Source of the DNA: Candidatus Marinacidobacterales bacterium | GTDB lineage: Bacteria; Acidobacteriota; Vicinamibacteria; Marinacidobacterales; DATDRI01 | Assembly: GCA_965226495.1 (NCBI GenBank) | Contig: OZ245365.1 | Coordinates: forward strand, 1,984,001 to 2,048,000 | Reading direction: 5' to 3' | Length of the DNA stretch: 64,000 nucleotides | In this document: positions 1 to 64,000 of the stretch, one piece after another | Layout of the letters: every line of letters starts with the position of its first letter | How positions within the stretch are numbered: the first letter of the stretch is position 1 | The notes under the pieces: generated by a model | Database searches by the model: none | The model's input: the letters and a program-made list of their open reading frames with translations, nothing else | Told to the model about the DNA's origin: nothing | Translations under genes and position numbers: made by a program

Positions 1-1042
1 GCACCGTCCTCGCCAGATCGGAGACGTAATAGTTGACCTCGGCGCTGTGGTCGACCATCACCAGCTCCCCCGCCTCCATCGTTCGGTTCTCCAGATCGTA
101 GGAACCGAAAATATCGATGAAGCCGCGCATGGAATTCGGACCCGACTGGATGTCGGCGCTATACGCCGTGAACTGAGCCCCCGCGCGTTTGAATGCGAGT
201 TCGATCTCGGCCGCCACTTCGCGCTCATCGACGCCCGGAGCGACGGTCGCGATGCCCGCCATAATCCCTCGTGTAGATATTTGCGCGGCCCGTCGCAGCG
301 CGGCGATCTCCTCGTCGTCCTTCACCCGTCGCATGTCCTCCGTGATCGGCAAGATGGAGCGGACGTCGGCCTTGGGAAATCGCTTCTCGAAAGCCTCCAC
401 GATCGCGTCCTCGCGATACGAGCCGTGCTCACCGCCCGGAAGGAATGAAGGGAAAGGAGCTTGGACTCCAAACGACGCCTGCCTGGAAACGGAATCGTGA
501 CTTCTCGCGACCATATAGACCGGGTCTGCCCCAATCGCGTTGTCGAGATCCGTCTCGAATCGCTCCATGGGAATCGGCTCACCCAGACCGAGCCGCGTGA
601 GTTCCGCCGCGACTTTGTCCGTGACTCGCGGGACGTAGACGCGTGTCATCGCGCTCTTCGGCGTCAAGACGATCGCCACACCCGGCATGCTCAGGCCGGT
701 GAGATAGAAAAGGTTTTCCTCTTGCCGGAAACCCTGCACGCGGAAATAGGAATTGTGTCGGTGTTCGTCCCACGCATCGATGACGCCCTTTTCGCCGAAG
801 AGAACAACGACCCCCCCGGGAATGCTCTCCGCCAGTCGCGTGCGGCGCGCCGCAAAAGTCGAGGGAGAGAAGACATCGGCATGTGTAAGGAATTTGCCGG
901 AGGAGACTTGGTTGGTCCCTTGCTCGTCAGCGCCGACGGTGGCCGTCAGCTCTGACCCTTGCTGGCAGCCCCCGCTGAGAAAGACGGAAAGGGTGAAAAA
1001 GACGAAGGAGGAGAAAAGGAACATCAGTTTGTAGAGGTTCAT
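1..1042 (-). CDS. Xaa-Pro aminopeptidase (M24B), predicted lipoprotein; runs off the left edge of the window
   Basis: Not in the ORF track; translated by hand from ATG 1042: MNLYKLMFLFSSFVFFTLSVFLSGGC (lipobox-like)...FAARRTRL...FRQEENLFYLTG...MRRVKDDEEIAALRRAAQIS...GELVMVDHSAEVNYYVSDLARTV. AGGAG RBS upstream. Confidence 0.85.
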   Translation of the reverse strand, partial: MNLYKLMFLFSSFVFFTLSVFLSGGCQQGSELTATVGADEQGTNQVSSGKFLTHADVFSPSTFAARRTRLAESIPGGVVVLFGEKGVIDAWDEHRHNSYFRVQGFRQEENLFYLTGLSMPGVAIVLTPKSAMTRVYVPRVTDKVAAELTRLGLGEPIPMERFETDLDNAIGADPVYMVARSHDSVSRQASFGVQAPFPSFLPGGEHGSYREDAIVEAFEKRFPKADVRSILPITEDMRRVKDDEEIAALRRAAQISTRGIMAGIATVAPGVDEREVAAEIELAFKRAGAQFTAYSADIQSGPNSMRGFIDIFGSYDLENRTMEAGELVMVDHSAEVNYYVSDLARTV

Positions 1043-1077
1043 CAGAATCTCCTTTGGCTCCGAAGCCACGCCGAAGG

Positions 1078-1106
1078 AGCCTACCCCTGCCAATCGTGGG
1101 TGTCAA
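1078..1106 (-). promoter_or_regulatory. Sigma70-type promoter for the aminopeptidase
   Basis: Minus strand TTGACA (1106-1101), 17 bp, TAGGCT (1083-1078). Confidence 0.55.
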
Positions 1107-1167
1107 AATCTTCAGTCTGAGAACTGGGTGCGGGCATGGAGAACCTTTCCAGGATCGGCGAGTGCCA

Positions 1168-3543
1168 TTACAACTTGTCTTTCGGCTGATTTAGTTGGAA
1201 CGGAACGAGTAGCCCTGCAAGCAGGTAGAGCGCCGCCGCCGAAATCATTACAACCCGGAAGCCGTAGCTCATGGCGAGGAGCGTCGCGAGAGGTGGCGCC
1301 AATACGCTGGCGCAACCATTGACCGCCCACGCCCAGGGCGCCAGTCGTGCGGCTTTCGTTTTCACTTGCTCCAGGCCGCTGGGGAAGGGCATACCCATGA
1401 GGAATGCGATGGGTGCAAGCAGAATTGCCGTGATCAGGACTCGCGCCGTGTCGCTGAGCTTGAGGAGAAGCGAGAACACGGGGTTCAGAGCCAGAGCATA
1501 GATGGATGCCAGAATCGCGATCCCGACGGCTACAGTGGGAAGCGGCAACCGATGACTCACCAGGCTACCCAGGCCCGAGAAAATGAGCATTGAGGCGATC
1601 ACGATTGTCGCCGAGAGGACCGGATAAGACAAGAAGAGGGTGAATTTTTGAATGAGCGCGATCTCGAGGAAGAGATAGCCTAGCCCGAGGCATCCGAAGT
1701 AGAGGGCCACCTTCGAACGGCCGTATTCCGGTCTGCGCAGGTCCGGAACCAGGATGAATGGGGCGAGCACCAACCCGATCGAGGCAACGATCGCTTGCGC
1801 GAGCACCGCGAGTAACATGACGTAGCCCCATTCGACGAAAGGAATCCACTGCAATCCCAATTCGGAGACGAGTGAGGGCAAGGTGTCCCACCGGAAGAAG
1901 TTGAAGAAATAGGGTCGGTCGTCGACCGCGGGCTCTAACTGAAACGGGTAATCGCGGAGAAACTCGCTTCGCCGAGGAGAGAGCATTTCTCTGGCGCTAT
2001 GAGCGTAGTACGGTTCCGGCAAGACGTGATGGCGGTTCGTCTCTTCCGGTGTGAGTCCGGGGTGCCAGAAACGGTCGAAGGACCGAGCCTCGCTGAACTT
2101 GCGCACCGCTTGAACGTTGGCGGCGCTCACGGGTGCAGCCGACACTAATAAGGTTGCGGTCGCCCAGCTCCGAATCCCCACCAGGTGATCGCCAGGTGCG
2201 CTCACCCCACGTTTTTCTAACGCGGCCGCAGCGGTATGGAATATACGAGGGACGTCACGAGGGGGTGTCTTGATCCAACGGGTGAGCGCGAGCACCCCTG
2301 TCGGAGTGAGTCGGCCTATCGCTGCATCCAGAGACTCGACGGTGTAGAGGTAACTCTCGCTCGTCGCCTGGACCCCGGCGGCGGAGGATGCGAACGAGTC
2401 CAGCAGGGAGATACTGATGACGTCGAAATTCTCGGAGCCCATCTCGAGGAATCGTCTGGCTTCTGTTAGTCGCACCTCGACTGCCGGATGATCGTAAAGG
2501 CCGCCGCTGTGGTCGCGGAGAGTATCTCCCACCAGCGTGGCCACGTTTTCGTCGAGCTCGACGGCAACGACCCGACGCGCACCGTGTTGTAGCGCCGACA
2601 AGACCTCGATCCCTCCTCCCGCTCCTAGGACGAGCACGGAAGGATCTGGTCGGGCCAGACGGTACGGCAGAGCAGAGGTCATGTAGTCAAGGAAACTGAG
2701 ATCGGAATCCCTGGGTTGGGTTATCGAGCCCAACTGGTCGCCATCGGAGAAGAGTCCGACCTGCGGGGGGATGTCGCCGATGAACGCGAGCGAGAGGCCG
2801 GGCGCGTAACGAACGGTCGGTCCGGCGACGGCGTCGACCACGGCGAGCGGGCTTATCGCGTGAGCCTTTCTCCGGGAGCCAGTGGCTTGAAGTGCTGTGG
2901 CCAGACCCTTGTAGGGGGAGAACTTCTGGGGGATGAGCGAGGCGGCCACCGGTGCAATCAGGGCGGCGACGAGGGCGAGTAGGGCAACGCGTTTACGGGC
3001 TGCGGCGAGTGCGGCCGCGAGCGCCGCAGCGATGGCAACTGGTCCAACTGCCTGGAGCGGTTCCAGCCAATATAGAAGCAGTGTGATCGATAAAGCACCA
3101 AGTCCAGCTCCCACCAGGTCAGAGAAATAGATGATGCGCACGCGTCGCCAGCCGATTAACGCCAAGGCGAGCGCCGCTCCTCCCAGACCGAAAGGGACAC
3201 CCAGAAAGAAGTAGAAGGCCAGCAACCACAACGCTTCCTTCGGCGTCCACACGATCATGAACGGTTCGAAAGAGACTTGGAGCGCTGCGGCCAGTCCACC
3301 GAGCTCCGCCACCGCTGTTCCGAGAGCCAAGGGTGCGAAGAGGCGATCGGCTGCACCGGGACGTGGTTGGACGATGGACAGGACGGTCCCACTCGCGCCG
3401 AGACCGAGCATGGCGACGCTGAGGATCAAGTAGGCAAAGTGATACCAGAGAGAGATGGAGAAGACGCGAAGGAGGGTCACTTCAAATGCAAGAAGCGACG
3501 CGGACAGCAGTGCTACCGACAGCAGCTGAAAACGGGCGCGCAA
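1168..3543 (-). CDS. Polytopic membrane protein with a central class I SAM-binding (spermidine synthase-like) domain
   Basis: 791 aa. N- and C-terminal TM bundles flank VLVLGAGGGIEV, VVAVELD, EARRFL, FDVISISLLD, PAVDDRPYFF. Confidence 0.85.
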   Translation of the reverse strand: MRARFQLLSVALLSASLLAFEVTLLRVFSISLWYHFAYLILSVAMLGLGASGTVLSIVQPRPGAADRLFAPLALGTAVAELGGLAAALQVSFEPFMIVWTPKEALWLLAFYFFLGVPFGLGGAALALALIGWRRVRIIYFSDLVGAGLGALSITLLLYWLEPLQAVGPVAIAAALAAALAAARKRVALLALVAALIAPVAASLIPQKFSPYKGLATALQATGSRRKAHAISPLAVVDAVAGPTVRYAPGLSLAFIGDIPPQVGLFSDGDQLGSITQPRDSDLSFLDYMTSALPYRLARPDPSVLVLGAGGGIEVLSALQHGARRVVAVELDENVATLVGDTLRDHSGGLYDHPAVEVRLTEARRFLEMGSENFDVISISLLDSFASSAAGVQATSESYLYTVESLDAAIGRLTPTGVLALTRWIKTPPRDVPRIFHTAAAALEKRGVSAPGDHLVGIRSWATATLLVSAAPVSAANVQAVRKFSEARSFDRFWHPGLTPEETNRHHVLPEPYYAHSAREMLSPRRSEFLRDYPFQLEPAVDDRPYFFNFFRWDTLPSLVSELGLQWIPFVEWGYVMLLAVLAQAIVASIGLVLAPFILVPDLRRPEYGRSKVALYFGCLGLGYLFLEIALIQKFTLFLSYPVLSATIVIASMLIFSGLGSLVSHRLPLPTVAVGIAILASIYALALNPVFSLLLKLSDTARVLITAILLAPIAFLMGMPFPSGLEQVKTKAARLAPWAWAVNGCASVLAPPLATLLAMSYGFRVVMISAAALYLLAGLLVPFQLNQPKDKL

Positions 3544-3548
3544 GGTCG

Positions 3549-4289
3549 CTACTGCTTCCCCTGCTCCCCTACTAGGGGGACGAAGCGAACCGGGAGAAGA
3601 CTTCGGGAAGTTACTTTTCCTTCTTTCGTTTTTTCCAGCAACATCAGGGTCTGAACTTGGAAACGATTTCCCACCGGTATCACCATCACGCCGCCTGGCT
3701 TGAGCTGGCGAATCAGCGGAGGGGGAATGTGCTCGGCCGCGGCGGTCACGACAATCGCGTCGAATGGCGCGTGCTCCTCCCAGCCGTAATACCCATCGGC
3801 GATCCGTGATTCGACGTTGGTATACCCCAGGTGTTTGAATCGCTCGCTCGCCTGTTCTCCGAGTTGCTGCAGGATCTCCACCGTATAGACCGTCTCGACG
3901 AGCTGCGCGAGCACCGCCGCCTGATATCCAGAACCGGTACCGACTTCTAGGACGACGTCGTCCGGATGGGTCGCAGCCAGTTGGGTCATGAGTGCGACGA
4001 TGTAGGGTTGCGAGATGGTTTGACCCGAGCCGATAGGCAGCGGATGGTCGTTGTAGGACTGATCCAGATATTGGTTAGGTACGAACAAGTGGCGCGGAAC
4101 TTCCCTCATCGCGCGCAGCACCTGCGGGTCGTCGATGCCCCGCGCCTCGATCTGCCGGGAGACCATGCGGTTCCGCTCCGGCTGGAAGCGAGCCGCTTCG
4201 GACTGCTGAACCGGCCCGGCCAGAGCGCCAGGAACGAGGAATAGAAGTATCGTCCCCACCACTTCGACAGGAGCGTGGAGGTTGCGCAT
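3549..4289 (-). CDS. pcm: Protein-L-isoaspartate O-methyltransferase with N-terminal signal-like peptide
   Basis: VPRHLFVP, QTISQPYIVA, VLEVGTGSGYQAA, PFDAIVVTAA, VRFVPL. Start placed at ATG 4289. Confidence 0.93.
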   Translation of the reverse strand: MRNLHAPVEVVGTILLFLVPGALAGPVQQSEAARFQPERNRMVSRQIEARGIDDPQVLRAMREVPRHLFVPNQYLDQSYNDHPLPIGSGQTISQPYIVALMTQLAATHPDDVVLEVGTGSGYQAAVLAQLVETVYTVEILQQLGEQASERFKHLGYTNVESRIADGYYGWEEHAPFDAIVVTAAAEHIPPPLIRQLKPGGVMVIPVGNRFQVQTLMLLEKTKEGKVTSRSLLPVRFVPLVGEQGKQ

Positions 4290-4300
4290 GATCGGCCGGT

Positions 4301-4309
4301 TGCTATAAT
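4301..4309 (+). promoter_or_regulatory. Extended -10 promoter upstream of the cysK-like gene
   Basis: TGcTATAAT about 50 bp before the start. Confidence 0.5.
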
Positions 4310-4359
4310 AGCGCGCCTCTCCTGCTTTTCGGCAAAGCCTTCCCCATGAGGAGGTCCAA

Positions 4360-5406
4360 TTGAGCGAGGTCAACTGGGATCACAACCGTCAGGCGCAAGA
4401 CAACATCCTGGATTCCATCGGAAGGACTCCCGCCGTTCGGTTGCAGCGGGTGTCCGCAGACATCGCTGACATCTACGTCAAGCTCGAGTACTTCAGTCCA
4501 TCCGGGAGTCTGAAGGATCGAATCTATAAGGCGATGATCACCGAAGCGGAGAAACGAGGCGAACTACGCCCGGGGATGACGATCTTGGAATGCTCCACCG
4601 GCAACGCGGGAATCGCTTGCGCGTTCATCTCGTCGGTGAAGGGGTACCGTTGCGTCATCGTGATGCCGGAAGGCATGAGTGAAGAACGGAAAAAAATGGA
4701 TCGCGCCTACGGTGCGGAGCTCGTATTCACGCCCGGGGGCGAGAGTGACGTGGATTTGGCACTCGCCAAGCTGGAGGAGATTCGCCAGCAGGATCCCGCC
4801 CAGTATTGGGTGCCGGCGCAGTTCGATAACCCGGACAATGTGGAGGCGCACTATCACTCGACCGGACCCGAGTTCTGGGAGCAGTTGGACGGGCGGGTGG
4901 ACGCCTATGTGGCTACACAGGGTACCGGCGGGGCACTGACCGGTATCGGCCGATATTTCAGAGAACGGAATCCGGGAGTAGAGCTCTTCGCCGTCGAGCC
5001 GGCGGAATGCCCGTTGCTTTCTCGGCGGGAATGGGGCTCTCACCGCATCGAAGGAATCGGGGATGGTTTTGTTCCTCGTGTCCTCGACCTCTCTCAGTTG
5101 ACGGGTATCGTGACGACGACGAGCGATGAAGCTTTGGTGATGGCCCGACGCCTCGCGAAGGAGGAAGGTATTTTTTGTGGGATCTCTTCGGGTTCCAACG
5201 TTGCGGCCGCTTTGAAGCTCGCGCAAGCCCGCCCGGCTCTCAAACGTATTGCGACCATGATCAACGACAGCGGCCAACGTTACTTCACGACCGAGCTCTG
5301 CGGCGAGGTCAAGCATGTCGATATCCCCGAGCGAGACCATCCGATGGATCCGCATACGGTCAGTGAGCTCGACCGTTACCAGAAAAACTGGGTTGTCATT
5401 GACTAG
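4360..5406 (+). CDS. PLP-dependent cysteine synthase family enzyme (fold type II)
   Basis: KLEYFSPSGSLKDR (PLP lysine), STGNAG, GTGG, IEGIG, GISSGSN, DSGQRY. Confidence 0.88.
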   Translation: MSEVNWDHNRQAQDNILDSIGRTPAVRLQRVSADIADIYVKLEYFSPSGSLKDRIYKAMITEAEKRGELRPGMTILECSTGNAGIACAFISSVKGYRCVIVMPEGMSEERKKMDRAYGAELVFTPGGESDVDLALAKLEEIRQQDPAQYWVPAQFDNPDNVEAHYHSTGPEFWEQLDGRVDAYVATQGTGGALTGIGRYFRERNPGVELFAVEPAECPLLSRREWGSHRIEGIGDGFVPRVLDLSQLTGIVTTTSDEALVMARRLAKEEGIFCGISSGSNVAAALKLAQARPALKRIATMINDSGQRYFTTELCGEVKHVDIPERDHPMDPHTVSELDRYQKNWVVID

Positions 5407-5458
5407 TGCCGAACACTTCATCCGCTGAGCGCACTCCCCGGACAAGGTTCGAGGCAGT

Positions 5459-6742
5459 ATGGTCGAACTAGGACGTCGCTGTTCCCCTTGCGAGAAGGAG
5501 TTTCCTGCCGATGCGTCGGAGTGGACGTGCTCCGGGTGCGGGGGGAACCTCGATGTGCTCTATGACTATGCCACGATACGGAACACGTGGAGTCGTGAGG
5601 AACTAGGCGGCGATCCCGAGAGGAGCATGTGGCGCTATCGTGCCATCCTCCCGGTCGAAGAGGGTTCCTTCGTGCCGCCGCTCCCGACCGGCTGGACGCC
5701 CCTGACTCCGGCGGCGCGTTTGGGGTCGGATCTTGGTTTCGGCTCGCTTTACCTCAAGGAAGACAACCGTAATCCCACCGGCTCGCTCAAAGATCGCGCC
5801 AGCGCTATGGCGGTGGCGCGCGCGGTCTCGGAGGGACATCGCATTCTGGCTTGCGCCTCTACCGGGAATGCCGCATCGGCATTGGCTGGGATGTGCGCGA
5901 GCGCTGGGTTGACCAGCGTGATCTTCGTTCCCGAATCCACGCCCTCTGGAAAGTTGGCTCAGATAATTGCGTTCGGCGCCTACTTGATCCGAGTGGAAGG
6001 CATCTACGATGTGGCGTTCGATCTGGCAGCCGATGCCTGCACGCGTTTCGGTTGGTACAACCGCAACACCGGAACCAACCCCTATTTGAGTGAGGGGAAG
6101 AAGACCGTGTCCTTCGAGATCGCCGAGCAACTCGACTGGAAACCGCCGGACTGGGTGTTCGTACCGGTCGGTGATGGAAATATTATCGCCAGCGTCGGCA
6201 AGGGCTTCGAAGAGTTGCTACACATCGGTTTCATCGAGAAGCTGCCTCGACTCGTCGCTGTCCAGTCAGAAGGCTCGAGCGCGATTGCCGACGCGCTCTT
6301 GGGGGATGGCGTCATCCGCCCGGTGCAGGTCCGCACCATCGCCGACGGCATCGCGGTCGGACTACCACGGGATCCCCAGCGCGCGATGCGCGCTATCCGT
6401 CACTCCAACGGAGTCGCTCTAAAGGTCACCGACGGTGAGATTCTGGAAGCGCAGTCGATCTTGGCGAGAGAGACGGGGGTCTTCGTCGAGCCGGCGGCAG
6501 CCGCTTCTTTTGCTGGCCTAGTCCGCATGGCGGGGCAGGGGCAAGTGGATCGTGACGACACGGTTGTTCTGCTGCTAACGGGGACGGGCCTCAAGGATAC
6601 CGCCTCGATTCTCGACCGGGTCCCTCTCGCCGAGCCGATTCCCGCTCGGCTCGACGAGGTGGAACGAAGGCTGGCCGAGGACCCGTTGGACACCCACGGC
6701 AACCTATCCCCAAGCCCATCAAGGTCCGGCGACGGATCGTGA
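5459..6742 (+). CDS. thrC: Threonine synthase-like PLP enzyme with N-terminal Zn ribbon
   Basis: CSPC...CSGC, NPTGSLKDRA, ASTGNAA, EGKKT, PVGDGN, VEPAAA, LTGTGLKD. Confidence 0.85.
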   Translation: MVELGRRCSPCEKEFPADASEWTCSGCGGNLDVLYDYATIRNTWSREELGGDPERSMWRYRAILPVEEGSFVPPLPTGWTPLTPAARLGSDLGFGSLYLKEDNRNPTGSLKDRASAMAVARAVSEGHRILACASTGNAASALAGMCASAGLTSVIFVPESTPSGKLAQIIAFGAYLIRVEGIYDVAFDLAADACTRFGWYNRNTGTNPYLSEGKKTVSFEIAEQLDWKPPDWVFVPVGDGNIIASVGKGFEELLHIGFIEKLPRLVAVQSEGSSAIADALLGDGVIRPVQVRTIADGIAVGLPRDPQRAMRAIRHSNGVALKVTDGEILEAQSILARETGVFVEPAAAASFAGLVRMAGQGQVDRDDTVVLLLTGTGLKDTASILDRVPLAEPIPARLDEVERRLAEDPLDTHGNLSPSPSRSGDGS

Positions 6743-7521
6743 CAACCATCGAGTCTCGATTCGGTTTGGCAGACGCGTTCGAGGTGCGTTCCGGGGACGT
6801 GGTGAGCCTGGTCGGAGCGGGAGGCAAGACTACAACTCTTTACGGCTTGGTGACGGAGCTGCGCCGGATGGGACTCTCCGTCATAGCCACCACCACGACC
6901 CATACGCAGACACCGGACTCGCCCACCACGGCTCCTCCTATGGTGTTTGCCAGCGAAGAGGACAACTGGTTGCAAAGCGTGAGAACCAGGCTGGACCGCT
7001 ACGGCGCGGTGACGGTAGTCGGGTCGCGGAACCGGCAGGACAAACTCAAGGGGCTAGAACCGGAGGACATCGATCCCCTTCGCGGCATGGCCGACTGTGT
7101 CGTTGTCGAGGCCGATGGTGCGCGCGGCCGTTCCCTCAAGGCTCCTGCTCCACACGAGCCCGCGGTGCCGGAGTGCACGACCTCTACAATTATCATCGCG
7201 GGGATCGATGTTCTCGGACGGCGGCTCGATGAAGATAGCGTTCATCGCCTCGAGATCGTGCAGGAACTGTCCGGCGCGTCGAAGGGAAGCCGTATCGTGG
7301 AGGAAGTCATCGCCCTGGCGCTGGTGCGCGGCTACTTTCCGGCCGTTCCAAAAACGTCGAAAAAGATCGTTTTCTTGAACAAGGTGGACGACGCACGCCT
7401 GAAACAGGCCGAGAGGGTAGGAGAGTTACTCCTTTCGGCAGGGGCACCGGGGGTGATCTTCGGAGAGGCGCTCCAGCCGAACGGTTGCTTCTACAACATG
7501 AAGCCCCAGCCGGCCCGATAG
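6739..7521 (+). CDS. yqeC: Selenium-dependent hydroxylase accessory protein YqeC
   Basis: SLVGAGGKTT, TTTTH, VVVEADGARGRSLKAPAPHEPAVP, LNKVD; adjacent to mocA and xdhC. Confidence 0.9.
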   Translation: MTTIESRFGLADAFEVRSGDVVSLVGAGGKTTTLYGLVTELRRMGLSVIATTTTHTQTPDSPTTAPPMVFASEEDNWLQSVRTRLDRYGAVTVVGSRNRQDKLKGLEPEDIDPLRGMADCVVVEADGARGRSLKAPAPHEPAVPECTTSTIIIAGIDVLGRRLDEDSVHRLEIVQELSGASKGSRIVEEVIALALVRGYFPAVPKTSKKIVFLNKVDDARLKQAERVGELLLSAGAPGVIFGEALQPNGCFYNMKPQPAR

Positions 7522-7526
7522 GGCCG

Positions 7527-7583
7527 CGGCCGGGAGGAATTGCCTATGAGGTACGGCGCAAGGGAATCCGGCCGGGTTTTTTT
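7527..7583 (+). terminator. Hairpin plus T7 tract between yqeC and mocA (possible terminator or attenuator)
   Basis: CGGCCGGGA...TCCGGCCG followed by GGTTTTTTT. Confidence 0.4.
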
Positions 7584-7643
7584 GGGCCCGAGCGAAGAGC
7601 GAGGGCCGCGAGCGAGGCGCCGAGCCGAGCGAGCATTGAGTTA

Positions 7644-8234
7644 ATGATTGCTGCCATCCTCCTCGCCGCGGGTGCTTCGTCCCGAATGGGCCGCGCCAAG
7701 CTCGAGCTGGATCTGGGCGGGCGCACGGTGTTCGAGCGCTCCCTGTCGGCCCTGTTGGACTCGCCGGTGGACCGAATTCTGGTCGTTCAGGCGGCCGCTG
7801 GTGGGCTCGGCGTCCCCGCCACGGATCGCGTACAGGCGGTCACGAACCCACATGCGGAGGACGGGCTGGCTAGTTCGATCCGAGCCGGCATGGCTGCGGT
7901 CCCGGGTGATACTCGCGCGGTTCTCCTTGCCCTCGCCGACAAGCCCCTCCTTCAGTCGGAGACGGTCACGATGCTGATCGACCGATTCCATCAAGAGGGA
8001 CTGCCGATCGTCTACCCCACCTACCAGCGGACACAGGGGCATCCGGTACTCGTAGCTAGCGAATTGTTCTCGGAGCTAGTGCGGGTGGAAGGCGATTCGG
8101 GAGCTAAGCCTTTGCTTCGCAAGTTCGCCGAACGAACCGTCGAGGTCGAAACGAATGACGAGGGGATCTTGTTGGACATCGACACTCCTGAAGATTATGC
8201 TAAATGTGTGAAGAGGTTACAACCGCCTGGCTAA
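7644..8234 (+). CDS. mocA: Molybdenum cofactor cytidylyltransferase (MocA-like nucleotidyltransferase)
   Basis: MIAAILLAAGASSRMGRAK, GLASSIRAG, LADKP, GHPV, GDSGAK, DIDTPEDY. Confidence 0.88.
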   Translation: MIAAILLAAGASSRMGRAKLELDLGGRTVFERSLSALLDSPVDRILVVQAAAGGLGVPATDRVQAVTNPHAEDGLASSIRAGMAAVPGDTRAVLLALADKPLLQSETVTMLIDRFHQEGLPIVYPTYQRTQGHPVLVASELFSELVRVEGDSGAKPLLRKFAERTVEVETNDEGILLDIDTPEDYAKCVKRLQPPG

Positions 8235-8374
8235 GTCGGTGTTCCAAACAGTCGAGTCTGTCACAGGCCTCTTAGAGCATGCTAGGCGTCCAGTGGGTGT
8301 TGGTGCCGCTATCGACCGCGGCAGGACGCCGATGTTGCGCCGCGCGCGTAAGGCACACACAGGAAGAGTCACCG

Positions 8375-9211
8375 TTGGCAGATCGCGTTGAAAAATCGGT
8401 TTACCAGGAAGTGGAGGACTCCCTCCATCGCGGAGAATCAGTGGCCTTAGTGACCATCTTGAAGACCCAGGGGTCCACGCCGCGAAAGGCAGGCGCCAAG
8501 ATGGTGGTAGGGCGCGACGGACGTCTGCGGGGAACGGTGGGTGGTGGCTGCGTCGAAGCGGAGATCCTCTGGCGCGCCCGCCAAGCCATCGACAACCGCA
8601 AATGCGAGATGCATTCGTTCGACTACAACGCCGATGAAGAAGAAAACGGACTGATTTGTGGAGGGAGCGTGACGGTCTTCATCGAGCCGGTAATTCCCGC
8701 GCCGCGGGTGTTTATGATCGGCGCCGGGCATATCGCCATGCCCCTTAGCCAAATCGCAAAGCTAGCTGGATTCGAAGTCATCGTCCTGGACGATCGGGTC
8801 AAGTACGCAAATCAAGAGCGATTCCCAGACGCCGACGTGGTGGAGGCGGGGCCGATTCCGGAGCTCGCCGACAAGTTCACCTACGGAGACAACGCGTATG
8901 TCGTGATCGTCACCCGCGGGCATACTTCCGACGAGGAGGCCTTGAGAACATTCATCCAGTACGACACTGCCTACCTTGGTTTGATAGGTAGCGTTACTAA
9001 GATCGACAAAATATTCAGTCGCCTGGAGCGCGATGGCGTCCCTCGCGAGAAGTTGGAACGCGTTCACTCTCCGATGGGCCTCGATTTGGGTGGAAGTAAC
9101 CCTGGCGAAATAGCGGTGTCCATCGTCGCCGAGATGGTGGCAGTCCGGTATCAGCGTTCGGGCAAGCCGATGAAGTATACCGAGCGCCAGGAGTACTATG
9201 GCAAAGTCTGA
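8375..9211 (+). CDS. xdhC: XdhC/CoxI family xanthine dehydrogenase maturation protein
   Basis: GSTPRKAGAKM, GTVGGGCVE, ICGG, GAGHIA, VTRGH, YLGLIGS, PMGLDLG. TTG start inferred. Confidence 0.9.
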   Translation: MADRVEKSVYQEVEDSLHRGESVALVTILKTQGSTPRKAGAKMVVGRDGRLRGTVGGGCVEAEILWRARQAIDNRKCEMHSFDYNADEEENGLICGGSVTVFIEPVIPAPRVFMIGAGHIAMPLSQIAKLAGFEVIVLDDRVKYANQERFPDADVVEAGPIPELADKFTYGDNAYVVIVTRGHTSDEEALRTFIQYDTAYLGLIGSVTKIDKIFSRLERDGVPREKLERVHSPMGLDLGGSNPGEIAVSIVAEMVAVRYQRSGKPMKYTERQEYYGKV

Positions 9212-9335
9212 GTCAATCATCGCCAAGGCCAAGCGTCCGGAAACATCCATACCCCTAATCACTTAATCCTCTATCTGCATTCTTTCACCGCCGCCCGAAG
9301 CAGGGGAGGCGTGATTCAGAACCCGTTTTGATCTC

Positions 9336-10280
9336 ATGACCAAGAAGGCAGTTGTCGCTATCGGCGGGAATGCACTGATCCGCCCTGACCAAGCGGGAAC
9401 TATCCCTGAGCAAAGGGCGAACGCCGAAATGGCCCTTCGAAACCTCGTTCCGCTCGTCGAACAAGGGTTTCACTTGATACTCACCCACGGCAACGGCCCT
9501 CAGGTCGGCAATCGTCTGCTGAGAGTAGAAATTTCCGCGGCCCAAGTAGAGCCATTGACGCTCGAACAGTGCGTCGCAGATTCCGAAGGCGGAATGGGTT
9601 TCATGCTGCAGCAGGTCATGGGCAATGTGCTCCGGGAACGGGGAATCGATCGACCGGTAGGAACGGTCGTGACTCAAGTCGTCGTAAACTCCGACGACCC
9701 GGCCTTCGATCACCCGACGAAGCCGATTGGGTTTTTCTACCGTAAAGAGCTTGCGGAAGTACTGCGAGCGCAGAAAGGGTGGACTTTGATCGAGGAACCC
9801 GGCCGCGGCTACCGACGGGTCGTCGCTTCGCCTCTCCCGCAACGGATCGTCGAGCTCCCGGTCATCCGCGCCCTGGTAGATGCGGGAGTCATCGTGATAG
9901 CTGCGGGAGGAGGGGGCATACCGGTCGTGATGGATGAGGGCGGGACGATTCGGGGAGTCGAAGCGGTCATCGACAAGGATCGCGCCTCCAGCTTGCTGGC
10001 CAAGGAAATTGGAGCCGACCTGTTCTTGATCGCGACGGGGGTCGAAAGAGTGTTTCTCAAGTACGGCGAGCCCGACGAGCGGCCTCTGGCCGAGGTCAGC
10101 GTGGATGAAGTCGAAGCTTATTTGAAGGAAGGGCACTTCCCGGCGGGCAGCATGGGGCCCAAGACCGAGGCGGCCATCGATTATCTGCGCGGAGGAGGTC
10201 GCGAAGTGTTGATCGCGGATATAGCGTGCGTTCAACGCGCGCTTCGCGGCGAGGGCGGAACCCGAATCTTGCCGGCATAG
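9336..10280 (+). CDS. arcC: Carbamate kinase
   Basis: AIGGNAL, THGNGPQVG, PTKPIG, RRVVASP, GGGGIPV, AVIDKD, GSMGPK. Confidence 0.95.
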   Translation: MTKKAVVAIGGNALIRPDQAGTIPEQRANAEMALRNLVPLVEQGFHLILTHGNGPQVGNRLLRVEISAAQVEPLTLEQCVADSEGGMGFMLQQVMGNVLRERGIDRPVGTVVTQVVVNSDDPAFDHPTKPIGFFYRKELAEVLRAQKGWTLIEEPGRGYRRVVASPLPQRIVELPVIRALVDAGVIVIAAGGGGIPVVMDEGGTIRGVEAVIDKDRASSLLAKEIGADLFLIATGVERVFLKYGEPDERPLAEVSVDEVEAYLKEGHFPAGSMGPKTEAAIDYLRGGGREVLIADIACVQRALRGEGGTRILPA

Positions 10281-10348
10281 CGCTTTTCTTTTTTTTGCTT
10301 CTAGATTCTTCTTTTCATCGCTTGTCGCAAAATCCTTCAAGTTTTTTC

Positions 10349-10377
10349 TCGACCTGCCCCAAGATATTGGGTAGAAT
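10349..10377 (+). promoter_or_regulatory. Putative promoter for hpt copy 1
   Basis: TCGACC, 17 bp, TAGAAT. Confidence 0.4.
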
Positions 10378-10418
10378 CTCGCACCATAAACTAGATCTTG
10401 GGGGTACGGAGGTGAATC

Positions 10419-10958
10419 TTGTCACGTGGCGATCTCCCAGTCTTGATCGAGGAAAACCGGATTCAACGCCGAGTGGGGCAGATGGCGGAGGAGATTGCCC
10501 GGGACTTCACCGGGAACGACCTGCATATGGTGGGCGTACTTCGAGGGGCTTACCAGTTCACCCAGGATCTCTCGACGAGGATCGGTCTCCCGCACACCGT
10601 GGACTACATCTCGGTAGCCAGCTACGGACAAGGAACGACATCCTCGGGACAGTTGCAGCTTCGCATGGATATGTCCAAGCCGGTGGTGGGGAAAGACGTT
10701 TTGCTCGTCGATGACATCGTAGACACCGGACTCACCTTGAGCTGGTTAGTAGATTACATGAGGACCCACAACCCCCGGTCCGTTCGCACGTGCTGCTTTT
10801 TGGACAAGCCGTCGCGACGGCAGGTGCCGGTTCCGACCGACTACATCGGATTTCCGATCGAGGATGTGTTCGTCGTCGGTTACGGGCTGGACTACCAGGA
10901 GAAGTATCGGGAGTTGCCGTTCATCTCGTGTGTTTCCCCGAAGGAGATTTTGGTCTAG
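10419..10958 (+). CDS. hpt: Hypoxanthine phosphoribosyltransferase (copy 1)
   Basis: GVLRGA, VLLVDDIVDTGLTL, LDKPSRR, FVVGYGLD. Confidence 0.93.
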   Translation: MSRGDLPVLIEENRIQRRVGQMAEEIARDFTGNDLHMVGVLRGAYQFTQDLSTRIGLPHTVDYISVASYGQGTTSSGQLQLRMDMSKPVVGKDVLLVDDIVDTGLTLSWLVDYMRTHNPRSVRTCCFLDKPSRRQVPVPTDYIGFPIEDVFVVGYGLDYQEKYRELPFISCVSPKEILV

Positions 10959-10969
10959 CCGCGCGCTTT

Positions 10970-10996
10970 GCCGGCTAAGCCGGCTTAGCCGGCTTA
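10970..10996. repeat. Perfect 24-bp palindrome built from 9-bp units at the convergent hpt/deoC junction (probable bidirectional terminator)
   Basis: GCCGGCTAAGCCGGCTTAGCCGGC (10970-10993) is its own reverse complement. Confidence 0.75.
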
Positions 10997-11847
10997 GAAC
11001 GACCCGCTTCTTGTAAGATTCGAATGCCTGCACTGGCGCCGATGCGCGTGGCCCCCGCCTCGACCATCTTAGTAGCGGTAGCAGCGTCTCTGACTCCACC
11101 CGCCGCCTTGACTCCAATCTTTTCCCCCACGACCTGACGCATCAAAGCCACATCTTCCACCGTCGCTCCGCCGGGGCCGAATCCTGTCGAGGTCTTGACG
11201 AAGTCGGCTCCCGCTGCCGCGGTCAACGTGCTCGCCTTGATCTTCTCCTCTTGGTTCAAAAGCGCCGCCTCGATGATGACCTTCGACAAAGCGCCGGCCT
11301 CCTGGCAACAGCAGACGACTCCCACGATGTCCGACTCGACCAGCTTGTAGTCCTTTGACTTCAAGGCGCCCACGTTGATAACCATATCGATTTCCGTCGC
11401 GCCATCGAAAAGAGCACGTCGCGTCTCGTAGATCTTGACGTCCGCGGTGTTGGCGCCTAGGGGGAACCCGACCACGGTACAGACACCTACCGGAGTACCC
11501 TTCAATAGGGAAGACGCGAGCCGAACCCAAGTCGGGTTCACGCACACGGTTGCGAATCCGTATTGTGCGGCTTCCTCGCATAGTTTCCGGATCTGGGTCT
11601 CGGTGGCATCGGGCTTGAGAAGGGTGTGGTCGATCATGCGCCCGAGCGATGTACCGTGATGCTCGGGATCGGCGTGGAGTCCCAGTCGTTCCGCACCGCC
11701 GTCAACGAGTCCGCGGATCACGTTGGGGCAGCGGCTGAGGCCAATCTCGTGACAGTGGCAGGTGCCTTCCGCTTCTATCTGCGCAAGGATGGCGCGGGTG
11801 ATGGACTCGGTTAGAGCGTCGAGTTCCTCTCGAGAGATCAAGGTCAA
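10975..11847 (-). CDS. deoC: Deoxyribose-phosphate aldolase with about 65-aa N-terminal extension
   Basis: IDHTLLKP, VVGFPLG, EIDMVIN, KVIIE, FVKTSTGF, VKAAGGVR, RIGAS. Confidence 0.95.
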   Translation of the reverse strand: MTLISREELDALTESITRAILAQIEAEGTCHCHEIGLSRCPNVIRGLVDGGAERLGLHADPEHHGTSLGRMIDHTLLKPDATETQIRKLCEEAAQYGFATVCVNPTWVRLASSLLKGTPVGVCTVVGFPLGANTADVKIYETRRALFDGATEIDMVINVGALKSKDYKLVESDIVGVVCCCQEAGALSKVIIEAALLNQEEKIKASTLTAAAGADFVKTSTGFGPGGATVEDVALMRQVVGEKIGVKAAGGVRDAATATKMVEAGATRIGASAGIRILQEAGRSKPAKPA

Positions 11848-12488
11848 ACTCCTCGGTAGTACTTTCGCTCAACTCGAACTATCTTGCGAACCCGTCGTCG
11901 GTGCCGCTCTTCGGTCATCTCGGAGGCCAGAAAAGCCTTCACCACCAGAGCCATCTTTTCCTTGGAGATCATTCGAGCTCCGAGCGTTAGAACGTTGGCG
12001 TCGTTGTGCTCGCGACTGTTGCGGGCGGTGGCTTCGTCAGGGCACGACGCCGCCCGAACACCGGGGACTTTGTTTGCAGTCATCGCCGAACCGATCCCCG
12101 CGCCGTCGACGACGATGCCGAGCTCCGCGTTCCCTACTGCTACCGCCAGAGCCACGGCGTGAGCGACGTCGGGATAGTCGACGGGCTCGGTGGAGTTGGT
12201 ACCGTAGTCGACGAAGCTTTCGCCCATTTCGGACAGAAGGGCCTTGACCGCCTCTTTCATTTCGTAACCGCCGTGATCGGATCCAACAGCGATTCGCCCC
12301 TTTTGAGCGGGCTTAGCTTGAGACTTACCTTCGCGAACGACGCGAATCTGCTTTTTTTCGATCCATTCGCGGGCGATGTCGGTAACGATGGCGCCCTTCG
12401 GCAAATCCAAGATGGCTCCATGCGGTAGAGACTGAACGTCCTCTCCCGTGATGAATCGACGGTTCTGCTTTTCTAAGGGAGGGGCCAT
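11844..12488 (-). CDS. rpiB: Ribose-5-phosphate isomerase B with extra N-terminal domain
   Basis: GSDHGG, DYPD, DGAGIGSAMTANKVPGVRAA, SREHNDANVLTLG, RHRRRV. Confidence 0.92.
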   Translation of the reverse strand: MAPPLEKQNRRFITGEDVQSLPHGAILDLPKGAIVTDIAREWIEKKQIRVVREGKSQAKPAQKGRIAVGSDHGGYEMKEAVKALLSEMGESFVDYGTNSTEPVDYPDVAHAVALAVAVGNAELGIVVDGAGIGSAMTANKVPGVRAASCPDEATARNSREHNDANVLTLGARMISKEKMALVVKAFLASEMTEERHRRRVRKIVRVERKYYRGV

Positions 12489-12489
12489 C

Positions 12490-14039
12490 TCAGCGTGATG
12501 CGGCCGGAGAGCTCTCGCGGACGATGAATTCGGTCTCGGTCTCGGCTTGCTCGCCCGTCACTTCGTCGGTCACCCGCACCCTCAACGTATATTGTCCGGC
12601 CGAACACTTCCGGAGGGGAATGGATGCCGAGATGCCGGCGGGCTCGGAGGTGGGGAAGAGATGACTCGCCGGAACCCCCATGAAGAGTCGGCCGTATCTC
12701 ATGATGAAGAAGTCCACCTTGAGTCTCTGCTTGTCGTCGGGTCCCGGTGTCGCTCCGTACGCTTCTAGATACATGCTCAGGCTCTCGTCGGTTTGGAACG
12801 TTATGTCGAAACTGGGACGACTCGCACGGTCCCGAACTGAAAAGGGCTCGCCGTCGATAGCGTCGCTGGAACGAGGGCGCGGGCCAACACCAGGTTGCCC
12901 AGCGAGAGGGCCTGTTGTTGTGCGGGCGCGCGGACGTCCAGCGGTCGCTCCGAGCTTCCGATCTTGTTCTGCTCGTTGTCCCTTATCAAGGCCTGCAGTT
13001 TGTAGGCCCCGGGAGCGACTTCCAGTTTCTCCTCAATGAAGAGCTTGTGATTCGCGGCGTCGGCATACTGGCCCTTGGTCAAACTAAAAACGAGGTGATT
13101 CTGAATGATGGCCGCTTCCTCTCCCTCTCCATCGACTAGCCGAATCACATAGTCGAGATCGAAAACCATCTTTTCTGCGTCGAGCTGGGAAGCGAGCTCT
13201 TGGTAAGGGACAGCCAAACCCACTGGAACCGTCACCTTGCCGTTTTCGATGTGCTGGGCACCGGTGGCTACTCCGACCGACAGACGGGCAAAGGTCACCC
13301 TGGCGTCCACCACTTCACCCAACGGTTGCAAGGTGCGCTCCGGCCGTTGGATCTCTTGGAGCTGCTCTTGCAGATCGAACTCGTTCATGGTCAATTGAGT
13401 GGGGTCGGTCCCGTACTTCTCCCCGCCCGTCTGCAGATCTTCCACGCCACCCGTCTGCCGGCGCATGGCCCAGGCATGAAGTGGCGTCTCGGCTACTCCG
13501 AAGATGGTAGCCACCGGGGCCGATGTGTCGATGTCGGATACGATCTCGAACTCGCCGGTTCCCTTGAAATCGACGAACTTGATGTCGAGGCTTGGGGGTA
13601 TCTGGGGTATGTCGAGGTTGTTGTAGGTCCAGATCTCGGATGGCCGCTCGTATGCCGTGCGGCCCATCGGATTTTGCTGGATGGAGTGAGGCGGGCCCAG
13701 CAACAAGTAGATGCGGCCTCGATCCGTTGCCCACCCGGGCTTTCCCGCCGAGAAGGCTTTCGTCGCATAGAAGAACCGTTGGAAGTAATCGCGGCGATAC
13801 TCGTTCTCCGGCGTCGGGTCACGGCGCCGCCAAAACTGCTCGATGAAAAGCAGCCGCTCTTCATCGGTGGTCATGGCCTTGTACTGGTCGCGCTCCCCGT
13901 CGGTGATGATCCAGCGAATGTACTGATCCGACCACCGCTCGAGAAGTTTCGATAGCTCTTCGCCGCCGATCGTGTCGGGTACATGCGCGCCAACGCCTGG
14001 CGAAGCGAAGCTCAGAGCGAAAGTAAGGAGCAAAATCAT
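12490..14039 (-). CDS. GWxTD domain-containing exported protein; one frameshift near 12815
   Basis: FIEQFWRRRDPTP...GWATDRGRIYLLLGPP. ORFs 12801-14156 and 12490-12774 join (VVPSFDITFQTDESLSMYLEA) if one base is restored in a C run. Confidence 0.85.
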
Positions 14040-14049
14040 CGAGGGATGG

Positions 14050-14078
14050 AGTTTATTTCCGACCGCGACGAGTGTCAA
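14050..14078 (-). promoter_or_regulatory. Sigma70-type promoter for the GWxTD-rpiB-deoC unit
   Basis: Minus strand TTGACA (14078-14073), 17 bp, TAAACT (14055-14050). Confidence 0.55.
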
Positions 14079-14258
14079 ACAGCAACGAACAAAACCTTTC
14101 TTGTTCTCCAATCGGTGACATTGTATACAGTCGACCTCGGAATTAGTCTGATGCAAAGGGCGCTAATTTATCGTCAGACTTAGATCCAAACATTTCGAAC
14201 ACTGCTGATTCAGATGTCCGTACTTATCCACTCACGTGCATGCATCGAAGGGGGTCCT

Positions 14259-17231
14259 ATGTCTGTGAAACGCTGTCTTGAAGCGACGCTGGTGGTAGCG
14301 CTGCTGACATTCATTAGTACCCCGGCTCTTCCACAAGCCGGTGTGACCCTCGGTACCATCGAGGGTACGGTGCGCGACTCGACCGGCGGTGTACTCCCGG
14401 GTGCAACGGTCACGATTCGTAACATCGAGACCGGGTTCACTCGCGTTGTCGTCACGGCAGGAAACGGTCTCTTCCGAGCTCCGCTACTTCCGGTTGGTGA
14501 CTACGTGGCGACCATCGAGCTCGCCGGATTCAAGACCATGGTGCAGGAAGGCATCATTCTTTCGATCTCGGCGACGGTGACGCTGCCCAACCTCACCATG
14601 GAAGTGGCCACGGTAGAGGAAACCGTTACCGTCACGTCCGAATCGCCGATTGTGGAAACCAATCGAGGCGTGCAGTCGGCCACCATCCGAGACCAGGCCA
14701 TCTCCAGTCTGCCGACCAAATCGCGCGACTTCCAGGACATGGCAGTATTGACTCCCACCGTCATCAAGGAGTTCGATCGCGGCACGATCTCCATGGGGGG
14801 GCAGAAGGGCATCGACACCAACATCACGCTCGACGGTGCCGACTTCAACAATTCCTTCTTCGGCAACGCAGCGGGCAGCCCGAGTCCCAGCAGTTTGTCA
14901 TTGCCCAGGAGGCCGTCGAGGAGTTCCAGGCTTTGGCCAACGGTTACACCGCGGAGTTTGGCCGGGCCGGTGGCGGTATTTTGAACGTGGTCACCAAGTC
15001 GGGGACCAACGCGCTCAAAGGGAGCGCGTTCTACTTCGGCCGCGACCAGGCCCTAAAGGGCACGTTGACCAACTTCCGGGGTGGTGACATCCCAATACCG
15101 ACTTCAACCAGAAGCAATTCGGCGGAAGCGTCGGGGGGCCGATCGTGACCGATAAGGCGCACTATTTCTTTGCCCTCGAACGATCGAACTTGACGAATCC
15201 CTTCGAGGTCTTGTTCGATCGGCCCACCGCCGGCGTTTCGAACGTGGCGCGCTTCGGCATGCCAATTTCCGGAGTCGACCTCATCGCGGGGGAGCAAGGC
15301 CAGTTCGACAGCCAAACGAAGCTCTTGGCGATCCTCGGTAAAGTCGACTTTCAGATCAACGACAGCAATACATTCACCGTCCGTTACAACTTCAGCAAGT
15401 TCCAGGGTGTCAACTTCGGTGCGAGCACCGTCGACAGCGATGCGCTGGGCATGACCGAGGACACCAGCGATACGTCTAATTCGCTCGTCGCCTCCAACAC
15501 CACCGTCATCGGCACCAACAAGTTCAATGAGTTCCGGTTCCAGTACGCCATCGAGGATCGGCCGCGTCTGGGTACGTCCAACGAGGTACCCACAATGTCG
15601 AGATCCGGGACTGCTGCCAGTGGGTCGTCAGGGCTTTCTGCCGATTACGTCCGAGCACACGCGGATTCAGTTCTCGGACAATTTCACGTACCTGTTCGAG
15701 AGCCATGACTTGAAGGTCGGTGTCGACATGAACTTCACGAACGACAATCAGACCTTCATCGGCTTTTCCGGCGGCGAGTACGAGTTCAGCACGCTGGAGG
15801 ACTATCTGGCGGATCCGCAAGTCATTCGCAGCTTCCAACAGCGCGTGGGACTGAACGGCTTCACCACCGAGGAGTCCGGCACCATCGACTTCTGGCGGAG
15901 CGATATCGCTTTCTACGTCCAGGATAACTGGAGGCCGAGGCCCGACTTGAACGTCAATATAGGCCTGCGCTGGACGGGAACCAACAATCCTACCGTTCCA
16001 GAAATGGAGGGCGGAAAACTGGCCATAAACCCCGCGAATCCGGGCGGCGTCTTCGATCTCACACAGCACTTCATCCCCAACGACTACAACCAGTGGGCAC
16101 CGCGCCTCTTCGTCGCCTGGGATCCCCAAAACGATGGAAAGCAAGTCGTCTCCGTTTAGGCGGGGGCATCTTTTACTCCAAGACACCCGCGCTTCTGTTC
16201 GCCCAGATCTTCACCGACAACGGATACCGGCAGGGCATCGTGTTTCGGAACAACCCGGACCCCACCGAGTTGGTGTTCCCGAACATATTGCCGGAGGACG
16301 GGATCCCGGCGGATTCTCCCATCAATGATGAGCTTCCCCCCTCGACATCGCCATCTTCTCGCCCAACTATAGAAATCCGCAGGTGCAACGGTTCAACGTT
16401 GGCTATGAGAAGGAGTTGGCGCCGAACTTCTCGGTGGGTGTGGACTATGTCTATGCGCACTCCATCCGGCAGCAGCGACGGCGGGACATCAACCTGGACA
16501 ACCCCACCGAGTTCGATGAGCTCGGCAGGGGTCTCTTCGATGAAAACGATCGCCCCGACCCCAATTACCGCCGGTTCCCCTTCACCGAGTCGAATGCCAA
16601 TGGTCGCTACCAGGCGATCATCTTCCAGGTCAGGAGACGGGCCACCGGGAACATCCTCTTTCAATTCTTCTACACCTATTCGGTGAACAACTCCGAAGAC
16701 GACAACGAGCGGAGCGCCGGCGGGATTAACCCGTCACAGCCTGAGAACCTGGGGGTGGACTGGGGCGACTCCGATCGTGGCGTTCGGCATCGTTGGGTCT
16801 CCAACGTGGTGGTCGATCTGCCCGCCAACTTCAAAGTGGCGACAGGAATTGTTTACAACTCCGGCCGTCCCTTCAACGTGTTCTCGGGGAGGGATAACAA
16901 CGGTGACGATCGATTCAACGACCGGGCGTTTATCGACGACTCCAATCGACAGAGGGGCATCGACGCGGGCCAGGATTTACCCGACGGCCTCCAGCTCCGG
17001 AACAGCGCCCGGCAACCTAGGTTTTTCAAGATCGATATGCGTATTACCTGGTCCGCGGTATTCGGCGGCGGCGGCCACAATATCGATCTCATGTTGGATC
17101 TTTTCAACCTCACCAACGATGCGAATCGCTTTCAATCGGGCAACGACAGGTACGATCTGTCCACTTTCGGTGTGCTGAACCGGGTAGGAGACTCCTTCCA
17201 GGCGCAGTTCGGAGCTCGCTACCGCTTCTAG
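14259..17231 (+). CDS. TonB-dependent receptor (Oar/carboxypeptidase-regulatory-like type), about 990 aa, split by six -1 frameshifts
   Basis: Signal peptide, GTVRDSTGGVLPGATV, VEEFQ...YTAEFGRAGGG.LNVVTKSGTN, YVQDNW, WAPRL, C-terminal QFGARYRF. Pieces lie in ORFs 14214, 14933, 15145, 15527, 16093 and 16383. Confidence 0.9.
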
Positions 17232-17250
17232 TCGTTCTTCTGCTTCGTTC

Positions 17251-17292
17251 TTGGCTGGCTCCGCCCTTGTGGCGGGGCCAGCCAATTTTTTT
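17251..17292 (+). terminator. Rho-independent terminator after the TBDR
   Basis: TTGGCTGGCTCCGCC-cttgt-GGCGGGGCCAGCCAA then T7. Confidence 0.8.
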
Positions 17293-17318
17293 GGCGTGCC
17301 GGTTTACAAGCGGGGCGG

Positions 17319-19029
17319 GTGGAAGAAGCTGTTAGCGTGGAAATCTCAACCGTCCGCACAAACTTGCTCCTGCTGGTCTTGTTCGCGTCGGCAGTCTTGA
17401 CGTTCGCCTCGTCCCCGCCGCAGGGGAAACTGCGATTCGCCGAAATGGTCGATGCCTCAGGGATCACTTACCGAAACATAAGCGGCGACGCCGAAAAACG
17501 TTTCATTCACGGCTCCCTGGGAAGCGGAGCAGGGTTGATGGACTATGACCAGGACGGAGATCTCGATGTTTATTTCGTTAATGGCGCTGGACTCGATGGC
17601 ACCCGCATCGTCGAGGCTGGTCCCAACCGGCTATATCGCAATGAAGGTAATTGGTCCTTCCGCGACGTGACGGAACAAGCGGGAGTCGCTCACAGCGGCT
17701 GGGGCGTCGGTTGCACTGTGGGAGATTACGACAACGACGGCCTCAGTGATCTCTATGTCACCAATATCGGAGCCAACGTGCTCTTCAGAAAGCAAGGAGA
17801 TGGCACCTTCAGAAACGCAACCAACGAAACCGGTGTCGGCCACCCGGTGGGGAACGAGCAGCGCTTTCTTCGACGCCGATGGAAATCTCGATCTCTATGT
17901 GGCCAACTACGTCGATCCCGATCTAACCAAGCTTCCGCTACCGGGAACCGGCCCAACCTGCCGGTGGTTTCAGCTTGACGTGTTCTGCGGCCCGAAGGGA
18001 TTGATGGGTGCCACCGACGTGTTTTATCGAAACCGAGGCGATGGCTCCTTCGCCGATGCGACGCGCGAAGCCGGGTTCTTGGACTCGAAGGGCGCTTATG
18101 GTCTCGGTGTGGTCACTCTGGACTACGACGGAGACGACGATACCGACCTCTATGTCGCCAACGACTCGATGCCCAATTTCGTCTTCCGAAACGACGGTAA
18201 CGGCCATTTCCAAGAAGTGGGTTTACTCTCCGGCGCCGCCTACAATGCCTCCGGCTCGCCCGAGGCGGGAATGGGGGTCGACGTCGCGGACCTCGACGCT
18301 AACGGGCTTCCCGACATCTTCGTAACCAACTTCGCCAATGAGACCAATACGCTCTATTCCAACGAAGGAAACGGAATCTTCCTCGACCTTACTAGCGAGA
18401 CTAGCCTGGAAATGGCCAGCCTCCCGTTGCTCGGCTGGGCCACGCGGTTCGTAGACTTGGACAACGACGGGGATGAAGACCTCTTCGTCGCCAACGGCCA
18501 CGTATACCTCCAGATTGATGCGGGCGAGTATCGACAGCGAAACCAAGTCTTCTTGAACCAGGGGCAGAGAGAGTTCGTAGAAAGTGTCTTCGCGACCGGA
18601 GATGTCCTGGAGCAGAGAGCCTCTAGCCGAGGAGGAGCTTTCGGCGACATTGATAATGATGGGGACACCGACATCGTCATCATCAATATCGATGATATCC
18701 CGTCGCTCTTACAAAACGAGACCGGCGATCAGGGACATTGGATCGCCCTCCAGGTGGTGGGGACGACCAGCAATCGCGATGGTATCGGGGCGCGGATCGT
18801 TCTGACCACCGGCAACCGACGACAAACCAAGGAAATACATCCGTCCGGAAGCTTTCTCTCTTCGAGCGATCTCCGGCTCTACTTCGGTATGGGCGAATTC
18901 GCGAGGGCGGACGAGATCCGCATCATCTGGCCCCACGGCGACGAGCAGCGAATCCACGGGGCACCTGCCGGCCAGATTCTCTTGGTTGTGGAAGGCTGGG
19001 AGGATGCGGCACGCCCGCTAAAGCCTTAG
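17319..19029 (+). CDS. CRTAC1-family protein (FG-GAP/VCBS repeats plus ASPIC/UnbV domain); frameshift near 17845
   Basis: Repeated DYDxDGDxDxY motifs, AGMGVD, SNRDGIGARI, SFLSSSDLRLYFG. ORFs 17319-17978 and 17746-19029 form one gene. Confidence 0.88.
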
Positions 19030-19071
19030 AATTTCTTCTTTCATCCCCGCACCGTAGAATGCATTCGAACT

Positions 19072-20508
19072 ATGAGGACGACCTTCATTCTCCTCTTTCT
19101 CGCGATCCACACCCTTGCCATCGGGCAGGAAGAGTTTGAGGAGCTGTTCCGCCGGGCGGAGGAGCTTTCCGACCGGGGGCGGGACGTCGAGGCGCTCGAA
19201 GCTTTTCGTGCCGCGGCTCTCCTTTCGCCCGACAATCCCTACGTCCACTACAACATTGGTCGCTTGCTCCAAAGCTACGGGCTCCTATCCGAGGCGATCG
19301 TCTCCTATCAGCGTGCGGCCGGGCTTGCACCCGAAGAACGTTCCCTCCAATTCGCACTCGGCGAGACCCTTTATCGGGCGGGACGAAAGGGCGAAGCCAC
19401 GCAACAAGCGCTGGAGTTGGCGATCGCTCCGCCCGAGCCAATGCCGGAGGCGATACTCATTCTGGCCGCGATCTACGAGAGCGAGCAAGAGACAGATAAA
19501 GCTCTTACCACCCTGGCTCGATATCTCGAACTCCGTCCGGACGATGTGAAGGCTCGGCTTCTTCTGGGGGACCATCTCACCGCGGCGCGACGCCACACCG
19601 AGGCGGTCCAGGTATGGAAAGAGGGCTTGGATGAGGAAGAGCCGTCGCCCGAGCTTCTGAATCGGATCGGTCAGAGCTTGAGTCGGGAGCCAGAGAAGTA
19701 TCCGGAGGCGGAAACTTATCTCCGTCAGGCGCTCGACGCCGATCCCAAGCACCTGGACACTCAAGTGCTGCTCGGAAGGGTTCTAACGCGGCAAGGCAAG
19801 ACCGAGGAAGGGCTCGAATTGCTCGCCCGCGCCGCGGACGACCATCCTGATGCCCCCAATGTGTTCTATGTTCTGGCGACGCTCTACCAGCAGTTGGGGA
19901 AAGAAACCGAGGCACGAGAAGCCGGCGAGCGGTTTGAGGGGTTGACCAAGGAGGCTGAGGAGCGAGATCACCGCGACGCACGGATCAGGGTCGCTTTCAA
20001 GAGCGCTCGCGGGCTTCTTGCCGCCGGCAAGGTTGGTGAGGCGGTGAGTGGTTTCGAATCGGTCCTCCAGATCGATCCGGACAACGTCGAGGCGCGCTCG
20101 ATGTTGGCGAAGATCGCATGCTCGAAGGGAGACGTAGCGGACGCTCAGAAGTGGATCGCCGAGGCCCTCTCCAAGGACGAGTCGGTGGCCGAGTCCCATT
20201 ACTTGCAAGGGCTCTTCGCGACCAGAGCGGGAGATCCCACGAAAGCCGAGCCAGCGGTGCGCCGATCGCTCGAGCTGATGCCTGGGTTCGCGGACGCATG
20301 GATGCTACTAGGCTCCATCCTGGCCGACTCCGGCTGTCCAGCCGAGGCCGTGGATTGCTATCTCAAGGCGGCGGCACTCGAGCCCTCCAACCCGTCGGTA
20401 CGGCTCAACCTCGCCACGGCGTATCACGCTCTGGGTAGACTGCAGGAGGAAGAACAAGCCATCGAGCGCTATCGGGAGCTTACTTCGACTAGGAACGTGA
20501 ATCCATGA
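19072..20508 (+). CDS. Exported tetratricopeptide-repeat protein
   Basis: Signal peptide, then many 34-aa TPR-like helical repeats (LSPDNPYVHYNIG, LRPDDVKARLLLG, IDPDNVEARSMLA). Confidence 0.88.
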   Translation: MRTTFILLFLAIHTLAIGQEEFEELFRRAEELSDRGRDVEALEAFRAAALLSPDNPYVHYNIGRLLQSYGLLSEAIVSYQRAAGLAPEERSLQFALGETLYRAGRKGEATQQALELAIAPPEPMPEAILILAAIYESEQETDKALTTLARYLELRPDDVKARLLLGDHLTAARRHTEAVQVWKEGLDEEEPSPELLNRIGQSLSREPEKYPEAETYLRQALDADPKHLDTQVLLGRVLTRQGKTEEGLELLARAADDHPDAPNVFYVLATLYQQLGKETEAREAGERFEGLTKEAEERDHRDARIRVAFKSARGLLAAGKVGEAVSGFESVLQIDPDNVEARSMLAKIACSKGDVADAQKWIAEALSKDESVAESHYLQGLFATRAGDPTKAEPAVRRSLELMPGFADAWMLLGSILADSGCPAEAVDCYLKAAALEPSNPSVRLNLATAYHALGRLQEEEQAIERYRELTSTRNVNP

Positions 20509-22148
20509 GATTGGCCACAGGATTGCTGTTCTTGTTCTGGATGATTGCCGACGGAGATTTTTTCGTCGACGTGGCGAAAGAAAGTGGGATCGACTTCGTC
20601 CACTACAACGCGGTCACCACAGAGAAATACATGATCGAGTCGATCGGCTCGGGCGGCGGTTTTCTGGACTACGACGGCGACGGTGACGTCGACATCTACC
20701 TCCTCAATGGCTCTCCCTTGCCAGGTTCGGCGGAGACCAGCGAGCCCCCCACAAACGCTCTGTACCGCAACGACGGAGAAGGGAGGTTCACCGAAATCTC
20801 CGCGGCCGCCGGAGTCGACCACGCGGGATGGGGTATGGGAATGGCCGCGGCAGACGTCGACAACGATGGAGACGTCGACCTCTACGTGACGAATTTCGGT
20901 CGCAACGTCCTCTTTCGCAACAACGGCGACGGTACGTTCGTGGACGTCACCGACGAGGCCGGTGTGGCCGCGGGAGGCTGGAGCACGAGCGCGGCGTTCG
21001 GCGACATGGACGGCGATGGATTTGTCGATCTCTACTTGTGCCGCTACGTGGATTTTCGAATGGAGAACCACAAGTTCTGCGGAAATCTAGCCAAGGATCT
21101 GAAGGCCTATTGTCATCCCGATGTCTATGACGTGGAGCCGAGCATCCTGTTCCGTAACAACGCAGATGGAACCTTCTCCGACGTCACGAAGGAGGCGGGC
21201 GTCCACGTGGCCGACGATGGTAAGAGTCTCGGAGTCGTCTGGGGAGATTATGACAACGACGGGGATGCGGATATTTACGTGGCCAACGACTCCATGCGGA
21301 ACTTTCTCTTTCAGAACGACGGGAAGGGAAAGTTCGAGGACGTGACGCTTCTTGCCGGCGTCGGATATAGCGAGGATGGGCAAACGCAGGCGGGGATGGG
21401 CACCGACTTCGCCGACTACGACGGTGACGGTTGGCTGGATGTCATCTCGGTCCACCTGGACTTCGAGTACAACGCTTTGTACCGAGGGGGGCCCAGCGGT
21501 GTTTTCACCGACGTGTCCTACAACAGTGGTGTCGCGGAGCCCTCCCTCAATTTCGTGGGCTTCGGCGCCTTTTTTACCGACTACGACAACGACAGCTACA
21601 TCGATCTGTTCGTCGGCAATGGGCACATCATCGACAACATCCACCTCTTCAATAGCGTCTCCACCTACCGGGAGCGAAACTTCATGTTTCGCAACCAGGG
21701 GGACGGTGTGTTCGAGGAAATCGGTCTCCAGTTGGGCGAGGCGCTTGCCGTGGAGAATGTTGTGCGAGGGACGTCCGCCGCAGACTACGACCAGGACGGC
21801 GACGAGGATATTCTGGTCAACGTTTCCGGAGGTGCTCCCCAACTCCTTCGGAATGATGGCGGGAATCGCAATGGGTGGCTGGCCCTGCAACTGGTGGGCC
21901 GCGAGTCCAACCGGTCGGCGGTGGGCGCTCGCGTGATAGTCCGGGTCGGCGGGCGGACGCTCATCAAGGAGGTCAAGGCGGGGGTCAGTTTCCTCTCCCA
22001 AGGTGGGTTGGAACTGATATTCGGCCTCGGTGATGCGGCGGCCGCGGACAACGTGCAGATTCGTTGGCCTACTGGGGAATTGATGGATCTTGGGGCTGCA
22101 GCGAGCGGATCCCGCTTGACGGTGTTGGAGGGAGTTGGGGCCCTTTAA
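20505..22148 (+). CDS. CRTAC1-family protein (FG-GAP plus ASPIC/UnbV), second paralog
   Basis: DYDGDGDVDIY repeats, AGMGTD, SNRSAVGARV, SFLSQ...FGLG. Confidence 0.9.
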   Translation: MRLATGLLFLFWMIADGDFFVDVAKESGIDFVHYNAVTTEKYMIESIGSGGGFLDYDGDGDVDIYLLNGSPLPGSAETSEPPTNALYRNDGEGRFTEISAAAGVDHAGWGMGMAAADVDNDGDVDLYVTNFGRNVLFRNNGDGTFVDVTDEAGVAAGGWSTSAAFGDMDGDGFVDLYLCRYVDFRMENHKFCGNLAKDLKAYCHPDVYDVEPSILFRNNADGTFSDVTKEAGVHVADDGKSLGVVWGDYDNDGDADIYVANDSMRNFLFQNDGKGKFEDVTLLAGVGYSEDGQTQAGMGTDFADYDGDGWLDVISVHLDFEYNALYRGGPSGVFTDVSYNSGVAEPSLNFVGFGAFFTDYDNDSYIDLFVGNGHIIDNIHLFNSVSTYRERNFMFRNQGDGVFEEIGLQLGEALAVENVVRGTSAADYDQDGDEDILVNVSGGAPQLLRNDGGNRNGWLALQLVGRESNRSAVGARVIVRVGGRTLIKEVKAGVSFLSQGGLELIFGLGDAAAADNVQIRWPTGELMDLGAAASGSRLTVLEGVGAL

Positions 22149-22224
22149 CTCCGAAAACCCGCCGCCAAGGTCACCTGGCCGCCCTCCGGGCGCCGTTCGC
22201 GAACGTGCTAACATTAAGTTAGTT

Positions 22225-23136
22225 ATGGTCGATGAGCGCTCTCCTCCTCGAAATGCCGAGGATTTCCTGCGCCTCGAGTATCGGGCTCCTGGTTGGGAGT
22301 GGCGGCGTAGCCAACGCTCGCTGCTGTTTTCCTTCCTCATTCATGCCCTTTTCGTTCTAGGCTTTGCGGTTCCCTTCCTACTCGAGCTCATAAATGATAA
22401 GCCGGTTGCCAGCGTCGTCCTCGTTCGGTTTCATGATCCAGGGGAAGGAGACGGTGGGGGAGGCGGAGGCGGCGGGTTGGGAGGCCGCAAACCAACCGCC
22501 TTCATCCGGAATCAATCGAAGCCCGAGCCCGCGGAAGCACCCAAGACGCGTCAGGCCCCGATCGCCCCGCGTCGCATTCCGTCGATTCGTTTCGACAGTC
22601 TGACGGTGCCCGATCTACCCACCGAGACCGCTGCGTTCTTCGATAGGGTTTTCTCGCCCGATGCCCAGGACTTTCCGGGGCTTTCCCTGGAGGACTGGAC
22701 CGATTACGGCGGCCTGGATCCCGAGCCGAGCACCGGGGAAGGGGGCGGTATCGGCGGTGGAGAAGGTACCGGGCAAGGTGAAGGAACGGGTTGGGGTGTC
22801 GGCCCGGGAGAAGGGGGAGGTTTCGGCGGCGGGCGGTACAGCCCTGGGGGGTGGGACATAGATCCCATTCCCGTTTACGAACCTAGACCGGATTATCCTG
22901 CCCAGGCTTTGGAGAAGCTGATCCGTGGCGAAGTGATCTTGGAGATTCTTGTGCACAAGGACGGGTCCACGGAAGTCTTGCGCGTATTGAAGTCACTGCC
23001 TTTCGGTTGTGTGGATGCGGCTATCGAAGCGGCGGAGCGCTGGCGCTTCAAACCCGCGCTAAAGGAGGGTCGCTCGGTCGATGCGGTGGGTATCATTACT
23101 GTCGAGTTCGATCTGGCGACGAGGAAGCGAGGGTAG
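22225..23136 (+). CDS. tonB: Energy transducer TonB
   Basis: N-terminal TM with SFLIH, Gly/Pro-rich linker, C-terminal PDYP...GEVILE...AAERWRFKPA. Confidence 0.85.
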   Translation: MVDERSPPRNAEDFLRLEYRAPGWEWRRSQRSLLFSFLIHALFVLGFAVPFLLELINDKPVASVVLVRFHDPGEGDGGGGGGGGLGGRKPTAFIRNQSKPEPAEAPKTRQAPIAPRRIPSIRFDSLTVPDLPTETAAFFDRVFSPDAQDFPGLSLEDWTDYGGLDPEPSTGEGGGIGGGEGTGQGEGTGWGVGPGEGGGFGGGRYSPGGWDIDPIPVYEPRPDYPAQALEKLIRGEVILEILVHKDGSTEVLRVLKSLPFGCVDAAIEAAERWRFKPALKEGRSVDAVGIITVEFDLATRKRG

Positions 23137-23143
23137 AGGTTTC

Positions 23144-23656
23144 ATGGGGCTCGAAGTTCTTATTACGAAAGAGAAGATTGCCGAGCGCGTCAAAGAGCTG
23201 GGAAAGCAGATCAGCCGCGACTACGAGGGGAAGTCGGTGCACCTCGTGTGTGTGTTGAAAGGAGCCTATACCTTCTTGGCGGATCTCACGCGGGAGATGG
23301 ATATTTCGGTGACTATCGATTTCTTGGCGGTCTCGAGCTACAACGAGGGCACGAGCACCAGCGGGGAAGTGCGACTCACTAAGGATCTCGACAGCGGCCT
23401 GGAAGGGATGGACGTTATTATCGTGGAAGACATTGCCGATACCGGGCTGACCCTCCGTTATCTTTACAACATGCTCCAAAGACGGGGGCCCAACTCGCTG
23501 AAGGTCGTTTCCCTTCTCTCAAAGCCTTCACGGCGAGAAGTGGAGGTTCCGGTCGACTATGTGGGTTTCGAGATCCCGGATCGTTTCGTCGTGGGGTATG
23601 GCCTCGACGTGGACCAGAAGTACCGCAACCTTCCGTATATCGCCGTTGTCGACTAG
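23144..23656 (+). CDS. hpt: Hypoxanthine phosphoribosyltransferase (copy 2)
   Basis: CVLKGA, VIIVEDIADTGLTL, FVVGYGLD...YRNLPYI. Confidence 0.93.
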   Translation: MGLEVLITKEKIAERVKELGKQISRDYEGKSVHLVCVLKGAYTFLADLTREMDISVTIDFLAVSSYNEGTSTSGEVRLTKDLDSGLEGMDVIIVEDIADTGLTLRYLYNMLQRRGPNSLKVVSLLSKPSRREVEVPVDYVGFEIPDRFVVGYGLDVDQKYRNLPYIAVVD

Positions 23657-23668
23657 CAAACCGTAGCG

Positions 23669-24067
23669 CTACAAATTCCTTTTGTCGAAGGCGTGGGGCA
23701 GTAACTCCGCCAGTTGGAAGGTCCTCGTTTTCCCCTTGAGGTTGGCAAGGTGGACCTTGATATCCCCGCAGTACTCCCAAAGAAGTTGCCGGCAGGCGCC
23801 GCAGGGTGGCGTCAGTTTCTCGGCGCCGGTGACGACGGCGAGGGCCCGAAATTTCTTAACACCTTCCGATACCGCTTTTAGAAGCGCCACTCGCTCGGCA
23901 CAGACGCTCAAACCGTAAGAGGCGTTCTCTATATTGCACCCCGAATAGATTTTTCGTCCGTTCGTTTGTAGTGCCGCACCCACTTTGAAACCCGAATATC
24001 CAGCTTTCGCTCGGGTGCGCGCTTTGCGTGCGGAGCTTACGAGAGAACGCGCGGGTTCGCTGGCCAT
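23669..24067 (-). CDS. cdd: Cytidine deaminase (homotetrameric type)
   Basis: YSGFKVGAAL, GCNIENASYGLSVCAER, PCGACRQ. Confidence 0.93.
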   Translation of the reverse strand: MASEPARSLVSSARKARTRAKAGYSGFKVGAALQTNGRKIYSGCNIENASYGLSVCAERVALLKAVSEGVKKFRALAVVTGAEKLTPPCGACRQLLWEYCGDIKVHLANLKGKTRTFQLAELLPHAFDKRNL

Positions 24068-24090
24068 CGTCGTTCCTCCGTAGATGTGGT

Positions 24091-24924
24091 TCAGTCGAGC
24101 TTCGCGAGTCGAGGAATTAGTTCTTGGAGAAGCTCTGTAAAGACTCCTCGGACTCGCTCTCCGGTCTCCATGACCTCGCTGTGCACCAGCTTTTGAGGCA
24201 AGATGCCGGCCGCCATGTTGGTCATGCAGGATATCCCTAACACCTTCGTTCCCATTTGGTTGGCGGCGATCACTTCGAGCACGGTGGACATGCCGACCGC
24301 GTCGGCTCCCATGGCCCTGAGCATTCGGATCTCGGCCGGCGTCTCGTAGCTCGGACCGAGAAGTCCCGCGTAGACACCTTGCCGCAAGTTCAACCCGATC
24401 GCACGTCCGGCTGCGTCGCACATCGACCTCAGCTTGGCGTGATAGGCCTCGGTCAGGTCGATGAACCGCGGACCCAGTTCCGTCTCCTCCGGCCCGCTCA
24501 TGGGGTTCAGGCCGGTGAGGTTCAATTGATCGGAGATGATCATCAGGTCGCCCGGCTTGAAGGCAGTGTTGATCGCTCCTGCGGCATTTGTGACGACGAG
24601 AGTCTTGACGCCGAAAGAGGTGAGCACCCGCGCGGGAAAGGCGACCTCCTGCGCACTATACCCTTCGTACGCGTGAACTCGTCCGACCATGACCGCCAGC
24701 GGTACGTTGGCGTAGCGTCCGAACAGTAGGTGGCCGGCGTGCCCCTCGACCGTCGAGCAGGGAAAGTGGGGGATGTCCTGATAGGGAATCGTGTCCGCCT
24801 CTTGGAGCTCCTTCGCGAAGGCCCCGAGCCCAGAGCCCAACACCAAGGCAACCGTGGGTCGGAGTTGAGACTTGGTAGCGAGAAACGACGCAGCTTCCCT
24901 TACTTGGTCCGCAAGCTGTCCCAT
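24091..24924 (-). CDS. punA: Purine-nucleoside phosphorylase (trimeric PNP family)
   Basis: LGSGLG, GHAG, GRVHAYEG, TNAAG, GPSYETPAE, VGMSTVLE, TNMAAG. Confidence 0.92.
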   Translation of the reverse strand: MGQLADQVREAASFLATKSQLRPTVALVLGSGLGAFAKELQEADTIPYQDIPHFPCSTVEGHAGHLLFGRYANVPLAVMVGRVHAYEGYSAQEVAFPARVLTSFGVKTLVVTNAAGAINTAFKPGDLMIISDQLNLTGLNPMSGPEETELGPRFIDLTEAYHAKLRSMCDAAGRAIGLNLRQGVYAGLLGPSYETPAEIRMLRAMGADAVGMSTVLEVIAANQMGTKVLGISCMTNMAAGILPQKLVHSEVMETGERVRGVFTELLQELIPRLAKLD

Positions 24925-24932
24925 GACGTTGA

Positions 24933-26141
24933 CTACGGGTTCAGGAGGCCGGCGATGGTTGCGGTCATAAAAGTCGCCAGGGAGCCACCTAGCACTGCGC
25001 GAAGTCCCAGCTTGGCCAGATCGGACTTTCGCGTCGGCGCAAGTCCCCCGATTCCACCGAGCTGGATGCCGATGGAGCCGAGGTTGGCGAAACCGCATAG
25101 TGCGTAGGTTGCGATGAGCTCCGAGCGTGGCGCGAGCGCATTGGCTGCCTTGAGTGTGAGGAGATCGGCGTACGCTACGAATTCGTTCACGATGAGCTTC
25201 TTTCCGAACAAGCTGCCGACCTCATTGGCATCGGCCCACGGCACCCCCATCACGTATGCCAGAGGCGCGAAAATCCAGGCGAAGATCTGCTCGAGAGAGA
25301 GGCCGACGTACTGGAGTGGCCAGTTAACGAGCGCGACGAGCGATAGGAAAGCGATCAGCATCGCTCCCACGTTCAACGCCAGGTTGAGTCCGGCCCCCGC
25401 GCCCCGCGCCGCGGCATCAATAATGTTCACCTCCGTCCGTTCCACCTTGAGCTTCACCTCACCCTTGGTTAGTGGCGTACCCGTCTCCGGAACCAGAATC
25501 TTGGCCATAACGATCGCCGCCGGGGCATTCATGACGCTCGCCGCCAGCAGGAACTTGGTTTCGATCCCCATCGATATATAGGCTGCCATCATGCCTCCTG
25601 AGATGGTGGCCATGCCTCCTACCATCAAAGTGCAGAGCTCGGAGTACGTCATGCTTGCGATGTACGGCATGACCACCAACGGTGCCTCGGTCTGCCCCAT
25701 GAACACATTGGCCGCCGTGGAGAGTGATTCGGCGCCACTCGTCCCCATGGTGCGTGCCATGATCTTTGCCATGAACAGGACGAGCTTCTGCAGGATGCCC
25801 AGGTAATAGAGGACGCTAAAAAACGAAGATATATAAATAATGGTGGGCAGGGCCTTGAACGCGAAAATGAATCCCAGAGTTTCCTGGTTGGCGAGGGGTC
25901 CAAAGAGGAACGCCGCCCCGGCGTCGGCCTTCTCCAGGCCCGCCGTGACCCCCCTACTGATCCAGTCGAGGCCCTTCTCGCCCCAAGACCACTTCATGAC
26001 CATCAAGGCGAAGGCGAATTGAAGTATGAGGCCCCAGAGGATCAGCCGCGGGTTCACGTTCTTGCGGTCGGTTGAAAACGCGTAGGCGATACCGAGGATC
26101 ACGACCAGCCCCACGACTCCAATGAAACGGTCTATCATCAC
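24933..26141 (-). CDS. nupC: Concentrative nucleoside transporter (NupC/CNT family)
   Basis: NVFMGQTEAPL, GMATISG, KLIVNEFVAY, YALCGFANLGSIGI. Confidence 0.93.
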   Translation of the reverse strand: MMIDRFIGVVGLVVILGIAYAFSTDRKNVNPRLILWGLILQFAFALMVMKWSWGEKGLDWISRGVTAGLEKADAGAAFLFGPLANQETLGFIFAFKALPTIIYISSFFSVLYYLGILQKLVLFMAKIMARTMGTSGAESLSTAANVFMGQTEAPLVVMPYIASMTYSELCTLMVGGMATISGGMMAAYISMGIETKFLLAASVMNAPAAIVMAKILVPETGTPLTKGEVKLKVERTEVNIIDAAARGAGAGLNLALNVGAMLIAFLSLVALVNWPLQYVGLSLEQIFAWIFAPLAYVMGVPWADANEVGSLFGKKLIVNEFVAYADLLTLKAANALAPRSELIATYALCGFANLGSIGIQLGGIGGLAPTRKSDLAKLGLRAVLGGSLATFMTATIAGLLNP

Positions 26142-27457
26142 GTCTCCTTCGCCGGATCAAGGACTCTGTGTACAAGAGGAACAGGCGCCGGGGGCTCATC
26201 TTGAATGTGGTAAGCGCCGGCGAGCAACTGTTCGACTTCTTCCAACCGCCGGTTATCGTTGTAGTGAATCGTCACCAGGGTATCGCCTGCCGATAGGCGG
26301 TTCCCAATCTTGCTATTGACGACCAGTCCGACAGCGGGATCGATGATGCCGTCCACCGTCTCGCGTCCGGCTCCGAGCAACATGGCTGCGACTCCGAGTG
26401 ATTCGGTGTCGATGCGTCCCACGTATCCCGCCCTTGGACCCCGAACTTCTTTGCGGTGCGCCGCCTCCGGTAACTTGCCGGGGTCGTCGATAACGCTTGC
26501 ATCCCCGTCTTGAAGTCTCACAATTTCCGTGAATTTTTCGAGGCCCTCGCCCGAGGCGATCAGGTTGGCGGCCTTCGTTTTTCCTTCATCGACATCGCTT
26601 ACGACTCGGCCGAAGACTAGCATGTAGGCGGTGAGAAGCAAGGAAAGCTCCCTCAGATCCTCCGGGCCCTCGCCGCGGAGCACCGCGATCGATTCTTTCA
26701 CCTCGAGAGAGTTTCCTACGTGCGTTCCGAGCGGCTGATCCATATCGCTCACCACTGCCACCGATCGTTTGCCCATGCGGTGAGCGATCGATGCGATCAA
26801 GCCCCCGAGCTCAGTGGCGGAATTGATGTCCTTCATGAACGCTCCGCTACCGACTTTTACATCTAAGACGAGTCCGGTAATTCCTTCTGCCAGTTTCTTC
26901 GACAGGATGCTGCCTACGATCAACGGGACACTCTCTACCGTCCCGGTAACATCGCGAAGCGCGTATAGCTTTCGGTCGGCCGGTGCGATCTCTTTCGTTT
27001 GACCGATGAGCGCGCAACCGGCCTTGCCCAATACTTCTCGGAACCGAGTGAGGCTCAGACCGACGTCGAATCCCGGGATGGACTCCAGCTTATCGAGCGT
27101 GCCACCGGAATGACCGAGGCCGCGGCCGGAGATCATGGGAACCGTCACACCGGCCGCCGCCGCCAAGGGAACGATGATGAGCGACGTCTTGTCGCCCACG
27201 CCGCCGGTGCTGTGCTTGTCGATCTTCTCGCCGGGAATATCGGAGAGATCGAGGACCGAGCCGCTGTGAAGCATCTCTTCGGTGAGAGCCAGAGTTTCCT
27301 GTTCGGTCATGCCGACCAAAGTGACCGCCATCAAGAAGGCGGCAAGCTGGTAGTCGGGGATGGTTCCGTCGATGAGCCCCGCCATCAGAAATGCGATTTC
27401 TTGTCGGTCGAGCTCCGCTCGGTGTCGTTTGCGACGAATGATGTCGACGGCTCTCAC
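26138..27457 (-). CDS. pdp: Pyrimidine-nucleoside/thymidine phosphorylase
   Basis: DKHSTGGVGDK, SGRGLGHSGGTLDKLE, LYALRDVT, SILSKK. Confidence 0.95.
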   Translation of the reverse strand: MRAVDIIRRKRHRAELDRQEIAFLMAGLIDGTIPDYQLAAFLMAVTLVGMTEQETLALTEEMLHSGSVLDLSDIPGEKIDKHSTGGVGDKTSLIIVPLAAAAGVTVPMISGRGLGHSGGTLDKLESIPGFDVGLSLTRFREVLGKAGCALIGQTKEIAPADRKLYALRDVTGTVESVPLIVGSILSKKLAEGITGLVLDVKVGSGAFMKDINSATELGGLIASIAHRMGKRSVAVVSDMDQPLGTHVGNSLEVKESIAVLRGEGPEDLRELSLLLTAYMLVFGRVVSDVDEGKTKAANLIASGEGLEKFTEIVRLQDGDASVIDDPGKLPEAAHRKEVRGPRAGYVGRIDTESLGVAAMLLGAGRETVDGIIDPAVGLVVNSKIGNRLSAGDTLVTIHYNDNRRLEEVEQLLAGAYHIQDEPPAPVPLVHRVLDPAKET

Positions 27458-27480
27458 GATGAGTTGCGGGAATGAAATTT

Positions 27481-27515
27481 AGTTATCAGTTATCAGTTAT
27501 CAGTTATCAGTTATC
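27481..27515. repeat. Perfect heptamer tandem repeat (AGTTATC)x5
   Basis: Five exact copies between the pdp start codon and its putative promoter. Confidence 0.97.
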
Positions 27516-27542
27516 AATGAGGCTTGATGGGACACGGTCGCT

Positions 27543-27626
27543 ATCATGCCGCGGTGTGCCGGAGAGTGTCAACACGGTCGGTTAGTTACGCCATCGTTTG
27601 ACAGCGTCGCGGCGTGAGCCTACCAT
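27543..27626. promoter_or_regulatory. Divergent promoters for the pdp operon (-) and upp (+)
   Basis: Minus: TTGACA 27572-27567, 18 bp, CATGAT. Plus: TTGACA 27598-27603, 17 bp, TACCAT 27621-27626. Confidence 0.55.
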
Positions 27627-27651
27627 CGTCCTGGCGAACGGAGAACGTGAC

Positions 27652-28269
27652 ATGGCAGTGGTCAAGGTCGAACATCCTCTAATAGAAGATGTGCTCACGG
27701 TCCTTCGCGATTCTTCCACGACACACGAAGAATTTCGTCGACTAACCAGGAAGCTTAGCCGGCTGCTCGTCTTCGAAGCATCGCGGGACCTACCGTTACG
27801 AGAGGTCGACGTCGAGACACCCTTGGAGACGACGCGGGGCGGACGATTGGATACCGATATCGTCCTCGTACCTGTGCTCCGAGCGGGGATGGGGATGCTG
27901 GAAGCCCTACTCGAGTTGTTCCCGGGAGCTTCGGTCGGCTACGTGGGGTTGGAGCGTGACGAAGAGACGGCCGTCGCGCGCCGTTACTACCGGAAGCTTC
28001 CGAATCTTCCCGACCGGCAGGTGTTTCTTCTGGACCCGATGTTGGCCACCGGTGGCTCGGCTCTGGCTGCTATCGAGACGCTCCAAGAGCAGGGGGCACG
28101 GTCCATCCGGCTTCTGTGCGTGGTCGCGGCCCCGGAAGGGATAGCGCTCCTTACGAAACACTGCCCCGAGGTAGATATCTACTCCGCGGCGATCGATCGG
28201 CAACTCGACGAACGAAAGTACATCCTCCCCGGGCTCGGAGACTTCGGCGACCGACTCTTCGGAACGTGA
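27652..28269 (+). CDS. upp: Uracil phosphoribosyltransferase
   Basis: VPVLRAG, LDPMLATGGS, YILPGLGDFGDRLFGT. Confidence 0.96.
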   Translation: MAVVKVEHPLIEDVLTVLRDSSTTHEEFRRLTRKLSRLLVFEASRDLPLREVDVETPLETTRGGRLDTDIVLVPVLRAGMGMLEALLELFPGASVGYVGLERDEETAVARRYYRKLPNLPDRQVFLLDPMLATGGSALAAIETLQEQGARSIRLLCVVAAPEGIALLTKHCPEVDIYSAAIDRQLDERKYILPGLGDFGDRLFGT

Positions 28270-28367
28270 TCAGAAGCGTTCGACGATCGCTTGCCGAATC
28301 TGCGACCGACGTCACCGAGCTTCGCAACGGGTAGCCCGACAACAGCTTCAGACTCATCTCTGCTGTC

Positions 28368-28396
28368 TTGACGGAGTTCGAGTAATTCCATAGGAT
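28368..28396 (+). promoter_or_regulatory. Sigma70-type promoter
   Basis: TTGACG, 17 bp, TAGGAT. Confidence 0.5.
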
Positions 28397-28407
28397 AGGC
28401 TGCTCGC

Positions 28408-28806
28408 ATGCAGGAGAGAAGCGTCGGAACGACCCCAAGTGCCGCACCAGCCATGGCCACGTGTGTGGCCGGTTGGCTTGTTCCCGGCCTGGGCCATGTG
28501 ATGCTACGCCGATGGTGGCACGGGTTCATCTTCATGATGATCGTCACTACCATGTTCGGGCTCGGTCTCTACTTGGACGGAGAGCTTTTTCGTTTGGATG
28601 GAACCCGCCCGCTGACCCTTTTGGCCGGTCTTGCGGAGATGGGTGTGGGGTTGCCGTACTTCTCCGCCCGATTGCTGGAGTTGGGAGTGGGACAGGTAGA
28701 GTCCGTGACCTACGAATACGGCTATACTTTTTTGATCGTGGCTGGGCTTCTCAACATGCTCATTCTGTTGGACGCTTATGATATCGCGACCGGGCGAAAG
28801 AGCTAG
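28408..28806 (+). CDS. Conserved membrane protein (DUF6677-like)
   Basis: WLVPGLGH...YEYG..F..VAGLLN.L..LDAYDIA; 3-4 TM segments. Confidence 0.75.
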   Translation: MQERSVGTTPSAAPAMATCVAGWLVPGLGHVMLRRWWHGFIFMMIVTTMFGLGLYLDGELFRLDGTRPLTLLAGLAEMGVGLPYFSARLLELGVGQVESVTYEYGYTFLIVAGLLNMLILLDAYDIATGRKS

Positions 28807-28833
28807 ATTGGAGTCCTTGGAGCTCTTGGAGCA

Positions 28834-29007
28834 ATGACTAGCCATTTTGTGATTCTGGCGGTTTTTGCGGCCCTGGTTTCGGGGGCGTTCGCACTGCTGA
28901 TGCGAGAAGGTCGTTCGCACCAGATACGTTTCGGTGTCTTCGTGTTCTTTTGCTTCGTCGCCTCGGCTTTCGTTCTGGGTTGGCTCATGTTGCCCTTCCC
29001 CTCCTGA
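28834..29007 (+). CDS. Small 57-aa two-TM membrane protein (below the ORF-track cutoff)
   Basis: MTSHFVILAVFAALVSGAFALLMREGRSHQIRFGVFVFFCFVASAFVLGWLMLPFPS*; GGAG upstream; fills the gap in the operon. Confidence 0.75.
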   Translation: MTSHFVILAVFAALVSGAFALLMREGRSHQIRFGVFVFFCFVASAFVLGWLMLPFPS

Positions 29008-29031
29008 AAGTCAGGGGAGCGGGAGCGCCTA

Positions 29032-29475
29032 GTGATCCTTTCGTTCCTGCGCTGGTGGAGCCCTCTGCTGGCGTACATGGTGGTCATTTTTCTCGTGTCC
29101 TCTGCTTCCCGACCCTCGCTGCTCCAGTACGCGCCCGATTACATGTGGCACTTCGTTGGGTATTTCGTCATGGGATTGCTCGCGATTCGTGCGTTCGCGC
29201 GCGGCCTTGAATACCCTGCTGGGGGGAAAGCGGCACTGTTCGGCGTTATGCTCGCCTTGGTCTACGCTGTGAGCGACGAGTGGCACCAAAGTTTCGTCCC
29301 GGGTCGAGTCGCTAGTCTTCATGACATCACCGCGGACGCCATGGGCATCATAAGCGCCGTCGTAGCGCTCTACATCGGTTGGTCCTGGAAGGGCACGGCG
29401 GGAGAGCCTTCAGCTGTCGCGCAGGCGCGCAGCCGCCGAAGCGACAGGCCTGGGGGTGGGGCCCCAGGCCATTGA
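29032..29475 (+). CDS. VanZ-family membrane protein; C-terminus encoded by a repeat element
   Basis: HFVGYF, YAVSDEWHQSFVPGR..S..D..AD..G. Confidence 0.85.
   Translation: MILSFLRWWSPLLAYMVVIFLVSSASRPSLLQYAPDYMWHFVGYFVMGLLAIRAFARGLEYPAGGKAALFGVMLALVYAVSDEWHQSFVPGRVASLHDITADAMGIISAVVALYIGWSWKGTAGEPSAVAQARSRRSDRPGGGAPGH
29400..29474 (+). repeat. Dispersed palindromic element, family A, copy 1
   Basis: Reverse complement aligns over about 73 bp with 60746-60818 (GGGGCCCCACCCCCAGG..TGTCGCTTCGGCGGC..GCGACAGCTGAAGGCTC). Confidence 0.9.
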
Positions 29476-29637
29476 TGAATGAGTACTAAGCCATGACAAC
29501 TAAGCAAGACACCGAAATCTACGTCGTCAGGGTCGGTTCGGTCTCGCGACGGCTTGGACGGTTTGCACCGGGGGAGGCCAGGGCATCGCGATGATCGTCG
29601 AAGCCCACTAACGATGACAGGGCGGCAAGGGGGAGTC

Positions 29638-30489
29638 ATGGAAATCAAGAAGGTAGGTGTGGTGGGTTGTGGTCTTATGGGATCCGGGATCACCCAGGTA
29701 TCCGCCGACTCCGGTTACGAGACAGTCGTACACGAGATTAACAGCGATCTCCTTCAGAAGGGTTTGGGCAACATCGACCGGTTCCTCAGCAAAGGCGTCA
29801 GGAAGGGTAAACTCACGGAGGACAGAAAGAAAGAGATCCTGAACCGGGTCCACGGAACCACGCGGCTACAGGACCTCAGTGGGGCCGATCTGATCATCGA
29901 AGCGATTGTCGAGAACCTAGACGCAAAATTCGAGTTGTACCGAGCGCTCGACGAAATAAGCGGACCGGAGACGATTTTTTCGAGCAATACGTCTTCGCTT
30001 TGCATCACGCAACTCGCCGCGGGCACGAAGCGCCCGCAACGCTTCGTAGGGCTTCACTTCTTCAATCCGGTGCCGCTCATGAAAGTGGTGGAGGTGGTCT
30101 CTACCATCATCACGGAATCCGGGGTCCCCGAGCTCGTCTCCGGTTTTGCTCGCTCGTTGGGAAAAACGCCCATCCGGGCGCCCGACCGACCGGGCTTCAT
30201 CGTCAATCGGCTTCTCGTTCCCTATTTGCTGGACTCGATCCGAGCGCTGGAAGAAGGCGTGGGCAGCAAGGAGGATATGGACGCTGGGATGAAGCTCGGG
30301 TGTGGACATCCAATGGGCCCGTTCGAGCTCTTAGACTTCGTGGGGCTGGATACGACGTTCTACATTGCTAACATTATGTATGAGGAATTTCGGGAAAAGC
30401 GTTTCGCTCCGCCGTCTCTTCTGCGACGAATGGTCCTGGCCGGTCAGTTGGGGCGGAAGTCGGGTAAAGGGTTCTATGATTACGCGTGA
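29638..30489 (+). CDS. hbd: 3-hydroxybutyryl-CoA dehydrogenase
   Basis: GVVGCGLMGSGI, IEAIVE, SNTSS, GLHFFNP, GFIVNR, HPMGP, GRKSGKGFY. Confidence 0.94.
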   Translation: MEIKKVGVVGCGLMGSGITQVSADSGYETVVHEINSDLLQKGLGNIDRFLSKGVRKGKLTEDRKKEILNRVHGTTRLQDLSGADLIIEAIVENLDAKFELYRALDEISGPETIFSSNTSSLCITQLAAGTKRPQRFVGLHFFNPVPLMKVVEVVSTIITESGVPELVSGFARSLGKTPIRAPDRPGFIVNRLLVPYLLDSIRALEEGVGSKEDMDAGMKLGCGHPMGPFELLDFVGLDTTFYIANIMYEEFREKRFAPPSLLRRMVLAGQLGRKSGKGFYDYA

Positions 30490-30495
30490 GGGAAC

Positions 30496-31278
30496 ATGAC
30501 ATTTCAAAACTTGTTGACCGAGACCCGTGACGGGATCGCGTTCGTAACCATCAATCGACCCAAGCAACTCAATGCGCTCAACGAAGAGACGATTGGCGAG
30601 CTGGATAAGCTCTTCGCCGATTTGGAGGCGGACGAGGCCGTCAAGGGAGTCATCGTCACCGGCTCGGGAGAGAAGGCTTTCGTGGCCGGTGCGGATATCA
30701 AGGAACTGGCCGCAGAGACTCCTACCACCGGACACCAAACGACCTTGCGCGGGCAGTCGGTGATGCGAAGAATGGAGACGTCTGGGAAACCCGTGGTGGC
30801 CGCCATCAACGGATTTGCGCTCGGCGGGGGGATGGAGCTGGCGCTCGCCTGTCACATTCGCGTCGCCGCCGAGGAGGCGAAGATGGGTCTCCCGGAAGTT
30901 AAGCTGGCTGTGATCCCCGGCTACGGAGGAACACAGCGCTTGGCTCGGATCGTGGGCAGAGGCAGGGCGCTGGAATTGATCCTGACCGGGGAGATGATTG
31001 ACGCGGCGGAGGCCCACCGCATCGGGTTGGTGAACCGGGTCGTGCCGCGAGCCGAGCTACTCGGCGAGGCGGAGGCTTTGATGCGCAAGATTCTCGCCAA
31101 TGGACCACTGGCGATACGTTATGCGATTCGTGCGGTGGATCAAGGTCTCGATGGCAGCCTTGAGAAAGGCCTGGACCTGGAGGCCTCGCTTTTCGCGATT
31201 CTCTGTGCGACGGAAGATATGAAGGAAGGTATGCAAGCGTTTCTCGAGAAACGCGCAGCCAAGTTTAGGGGCCAATGA
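30496..31278 (+). CDS. crt: Enoyl-CoA hydratase / crotonase
   Basis: NRPKQLNAL, FVAGADI, GFALGGGMELA, PEVKL..IPGYGGTQRL. Confidence 0.9.
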   Translation: MTFQNLLTETRDGIAFVTINRPKQLNALNEETIGELDKLFADLEADEAVKGVIVTGSGEKAFVAGADIKELAAETPTTGHQTTLRGQSVMRRMETSGKPVVAAINGFALGGGMELALACHIRVAAEEAKMGLPEVKLAVIPGYGGTQRLARIVGRGRALELILTGEMIDAAEAHRIGLVNRVVPRAELLGEAEALMRKILANGPLAIRYAIRAVDQGLDGSLEKGLDLEASLFAILCATEDMKEGMQAFLEKRAAKFRGQ

Positions 31279-31297
31279 ATTTTCTTCTTCCGCTCTT

Positions 31298-31371
31298 CCC
31301 TCTCCCTTTGGGAGAGGGTGGCGTCAGGACACGCGGGGCCGTTAGAAAGGTGGCCGGACGCCGGGTGAGGG
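31298..31371 (+). repeat. REP-like element CCCTCTCCC-ttt-GGGAGAGGG...GGGTGAGGG (family B)
   Basis: Perfect 9-bp hairpin, a second stem GGCGTC/GACGCC, and a terminal GGGTGAGGG 4 bp before ribH. Confidence 0.8.
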
Positions 31372-31375
31372 TTCC

Positions 31376-31849
31376 TTGAAGATCTTAGAAGGCAAACCCA
31401 GCGGGAAGGGGCTCCGCTTTGGAGTGGTGGTGGGCCGCTTCAACAGTTTCGTAACCGACAAGCTTCTCGACGGGGCCCTCGAGGCTCTGAAGGGTTGCGG
31501 AGTGGAAGAGGACGATATGGTTGTGGTTCGGGTGCCCGGTTCTTTCGAGATCCCTCCGGTAGCGAAGAAACTCGCCGACTCGGGTCGTTTCCATGCCGTG
31601 GTCTGTCTTGGCGCTATTATCAAGGGGGAGACCCCCCACTGGGACTACCTCGGCCGGACGGTATCGGATGCGATCGAGAGGACCGCGCTCGAATCGGGCG
31701 TTCCTCTGACGTTGGGGATTATCACAACCGAAACACGAGACACTGCGCTCGCGCGCGCCGAGGAGCGGGGAGATAACCGAGGTTACAACGCGGCCATCGC
31801 CGCGGTAGAGATGGCGGACCTCTATCGCCAGATGGAAGGGAGTCACTAG
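31376..31849 (+). CDS. ribH: 6,7-dimethyl-8-ribityllumazine synthase
   Basis: GRFNSFVT, VPGSFEIP, LGAIIKGETPHWDY; precedes nusB. Confidence 0.93.
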   Translation: MKILEGKPSGKGLRFGVVVGRFNSFVTDKLLDGALEALKGCGVEEDDMVVVRVPGSFEIPPVAKKLADSGRFHAVVCLGAIIKGETPHWDYLGRTVSDAIERTALESGVPLTLGIITTETRDTALARAEERGDNRGYNAAIAAVEMADLYRQMEGSH

Positions 31850-31918
31850 GTCCCCCGTGTTGAGGCCCGGGGCGCGGTTGCCGGGTGGTCGGGGTGTTGT
31901 CCAGAGCGGGGAAGCATT

Positions 31919-32335
31919 GTGGGTTCACGAAGGAAAGGACGGGAGCTGGCAGTCCAAATGCTCTACCAATGGGAGATCAGCGAAGAGCCCATCGCGCGAG
32001 TGCAAGAGTCGTTTTGGAAGCTGCGGGAGGCCGCCGATGAGACGCGGAGTCTCGCCCAGCGGCTCCTCACGGGAACGGTCGATCATCTTGGGGAGATTGA
32101 TGAATTGATAGCCAAGCATGCCGAGCACTGGCGACTGCCTCGGATGGCGGCTGTGGACCGTAACATTTTGCGATTGGCGATCTATGAATTCCTCTATGAA
32201 GAAGTGCCCAAGCCGGTCGTCATTAACGAGGCGCTCGAGGTGACGAAGAGGTTCTCCAGCCCCGATGCGGTGCAGTTCGTGAACGGTGTCTTGGATGCCG
32301 TTCGCGCGAGCATCGAAGCTCCGGAGGCGAGTTAG
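31919..32335 (+). CDS. nusB: Transcription antitermination factor NusB
   Basis: [33 protein letters not shown]. Confidence 0.95.
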
Positions 32336-32340
32336 ACTCC

Positions 32341-33840
32341 GTGGCCGATCTCCCAATTCCTCCCGACCGGCGCGACAAGCTGGAGGCGTTGCGCCAACTC
32401 GGGGTCGATGTCTATCCCACTCGCTACGACCGGACGCATTCCGTGACCCAGGCCGTGGAGGAGTTCTCTCCTCGCAGTACGGAGGAGCTCGAAGAGGCAG
32501 CACCCCGGGTGCAGGTGGCCGGTCGCCTGGTCGCACTCCGCGGTCACGGGAAGACAGCGTTTGCGCATTTATCGGATGGAGCCTCTCGGCTTCAGGTGTA
32601 CATCCGCAAGGATACGGTCGAGTCTCCTGGATTCGAGATCTTCAAGGAACTGGACCTGGGAGACTTTATCGGCGTAGCGGGGCCGATGTTCCGCACCCGC
32701 ACCGGCGAGTTGACAGTCAAAGCCGAGCAGCTAACGTTTTTGGCGAAATCGCTCCTCCCGCTTCCAGAGAAGTGGCACGGCCTGGCGGATAAAGAGATAC
32801 GGTACCGCCAGCGCTACCTGGACCTGGTGTCTAACGTCGACGTGCGAGAGGTCTTCGTCACTCGCAGCCGTGTGATTCGCGAGATGCGCTCGTTTTTCGA
32901 TGCGCGAGGCTACATGGAGGTGGAGACGCCGATGCTGCAATCGATCGCCGGTGGTGCGGTGGCGAGGCCGTTCAAGACATTCCACAACACGTTGGGGATC
33001 GATCTCTACCTTCGCATCGCGCCCGAGCTCTACTTGAAGCGCTTGGTCGTGGGTGGACTGGAAAAGGTGTACGAGATCAACCGGAACTTTCGCAATGAAG
33101 GAATTTCGTACAAACACAACCCTGAGTTCACGATGTTGGAGTTTTACGAAGCCTACAGCGATTTTCGATCGATGATGGATCTTACCGAGGATCTCTTCGT
33201 TCAGCTGGCGCAGCAAGTTGCGGGCAGCGAAGAATTGGAATATCAGGGCCAGAAGATCAAGTTTACACCTCCCTATCCTCGGGTCACGATGCTCGACGCT
33301 ACGCGCGAAGCACTGTCACGAAAGGGTGTCGAGGCTTCCGAGACAGAGCTCCGCGACCCCAAGGCCCTGATGGCGATCTTCGAGCGACTCGACGTTGGGT
33401 TCGACCCCGCCGATCCCTGGGGAAAACTCTTGGCGAGTCTCTTCGAAGAAGTCGCGGAGTCCGAGCTAATTCAGCCTACTTTTATTTATGACCATCCGCT
33501 GGACGTCTCGCCGCTCTCCAAGAAGAAACCGGACGACCCGACATTGGTGGAACGATTCGAGCTCTTCGTGGCGGGAATGGAGTGCGCCAACGGGTTCAGT
33601 GAGCTCAACGATCCCGAAGATCAAAAAGAGAGATTTGAGATGCAGCTTAGCCAGAGAGAGCGTGGCGACCAGGAAGCTCACGTCATGGACGAAGACTACA
33701 TCCGAGCCTTGGCGCACGGGTTACCGCCAACTGGCGGGGAGGGTATCGGTGTGGATCGCTTGGTCATGATTCTTACCGATTGCCGTTCTATCCGTGACGT
33801 GATCTTGTTTCCCCACATGCGACCAGAAGCCACTTCATAA
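32341..33840 (+). CDS. lysS: Lysine--tRNA ligase (class II)
   Basis: [44 protein letters not shown]. Confidence 0.97.
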
Positions 33841-33849
33841 CCTCCACCC

Positions 33850-35094
33850 ATGCCGTACGAGATCGTCATTTCGCTGCGCTACCTGCTGGCGAAGCGGAAG
33901 CAGGTCTTCATCTCCGTCATCTCGGCGATCTCCACACTCGGTGTCGTCGTGGGAGTCATGATCTTGCTCATCGCCATCGCTATCATGACAGGCTTCCAGG
34001 GTGAGCTCAGGTCTCGGATTCTGGGTGCAGCATCTCACCTTAGTATTTACAGCCTGGAGGGTCGCGCCATTCGGAACTACTCCGAGGTCACCGAAATCCT
34101 GGCGTTACTTCCCGGAATCGAGGGGGCCGCTCCGGTGATCTACGGGAAGGCCTTGGTCTCGAGCGGCACCGGTTCGGGGTTGGTCACCTTGAAAGGCGTG
34201 GATCCAATCCTAGAGGCGTCGGTCACGGAGTTCGCGGAGAAGATGGTGGCGGGAACGCTCGAAGGCCTCGCCGCACCACCCGAGGAACGTGATGGGTCTC
34301 CGCTCCCGGGCATGGTGATTGGTGAGGAATTGGCGATGACTCTGGGAGTCCTGGTGGGCGATACCGTAAACGTCACATCACCCGAAGGGCATCTCACTCC
34401 TTTCGGCATGCTCCCGCGCAGCCGCCGCTTTCGGATCGCGGGCATCTATCGCGTGGGACTCTATGACTTCGATAACGCGTGGGCGTTGGTGGAGCTCGAG
34501 GATGCGCAGAGGTTGCTCGGCTTCGCGGACGAAGCCATCTACGTGGAGACCCGGGTTGACGACATTTATGCCGTGAAGTCTCTCGGGGTCGAAGCTAGAG
34601 CGAAGCTGGGAACTGGCTACGGAAGCGTGGATTGGATGGAGATGAACCGCAGTCTGTTTTCTGCGCTCTGGCTCGAGAAGATGGTGACGACCATCTTTAT
34701 TAGCTTCATTGTCGGAGTCGCCGCTCTCAACATCGTCGCTAGCCAGATCATGATCGTAATGGAGAAGACGCGGGACATTGCGATCCTTCGATCGATGGGT
34801 GCCACCGCGCGGAGCATCATGACGATTTTCATGCTGCAGGGCTTGACTATCGGTGTGATCGGCACGTTAGTAGGGGCGGTGCTGGGAGTGAGCGTTTCAT
34901 GGGTACTCGACCATTACCAGGTGATTCACATTCCCGAGGATGTCTACCAGCTGACGTACGTTCCTTTCAAGCTGCTACCGATGGATTTCCTCCTGGTGGT
35001 ATTGGGTGCACCCCTGGTTTGTTTTCTGGCCACTCTCTATCCGGCCAGGCGGGCCTCACGGCTCAACCTCACGGAGGCGCTTCGCTATGAGTGA
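33850..35094 (+). CDS. lolE: Lipoprotein-releasing ABC transporter permease LolC/E
   Basis: RYL.AKRK..FISVIS, GF..ELR.RILG, DIAILRSMGA, LYPARRA...EALRYE. Confidence 0.9.
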   Translation: MPYEIVISLRYLLAKRKQVFISVISAISTLGVVVGVMILLIAIAIMTGFQGELRSRILGAASHLSIYSLEGRAIRNYSEVTEILALLPGIEGAAPVIYGKALVSSGTGSGLVTLKGVDPILEASVTEFAEKMVAGTLEGLAAPPEERDGSPLPGMVIGEELAMTLGVLVGDTVNVTSPEGHLTPFGMLPRSRRFRIAGIYRVGLYDFDNAWALVELEDAQRLLGFADEAIYVETRVDDIYAVKSLGVEARAKLGTGYGSVDWMEMNRSLFSALWLEKMVTTIFISFIVGVAALNIVASQIMIVMEKTRDIAILRSMGATARSIMTIFMLQGLTIGVIGTLVGAVLGVSVSWVLDHYQVIHIPEDVYQLTYVPFKLLPMDFLLVVLGAPLVCFLATLYPARRASRLNLTEALRYE

Positions 35095-35773
35095 AGTTCT
35101 TCTCGAGGCTCGAGGGCTTGTAAAAGGTTTTCTCTCCGGGGCGAGCTATCTCCCAGTTCTGCAGGAAGCGAACTTCACGGTTCAAAAAGGGGAGATGGTT
35201 GCCATCGTGGGCGCGTCCGGGGTTGGCAAGAGCACCTTGCTACACGTGCTCGGGACCTTGGACGAACCGGAACGAGGCTCGGTGTCGGTAGAAGGCGAGG
35301 ACGTTTTCGCTCTTAGCGAGCCGAAACGCACCGAGTTGCGCAATCGAACTATCGGATTCATCTTTCAGTTTCATCACTTGCTGCCCGAGTTCTCGGCCCT
35401 GGAGAACGTGATGATGCCGTTGCTGATAGGGCGGACACCGGCTGCCGTCGCCCGCGAGCGCGCCGCCCGACTATTGGAAGCTTTGGGGTTAGCCGATCGG
35501 GCGGAGCATCGACCTGGTCAGCTATCGGGTGGGGAGCAGCAGAGGGTGGCGGTGGCGCGCGCCTTGGTGGCTCAGCCACCTTTGGTCTTGGCAGACGAAC
35601 CGACCGGCAATCTGGACGCGAGAACCAGTGAAGAGCTGGTGGGCCTCCTGGTCAGGCTACATCAAGAACGGGGCCTGACGTCGGTCCTAGTCACGCACAG
35701 TCAACAAATTGCGTCGGTTTGCGATCGGGTCGTCTCTATGGAAGACGGTCGGCTGCGCGAGCACAAAGCTTGA
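35087..35773 (+). CDS. lolD: Lipoprotein-releasing ABC transporter ATPase
   Basis: GASGVGKST, GFIFQFHHLL, LSGGEQQR, ADEPTGNLD. Confidence 0.92.
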   Translation: MSEVLLEARGLVKGFLSGASYLPVLQEANFTVQKGEMVAIVGASGVGKSTLLHVLGTLDEPERGSVSVEGEDVFALSEPKRTELRNRTIGFIFQFHHLLPEFSALENVMMPLLIGRTPAAVARERAARLLEALGLADRAEHRPGQLSGGEQQRVAVARALVAQPPLVLADEPTGNLDARTSEELVGLLVRLHQERGLTSVLVTHSQQIASVCDRVVSMEDGRLREHKA

Positions 35774-35785
35774 AGAGACGTTGCT

Positions 35786-35892
35786 TTGACGCCGCCCGAC
35801 GCGCATGCTATTCTCCGTTCGACTCGAGCCGCGAGTGTGGGTCATGTGGAGGAACCACCACATATCCAGGATCTTACGGGCTGTGCTATAAT
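35786..35892 (+). promoter_or_regulatory. Two candidate promoters upstream of clpC
   Basis: TTGACG 35786, 17 bp, TATTCT 35809; and extended -10 TGcTATAAT 35884-35892. Confidence 0.5.
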
Positions 35893-35918
35893 ACGCGTAC
35901 AATGGTCGGGTGGAGGAT

Positions 35919-38357
<2,439 letters not shown>

Positions 38358-38376
38358 ACACCTGACGGGTTCGCGT

Positions 38377-40785
38377 GTGCTGGCAACCCTCGTGGCCAGC
38401 CTGCTCCTTCCTGCGTTACTCTTCGCGCAGGGTGAAATCATCGAAGGAATAGAGATCGTAGGGAACCGCTCTGTCGACGCCGGTACCTACCTCTTCCACA
38501 TCAACTCCAAGGTCGGCGACTCCTACGACGAAGAGAAGGCGCTCGCCGATTTCCACCGCCTCTGGAATACCGGCTTCCTAGATGACCTCACGCTGGCAAC
38601 TCGTGACGGTGAGCAGGGTAAGATCTTGACGTTTTCGGTCGAGGAGCGCGAGCGCGTCCGCACTATCGAGTATCTAGGCTCAAAGTCCCTCAGCCAATCT
38701 GATATCGAGGAGAAGCTCAAGGAAGAGGATGCCCAGATCAAGATGGACTCTTTCTACGACCCTGCCCAGGTGGTGAGGGTAACGAAGATCATCCGACAGA
38801 TGTTGAACGACAAGGGACTTCCCAACGGCGAAGTCTCCAGCACCGTGACCAATGTAGAGGCCGGCGTGCAAGTTGCCTTCAACATTAACGATGAGCGCAA
38901 GCTCACCATTAAGAGCGTCAACTTCGTAGGAGCGGAAGAGTTCTCTCAATGGCAGCTCAAGTGGGGCATGAAGAAGACCAAGGAGAGTCACCTCCTGGCG
39001 TTTCTCCAAGGCGGCAGTCTGTTTACCGATGAGAAGTTTGCGGAGGACGTCGAAACGCTCCGGGAGCTATACCTCAATCAGGGTTTCGTCGATGTCAGCT
39101 TCGGTGAGCCCGAGGTAGTTTACGAAGACGGTAACTCCCGATTCATGTTCTGGAGTAAACCGAAGCGGTTCGTTACCCTCAACATCCCCGTCTCCGAGGG
39201 TAAGCAATATCGCGTGGGTGAGGTCAGCGTCGATGGGGCGACGGTGTTCCCCGAGACGTTCGTGAAGGCCTTCTTCAATCTGCAACCCGGTGAGGTCTAT
39301 AACGAGTCCACCATCGTCAAAGGGATGGAGAAATTGCGAGAGCTCTATGGCGCCCGGGGCTACGTTCAGTTCACCGGGTTTCCCGTCAAACGGCCTCAGA
39401 CGGGCTCGGATCTCGTCGATGTCACGATCAACTTGCAGGAAGACAAGCAATACTTCGTGAATCGCATCGAGTTCGAAGGCAACAGCAGCACCCGCGACAA
39501 AGTCGTCCGGCGCGAGGTCTGGCTGAACGAGCAGGATGTCATGAACATGGAACTGCTCAAGCTCTCCATACAACGGATTAACCAGCTCGGTTACTTTCTG
39601 CCTATCGAGGCGCCCCAGATCGAGCCGGTTCCGGGCGAAGAGAATAAGCTCAACGTCGTTCTTCCGGTGCAGGAACAAAACAGGAACCAATTCCAATTCG
39701 GTGGCGGCGTGTCGGGTTTGGAGGGTGCCTTCATCAACGTGTCCTTTTCCACCGCCAACTTTCTGGGTCGGGGAGAGACCGCTTCTTTCGCGGTTCAGAC
39801 CGGAAGCCGGACCCAGAATTTTCAGATTTCTCTCCAGGAGCCGTGGTTTCTCGATAAACCGATCACCGTGGGGTTCAGCGTTTTCAAGCGCCTAATCAAA
39901 TTGCCTCAGTTCACGCAAAGGGACACCGGTGCGAATTTCACCTGGGGGATGCCCCTAAAGCGGTTCTCCCGGTTCTTCGTGAACTACGGCTACACGGTCA
40001 TCGAGACGTCCGAGCCGGATACGGATCTGTTCGACAGCTTCTTCGGGGGGGGACTCGGTGGCTTGGGCCTCGGGGGCTTCGGGGGGGGCTTCGGGGGGCT
40101 CGGGTTTAATCCATTCTTTGGCGCCTTCGGCAGTTTCAATCAGAGCCGAGTCACGCCGACTTACGTCCTCAATACCGTTGACAACCCGATGTTTGCTTAC
40201 AAGGGGAAGCGGTATACAGCGAGCTTCGCATTTGCCGGAGGACCGCTGGGAGGAACGGTCAACTACTACAAGCCGACCTTCGAGGGTATTTGGTATCTCC
40301 CGGTTACCCGCAAGAGCAATTTCGGTTTCCGGGCCATGACCTCATGGCTGCAGGGTTTTGGGGAAGTGGAATCGGCTAACACCATCGACGGGATTCCAAT
40401 TTTCCAACGATTCTTCATGGGAGGCGAGAACCAGATCCGGGGGTACGACATCCGCTCGCTGGGGCCGCGACTCATCAGAGACGATGGGGTCACCGTTTTG
40501 GTCGGCGGGACCAAGATGATGCTGTTCAACATGGAGTACTATATTCCGCTGGCGGGACCGCTGCGGGCAGTGTTATTCTTTGATGCTGGCCAGACGTTTG
40601 CCAAGGAAGACCCGATAAGGTTGTCGATGTTCAATGAGATTGCTACATCAACCGGAGCCGAAATGCGTTTCCTGGTACCAATGCTCAACGTGCCTTTTCG
40701 GTTGATTTTCGCATACAATCCGAACTCGGAGCGGTTCTTCCAACCGTCCACCGCGTTCCGTTTCGGCATCGGCTCGACTTTCTGA
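38377..40785 (+). CDS. bamA: Outer membrane protein assembly factor BamA
   Basis: Five POTRA-like domains, NFLGRGE, RFFMGGENQIRGY, C-terminal FRFGIGSTF. GTG start inferred. Confidence 0.95.
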   Translation: MLATLVASLLLPALLFAQGEIIEGIEIVGNRSVDAGTYLFHINSKVGDSYDEEKALADFHRLWNTGFLDDLTLATRDGEQGKILTFSVEERERVRTIEYLGSKSLSQSDIEEKLKEEDAQIKMDSFYDPAQVVRVTKIIRQMLNDKGLPNGEVSSTVTNVEAGVQVAFNINDERKLTIKSVNFVGAEEFSQWQLKWGMKKTKESHLLAFLQGGSLFTDEKFAEDVETLRELYLNQGFVDVSFGEPEVVYEDGNSRFMFWSKPKRFVTLNIPVSEGKQYRVGEVSVDGATVFPETFVKAFFNLQPGEVYNESTIVKGMEKLRELYGARGYVQFTGFPVKRPQTGSDLVDVTINLQEDKQYFVNRIEFEGNSSTRDKVVRREVWLNEQDVMNMELLKLSIQRINQLGYFLPIEAPQIEPVPGEENKLNVVLPVQEQNRNQFQFGGGVSGLEGAFINVSFSTANFLGRGETASFAVQTGSRTQNFQISLQEPWFLDKPITVGFSVFKRLIKLPQFTQRDTGANFTWGMPLKRFSRFFVNYGYTVIETSEPDTDLFDSFFGGGLGGLGLGGFGGGFGGLGFNPFFGAFGSFNQSRVTPTYVLNTVDNPMFAYKGKRYTASFAFAGGPLGGTVNYYKPTFEGIWYLPVTRKSNFGFRAMTSWLQGFGEVESANTIDGIPIFQRFFMGGENQIRGYDIRSLGPRLIRDDGVTVLVGGTKMMLFNMEYYIPLAGPLRAVLFFDAGQTFAKEDPIRLSMFNEIATSTGAEMRFLVPMLNVPFRLIFAYNPNSERFFQPSTAFRFGIGSTF

Positions 40786-40909
40786 TGCCGGCTCGCTTCC
40801 TCCTTGGCCGACATCCATATCGGTCGCCGGTGAGCCTAGCAAGACATTCTTAAGGAGCACGGAGTCATTTCGTATGGAGAATCAAATAGTCATGTCAAAA
40901 GGAGTAGCC

Positions 40910-41551
40910 ATGAAGTTCATTTCGTTCGCCCTAGGGGCCATCTTCGTTGCCGCCTTGCCTGCGTTGAGCGCGGGACAGGCTGGCGTCACGACCCAAGTGA
41001 AGATCGCCGTCATCGATATCGATCGGGTGGCGCAGGAATCGACCCCCGGTAAAGCACTTTTCGAGAAGCTCAGAGTCGAAAATGACAAGTTGGCTTCCGA
41101 GCGTCAACAACGGGAGGAGGAGATTCGCGACCTGCAGACCAAGGCCGCCTCGGATGTTCTTTCCCAGGATGCCCAGGCGCGGCTGGCACGCGAGATCGAG
41201 CGAAAGCGCACCGACGCACAGCGTTGGTTGGAGGACGCGCAGGGTGAGTTCCAGGAAAAGCAGAAGCAAGAGGAGGCCGCGTTCCAAGCCACGCTCGGTC
41301 CGATCGTGGAAGCGGTCGCTCGGGAGGCAGGGATCGGCCTCATCTTCCGTGTCACACCCGGACTCACCTTTGTTCTCGATCCAAACCTCGACCTGACCCC
41401 GATGGTCATACAGCGGTTGAACTCCGGGCCAGCTGCTGGTGCGGCGGCGCCCACCGGGGCGGGCGAAGGAGCGGAAACAGCAGCGCCCACCGAGGCGGGC
41501 GAAGGAGCGGAAACAGCAGCGCCCCCTCCGTCGGATCCTCAACAGAACTAG
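40910..41551 (+). CDS. skp: OmpH/Skp periplasmic chaperone
   Basis: Signal peptide, [10 protein letters not shown], coiled coil, DLT..VI..LN; follows bamA. Confidence 0.88.
41447..41524 (+). repeat. 36-bp tandem duplication in the skp 3' end
   Basis: GCGCCCACCG(G/A)GGCGGGCGAAGGAGCGGAAACAGCA x2, encoding (APT[G/E]AGEGAETA)2. Confidence 0.95.
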
Positions 41552-41573
41552 AGCTCACCAGGACTTCTACGTC

Positions 41574-42014
41574 GTGCCCGGGCTCGACATTCAGCAGATC
41601 ATGGAGCGGCTTCCGCACCGCTACCCTTTGCTCCTCGTGGATCGAGTGCTTGAGCTGGATCCCGGCCGTCGCATCGTGGCCCTCAAGAACGTCACCTTCA
41701 ACGAGGAGTTTTTCCAGGGGCACTTCCCGGGCCTCCCTTTGATGCCGGGCGTTCTCATTTTGGAGGCTATGGCCCAGGCGGGTGGGATCTTGGTCCTTCC
41801 CGAGGGCGGTAGTGCAGTGGGAAAAACCTTTTACCTTGTGGGTGTCGATAATGCCAAGTTTCGGCGTACCGTCGTTCCCGGAGATCAGCTCACCATCAAG
41901 GTGAGAGTTACCAAGGCGCGCGGTAACTTCCGTAAGTTATCGGGGCAGGTCGAGGTCGATGGTCAACTCGCCGCGGAGGCCGAGCTAACCCTTACCGGAG
42001 TGGATCCCGCATGA
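41574..42014 (+). CDS. fabZ: 3-hydroxyacyl-ACP dehydratase
   Basis: [32 protein letters not shown]; start approximate. Confidence 0.95.
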
Positions 42015-42826
42015 AAGCGGCGACCGTAGAGTGTCACCCCACGGCGATCGTGCATCCGGGCACTCGGATGGCGGATGGAGTTCGTGTCGGTGCGTACGCC
42101 GTGATTGGCGAGCACGTTACGATCGGCCGGGACACGGTGGTGGAAGTGAACTCGGTCGTCGATGGCTATACGACGATCGGGGAGCGCTGTCGGGTGTTCC
42201 CGTTTGCGTCGATCGGCTTGGAACCCCAGGACCTGAAGTTCCGAGGCGAAAAGTCCACCCTCGAGATAGGCAACGACAACGTATTCCGCGAGTTTGTGAC
42301 CATTCATCGTGGCACTGTCGGGGGAGGGGGCCGTACTGTTATTGGCGACTCCAACCTCTTCATGGCCTACACTCATATCGCCCACGATTGCATCGTTGGC
42401 GATTCCACCGTCTTTGCGAATGGCGCGACCCTGGCCGGCCATGTGCTGGTCGAGGATCACGCGACCATCGGGGCTTACAGCGGAGTCCATCAGTTCTGTC
42501 GCGTCGGTCCCTATGCCTTCGTAGGTGGCTATACGGTTGTGACTCAAGACGTATTGCCGTTTTCGCGAACGGTCGGCAATCGCGCTCGTCTGTACGGAAT
42601 CAATACCGTGGGTTTGGCGCGGCGTCAGTTCTCTCGAGAACGCATCTCTGGTCTCCGTCACGCATTTCGTATCCTGCAGCAGTCGAAGCTCAATGTCTCG
42701 CAGGCCGTCGCTCGCCTCGAAGCTGAATTGGCGAACGAGGATGTCCGCCTCCTGGTGGACTTCATTCGCTCCTCCAAAAGGGGTGTCGTGATCAAGCGTG
42801 GCCGAGAGCGAGGCGAACCGGTGTGA
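42011..42826 (+). CDS. lpxA: UDP-N-acetylglucosamine acyltransferase
   Basis: Hexapeptide repeats, [26 protein letters not shown]. Confidence 0.95.
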
Positions 42827-43668
42827 GCTCTTCCGAGCCAGCCGATAGCCTACCGATACCCCCTGACAGCACGCTCGGCCTCATCGCCGGCAATGGCGAG
42901 TTCCCGCTACTCGTTCTGGACGAAGCGCGTCGGCGCGGCGTCGAGGTCGTCGCGCTCGCCATCGAGGGGGAGACGGACTCCCGCATCGAGGACCGGGGAG
43001 CCACCGTGCATTGGATCGGCCTCGGGGAGGTCAGCCGGTGCATCAAGTTGTTCAAAAAGGCGGGAGTGACTCGGGCGATCATGGCCGGGCAGGTGAAGCA
43101 CAAGAAGATCTTCCGATCCCTTCGGCCCGATCCCGGGCTGCTTCGCGTTTTGTCGCGAATGAAGTCTCGAAACACCGATGCGATACTCGGTGCGGTGGCG
43201 GACGTGCTGGCAGAAGAAGGCATTCAGTTGCTGGACTCGACATCGCTGCTGCGTTCTTGGGTTGCGACGGAAGGAGTCTTGGGAAAGCGAAAGCCGAGCG
43301 CGGGAGAGAAGAAAGACATTGCGTTCGGTTTGCGAATGGCTCGTGAGATAGCGCGACTCGACGTCGGACAAACGGTGGTGGTCAGAGGCGGAGCCGTGGT
43401 TGCAGTGGAGGCGATGGAGGGAACCGACGAGACCATCCGGAGGGCGGGCGGCATCGTTTCCGGCGGCTTGACGGTGGCGAAGGTAGCTCGGCCCTCTCAG
43501 GACATGCGATTCGACGTGCCGGTGGTTGGTCCACGGACCATTGAAGTCATGGCCGATGTCGGCTGTGTGGTGTTGGCTTTGCAAGCCGAGAGGACTCTGC
43601 TGTTGGAGCGGGAAACACTAGTGGAGAAGGCCAACGATTCCAAGATCGTCGTCATTGGAGCGGTGTAG
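42823..43668 (+). CDS. lpxI: UDP-2,3-diacylglucosamine diphosphatase LpxI
   Basis: LGLIAGNGEFP, DVGQTVV, AVEAMEGTD, QDMRFDVPVVG. Confidence 0.92.
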   Translation: MSSSEPADSLPIPPDSTLGLIAGNGEFPLLVLDEARRRGVEVVALAIEGETDSRIEDRGATVHWIGLGEVSRCIKLFKKAGVTRAIMAGQVKHKKIFRSLRPDPGLLRVLSRMKSRNTDAILGAVADVLAEEGIQLLDSTSLLRSWVATEGVLGKRKPSAGEKKDIAFGLRMAREIARLDVGQTVVVRGGAVVAVEAMEGTDETIRRAGGIVSGGLTVAKVARPSQDMRFDVPVVGPRTIEVMADVGCVVLALQAERTLLLERETLVEKANDSKIVVIGAV

Positions 43669-43674
43669 TCGCCA

Positions 43675-44640
43675 GTGAGTCGAAAAAGTGGCTCAGGCGG
43701 CGAGGGGCCGGTCCCGGTAGCGGTCGTCGGGGTTGGCGCTCTGGGGAGTCGTCACGCCCGCGTCTATTCCGATCTGCCTGGGGCCGAGCTCGTCGGTGTT
43801 GCGGATCTCGATCTCGATAGAGCCCGATCGGTTGCCGACAAGTACGGGGTGGCCGCCACGACGGATTACCGCGAGTTTCTTTCCCGAGTTAGAGCCGCAA
43901 GCGTCACCGTGCCCACCGTCGCCCACCGTGAAGTCGCGGTCGACCTCATGGAGGCGGGGGTAGACGTCTTGGTCGAAAAGCCGATGGCCGCGGCCTTGGA
44001 TGAGGCGGAAGAGATGATAGACACGGCTCGCGAGAACGAAAGAGTCCTCGGGGTGGGCCACACCGAGCGATACAACCCTGCGGTCGAGGCGCTTCTCGAT
44101 TACTGCAGAGATCCTCGCTTCATTGAGGTCCACCGCCTTGCATCTTTCAACCCGCGGAGCTTGGATATCGACGTCGTCTTGGACCTAATGATTCACGATC
44201 TCGACGTGGTCGGCTCGCTCGTTCGATCCGACATTCAACACGTCGAGGCGATTGGGGTGCCGGTCTTGACGGAAAGAGCGGATATCGCCAACGCCCGCCT
44301 CCGGTTCAAATCTGGCTGTGTCGCGAACTTGACCGCAAGCCGCATATCCCAGGAGAAAATGCGGAAGTTGCGGGTCTGGGAACGGGAGAGTTATGTGTCG
44401 CTGGACTACCTCGCTCAGGAAGCCTGGTCCTACCGGTTGGAGAGAAGTGAGGGGATGCCCCAAGTGGTGCGGCAGAAGCTACCGGCCGAGAACCAGGAGC
44501 CACTCAAGCGAGAATTGGAAGACTTTCTAGCGGCGGTCATCGTCCGCGGCACGCCCCGCGTTTCTGGCGAGGACGGGCTGAAAGCGCTTCGATTGGCGCA
44601 TCTTGTGATAGGGGCGATGGAGGAGAACGGTGGTGCCTAG
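43675..44640 (+). CDS. Gfo/Idh/MocA oxidoreductase, GnnA-like (UDP-GlcNAc 3-dehydrogenase)
   Basis: GVGALG..HAR, LVEKP, GH.ER.NP, FIEVHRL, DVVLDLMIHD; located in the lpx operon. Confidence 0.8.
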   Translation: MSRKSGSGGEGPVPVAVVGVGALGSRHARVYSDLPGAELVGVADLDLDRARSVADKYGVAATTDYREFLSRVRAASVTVPTVAHREVAVDLMEAGVDVLVEKPMAAALDEAEEMIDTARENERVLGVGHTERYNPAVEALLDYCRDPRFIEVHRLASFNPRSLDIDVVLDLMIHDLDVVGSLVRSDIQHVEAIGVPVLTERADIANARLRFKSGCVANLTASRISQEKMRKLRVWERESYVSLDYLAQEAWSYRLERSEGMPQVVRQKLPAENQEPLKRELEDFLAAVIVRGTPRVSGEDGLKALRLAHLVIGAMEENGGA

Positions 44641-44663
44641 ATCCTGGTGGCCGTCAAAATACC

Positions 44664-44750
44664 GAGTTGCCAGTATCGGGCTAGCCACACGGGCTTGCAG
44701 CCCGTGGACTAGGCGCCATAGTGTTCCGTTGCCACAATCGGTTTGGCCGG
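44664..44750 (+). repeat. Paired GTTGCC-N3-ATCGG-N-(C/T)T(A/G)G motif with internal hairpin (family C, site 1)
   Basis: GAGTTGCCAGTATCGGGCTAGCCA matches 59802-59825 at 21 of 24 positions; CACGGGC-ttgca-GCCCGTG hairpin follows. Confidence 0.6.
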
Positions 44751-44827
44751 GCGCCTCCCGCTGGCTATAATCCAAAAGACCCTCACATTCAGCAACTTCG
44801 AGCGACAGGGTCACGCGAGACACGCTA

Positions 44828-46018
44828 TTGCACCGCACCAAGTACGGACATGGAAGGCAGCTCGCGGGTATCCGTCGGGGTTCGCCGGTTGCGCCGAAGA
44901 GAAGATCGCGCAAGAGTTCGGCCGAGGTAGAGCCTCCTCAGCACGGACTCGGGTTCGAGGCCTTCATTCCTCTTGCCGATCGCGAGCAGTTTCCTTTCCC
45001 TCGACTTCTCGGTCCCGCCGCCGGCGTCGAACTGACGGTTTCAGAAGGCCTTGCACTCAGCAGCAGCCGCCGAGAAGGGTTTCTGGCCTCGACCATTCTC
45101 CACTTGATCCTCTTCATCATTGTGATCGTGAAGCCCGACTTGTTGGCCCCCTCCGATCGTGCGCTCAACATACCTGAAGAGGAAAAGGCACCTCTGGTCT
45201 TGTTTATGGAGCCGCCCGCTCCCGCTTCTGGTTCGCCGCTTGTCGTGCCCGCTCTCCCTCCTCCTCCTCAATCTCAGAATCCCAATCGAATGATGATTCC
45301 CAAGGCGACGAAGCCCGCCCCGCCCGACAAACGACAGGACTTCCAAACCGATTTACCATTCTCGGAAGGCAATGTAGACGAGTTTTACACCGAAAAAGAG
45401 CTCGAGGATCCCGGTGAGGAGGGTGATGAAGGTGAGCCGGACGCTCTCGAGGGCGAGGGAGAAGGAGAAGAGCAGACGGAAACCAAGCTTGCCGATCTAC
45501 TTCCGAAAGACCGGTTCTCATTTACGCAGCCGAGGGTGGAGCCCGAGCCACGAACACCACTTCCCCCGGCCGGCGGCAACGGCGATCTGGGTGAGGACGG
45601 TGGAGGAGGGCCATTCGAAGACATTCGTCGTTTCATGCAAGGTAAGCAATTTCACAACCCGGAAGGCGGCTTGGTCACCGGGCGCAACAACACGCTCTAC
45701 TACGACGACAAAGGAGCCGATTTCATACCCTGGCTTCGCCGCATGTTGGCGGAAGTGCGTCGCAATTGGTTGCCCCCCGTCTCGGCCTACTGGCAGTCTG
45801 GGCACGTCGCGGTGGCGGTCTCGGTTCTTCGCACCGGTGAGGTCAACGGGCTCCAGATCATGGTTCCTTCTGGAACCCGGGCACTGGATAATGCCGCCTC
45901 GGGCGCGCTTCGGGCCGCGCAATTGTTGCCGTTGCCTCCCGACTACCCCGACGCTCGCTTCGACTTCGTTCTCGTATTTTGGTACAACGAGCGCCCTTAC
46001 GATCTCTTCCCGCGCTAG
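44828..46018 (+). CDS. TonB/TolA C-terminal domain protein (second energy-transducer-like gene)
   Basis: TM with STILH, Pro/Glu-rich linker, VRRNW...SG...LDNAA..AL...LPLP.DYP. Start uncertain; TATAAT at 44766. Confidence 0.75.
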   Translation: MHRTKYGHGRQLAGIRRGSPVAPKRRSRKSSAEVEPPQHGLGFEAFIPLADREQFPFPRLLGPAAGVELTVSEGLALSSSRREGFLASTILHLILFIIVIVKPDLLAPSDRALNIPEEEKAPLVLFMEPPAPASGSPLVVPALPPPPQSQNPNRMMIPKATKPAPPDKRQDFQTDLPFSEGNVDEFYTEKELEDPGEEGDEGEPDALEGEGEGEEQTETKLADLLPKDRFSFTQPRVEPEPRTPLPPAGGNGDLGEDGGGGPFEDIRRFMQGKQFHNPEGGLVTGRNNTLYYDDKGADFIPWLRRMLAEVRRNWLPPVSAYWQSGHVAVAVSVLRTGEVNGLQIMVPSGTRALDNAASGALRAAQLLPLPPDYPDARFDFVLVFWYNERPYDLFPR

Positions 46019-48267
46019 TGCCTCGCAAATCAGTCCTGTTCTCGCTGTTTGTCGTCTCCGCTTGTGGCGGCAAAGCGCCCCCGCCCGCGCCACCACCGCA
46101 ATCCGTGCCTCCGGCGGCCGCAGCTCCCGCTAGCTCCGGGGAAACCGAGGTTCCCTCGCTACCGATTCCGATTGACCGTTTGGCGCCTCGACCCCGGATC
46201 CGAGTCGGGCTCACGACGCGAGCCGAGGTGGTTCGATTGACGGCGCCGCAACCCTTCTTCCTATCCGCCGGCGACCAGAAGTTACGGACACACGATCTGC
46301 TCGTGGAGAGGGAACTGTTAGTGGGCGCCGAAGGAGTCGTTTTCCGTGTACAAATTGCGTCGTCACCGGACCGCGAACGGGCGGAGAATCTCTTGCGAAC
46401 GATCGAAGACGAAACGGGAACTTCTGGAGACATAGCCCGGGAGGCGAGCAGCGGAAGGTTCGCAGTCCGTGTTGGCAGCTGGAGTACCCGGCAGGGGGCC
46501 GCGGCAGAAAAAGAGGCGCTGGCGCGAAAAGGCTACGAGGGTTTACGAGTCGTTTCCGAGCCCTCGAGCTCCCAGCGCCCGCGACGCCTTGTGTTGCGAC
46601 CGAGGGGGTCCCCTCCAATTTTCACCAGTGAGATGGCGCTGACGGCCTGGCCGGCCTCGTCCGACGCGTGGCTCGAAGTGGACGAGGCGCCGTATCGTGG
46701 AGTGATCGAGATTCGCGTGAATGCCTCGAACCGTTTCACGGTGATCAACGAGTTGAACCTCGAGGATTACTTGAAGGGCGTTGTTCCTGCAGAGCTATCG
46801 CCGGCGGTTTTTCCTGAGCTCGAAGCCATCAAGGCGCAGGCCGTCGCCGCTCGCACATATGCCGTGAAACACCGTGGGCAATTTCGCGCCGAGGGGTTCG
46901 ACATATGTGATACACCGGCCTGCCAGGTTTACCAAGGTGCGGGAGTCGAACAACGTATGAGCAACGAGGCCGTCGCCGCCACGCGGGGGGAGTTGTTGAC
47001 CTATGAGGGCAAGCCGGTGGATGCGATGTACACGTCGACTTGCGGCGGACGTACGGAAAACGTCGAGAACGTGTTCAACGGTGCTTCTTTTCCTTATCTC
47101 GTGAGCAAGCTGTGTTATCAGGAATCGCCCATCGTCGAGGTTCGCGCCACGGTGTCCAAGCCGTCGAGCCCCGAGTTGGCCGGCGCGGTGACTCTCGGTG
47201 TGATACCCGAGGGGGAGCTTGCGGCATTGGAAGTGTCTCAGCCGGCCACGGAGACCGAGTTTGCCCGCTGGTCGGCGAGCGCGTTTAGGAGCTTGGGGCA
47301 AAAACAATGCAAGGCGATTTCGGAAGGAAACGGAGAGGTGAGCGCCGGCCAGTTCGCCCGTTCCCTTGCGGGCGCTCTCTGCTGGGAGGGGCGACTTCCA
47401 TTTCTGCTGTCGAACCTGGATACCGATCGTTTGGTGCCAACCGTGGATGCCCCTAACCTTTCTGCGGGGGAGCGACGCATGCTCGCCCACTGGATCGAAG
47501 AAGGGGTGGTTCAGCCTCCCAAGGATGGATTGGATCCGCAACGAGCGCTGTCTCGGCGCGAGGTATTGGAGAGTCTCTATCGCCTTCTTATCACTCGCGG
47601 TGAGCCTCTGTTGCGCTCGGCCCGCTTCCTCGGCCTCGAGGACGCGCAGCTGCGGTTGGAGGTGGACGATTCAGAGGAACTGTTGAAGCTCGCCCGGCGA
47701 CGCTATTTGTTTCGGCAGGTAGGCGACTGGACGTACTTTTCTCCGCATCTGTCCGTCATGCCGGGTGACCGCGTTCAGTTTCACGACGGTGACGAGGGCA
47801 TCGACCTTTTGGTGTTGCTATCGCGGGGTGGGAGTTTCGATCGTTCTTCGCGCTTTTCCCGGTGGGTGGTGAGAAAGACGAGTGCAGAGCTCACTGAGAG
47901 TGTCAGCGCCCGCGCTTCGGTTGGACAAGTGACCGACTTGAGGCCTTTGCGGTACGGCCGTTCCGGCCGAGTGGCGGAGCTCGAGGTGGTAGGTACGGAA
48001 GGCTCTACCGTGTTGATCGGCTTGGCCATCCGTCGGGGATTGGGCCTCCGGGAGAACCTCTTTTTCGTAGATCGCCAACTCGGCCCGGACGAGCAGGTGA
48101 CGGCCTGGGTCTTTACCGGCCGCGGATGGGGACACGGGGTAGGCCTTTGTCAGGTCGGCGCCTACGGAATGGCCGCCGCGGGTCATGATTATAGAGACAT
48201 CTTAGCTCATTACTATTCCGGCACGACGATTTCCCTCGACGTTCCGGTGACCTCCAAGGTACGCTGA
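46018..48267 (+). CDS. SpoIID/LytB-domain lipoprotein with SPOR-like domain
   Basis: Lipobox VSAC, FRVQIAS SPOR-like segment, LEDYLKGVVPAE, KAQAVAARTY, CQVY, STCGGRT, GRGWGHGVGLCQ.GA, IL.HYY. Confidence 0.88.
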   Translation: MPRKSVLFSLFVVSACGGKAPPPAPPPQSVPPAAAAPASSGETEVPSLPIPIDRLAPRPRIRVGLTTRAEVVRLTAPQPFFLSAGDQKLRTHDLLVERELLVGAEGVVFRVQIASSPDRERAENLLRTIEDETGTSGDIAREASSGRFAVRVGSWSTRQGAAAEKEALARKGYEGLRVVSEPSSSQRPRRLVLRPRGSPPIFTSEMALTAWPASSDAWLEVDEAPYRGVIEIRVNASNRFTVINELNLEDYLKGVVPAELSPAVFPELEAIKAQAVAARTYAVKHRGQFRAEGFDICDTPACQVYQGAGVEQRMSNEAVAATRGELLTYEGKPVDAMYTSTCGGRTENVENVFNGASFPYLVSKLCYQESPIVEVRATVSKPSSPELAGAVTLGVIPEGELAALEVSQPATETEFARWSASAFRSLGQKQCKAISEGNGEVSAGQFARSLAGALCWEGRLPFLLSNLDTDRLVPTVDAPNLSAGERRMLAHWIEEGVVQPPKDGLDPQRALSRREVLESLYRLLITRGEPLLRSARFLGLEDAQLRLEVDDSEELLKLARRRYLFRQVGDWTYFSPHLSVMPGDRVQFHDGDEGIDLLVLLSRGGSFDRSSRFSRWVVRKTSAELTESVSARASVGQVTDLRPLRYGRSGRVAELEVVGTEGSTVLIGLAIRRGLGLRENLFFVDRQLGPDEQVTAWVFTGRGWGHGVGLCQVGAYGMAAAGHDYRDILAHYYSGTTISLDVPVTSKVR

Positions 48268-48292
48268 GCGCTCTCACCGCCGCGCCCAGAAG

Positions 48293-48321
48293 TTGACAAG
48301 CTTCGCCGCCTCCAATAGCAT
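48293..48321 (+). promoter_or_regulatory. Sigma70-type promoter for the DUF4388-miaA-hfq-deoB unit
   Basis: TTGACA, 17 bp, TAGCAT. Confidence 0.6.
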
Positions 48322-48345
48322 TGTCGGATACCCAACCTGCCCATT

Positions 48346-49476
48346 ATGTCAGCATTCGAAGTAACTAGTGCGGAAGAGCTAACCAAGGGTGGCATCCTGC
48401 GGGGACGCCTCGCGGATGTCAGTCTTCCGGAGATGCTCATTTTTCTCAAGGTCTCTGAGAGGACCGGCGTACTCTCGGTAGTGCAGACTGGTGTGCGCAA
48501 GGCCCTCTATTTTCTCGAGGGGAATGTTGTGTTCGCGGCCTCCAGCTTGAGCCAGGACCGGCTCGGCGAGGTATTGCTGCGGGGCGGCAAGATCTCCGCC
48601 GACGAGTACCTACAGCTATCGCAACGAATCCGTGGGGGACAACGTCTGGGGAAGGCGCTCATCGAAAGCGGTGTGCTTGCTCCCCGCGACCTCTGGTGGG
48701 GAATCGAGCAACAGGTGCGGGAGATCGTGTGGGGTCTCTTCACGTGGGAAGAGGGCTCCTTTCAGTTCGAGGAAAGCGACCGGCCGCGCGGCGAAAAAAT
48801 CACCATCAATCTCGAGGTCGAGAGCCTGATCGTCGAGGGAATCCGCCGCATCAGTGGTTCTGGAGCGATCAGCAGCCATTTCGTTCCGGTAGACACGATT
48901 CTGGAAAGAGCCGAGAAGATGTCACCGATTGCCCTGGAAGCCTACGAAGAGCACGTCGTGCGACACGTGAACGGCCTTCGAACGGTTGCCGAGATCTGCA
49001 AGGAGAGCGAGATCGGGGAGGCGGAAACCCGTAAAGTGCTCTATGCTTTCATGTCGGTGGGGGTCGTATCAGTCAAGGGACGCAAGCATGCACCGCTCGA
49101 TCCGGAAGCTATCGAGCGGGCCGACTATCGGGGAATGGTCGAGCTCTACAACGAAATGTACAAATATCTGTTTCGCCACATGTCGGGCGAAGTGGGTCCG
49201 ATTGCAGAGATCATCCTCGAGAAGTACTTGGGCGAGCTGAAAGGACGACCGCACTCGCTTTTCGAACGGGCGAGGTTGCGCCGGGACGGCTCCCTCGATC
49301 CACACCAGATCGAATTGAATGTGTCGCGTTTGAAACCGTTCGAACGTCGGAACCATTTGGTCGAAGCCCTCAATGAGCTTCTTTATGCGGAGCTCCTGGC
49401 CGTCAAACGAACGCTTGGCGCATCTCATGAGGCTCAACTCATCCAGAGTTTCCGGACGATGAGGGGAGATAAGTGA
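48346..49476 (+). CDS. DUF4388 (PatA-N-like) domain protein
   Basis: LRGRLADVSLPEML, RTGVL, YFLEG.VVFA.S, RLGEVL, LFTWEEG.F.F, LIVEGIRR. Confidence 0.82.
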   Translation: MSAFEVTSAEELTKGGILRGRLADVSLPEMLIFLKVSERTGVLSVVQTGVRKALYFLEGNVVFAASSLSQDRLGEVLLRGGKISADEYLQLSQRIRGGQRLGKALIESGVLAPRDLWWGIEQQVREIVWGLFTWEEGSFQFEESDRPRGEKITINLEVESLIVEGIRRISGSGAISSHFVPVDTILERAEKMSPIALEAYEEHVVRHVNGLRTVAEICKESEIGEAETRKVLYAFMSVGVVSVKGRKHAPLDPEAIERADYRGMVELYNEMYKYLFRHMSGEVGPIAEIILEKYLGELKGRPHSLFERARLRRDGSLDPHQIELNVSRLKPFERRNHLVEALNELLYAELLAVKRTLGASHEAQLIQSFRTMRGDK

Positions 49477-49655
49477 GCTCGCGTGGGTTCCTCGGACGCC
49501 GGTTTCCGCGTGACTGGACGAAAGCGGCTCAATCTCTCTTGAATCGTGCTGAAGCTTCCTCACTTCCCAGACTCCAAACGGCGGAAATCTACGGGGCGAT
49601 CACGCTGGGCGGGTTACTCGTCCTTCTCCTCATCGGACGCTGGCTCATCGGATGA
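49473..49655 (+). CDS. Small single-TM hypothetical protein
   Basis: 60 aa with C-terminal TM; 4-bp overlaps with both neighbours suggest translational coupling. Confidence 0.6.
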   Translation: MSSRGFLGRRFPRDWTKAAQSLLNRAEASSLPRLQTAEIYGAITLGGLLVLLLIGRWLIG

Positions 49656-50734
49656 GACCGTCGAGTCTGGTTGCTATAGTCGGACCTACCGGTTCTGGTA
49701 AGAGTGCGTTGGCGTTACGCCTTGCCGAAGTATTCGGTGGAGAGATCGTTGGTTGCGACGCGCTTCAAGTTTACAGGGGAGCGGACATCGGAACCGGAAA
49801 GTTGGCCGTCTCCGAGCGTAGAGGAATTCCCCACCATCTTCTCGACGTTGCCGACCCGTCCCGCGATTTCTCGGCTGCGAGCTACATTCGACTCGCGGCG
49901 CCGATCGTCAAGGATATCGACCAGCGCGGCGGACTACCTCTCGTGGTCGGAGGGACGGGACTTTATTTGAGGGCGCTGCTTCACGGTTTGTTCGATGGAC
50001 CGGGTCGAGACCCCAAGCTACGGAGCCGGCTCGCAGCCATCGCGGGTCGTCGCGGCTCTCGATTCGTTCACCGTATGTTGTTGCGTCTCGATCCCGTGTC
50101 TGCGAAACGGATTCACGAGAACGATACGGTGCGGGCCGTTCGGGCCTTGGAAGTCAGTCTACTAGCCAAGCGCCCGATGAGCGATATGATGAGAGAGCGA
50201 ACGAGACCTCTGATAGGCTACCGCGTCGTTATAATTGGGATCACGCCAGCTCGGCAAGAACTGGCTGGTCGGATCGAAGCTCGGATCGCCGAGATGTTCG
50301 CCGGCGGATTGATCGACGAAGTGCGGGGTCTGGTGAGCGAGTTCGGCTCCGACGCGCCGGTACTCAAGGCGATCGGCTATCGTCAGGTGGCACAGTACCT
50401 CGCGGGTGAGTGCAATCTCGAAAGGGCACGACACTTGACTCTCAAGGCGACGCTTCAATACGCGAAACGTCAAATGACCTGGTTTCGCCGGGAAGAGGGT
50501 GTGGTTTGGTTCGCCGGTAGCGGTAATGAGCCTGAAGTAGTGGAGGCAATTGAGCAATACCTCGGTAGCCAAATAAAGACTCTTCATCCATTAATCCCGC
50601 TCCCTTCCGCCTCGGCTGCAGCTTCGGCGAGACCACGCCATAGCCGTTGTCACGCGGAGTATTCCAACGGCGAAGGCGGGTTGGGAGAGGGTCTGGGTGA
50701 GGGAGAAGGGGTGCATGCAAAAACAGCCTCCTAA
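49652..50734 (+). CDS. miaA: tRNA dimethylallyltransferase with repeat-derived C-terminal tail
   Basis: GPTGSGKS, DALQVY, PHHLLD, VGGTGLY, AIGYRQ, YAKRQMTWF. Confidence 0.95.
   Translation: MRPSSLVAIVGPTGSGKSALALRLAEVFGGEIVGCDALQVYRGADIGTGKLAVSERRGIPHHLLDVADPSRDFSAASYIRLAAPIVKDIDQRGGLPLVVGGTGLYLRALLHGLFDGPGRDPKLRSRLAAIAGRRGSRFVHRMLLRLDPVSAKRIHENDTVRAVRALEVSLLAKRPMSDMMRERTRPLIGYRVVIIGITPARQELAGRIEARIAEMFAGGLIDEVRGLVSEFGSDAPVLKAIGYRQVAQYLAGECNLERARHLTLKATLQYAKRQMTWFRREEGVVWFAGSGNEPEVVEAIEQYLGSQIKTLHPLIPLPSASAAASARPRHSRCHAEYSNGEGGLGEGLGEGEGVHAKTAS
50596..50703 (+). repeat. Family B REP-like element with a second palindromic element in its loop
   Basis: CCCGCTCCC-tt-[CCGCC...GCTTCGGCG...GGCGAAGGCGG]-gtt-GGGAGAGGG-tct-GGGTGAGGG; compare 31298-31371. 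Confidence 0.65.
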
Positions 50735-50978
50735 TATTCAAGATAGTTTCTTGAATCATGCCCGGCGCGAGCGGGTAAGCGTGATCGTTTATTTGATGAA
50801 CGGAACGAAACTCAGCGGGCGTATCAAGAGCTTCGATCGTTTTGCCATCATCATGGAAAACAACGGTATCGACCAGATGATCTTCAAGCACGCTATCTCT
50901 ACTATCAGCGGCACGAGGCAGTTCGGAAACTATCTCAACATGGACCCGGTAGTAGGAGATGCGGAGACGAAAGACTGA
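50715..50978 (+). CDS. hfq: RNA chaperone Hfq
   Basis: NIQDSFLN, YLMNG.KL.G.I.SFD.F, MIFKHAISTI. Confidence 0.95.
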   Translation: MQKQPPNIQDSFLNHARRERVSVIVYLMNGTKLSGRIKSFDRFAIIMENNGIDQMIFKHAISTISGTRQFGNYLNMDPVVGDAETKD

Positions 50979-50984
50979 AGGCGC

Positions 50985-52169
50985 GTGACCAGAAGGGCCT
51001 TCTCACGTGCGATCGTTATCGTCATGGACGGCGTTGGAGTCGGCGAGCTCCCCGACGCCGCCGACTACGGTGACCGAGGAACGAACACTGTCGCCCATAT
51101 CGCCACCTCTCAAAACCTGAAAGTTCCTTTTCTCGCCAGCTTGGGGCTTGCCAAGCTCGTGCCCGACCTGCAGGCGCCCGAGTCCCTCACCGGTGCTTTC
51201 GGCAAGATGAACGAGGCCTCGCCGGGTAAGGACAGCACGACCGGCCACTGGGAGATGGCCGGCATCGTCCTCGAGAAGGCTTTTCTGACCTATCCGAAAG
51301 GGTTTCCAAACGAGCTGATCGAAGAGTTCGAAGAGCAGATCGGGCGTGAGACGCTGGGAAATCGAGCCGCGAGTGGAACGGTGATCATTCAAGAGCTGGG
51401 CGAAGAGCACCGGCGAACCGGCAAGCCCATCGTGTACACCTCGGCGGACAGCGTTTTTCAAATCGCGACCCATGAAGAAGTCGTTCCGATCGATGACCTC
51501 TACAAGATGTGCCAGATCGCCTTCGACCTTGCGGTCAAGGACTACGGCGTCGCGCGGATCATTGCCCGGCCTTTCCTCGGAGACAAAGCCGGTTCGTTCG
51601 CTAGGACGTCACGGCGTCGCGACTTCGTGCCCAAAGCCCCTCGGCCCACTTTGCTCGATCGAATGGCGGAGCACGATCTCGGCGTGTTCGGCGTAGGTAA
51701 GATCGAAGATCTTTTCGCCGGTTCAGGCGTCTCGGAGGCTGTTCACACCGAGAGTAACGCGCACGGCATTGCCGAGACGTTCAATGCGATGAAAAAGTCG
51801 GACGCTGATTTCATCTTTACCAACCTCGTCGATTTCGACCAACAGTATGGGCATCGGAACGACGTCCCTGGCTTCGCCCGCGCACTCGAGGAATTAGATC
51901 AAAGTCTTCCAGGGTTGATGGCGGCGGCAAGAGATGACGACCTCGTGCTCCTCACCGCTGACCATGGCTGTGATCCAACCACGCCCTCCACCGATCATTC
52001 CCGGGAATATGTTCCGTTGTTGGCCGCTGGCAAACGGGTGCGGGCAGGGGCCGACTTGGGCATCCGCAGTAGCTTTGCGGATCTTGGACAAAGCCTGGCC
52101 GAGAACTTCGGATTGGGCCAGCTCGGGGCTGGGGAGAGTTTTCTACAGGAGCTGCTGGCGAGCCGTTGA
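50985..52169 (+). CDS. deoB: Phosphopentomutase
   Basis: VMDGVGVG, GKDSTTGHWE, YTSADSV, NLVDFD..YGHRND, TADHGCDPT, DHSRE. Confidence 0.95.
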   Translation: MTRRAFSRAIVIVMDGVGVGELPDAADYGDRGTNTVAHIATSQNLKVPFLASLGLAKLVPDLQAPESLTGAFGKMNEASPGKDSTTGHWEMAGIVLEKAFLTYPKGFPNELIEEFEEQIGRETLGNRAASGTVIIQELGEEHRRTGKPIVYTSADSVFQIATHEEVVPIDDLYKMCQIAFDLAVKDYGVARIIARPFLGDKAGSFARTSRRRDFVPKAPRPTLLDRMAEHDLGVFGVGKIEDLFAGSGVSEAVHTESNAHGIAETFNAMKKSDADFIFTNLVDFDQQYGHRNDVPGFARALEELDQSLPGLMAAARDDDLVLLTADHGCDPTTPSTDHSREYVPLLAAGKRVRAGADLGIRSSFADLGQSLAENFGLGQLGAGESFLQELLASR

Positions 52170-52294
52170 CTGGGGCCCGTGGCTTTCGCGCATGACGCAG
52201 TAAATTTCAAATGTTTTGTTCGGCTCTCGTGGTCCATTGGACGCGTTTTATTAGGCTGCCCAGCCACTTACAGGCTTTGCCCCCGCGGCCAATC

Positions 52295-52322
52295 TTGACA
52301 GCCCTGGTCGCCGTGCTATAAT
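52295..52322 (+). promoter_or_regulatory. Near-consensus sigma70 promoter of the yceD-rpmF-fab operon
   Basis: TTGACA (52295), 16 bp ending in TGc, TATAAT (52317). Confidence 0.8.
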
Positions 52323-52348
52323 GCCGGCGCTTAACCTAAGAGGCTGTT

Positions 52349-52972
52349 ATGTTTATCGACTTATCGCATGTGCCAGACGAAGGGCAAGAGGTCAAGCTCG
52401 GGGTTTCCGCCGAACAGTTGCCCATTGAAAAATCTGAGCTGCGGCTCGTAGATCGCGTCGAGCTCGCGGGCCGACTGGATCGTGTGGACAACGTGGCTTT
52501 TCGTCTGGGGGGCTCGTTCAACGCAACGGTGGAGCTTTCGTGCGTGCGCTGTTTGGAGCCACTTCGGCTCGAGTTGGATGAGTCTCTGGATCTCCTGTTT
52601 TTACCCCCGTCGGCAAACGTGGGGCCTGGTAAGCCTGATAAGCCTGATAAGCCTGATAACCCTCACAGGCCTGATAAGCCAGGTAGGGCCAGTAAGTCTA
52701 GCAGGTCCAGTAAGCCTGGCCGGCGGGACGAAGAGGGGGAGCTGAAGGATGAGGACCTCGCCGTCAGTTTCTACCAAGATGACAAGATCGATGTGGGTCT
52801 CTTGATAAGGGAGCAGGTTTATCTGGCTCTCCCGATGAAACCCATCTGCCGTGACGACTGCCAGGGCTTGTGCTCGGGGTGTGGCACGAACCTGAACTCG
52901 TCTTCCTGCAACTGTGCCCGTGAGGCAGTGGATCCTGGACTGGCCAGTCTCAAGACGCTCTTGAAGTTGTAA
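52349..52972 (+). CDS. yceD: YceD/DUF177 family protein with low-complexity insertion
   Basis: CVRCL, LALPMKPIC..DC.GLC..CG.NLN...C.C; precedes rpmF. Confidence 0.9.
   Translation: MFIDLSHVPDEGQEVKLGVSAEQLPIEKSELRLVDRVELAGRLDRVDNVAFRLGGSFNATVELSCVRCLEPLRLELDESLDLLFLPPSANVGPGKPDKPDKPDNPHRPDKPGRASKSSRSSKPGRRDEEGELKDEDLAVSFYQDDKIDVGLLIREQVYLALPMKPICRDDCQGLCSGCGTNLNSSSCNCAREAVDPGLASLKTLLKL
52625..52723 (+). repeat. Degenerate 9-bp tandem array (CCTGATAAG-like, about 11 units) within yceD
   Basis: cctggtaag cctgataag cctgataag cctgataac cctcacagg cctgataag ccaggtagg gccagtaag tctagcagg tccagtaag cctggccgg. Confidence 0.9.
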
Positions 52973-53063
52973 TTGCCCGGCGGGGGGGCTCGACGTCACC
53001 CTGGCCGAAGAGATACGCGAGCAGTTCGTACAAGCTAGCTCGCCTCGAAAGGAGTTTACCGAA

Positions 53064-53246
53064 ATGCCGAATCCGAAACGGCGTCACTCGAAGAGTCGGC
53101 GCGACAAGCGGCGGACGCATGATGCTCTCGCCCAATGCGCTCGGTCTGAGTGTCCAAACTGCCATCAGCCGAAACTTCCTCACCGGGTGTGCCCAAGTTG
53201 TGGCTACTACAAAGGGAGCGCGGTCATGGAGGTCAAGGAAGCATAG
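53064..53246 (+). CDS. rpmF: 50S ribosomal protein L32 (Zn-binding form)
   Basis: MPNPKRRHSKSRRDKRR, CPNC...PHRVCPSCGYY. Confidence 0.97.
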   Translation: MPNPKRRHSKSRRDKRRTHDALAQCARSECPNCHQPKLPHRVCPSCGYYKGSAVMEVKEA

Positions 53247-53282
53247 GCCAATCGGCTTTTCCGAGCGAGGCGGCTTCCCGTC

Positions 53283-54296
53283 GTGACGAATTGGACGATC
53301 GCCGTGGACGCGATGGGTGGCGACTTTGCGCCCCGAAACATTGTGCAAGGAGCCATTGCCGCACGGCGGGAGTACGGCGTCGCTCTGGCGCTGGTGGGCC
53401 GCGAGGCTGAGCTGCACCGGGAGCTTGGACCAGAGGCCCGCGAGATCGAGATCGTGGATGCGCCGGAGGTCGTGGCGATGGACGAGCCGGCCCTCACCCC
53501 GATTCGAAAGAAGAAAAAGTCTTCGATTCGAGTGGCGGCGGAAATGGTGAAAGAAGGCCGTGCCGCGGGCTTTGTCTCTGCCGGGAACACCGGCGCCTCC
53601 ATGGCGACCGCCAAGTTGATCTGGGGGTGCCTGGAGGGAGTCGATCGACCGGCCCTGGCGACCGTTTTGCCTAGCGCGACAGGAGTATCGGTGCTTCTCG
53701 ATGCCGGTGCCAACGTGGAATGTCGCCCCGAGCATTTGGTGCAGTTCGCGGTAATGGGCCACGTTTATGCCAAGGCGGTGCTGAAGATCGACAGCCCTCG
53801 CGTCGGCCTGATGTCGATCGGGGAAGAGGACCTGAAAGGAAACGATCTAACGCGCGAGGCGTACCGGGTGTTGAAGGAAAGCCGACTCATTAAATTTATC
53901 GGCAACGTCGAAGGTCGACACGTCTTCAGCGGAGACGCGGATGTTATCGTGACCGACGGTTTCACCGGTAACGTTGCGCTCAAGGTTAGCGAAGCGGTGG
54001 CGGAAGCTTTGAGGCTGATGATTCGGCAAGAAATGACTCGCACCATGTTTTCGCGTCTCGCATATTTCGTCTCGCGGTCCGCCCTCGCCCGTTTCGAGAA
54101 ACGTGTCGACTACGGGGAGTACGGCGGAGCACCGCTTCTTGGTCTCAATGCGGTGGCCATCATTTGCCATGGGAGAAGCTCTTCGAAGGCGGTCAAGAAC
54201 GCCATTCGTGTGGCGCACGATTTCATCAGTCGCGGGAGCAATGAGCGAATCAACGAGGGGATCCGGGAGCTGGCGAGTGTGGGGCAGCAGGCGTGA
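53283..54296 (+). CDS. plsX: Phosphate acyltransferase PlsX
   Basis: IAVDAMGGDFAP, SAGNTGA, RPAL, LDAGAN, DGFTGN..LK, GGAPLLG, HGRS. Confidence 0.96.
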   Translation: MTNWTIAVDAMGGDFAPRNIVQGAIAARREYGVALALVGREAELHRELGPEAREIEIVDAPEVVAMDEPALTPIRKKKKSSIRVAAEMVKEGRAAGFVSAGNTGASMATAKLIWGCLEGVDRPALATVLPSATGVSVLLDAGANVECRPEHLVQFAVMGHVYAKAVLKIDSPRVGLMSIGEEDLKGNDLTREAYRVLKESRLIKFIGNVEGRHVFSGDADVIVTDGFTGNVALKVSEAVAEALRLMIRQEMTRTMFSRLAYFVSRSALARFEKRVDYGEYGGAPLLGLNAVAIICHGRSSSKAVKNAIRVAHDFISRGSNERINEGIRELASVGQQA

Positions 54297-54301
54297 GCGG
54301 C

Positions 54302-55240
54302 ATGAGCAAACTGGCGTTGATTTTTCCCGGGCAAGGCTCCCAGCAGGTAGGTATGGGCAGAGCGGTCGCGGAGGCACATCCCGAAGCGAGAGAAGTCTTC
54401 GAGTCAGCTGATGCGACGTTGAATTTCTCCCTCTCCAAACTTTGCTTCGACGGCCCGGCCGACCAGTTGAAGCTCACCGAGAATACACAGCCAGCCATTC
54501 TTGCGACCAGCACCGCACTCTACAGGGTGTTGGCGGCACACGGCATCAAGCCCGATTTTGTGGCTGGGCACAGCCTGGGCGAGTACTCGGCGTTGGTCGC
54601 GGCCGGATGTCTCCGTTTCGAAGACGCTGTGATCTTGGTGCGGAACCGGGGGCGGTACATGCAAGAGGCGGTGCCGGTCGGCGAAGGGGCGATGGCTGCG
54701 ATCCTCGGTTTGACGTTGCGCGAGGTCGAGGCGCTTTGTGAAGAAGTGGCGGAAGGGGAAGTCGTCGAGCCAGCGAACCTCAACGGGCCGGGCCAGATCG
54801 TGATTGCCGGTCATAATGCGGCGGTGAATCGCGCCGCGGAAGCGGCGAAAGGTCGAGGCGCGAAGCGGGCCATTCTCCTTCCGGTGAGCGCTCCCTTTCA
54901 CTGCCAGCTGATGAAGCCTGCTCAGGATCGTCTGGAACGAGATTTTGCCGAGGCTACTTTTTCGGATCCGCGAGTGCCCGTGATCTCCAACGTGGATGCA
55001 GCGCCGGTGCGAACTGCCGAACAGGTGCAGGACGCGCTGACCAGGCAGGTGGCTTCTCCAGTTCGCTGGGAGGAATCGGTTCGTACGTTGGTGGAAGAAG
55101 GCGTGAATCAGTTCGTGGAGGTGGGACCCGGAAAAGTCCTAACCGGGCTGGTGCGCAAGATCTCGAAAGACGTGCGAGTCGCATCGGTGGAAGACCCGAG
55201 CGGCGTCGAGACACTGTTGGCCGAGGTGGCGAGTGGCTGA
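54302..55240 (+). CDS. fabD: Malonyl-CoA:ACP transacylase
   Basis: [29 protein letters not shown]; alternative start GTG 54293. Confidence 0.96.
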
Positions 55241-55976
55241 GCTCGAGGGCAAGGTAGCCCTGGTGACTGGTGGCAGTCGGGGCATAGGTCGGTCGGTCGC
55301 TTCACGTCTCGCCATAGAAGGGGCACACGTGATCGTGACCGGACGTGACGCCGAGCGAGCCCGTCAGACGGCGGAGGAATTATCGTCCGATGGTGGTCGA
55401 GTTCAAGGCATGGCTATGGATGTCTCGGATCGGTCCGCAGTGGGTGCTGGTTTCGAGACGGTACTGGGGGAGCAGAAACGCCTGGACATATTGGTGAACA
55501 ATGCAGGCATTACCCGGGACAACCTTCTTCTCCGGATGAAACCGGAGGAATGGGATGCCGTAATTGCCACGAACGTCAACGGGCTTTATTATTGCTGCCA
55601 GGCCGCCTTGCGGCCGATGATTCGTCAGCGATACGGGCGCATCGTGAACATGAGCTCGGTGGTAGGACTGACGGGCAATGCCGGCCAGACCAACTATGCG
55701 GCCTCCAAGGCGGCCATCCTCGGGTTCACCCGATCGCTGGCGCGAGAAGTCGCATCCCGAAACGTGACGGTCAACGCGGTGGCGCCTGGCTATATTGCCA
55801 CCGATATGACGGAGGATCTATCCGATCAAGTCAAGCAAGAGCTCTCGGCATCCATCCCGCTGGGGCGCATCGGGCAGCCGGAAGATGTCGCCGCATGCGT
55901 AGCTTTTCTGGTATCCGAGGGCGCTAGCTATCTGACTGGTCAAGTCTTGCAGGTCAACGGCGGCCTGTACATGTAG
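55233..55976 (+). CDS. fabG: 3-oxoacyl-ACP reductase
   Basis: [26 protein letters not shown]. Confidence 0.96.
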
Positions 55977-55978
55977 AT

Positions 55979-55987
55979 TGTTATAAT
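55979..55987 (+). promoter_or_regulatory. Internal extended -10 promoter for acpP
   Basis: TGtTATAAT followed by AAGGAGG RBS. Confidence 0.55.
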
Positions 55988-56018
55988 CAACGTTGCTGAA
56001 TCTTAAGGAGGGGATCGA

Positions 56019-56255
56019 ATGAGTATTCCAGAAAAAGTGAAGGGTATTATCGTGGATCAATTGGGAGTCGAAGAGGAGCAAGTGGTTCTGGACGCGTCCT
56101 TCGTGGATGATTTAGGCGCGGACTCTCTCGATCAGGTCGAGTTGGTGATGGCCTTGGAGGAAGAGTTCGGTCTCGAGATCCCGGACGAGGACGCGGAGAA
56201 GATCACTCGAGTCAAGGAAGCGGTAACTTACATCGAAGGACATGCCAAGAAATAA
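56019..56255 (+). CDS. acpP: Acyl carrier protein
   Basis: [19 protein letters not shown]. Confidence 0.97.
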
Positions 56256-56276
56256 AAGAGCGGCCGGAGCTGTGGC

Positions 56277-57527
56277 GTGACGCGACGGGTTGTCATAACA
56301 GGGGTGGGCCTGGTGTCCGCGGTGGGCATAGGTACCCGTGAGACTTGGACCGCCCTGCTGGAGGGTAAGAACGGCGTCGCGCCGGTGACCCATTTCGATG
56401 CTTCTGCGTTTTCCTGTCGTATTGCGGGCGAAGTGAAGAATTTCGATCCGCTCCAGTACGTCGAGAAGAAGGAAGTAAAGAAGATGGACGTCTTCATCCA
56501 GTATGCTCTGGCGGCTTCCACGTTTGCGATGGCCGACTCCGGCCTGAAGGTGACCGCGGAGAACGCCGATCGGATGGGGGTCTTCATCGCCTCCGGCATC
56601 GGCGGATTCGCAACCATCGAGCGGGAGCACCGAAACCTGCTCGAGGGAGGGCCACGTAAGATTTCGCCGTTTTTCATTCCCGCCTGCATCATCAACATGG
56701 CCGCCGGACAAGTGTCCATCCGCTTCGGCGCCAAGGGGCCGAACTCCGCGACCGCAACGGCATGTTCTGCCAGCTCTCACGCGATCGGTGACGCGGTCGA
56801 GATCATTCGACGAGGAGACGCGGATGCAATGATCGCCGGTGGTTCGGAGGCCGCGATCACTCCTATGGGCATCGGTGGCTTTGCCGCGATGCGCGCCTTG
56901 TCTACGCGGAACGACGAGCCGGAGAGGGCATCCCGGCCCTTCGATAAAGATAGGGACGGGTTCGTGGTCGGGGAAGGGGCGGGAGTCGTCGTGCTCGAGA
57001 CCCTGGATGGAGCGCTCTCCCGTGGAGCAACCATCTATGCCGAGGTCGTCGGCTATGGCATGACCTCCGACGCGTACCACATCACCGCCCCCTCGAAGGA
57101 TGGGGACGGCGCGACCAGGGTGATGCAACGAGCTCTCGAAGCCGCCAAGGTTCGGCCGGAGCAGGTGGATTACATCAACGCGCACGGTACATCGACTCCG
57201 TACAACGATCGCACGGAATCGATGGCCATCAAGAGAGTGTTCGGCGATCACGCTCATAAGCTGGCCGTGAGCTCGACGAAGTCCATGACTGGCCACCTCC
57301 TTGGTGGGGCCGGAGGCTTGGAGGCTGGTATCGCAGCGCTTGCGGTCAAGGAGCAGATCATCCCGCCGACGGCGAATTACGAGACACCCGATCCGGATTG
57401 CGATTTAGACTACGTGCCCGGACAAGCTCGACCGGCGGAGTTACGATATGTACTCTCCAACTCTTTCGGCTTTGGGGGGACGAACGCCGCGTTGGTTTTT
57501 AAGCGGTACGAGGGAGGGACGCCTTGA
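56277..57527 (+). CDS. fabF: Beta-ketoacyl-ACP synthase II
   Basis: [37 protein letters not shown]. Confidence 0.97.
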
Positions 57528-57539
57528 GATTCGGAGGGA

Positions 57540-58610
57540 GTGATTAGCTCCCCGCGCTCGACCGGCGTCGTCTATACTCCTCGGTTCAAAGAGCATCGAA
57601 CCGGTGACGGACATCCCGAGAGTCCGGCTCGCATGGACGCAGCGGCCCGTGCTGTAGCAGCACCGAACCTCGCCGAAAAGCTCACCGCCCTTGAGCCTCG
57701 TGTCGCGGAGCGAGAGGAAGTGCTTCTCGTTCACACTCAGCGCCACTTCGACGAAGTCATGGAGACGCGAGGCCAAGAACAAACCTACCTCGACAACGAT
57801 ACGGTCACGTCGCCAGAATCAGCGGACACGGCTTTGCTGGCGGTAGGGAGCGTCCTCTCTGCCGTGGATGCGGTGATGGGTGGGGAAGTGAACAACGCGT
57901 TCGCCTTTGTGCGTCCGCCCGGACACCACGCCAAGCCTGACAAGGCCATGGGCTTTTGCCTTTTCAACAACATCTCGGTCGCCGCACTGCATGCCATCCG
58001 GACGCGTGACTTGGAAAGGGTTTTGATCGTCGATTTCGACTTACATCATGGCAACGGAACGCAGAAGGCCTTCTACACTTCCCCCGAAGTCCTATACGTA
58101 TCCACCCACCAGTGGCCCCACTATCCTGGCACCGGTTCCCTGGAAGAGACCGGCAGGGAAGCGGGAGAGGGCTTCACGCTCAATGCTCCGATGCCGGCGG
58201 GAATGGGTGACGCTGAGTATCTGTCGATCTTCCGGTCGATCATCGGACCGGTCGCACGCGAGTACGCTCCCCAACTGGTGTTGGTCTCCGCTGGGTTCGA
58301 CGCGTATTTCAAAGATCCCTTGGGAAGCATGGGGCTTACCGAGCGGGGATACGCGGCCTTGACGCGAGAGATTCTCTCCATTGCCGATGTCACCTGTGGA
58401 GGTAAGGCGGTGTTCGCACTCGAGGGAGGGTATCATTTGCCAGGCCTCGAGCAGTCGATCGTTTCCGTACTGGAGGTTATGGCCGGTTTTTCCCAGGGCG
58501 AAGAGAATTTCGAGCCGGCGAGTCAAGCCAAGTTCGACAAGCAGGCTAAGCCCTTGATGACCGCCATCCGTGAGACCCACAGCCGTTTCTGGAAGTCGCT
58601 CTCCGAGTAG
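57540..58610 (+). CDS. Zn-dependent histone deacetylase family (HDAH/APAH-like) amidohydrolase
   Basis: HPESPAR, RPPGHHA, GFCLFNN, DFDLHHGNGT, SAGFD, LEGGY. Confidence 0.93.
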   Translation: MISSPRSTGVVYTPRFKEHRTGDGHPESPARMDAAARAVAAPNLAEKLTALEPRVAEREEVLLVHTQRHFDEVMETRGQEQTYLDNDTVTSPESADTALLAVGSVLSAVDAVMGGEVNNAFAFVRPPGHHAKPDKAMGFCLFNNISVAALHAIRTRDLERVLIVDFDLHHGNGTQKAFYTSPEVLYVSTHQWPHYPGTGSLEETGREAGEGFTLNAPMPAGMGDAEYLSIFRSIIGPVAREYAPQLVLVSAGFDAYFKDPLGSMGLTERGYAALTREILSIADVTCGGKAVFALEGGYHLPGLEQSIVSVLEVMAGFSQGEENFEPASQAKFDKQAKPLMTAIRETHSRFWKSLSE

Positions 58611-58714
58611 GTTCACCCGCTCTAGGGCACTGGACAGCGATTACCCAAAACTTGCGAGAATTGAGGACGGGGAGTAGAGTCGATCATGCACTCGACGTGC
58701 GGTAGACGTTTTTC

Positions 58715-59773
58715 ATGACCTCCGAAAGTTCTGCGCTGGCGGGTGTCCTCTCCCAGCAAACCCAGGAAGGCGAGCTCTACGAGAAACTGCCCGGCGATAG
58801 GGTTCGTTGTTTTTCCTGCGGTCACCGTTGTCTGATTCCCAACGGCAGGCTCGGAATCTGCAAAGTGCGCTTCAATCAAGAAGGCGCTCTGATGGTGCCC
58901 TGGGGCTATGTGGGAGCGCTTCAATGCGACCCTATCGAGAAAAAGCCTTTCTTCCATGCCATGCCAGGGACCGACGCGCTGTCGTTCGGTATGCTGGGGT
59001 GCGACTTCCACTGCAGCTATTGCCAGAATTGGTTAACGTCACAAGCATTGCGCGACCCGCGCGCGGTGTCTGCACCGAAGAGTTGCACGAGTGAGGAGCT
59101 GGTTGGGTTGGCCCGCCGCTACGGTGCGAGCACTCTGGCGAGCACCTACAACGAACCCTTGATCACGAGTGAATGGGCGGTCGACGTTTTTCGTCGCGCC
59201 AGGCCGGCGGGATTCCGCTGCGCCTACATCTCGAACGGCAACGGGACGCCAGAAGTCTTGAAGTACATTCGCCCTTACGTCGATCTTTTCAAAGTGGACC
59301 TTAAGAGTTTCCGAGATAAGAACTATCGAGAGCTCGGCGGGATTCTGAATAATGTCTTGGAAACGATCGAATCGGCCAAGGGAATGGGATTTTGGGTCGA
59401 GGTCGTCACTCTGGTCGTCCCCGGTTTCAACGATTCCGACGAGGAGCTGCGAGACATCGCATCCTTTCTATCTTCCGTTTCGACCGATATTCCTTGGCAC
59501 GTCACCGCCTTCCACAAGGAGTACAAGATGACCGGGCCCGACAACACGACGACCGAAGTCCTCTTGCGAGCCGCGGAGATCGGAGCCTCGGAGGGGCTGT
59601 CCTTTGTCTATGCAGGCAACCTTCCCGGGCATGTCGGCCGTTGGGAGAATACGTTTTGCCCCGGATGTGAAGAGCTGGTCATCGAGCGGGTCGGTTATAC
59701 AATTCTCAAGAACACCCTGCAGAATGGGAAGTGCCCGAGCTGCCAGCTCGCCGTACCTGGCGTCTGGGCGTAG
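58715..59773 (+). CDS. amrS: AmmeMemoRadiSam system radical SAM enzyme
   Basis: N-terminal C..C..RC...G.C, DPIEKKP, GCDFHCSYCQNW (CxxxCxxC), YNEP, PWHVTAFH, C-terminal CPGC/CPSC. Confidence 0.92.
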   Translation: MTSESSALAGVLSQQTQEGELYEKLPGDRVRCFSCGHRCLIPNGRLGICKVRFNQEGALMVPWGYVGALQCDPIEKKPFFHAMPGTDALSFGMLGCDFHCSYCQNWLTSQALRDPRAVSAPKSCTSEELVGLARRYGASTLASTYNEPLITSEWAVDVFRRARPAGFRCAYISNGNGTPEVLKYIRPYVDLFKVDLKSFRDKNYRELGGILNNVLETIESAKGMGFWVEVVTLVVPGFNDSDEELRDIASFLSSVSTDIPWHVTAFHKEYKMTGPDNTTTEVLLRAAEIGASEGLSFVYAGNLPGHVGRWENTFCPGCEELVIERVGYTILKNTLQNGKCPSCQLAVPGVWA

Positions 59774-59777
59774 GGGC

Positions 59778-59878
59778 GCTATTTCTCGGCGCCAAAGGGG
59801 CGAGTTGCCAGTGTCAGTCTAGCCAGGGCGCCCCTGCTGGCGGCCAAGATAGCCAGTTGCCCAAATCGGGCTAGACCG
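59778..59878 (+). repeat. Family C motif pair (site 2) within an imperfect inverted repeat after amrS
   Basis: GTTGCC motifs at 59804 and 59856; GCTAT..CGCCA..GGGGCG / CGCCCC..TGGCG..ATAGC arms. Confidence 0.55.
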
Positions 59879-59889
59879 GCGGCCGTTCA

Positions 59890-59918
59890 TTGACAGCCTC
59901 CTCCAGAAGGCCCAGAAT
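59890..59918 (+). promoter_or_regulatory. Putative promoter upstream of the tandem repeat and VOC gene
   Basis: TTGACA, 17 bp, CAGAAT. Confidence 0.5.
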
Positions 59919-59940
59919 TACAGCGTTTGCCCCGCAGATT

Positions 59941-60056
59941 TTGCTGGGCGTCCAGTAGGCGTCGGTTGCCGCTATCGAGCGCGTCAGGACGCGGCCCGTT
60001 GAACTTGCTGGGCGTCCGGTAGGCGTCGGTTGCCGCTATCGAGCGCGTCAGGACGC
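59941..60056 (+). repeat. Direct repeat, 2 x 52 bp (period 64, one mismatch); each copy is self-complementary
   Basis: TTGCTGGGCGTCC(A/G)GTAGGCGTCGGTTGCCGCTATCGAGCGCGTCAGGACGC at 59941 and 60005. Confidence 0.95.
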
Positions 60057-60083
60057 CGGTCGATTGTGACAGGGAGGGCCACG

Positions 60084-60620
60084 ATGCCCAAAGAGGCAGC
60101 CGGACCAAAGAATCGCGGTAAGAAGGTGCTGAAGACAACCGGCGGAAGGAAGAAAGCAGCCAAAAAGAAGAAAGCCACAAAGCCCAAGGCTGTTGTCGCC
60201 AGGGGTAAGATAAAGAAATCGGACCCTGTCAGGATACCCAATGCGATTGGCCTCAAATCTCAGCACCTGGATTTCTTGACCCTCAGGATCGACCAGGTGA
60301 AGAAGTTCTACGTCGAGACTCTTGGTTTCCAACTTTTTAGCCACGACTCCCGCCTCAACTACCTGCACGTTCGCACGACGAGCGGGGCGAGCCTCGGGTT
60401 CATGCCGCCGAATCCCAGAATGATCGGTGAGCAGCCCCCTCCTAAGGAAGCGACCCTCTATTTCATGGTCGAGGATGTCGATCGCGTCTACACGAAGTTG
60501 ATCGCCAAGGGCGTCGGTTTCCTCGGTCCGCCCCAGGAGATGCCGTGGGGACACCGCGTGATCACCACGACCGATCCCGAGGGCCGGACGGTGATGCTCG
60601 CGTCGGAGATAGAGAGCTAA
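60084..60620 (+). CDS. VOC/glyoxalase-family protein with Lys-rich N-terminal tail
   Basis: FY.ETLGF, LYFMVEDVD, PQEMPWGHR...TDPEG; GGGAGGG RBS. Confidence 0.85.
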   Translation: MPKEAAGPKNRGKKVLKTTGGRKKAAKKKKATKPKAVVARGKIKKSDPVRIPNAIGLKSQHLDFLTLRIDQVKKFYVETLGFQLFSHDSRLNYLHVRTTSGASLGFMPPNPRMIGEQPPPKEATLYFMVEDVDRVYTKLIAKGVGFLGPPQEMPWGHRVITTTDPEGRTVMLASEIES

Positions 60621-60745
60621 TCGCCCGGCGGGCCGAAATAACTCAGTACGCGTGGGGCCCCACCGCCGTCTGGCCACCTCGTTCGATGGCACAACGTAGT
60701 TTGACGGCCGGCATGATCTGGAACTTCACGCTCACTTTCTTTTAC

Positions 60746-60818
60746 CAATCGCCCGGGGCCCCACCCCCAGGCGTGTCGCTTCGGCGGCGGGCGCCTCCGC
60801 GACAGCTGAAGGCTCCCC
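60746..60818 (-). repeat. Dispersed palindromic element, family A, copy 2
   Basis: Inverted copy of 29400-29474. Confidence 0.9.
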
Positions 60819-60920
60819 GGCCGGCGGGCCTCCGGCCCTTACGTGCTAACATAGGCCCGTGTTGGGACATTTAGGCCACCGAAGCGGTTCGCCCGCCATA
60901 CCTCTGTCGGTTTTCGAACA

Positions 60921-61931
60921 ATGAGCTCGCTGTTCTCTTTCATCCGCGAGCTCATCGATATCCCGTCGGTGACGGGTGACGAAGCCGATGTCGCCCGGTT
61001 CCTCGAAAAAACTCTGGGCGAGCGCGGTTTTCACGTGACGATGCAAGAGGTGGAGGCCGATCGGTACAACGTCTACGCCCTGACTAACGGCTCGCCGAAA
61101 GTCGTACTCTGTACCCATCTGGACACCGTCCCACCGTTTTACGCGAGCTCCGAGGACGATCGGTACATCTACGGTCGCGGTTCCTGCGATGCAAAAGGTT
61201 GCATGGCCGCGATGGTCGAAGCGGTTGCCGGTCTCCGCGAGAAGGGCGTCGAAGGGCTCGCACTTCTCTTCGTGGTAGGGGAGGAAGTCGACAGTATTGG
61301 AGCGAAGACCGCCAACCTATTGAAGCCCGGCTCCAGATACGTTTTGGTCGGTGAGCCCACCGAGAGCCGTATGGCGTCTGGACACAAGGGTACGTTTTAT
61401 TTCATATTGCGAGCGAAGGGGCGGGCCGCCCATTCTGCGTATCCGCATCTCGGCGACTCCGCTACCGACCGGCTCCTCGATGCACTACAGAAGATTCGAA
61501 AGGCCGACTGGGGACGGAATGATGTGCTCGGGCCGGCGACTGTGAACATTGGGACTCTCTCCGGCGGCTTAGCCCCCAACGTCATCGCGCCGGAGGCGGC
61601 TGCGGGAGTTCTGGTGCGGGTCGTCGGGAAGGCGTCAGAGGTGGAAGAGACTCTCGTGGAGGTACTGGCCGACGCTCCGAACCTAAGCTACGAGGTTTTG
61701 TCCAGAAACGACGCGGTGCTCTGCGAGACTCTGCCGGGTTTCGATGTAGCCCCGATGGCCTTCGGTACCGACATCCCATCGCTCACCGAGCTCGGAAAAC
61801 CTTTGCTATTCGGGCCGGGTTCAATCCACGATGCGCATACCTCCGAAGAGAAAATAGGCAAGCAAGACGCACTGCGAGCGGTAGAGCTTTATCAGCAGGC
61901 GGCGATTGGCTTGTTGGAGCGAGCCCAGTGA
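60921..61931 (+). CDS. M20 family metallo-hydrolase (ArgE/DapE-like)
   Basis: THLDTVP, GRGSCDAKG, GEE, GEPT, AHSA, GPGSI..AHT. Confidence 0.88.
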   Translation: MSSLFSFIRELIDIPSVTGDEADVARFLEKTLGERGFHVTMQEVEADRYNVYALTNGSPKVVLCTHLDTVPPFYASSEDDRYIYGRGSCDAKGCMAAMVEAVAGLREKGVEGLALLFVVGEEVDSIGAKTANLLKPGSRYVLVGEPTESRMASGHKGTFYFILRAKGRAAHSAYPHLGDSATDRLLDALQKIRKADWGRNDVLGPATVNIGTLSGGLAPNVIAPEAAAGVLVRVVGKASEVEETLVEVLADAPNLSYEVLSRNDAVLCETLPGFDVAPMAFGTDIPSLTELGKPLLFGPGSIHDAHTSEEKIGKQDALRAVELYQQAAIGLLERAQ

Positions 61932-63010
61932 CGAGCAAGCGACGCGAACCAAGGCTGAAAGTGGCGGTCCTGGGCGCTACCGGTGCGGTGGGGCAGAGAT
62001 TCATCGAGCTTTTGTCGTCGCATCCGTGGTTCGAAGTAGCTCGGCTCGCGGCTTCGGAGCGATCGGCGGGGAAGCGTTATCAGGATGCTTGCGGGTGGCG
62101 CCTTGCCACACCCGTTCCAGCGAAGATAGCAACCGAAATCGTGCAGGGGATGGAACCGGACGGCGAGATGGACTTGGCTTTCTCGGCGCTGAGTGCTTCG
62201 GTAGCCCCCGAAACAGAAATGGCCTGGGCCAAGGCCGGCGTGCCGGTTTTCAGCAACGCCCGAAGCTATCGTTTGGAGCCCGACGTTCCGCTCCTCATTC
62301 CCGAGATCAACCCGGAGCATCTCGGACTGGTCGAGAAGCAGAAGAAGTTTCGTGAGTTACCAGGTCGTGGCTTCATCGTCACCAACGCCAACTGCTCGAC
62401 AACCGTCCTGGCCATGGCTTTGGCGCCCCTCGAGCGGGTCTTCGGCCTGCGGCGACTCTCCGTCGTTACCCTCCAAGCGATCTCGGGCGCAGGATATCCG
62501 GGGCTTCCGTCGATGGAAATTCTGGGAAACGTGATCCCTTTCATCGCCGGGGAAGAAGAGAAGATGGAGGCGGAGACGCAGAAGATTCTGGGAAAGTTCG
62601 TAGACGGTGCGGTTGAGCCCGCGTCCATGACGGTTTCGGCGCAGGTCAACCGAGTCCCCGTTTTGGACGGCCACACCGAGTCCGTTTCGTTCGAGACTAC
62701 TCGGCCGGCAAGCCTCGAGGAAATTCGCGACGCGCTGGCAACTTTTCGCGGGGAGCCTCAGGAGCTGGATCTCCCGAGCGCTCCGGAGCGTCCGGTCGTC
62801 GTTCTCGACGGCCCCGACCGGCCCCAACCCATGTTGGATCTCTACCTTGAAAACGCCATGGCCACAATTGTAGGGCGCTTGCGTCCATGCCCAGTTCTCA
62901 ATTTTAAAATGACCCTACTTGGTCACAACACGGTCCGAGGTGCGGCCGGAGGCTCGATCCTGAACGCCGAACTAGCCATGGCGCGAGGTCTCATTGGAGA
63001 CGATCTATGA
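61928..63010 (+). CDS. asd: Aspartate-semialdehyde dehydrogenase (archaeal/fungal-like type)
   Basis: LGATGAVGQRF, ASERSAGK.Y, PLLIPEIN, NANCST, QAISGAGYPG, RVPV.DGH, HNTVRGAAGG. Confidence 0.93.
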   Translation: MTSKRREPRLKVAVLGATGAVGQRFIELLSSHPWFEVARLAASERSAGKRYQDACGWRLATPVPAKIATEIVQGMEPDGEMDLAFSALSASVAPETEMAWAKAGVPVFSNARSYRLEPDVPLLIPEINPEHLGLVEKQKKFRELPGRGFIVTNANCSTTVLAMALAPLERVFGLRRLSVVTLQAISGAGYPGLPSMEILGNVIPFIAGEEEKMEAETQKILGKFVDGAVEPASMTVSAQVNRVPVLDGHTESVSFETTRPASLEEIRDALATFRGEPQELDLPSAPERPVVVLDGPDRPQPMLDLYLENAMATIVGRLRPCPVLNFKMTLLGHNTVRGAAGGSILNAELAMARGLIGDDL

Positions 63011-64000
63011 TCGTCATGAAGTTCGGCGGCACGTCCGTGCAGGATGGTCCGGCCATGCGGCGCGTGGTCGAGATTGTGGAAAAAGAAAAGGACCGTCATC
63101 CGATCGTTGTGGTTTCCGCTATCGCGGGAGCTACAAACTCCTTGTTGGCCATGGGGCAGACGGCACTCTCCGGCAATACTCGCGCGGCGGAGGAGGTCCT
63201 CTCTGAGCTCGTGAGCCGACATCGATGGATCTTGTTCGACTTGGCTCTTGCGAAGTCCACCGAGCGTGAGGTTGCAGATGTTGTTGCGCACTACGCCGAA
63301 GAGCTCGGCAACTTCAGTCGAGGGGTGGTCTTGCTGCGCGAGCTCACGCCGCGTATCCAGGACGCCATAGTGAGTTACGGCGAACGCCTCTCGGTCGCCT
63401 TGCTGACCGCCGCTGCCCAGGCGCGAGACCTCGATGCCGTCCGGGTCGACGCCCGCGAGATCATGCGCACCGATTCGCGTTTCGGCAAAGCACGACCCGA
63501 CACCGAAGCCCTTCCGATGAGATGCCAAGAAACGATCGCCCCGGTCTTGGCCGCAGGGAAGATCCCGATTATTGAAGGCTTCGTCGGCTCAACCGACAGC
63601 GGTGAGCCCACCACCTTGGGTCGTGGAGGCTCCGATTACACCGCTGCTTTGTTGGGAGCCGCGCTTGGAGCCGAGGAAATCCAAATCTGGACCGACGTGG
63701 ACGGGATGCTTACCGCCGATCACCGGCTGGTGCCGGATGGCAAGAAGATCCGAGAACTGTCCTTCGCCGAGGCGGCGGAGCTCGCGTACTTCGGAGCTCG
63801 CGTGCTCCACCCCGCCACCATCGAACCCGCCGTCTCCCGCGACATCCCAGTTCGCATACTGAACTCACGCCGACCGTCCGCCAGTGGGACCACCATCGCT
63901 TCCCGCGCCCGCAAAACCGGGGTTGCGGTTAAGTCCATCGCTGCAAAGAAAGGAATCACCGTCATCGACGTCAAGTCGCTCCGGATGTTGATGGCGCACG
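63007..64000 (+). CDS. lysC: Aspartate kinase; runs off the right edge of the window
   Basis: Not in the ORF track; translated by hand: MIVMKFGGTSV...VVVSA...SYGERLS...TTLGRGGSDYTAA...IWTDVDG...ELAYFGARVLHP. Confidence 0.95.
   Translation, partial: MIVMKFGGTSVQDGPAMRRVVEIVEKEKDRHPIVVVSAIAGATNSLLAMGQTALSGNTRAAEEVLSELVSRHRWILFDLALAKSTEREVADVVAHYAEELGNFSRGVVLLRELTPRIQDAIVSYGERLSVALLTAAAQARDLDAVRVDAREIMRTDSRFGKARPDTEALPMRCQETIAPVLAAGKIPIIEGFVGSTDSGEPTTLGRGGSDYTAALLGAALGAEEIQIWTDVDGMLTADHRLVPDGKKIRELSFAEAAELAYFGARVLHPATIEPAVSRDIPVRILNSRRPSASGTTIASRARKTGVAVKSIAAKKGITVIDVKSLRMLMAH

Follow-up and report, generated by a model that had tools for sequence, protein, structure and literature searches.

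Organization of the rpiB-deoC locus

The window (the whole stretch of 64,000 nucleotides that was analysed) comes from a Marinacidobacterales genome assembled in one contig (6.34 Mb, 94.8% complete). It contains an rpiB-like gene and a deoC gene, encoding a protein of the ribose-5-phosphate isomerase (RPI) type and a DERA, respectively, each with additional sequence ahead of its catalytic domain. The genes and features referred to below are as follows, in window coordinates:

10975-11847, minus strand: deoC (DERA), 290 aa counted from the first TTG, with the TIGR00126 match at residues 68-278
11677-11766, minus strand: Cys3-His knuckle and GA-x-R-x-G segment of DeoC (residues 28-57, from alignment conservation)
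11770-11832, minus strand: N-terminal helix of DeoC, a proposed encapsulation peptide (residues 6-26, from AlphaFold2)
11844-12488, minus strand: rpiB-like gene, 214 aa, an RPI of the sugar-phosphate-utilisation (SPU) type, with the PF02502 match at residues 66-203
12333-12458, minus strand: N-terminal mini-domain of RpiB (residues 11-52, from AlphaFold2 and conservation)
12490-14156, minus strand: GWxTD-domain gene (PF20094/TIGR04514), interrupted by a frameshift near 12,800
24933-26141, minus strand: nupC, nucleoside transporter (TIGR00804, 443 bits, cut-off 442)
26138-27457, minus strand: deoA, pyrimidine-nucleoside phosphorylase (TIGR02644, 528.4 bits, cut-off 409; also by tblastn with E. 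coli DeoA)
50985-52169, plus strand: deoB, phosphopentomutase (NF003766, 507.9 bits, cut-off 256; also by tblastn with E. coli DeoB)

The rpiB and deoC ORFs overlap by 4 nt, in the order RPI then DERA. Reading of the start context made the second TTG of deoC, at 11841, the likelier start (GAGGAG lies 7 nt upstream), and aligned DeoC homologues open with M-I-S-K-E-E-L. DeoC scored 281.8 bits against TIGR00126 (cut-off 117.3), leaving residues 1-67 outside the barrel model, and RpiB scored 174.2 bits against PF02502, with residues 1-65 being extra; against TIGR01120 (rpiB) the latter reached 137.1 bits, just below the cut-off of 138.65. An earlier note on this DNA had described a DeoC and an RpiB with extra N-terminal parts, and this was borne out by the ORFs, the domain boundaries, the AlphaFold2 models and conservation among homologues. 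Its further statement, that the 64 kb carry no shell or aldehyde dehydrogenase gene, also held: bacterial microcompartment (BMC) shell proteins of the BMC-H and BMC-P types and BMC-type aldehyde dehydrogenase (AldDh) gave 0 matches among the 919 six-frame ORFs of the window. No shell, AldDh or regulator gene was found within 10 kb of rpiB-deoC, the nearest shell gene being 0.42 Mb away. The product of deoB, deoxyribose-5-phosphate, is the substrate of DERA, and deoA and nupC are likely to form a cytosolic upstream source of deoxyribose-1-phosphate.

Structure and conservation of the N-terminal extensions

In the AlphaFold2 model, residues 11-52 of RpiB adopted a beta-alpha-beta-beta-alpha-beta fold (pLDDT 83-88), and the linker after it (residues 55-60) was disordered. 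Conservation was assessed in 115 of the best 120 homologues listed (at least 195 aa; 5 shorter ones were left out), and the extension was kept in these 115. In mean identity to the window RpiB, the mini-domain (66%) came close to the catalytic domain (70%), and the linker reached 15%. The alignment placed Asp128, invariant in 45 sequences, at the position of the catalytic Cys of solved RpiBs, while His161 was kept. Because of the change from catalytic Cys to Asp, the RPI-like protein is, judged from its sequence, probably not a ribose-5-phosphate isomerase. The earlier suggestion that the RpiB extension is a cargo tag was right about an extra N-terminal domain, although what AlphaFold2 predicted was a folded mini-domain and not an amphipathic peptide helix.

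The DeoC extension was modelled as a helix at residues 6-26 (pLDDT ~75), a Cys/His segment at residues 28-40 (pLDDT ~62-66), a second helix at residues 41-49 and disorder at residues 54-66. It was kept in the 109 sequences of at least 270 aa among the best 120 homologues listed (11 shorter ones left out). Relative to the window DeoC, mean identity was highest in the barrel (77%) and lower in the knuckle (53%), the helix (39%) and the linker (27%). C30, C32, H33, C40 and P41 were at least 90% conserved, and G51, R54 and G56 were invariant (43 sequences). A canonical encapsulation peptide is an amphipathic helix of ~15-20 residues connected to its enzyme by a linker of low conservation. DeoC has a helix, conserved in pattern, and then a variable linker (27% identity), but the amphipathicity that the note ascribed to the helix was modest, the hydrophobic moment of 0.38 being equalled by 10% of shuffled sequences and hence not significant. 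Searching the genome with a helix-only DeoC profile did not recover the targeting helix of the class II aldolase (see below) or other cargo; its one match (E 0.28) was an arginine-rich ORF judged spurious, as was the one extra match of a whole-extension profile (E 0.0066), an arginine-rich ORF antisense to glycosyltransferase genes. Cys-rich variants of the knuckle segment were also present in SPU DERAs adjacent to shell genes.

One explanation for these extensions is that they are relic tags, the pair being of microcompartment descent and now serving free cytosolic deoxynucleoside catabolism, with the extensions kept for oligomerisation, stability or metal-dependent regulation. The weakly amphipathic DeoC helix would fit this, as would the genomic setting: deoA, nupC and deoB share the window with the pair, and across the order rpiB-deoC is surrounded by nucleotide-salvage and molybdenum-cofactor genes, never by shell genes. 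The mini-domain, however, equals the catalytic domain in strength of conservation (66% against 70%), the genome has just one further copy of it, on a shell-linked AldDh, and there is no second, untagged DeoC. Evidence of both kinds came from G228, the one shell-less genome (97% complete) of the same DERA lineage, in which the Cys knuckle was retained, so that some of the extension does not depend on a shell, whereas the helix and the adjacent RpiB had been lost. We regard relic tags as unlikely.

In a DERA tree (a quick IQ-TREE search with SH-aLRT values only), a long branch with 100% support lay between two DeoCs of the same class that have no extension (G021 and G003) and the full set of 84 extended DERAs, and the window DERA was placed inside the extended, BMC-associated family. 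DeoC thus did not group with plain cytosolic DeoC. A grouping of DeoC/RpiB with cytosolic enzymes bearing the same extensions, like a lack of shell genes in the genome, was what the earlier note had named as speaking against its proposal, and neither of the two checks refuted it.

Occurrence of the mini-domain in other proteins

Of the genome's 93,983 six-frame ORFs, a profile of the mini-domain matched only RpiB (E 1.6e-26) and the C-terminus of the shell-linked AldDh (E 1.8e-4), where it was retained in all six genomes read. Against 1.84 billion representative sequences the profile gave 366 matches at E <=0.001. The best 150 of these 366 comprised 30 RpiB, 2 class II aldolase, 3 ACT, 2 flavoprotein (PF02441), 2 PDU_like and 1 POR_N proteins, 2 members of other families, 3 low-complexity junk sequences and 105 sequences with no Pfam family. 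Querying the ESM Atlas with this domain yielded no usable match.

According to the note, the ITxxDV...AIVTxxARE motif also occurs in EutQ-N-like microcompartment proteins. The mini-domain did align to residues 3-47 of E. coli EutQ and to the C-terminus of the PduM family, but with scores that were weak or below cut-off: hhalign gave E 8e-4 at a probability of 24.6% for EutQ; 10 of 11 members matched PF15953 (best E 4.7e-5, under the Pfam cut-off); and the NCBIfam model TIGR04493 gave E 0.0035 and 17.2 bits (cut-off 50). Matches to PduM models were confined to their last ~40 positions (PDU_like 112-152). From these alignments the proteins carrying the mini-domain appear to have a module in common with PduM and EutQ and are not members of those families. 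The likeness consists of I-T-x-x-D-V ... I-V-T-P/D-x-A-R-E over ~40 residues, common to the mini-domain, the N-terminal H1/H2 region of EutQ and the PduM-family C-terminus. The module described here differs in being attached to enzymes (the RPI N-terminus and the AldDh C-terminus) and not to a cupin or structural protein, and in being mixed alpha/beta by AlphaFold2, whereas H1/H2 are described as helices (PMC12487888). Residues 9-41 of EutQ are reported there to bind the shell; the mini-domain is proposed as a candidate shell-binding or core-assembly module.

Alternatively, the mini-domain of RpiB could serve in regulation or ligand binding (as a TGS-like domain, for instance) with no relation to microcompartments, and RpiB could be an active cytosolic sugar-phosphate isomerase using Asp as base. 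Three of 11 members had a weak Pfam TGS match (best E 0.0084), and a mycobacterial RpiB with a Glu catalytic base is described as active (PMC11585597); for the SPU6 RPI, on the other hand, which likewise has Asp at this position, negligible ribose-5-phosphate isomerase activity is reported in the same source. A domain with no relation to microcompartments is also hard to reconcile with the presence of the same module on the BMC AldDh C-terminus and on SPU RPIs encoded in-locus, next to shell genes, or with its fusion elsewhere to families listed in the BMC catalogue (class II aldolase, ACT, flavoprotein and POR), and the housekeeping role is covered by RpiA, encoded at 4.16 Mb (rpiB is the sole RpiB gene, and deoC the sole DeoC gene, of the genome). 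We therefore consider a regulatory domain on an active isomerase very improbable.

Shell and aldehyde dehydrogenase genes elsewhere in the genome

The shell genes and BMC aldehyde dehydrogenase that a satellite locus would call for were found at ~112 kb and 1,573 kb. The genome-wide set amounted to 2 BMC-H, 3 BMC-P and 1 BMC-linked acylating AldDh, with no match to BMC-T in the genome, and was divided over two sites:

Site A, C1 ~111-114 kb, 1.88 Mb from the window pair: class II aldolase (9308-10159 in L006), BMC-H (10257-10556), three BMC-P (10583-11429) and a 100-aa Cys-rich protein
Site B, ~1,573 kb, 0.42 Mb from the window pair and 1.46 Mb from site A: a second BMC-H, then AldDh (9928-11709 in L007)

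The site A aldolase (283 aa) has its Pfam domain at residues 23-197 and a C-terminal targeting helix. The AldDh of site B was identified as an acetylating acetaldehyde dehydrogenase (TIGR02518, 623.8 bits, cut-off 620.1), which fits the product of DERA. A PduL phosphotransacylase was not found in the genome, and CoA recycling is consequently unaccounted for if the pair is cargo, which counts against that reading.

Distribution among relatives

The three-site layout was the same in all five near-complete relatives, and so was the AldDh satellite with its own BMC-H (5/5). Within the order, family f1 had both BMC-H and the RpiB-DeoC pair in 7/7 genomes, and family f3 had BMC-H in 19/19 and the pair in 17/19, while family f2 had BMC-H in 0/28, RpiB in 0/28 and one weak DeoC-family match (1/28); these family-level counts represent few independent events, as the relatives have common ancestry. 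The restriction of the pair to shell-bearing families argues against a free cytosolic role with relic tags. In the opposite direction, family f9 had BMC-H in 31/31 genomes and DERA in 0/31, so that shells of such a class can dispense with DERA, which counts against the pair being cargo. Searching with the 62-aa N-terminus of RpiB as a single sequence gave matches in only 49 of 251 genomes of the class; this search was too insensitive outside the order and was excluded from the co-occurrence counts. Across phyla, shell genes lay near 0 of 42 DERA loci in Acidobacteriota versus 28 of 38 in other phyla.

Two members of the same class, G072 and G138, have complete SPU6-like loci, which raises the question of whether the pair in the window belongs to a second, separate SPU organelle and not to the aldolase/AldDh compartment. 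This seems extremely unlikely: with only 2 BMC-H, 3 BMC-P, one BMC-type AldDh and no BMC-T, the genome holds one organelle's worth of shell genes, which must serve all tagged enzymes. Moreover, the G072 DERA groups with Chloroflexota DERAs, apart from that of the window, and the G072 AldDh is 30% identical to that of G000. The in-locus SPU loci of G072 and G138 were also considered as the ancestral state of the detached pair and rejected, their DERAs grouping with those of Chloroflexota and Gemmatimonadota and the AldDh being only 30% identical. The in-locus SPU RPI of G072 carries an amphipathic helix ahead of the same mini-domain, a helix that the window RpiB does not have.

Comparison with known microcompartment types

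All SPU DERAs are reported to carry a ~70-aa N-terminal extension that is absent from non-BMC DERAs, and all SPU RPIs to have Asp in place of Cys66, with DERA and RPI forming a complex (PMC11585597). Of these features, the window DeoC has the extension and the window RpiB the Asp. The closest described counterpart is the SPU6 pair of Chloroflexi bacterium GWB2_54_36 (Dwyer, Sutter & Kerfeld 2024, PMC11585597), which, in the part of that study available, has the same RPI-then-DERA order, a ~70-aa DERA extension (a long helix and low-confidence elements), an RPI N-terminal extension, and Asp at the catalytic Cys with the His kept (Cys66 and His99 in E. coli). Unlike the SPU6 RPI as described there, the window RPI has no amphipathic helix, only the folded mini-domain. 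The AldDh of the window genome is of the TIGR02518 type and of another lineage, being only 30% identical to the in-locus SPU6-like AldDh, and, whereas catalogued SPU loci combine DERA and RPI with shell genes and AldDh, the window pair lies 0.42 and 1.88 Mb from the shell loci.

The shell loci themselves looked like the ACI type (Sutter et al. 2021, PMC8217296), which, as far as the available part of that paper goes, combines a class II aldolase bearing a targeting helix at its C-terminus with three BMC-P genes, one or more BMC-H genes and small proteins of unknown function. In that type, too, the AldDh is in every case encoded on a satellite that has a BMC-H of its own, and the phylum is the same. 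The detached DERAs fall into two clades, Vicinamibacterales and Pyrinomonadaceae/Blastocatellia, which we take to be subdivisions 6 and 4, respectively. On that equation the clades match the two subdivisions named for ACI in the same paper (PMC8217296). There were also differences from ACI: in the available part of that source DeoC and RpiB models are given for SPU and not for ACI, and the 2-hydroxyacid dehydrogenase of ACI (pfam00389/02826) was absent from the 20 ORFs covering ~9 kb either side of site A. A further parallel is offered by HO genomes of Myxobacteria (Sutter et al. 2021), in which a remote pfam01791 aldolase with an encapsulation-peptide-like N-terminal extension was proposed as cargo; these belong to another phylum and another shell type, and an RPI partner with a common mini-domain is not described in the available part of that work.

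Proposed role of the pair

On this evidence we consider it likely that rpiB-deoC is a shell-less cargo satellite of an ACI-like microcompartment whose genes are spread over three sites and which is fed with deoxyribose-5-phosphate; the encapsulation of DeoC and RpiB is what we infer from their extensions. The earlier proposal of a satellite of an SPU microcompartment is thus supported as regards the satellite and the SPU hallmarks of the two enzymes, but the shell and AldDh loci resemble the ACI type and not a canonical SPU locus. In the proposed scheme, nucleosides would enter via NupC and be converted by DeoA and DeoB to deoxyribose-5-phosphate in the cytosol. DERA would be recruited via its N-terminal helix, and the RPI-like protein, by analogy with the SPU6 pair, may bind DERA while its N-terminal mini-domain would tether it to the shell or the cargo core. 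The dehydrogenase, which bears the same mini-domain at its C-terminus, would be co-packaged and turn acetaldehyde into acetyl-CoA.

More tentatively, and with slightly less than even confidence, we suggest a wider reading in two parts. The ACI microcompartments of soil Acidobacteria, described in 2021 with the substrate unknown, might be deoxyribose-phosphate (DNA-sugar) organelles, or two-substrate ones, whose DERA-RPI pair was missed by locus-based catalogues since it is always far from shell genes; and the ~40-residue PduM-C/EutQ-N-like mini-domain common to RPI and AldDh might represent a second, portable, folded class of shell-binding or core-assembly targeting element, distinct from the amphipathic encapsulation peptide and reused on several cargo families. 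The literature searched held no published link of ACI or Vicinamibacteria microcompartments to DERA or RPI; the search did not cover the locus diagrams in Supplementary Data 2 of Sutter et al. 2021. No new principle is involved: the literature already describes satellite loci, the SPU enzymes and, for HO genomes, a tagged DERA encoded away from the shell locus. Microcompartment catalogues define an organelle by the neighbours of its shell genes, and here the pair most likely to set the substrate sits 0.4-1.9 Mb from any shell gene, a detachment that spans two large acidobacterial lineages abundant in soil. If the proposal is right, an uncharacterised organelle type would gain a testable function (DNA-sugar catabolism via acetaldehyde), cargo could be found genome-wide by its tags, and the small folded module common to two cargo enzymes would be a candidate targeting or assembly domain, possibly useful for engineering.

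The GWxTD-domain gene upstream of rpiB

The pair had been described in the earlier note as lying behind an exported GWxTD protein, apparently in one operon. The GWxTD gene is indeed directly upstream of rpiB, its stop codon lying 1 nt ahead of the ATG of RpiB, and the minus strand showed no terminator-like site; the neighbourhood, however, is limited to the genus, the gene being next to the pair in G000, G158 and G083 and in 0 of 7 other relatives. It is an incidental neighbour outside the system. Its counterpart in G083 is a continuous ORF, so the two ORFs in the window are one frameshifted gene, and the sequence of the region was identical, with no indels, in four independent contigs.

The rpiB-deoC pair and its N-terminal extensions

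The rpiB-like and deoC genes (the pair) quite probably form a satellite cargo locus of a bacterial microcompartment (BMC), with the shell encoded elsewhere in the genome and, we infer, both enzymes packaged into it. The earlier note had proposed such a satellite, and its main point was supported by shell genes at two remote sites (A and B), by enzymes of the sugar-phosphate-utilising (SPU) type, and by a mini-domain common to RpiB and an aldehyde dehydrogenase (AldDh). The pair and its upstream neighbour are:

10975-11847, minus: deoC ORF, 290 aa, overlapping the rpiB-like ORF by 4 nt
11844-12488, minus: rpiB-like ORF, 214 aa
12490-14156, minus: GWxTD-domain gene, one gene split by a frameshift near 12,800 into ORFs of 451 and 94 aa

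Aldolase model TIGR00126 matched DeoC residues 68-278 (281.8 bits, cut-off 117.3) and PF02502 matched RpiB residues 66-203, leaving 67 and 65 extra N-terminal residues, respectively. The true DeoC start is probably 11841, because this second TTG is preceded by GAGGAG 7 nt upstream and the matching position is the start in DeoC homologues. Among the best 120 homologues listed for each enzyme, the extension was kept in 115 RpiB and 109 DeoC sequences (minimum lengths 195 and 270 aa, respectively); shorter homologues were excluded from the alignments. The N-terminal extensions of both enzymes, described in the earlier note, are real and conserved.

AlphaFold2 models (mean pLDDT 87 for RpiB and 85 for DeoC, from 45- and 43-sequence alignments, respectively) placed a folded beta-alpha-beta-beta-alpha-beta mini-domain at RpiB residues 11-52 (pLDDT 83-88), followed by a disordered linker; mean identity among homologues was 66% in the mini-domain, 15% in the linker and 70% in the catalytic domain. 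The DeoC extension was modelled with two helices, one at residues 6-26 and a short one after a low-confidence Cys/His knuckle, and as disordered at 54-66; mean identities were 39% (helix), 53% (knuckle), 27% (linker) and 77% (barrel). The helix and Cys/His linker noted earlier were thus recovered, but the amphipathicity attributed to the helix was modest (hydrophobic moment 0.38, equalled by 10% of shuffles).

The knuckle, probably a metal site, varies by lineage. The window form, C-x-C-H...C-P (11677-11766, minus strand), also occurred in 15 of 41 detached acidobacterial DeoC (DERA) sequences (loci L034-L113; 5 of 80 loci without the anchor motif were left out of the count), and four-Cys forms occurred in Pyrinomonadaceae DERAs and shell-adjacent SPU DERAs. 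No mention of the knuckle was found in the consulted part of the 2024 SPU paper (PMC11585597). A second short contig in sequencing run X12, a co-occurring strain variant, carried six substitutions at 11719-11779, across the stretch coding for the helix end and knuckle. In the genus-mates G083 (L014, ~9100-10880) and G158 (L013, ~8830-10590), a gene of ~586 aa stands between rpiB and deoC; it is repeat-rich with a hydrophobic N-terminus, FG-GAP/VCBS-like by eye, and seemingly frameshifted in G158.

SPU-type character of the enzymes

In the consulted part of Dwyer et al. 2024 (PMC11585597), all SPU DERAs are described as having a ~70-aa N-terminal extension that non-BMC DERAs lack, and all SPU RpiB-like proteins (RPIs) as having an N-terminal extension, Asp at the E. 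coli Cys66 position and a retained His99; the SPU6 RPI was almost inactive, and DERA and RPI co-purified. Aligned to solved RpiBs, the window RpiB has Asp128 at the catalytic Cys position, invariant in 45 sequences, and retains His161. By these residues and extensions, both enzymes are of the SPU kind. They are the sole DeoC and sole RpiB of the genome, and a housekeeping RpiA is encoded elsewhere.

Three other genomes of the class carry RPI-DERA fusions (G209:C34:171603-172829, G218:C2:1477960-1479195 and G222:C9:231247-232476), with RpiB and DeoC matches within one open frame of 427-452 aa, resembling the published SPU3 chimera. Two more hold complete SPU6-like loci (L011 of G072, 5574-11238, and L012 of G138) containing RPI, DERA, a BMC-T-like gene, BMC-H, BMC-P, AldDh, BMC-T and two more BMC-P. 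The DERAs at both loci cluster with those of Chloroflexota and Gemmatimonadota, which suggests horizontal acquisition.

Shell genes and aldehyde dehydrogenase at remote sites

None of the window's 919 six-frame ORFs was a BMC-H or BMC-P shell protein or a BMC-type AldDh, in agreement with the earlier note. The genome-wide search that it proposed (one contig of 6.34 Mb, 94.8% complete) returned exactly two BMC-H, three BMC-P and one BMC-type AldDh, at two sites:

Site A, C1 ~111-114 kb: TPR protein, YHS-like protein, class II aldolase, BMC-H, three BMC-P and a 100-aa protein, in this order
Site B, C1 ~1,573 kb: BMC-H, then a 593-aa AldDh

Site B is 0.42 Mb away from the pair, and site A 1.88 Mb. 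The site B AldDh scores 623.8 bits with TIGR02518, the equivalog model of acetylating acetaldehyde dehydrogenase (cut-off 620.1), and no PduL was found in the genome. The site A class II aldolase (283 aa) has a C-terminal helix beyond its Pfam domain. The 100-aa protein directly after the BMC-P triplet (L006 11426-11728; G000:C1 ~113.4-113.7 kb) combines a helix at the N-terminus with a conserved Cys-rich motif at the C-terminus (four Cys, ending K-L-G-H/Y), is kept in five of five relatives without a Pfam or NCBIfam match, and is a candidate for further cargo or an assembly factor. Near site B, a ChlI-like gene (L007 12337-13909) is split in two.

A mini-domain common to RpiB and the aldehyde dehydrogenase

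The most specific tie of the pair to the organelle is the mini-domain. Searched against the genome's 93,983 six-frame ORFs, its profile matched RpiB itself (E 1.6e-26) and significantly only one other place, the extreme C-terminus of the BMC-H-adjacent AldDh (E 1.8e-4); the next-best match had E 0.73. In the AldDh it is preceded by an additional helix and a long linker rich in Ser, Thr and Pro, and was kept in six of six genomes read. As modelled, the RpiB add-on is a folded module that the AldDh also has. The RPI of G072, inside a complete shell locus, has the mini-domain after an amphipathic helix and before the catalytic domain. In the AldDh (L007 9928-11709; G000:C1 ~1,573.9-1,575.7 kb), apart from the mini-domain, a short conserved helix (V-E-E-R-V-x-x-[YF]-L-x-x-R-G) and the long linker follow the catalytic domain, so that the protein has two different C-terminal elements.

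The mini-domain matched the final ~40 positions of both PduM-family models, each time below cut-off (PF15953, 10 of 11 members, best E 4.7e-5; TIGR04493, E 0.0035). With hhalign, the EutQ-N likeness suggested earlier was recovered as an alignment with residues 3-47 of E. coli EutQ (E 8e-4), but with a probability of just 24.6%; EutQ residues 9-41 bind the shell, according to the consulted part of a 2025 paper (PMC12487888). Against 1.84 billion representative proteins, the profile gave 366 matches at E <=0.001, the best 150 of which comprised 30 with RpiB, 2 with class II aldolase, 3 with ACT, 2 with flavoprotein (PF02441), 2 with PDU_like, 1 with POR_N, 2 with other families, 3 of low-complexity junk and 105 without a Pfam family. 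The 2021 BMC catalogue lists several of the partner families in its family table.

Distribution and phylogeny

Tallies covered 251 genomes of the class, including the window's own (G000) and two unpublished ones (G110 and G244), on which alone no claim depends. Of the 251, 213 had BMC-H, 216 an RpiB-family gene and 175 DeoC. Within the order, family f1 had all three in 7/7 genomes (6/6 without G110), and f3 had BMC-H in 19/19 and RpiB and DeoC in 17/19 each, the two genera without a match being represented by one genome each (84% and 75% complete). Family f2 had BMC-H and RpiB in 0/28, with one distant DeoC-family match (1/28; E 2e-13, query residues 98-258). Strict coupling of BMC-H and DERA is contradicted by family f9 (BMC-H 31/31, DERA 0/31). 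Sites A and B were conserved gene for gene in five of five near-complete relatives (G158, G056, G011, G080 and G134), where the pair was either 0.39-1.07 Mb distant or on a different contig.

A pattern scan of one genome per species yielded DERA loci, the best 80 of which were used. Shell genes occurred in the examined flanks of 0/42 loci labelled Acidobacteriota (0/25 where both flanks spanned at least 5 kb) and of 28/38 loci of other phyla (15/18 with such flanks). Each of five tested acidobacterial genomes with a detached locus had three BMC-H away from the DERA. In a quick IQ-TREE tree (86 rows, SH-aLRT support only), as proposed in the earlier note, a long branch with 100% support separated 84 extended DERAs from two extension-less DeoCs of the class, and grouping with cytosolic enzymes was not seen. 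The window DERA fell among 47 detached sequences, nearly all of them acidobacterial, that form one group (support 90), adjoining shell-adjacent DERAs of Actinomycetota, Planctomycetota, Elusimicrobiota and Chloroflexota. Genome G228 (97% complete) is a natural control, as a single case: it has no BMC-H or BMC-P, and its DERA, inside the group of 47, starts directly after a stop codon, with the helix absent, the Cys knuckle kept and no adjacent RpiB. Contigs L046, L059 and L064, from bins labelled Betaproteobacteria and Heliomicrobium, have DERAs nested in the acidobacterial detached clade and are probably mis-binned.

Organelle type

The SPU assignment in the earlier note held for the signature enzymes but not for the shell sites, which fit the ACI type as described in the consulted part of Sutter et al. 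2021 (PMC8217296), where it is restricted to Acidobacteria; the ACI component 2-hydroxyacid dehydrogenase was not seen around site A. For the organelle, ACI-like with SPU signature enzymes is a more fitting description than canonical SPU. In the consulted text and family table of that catalogue, DeoC and RpiB models are named for SPU only, and its consulted part notes remote, tagged pfam01791 genes for HO organelles. A literature search, with Supplementary Data 2 of PMC8217296 outside its scope, turned up no published connection between DERA/RPI and ACI or Vicinamibacteria organelles.

Pathway genes and neighbours in the window

Genes for related steps also lie in the window:

24933-27457, minus: pyrimidine-nucleoside phosphorylase and NupC transporter
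27598-28269, plus: uracil phosphoribosyltransferase
50985-52169, plus: phosphopentomutase

With the phosphorylase/NupC and phosphopentomutase genes present, the cytosolic route from nucleoside to deoxyribose-5-phosphate is available. Acetaldehyde, the DERA product, would suit the acetylating acetaldehyde dehydrogenase better than would lactaldehyde from a fuculose-phosphate-type aldolase.

The GWxTD gene stands upstream of the pair, as noted earlier, but only within the genus (G000, G158 and G083; 0/7 other relatives), and its position there is incidental; throughout the order the pair is flanked by HPRT and molybdenum-cofactor genes. In G083 the GWxTD gene is one uninterrupted ORF. Contigs from four runs of four studies, some of which may be this DNA's source, agreed with the window version without indels, so the break belongs to the DNA itself and is no assembly error. 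A large gene at 14214-17231 (plus strand) resembles an outer-membrane receptor, by eye of the TonB-dependent kind; it is fragmented into at least four ORFs that overlap in different frames.
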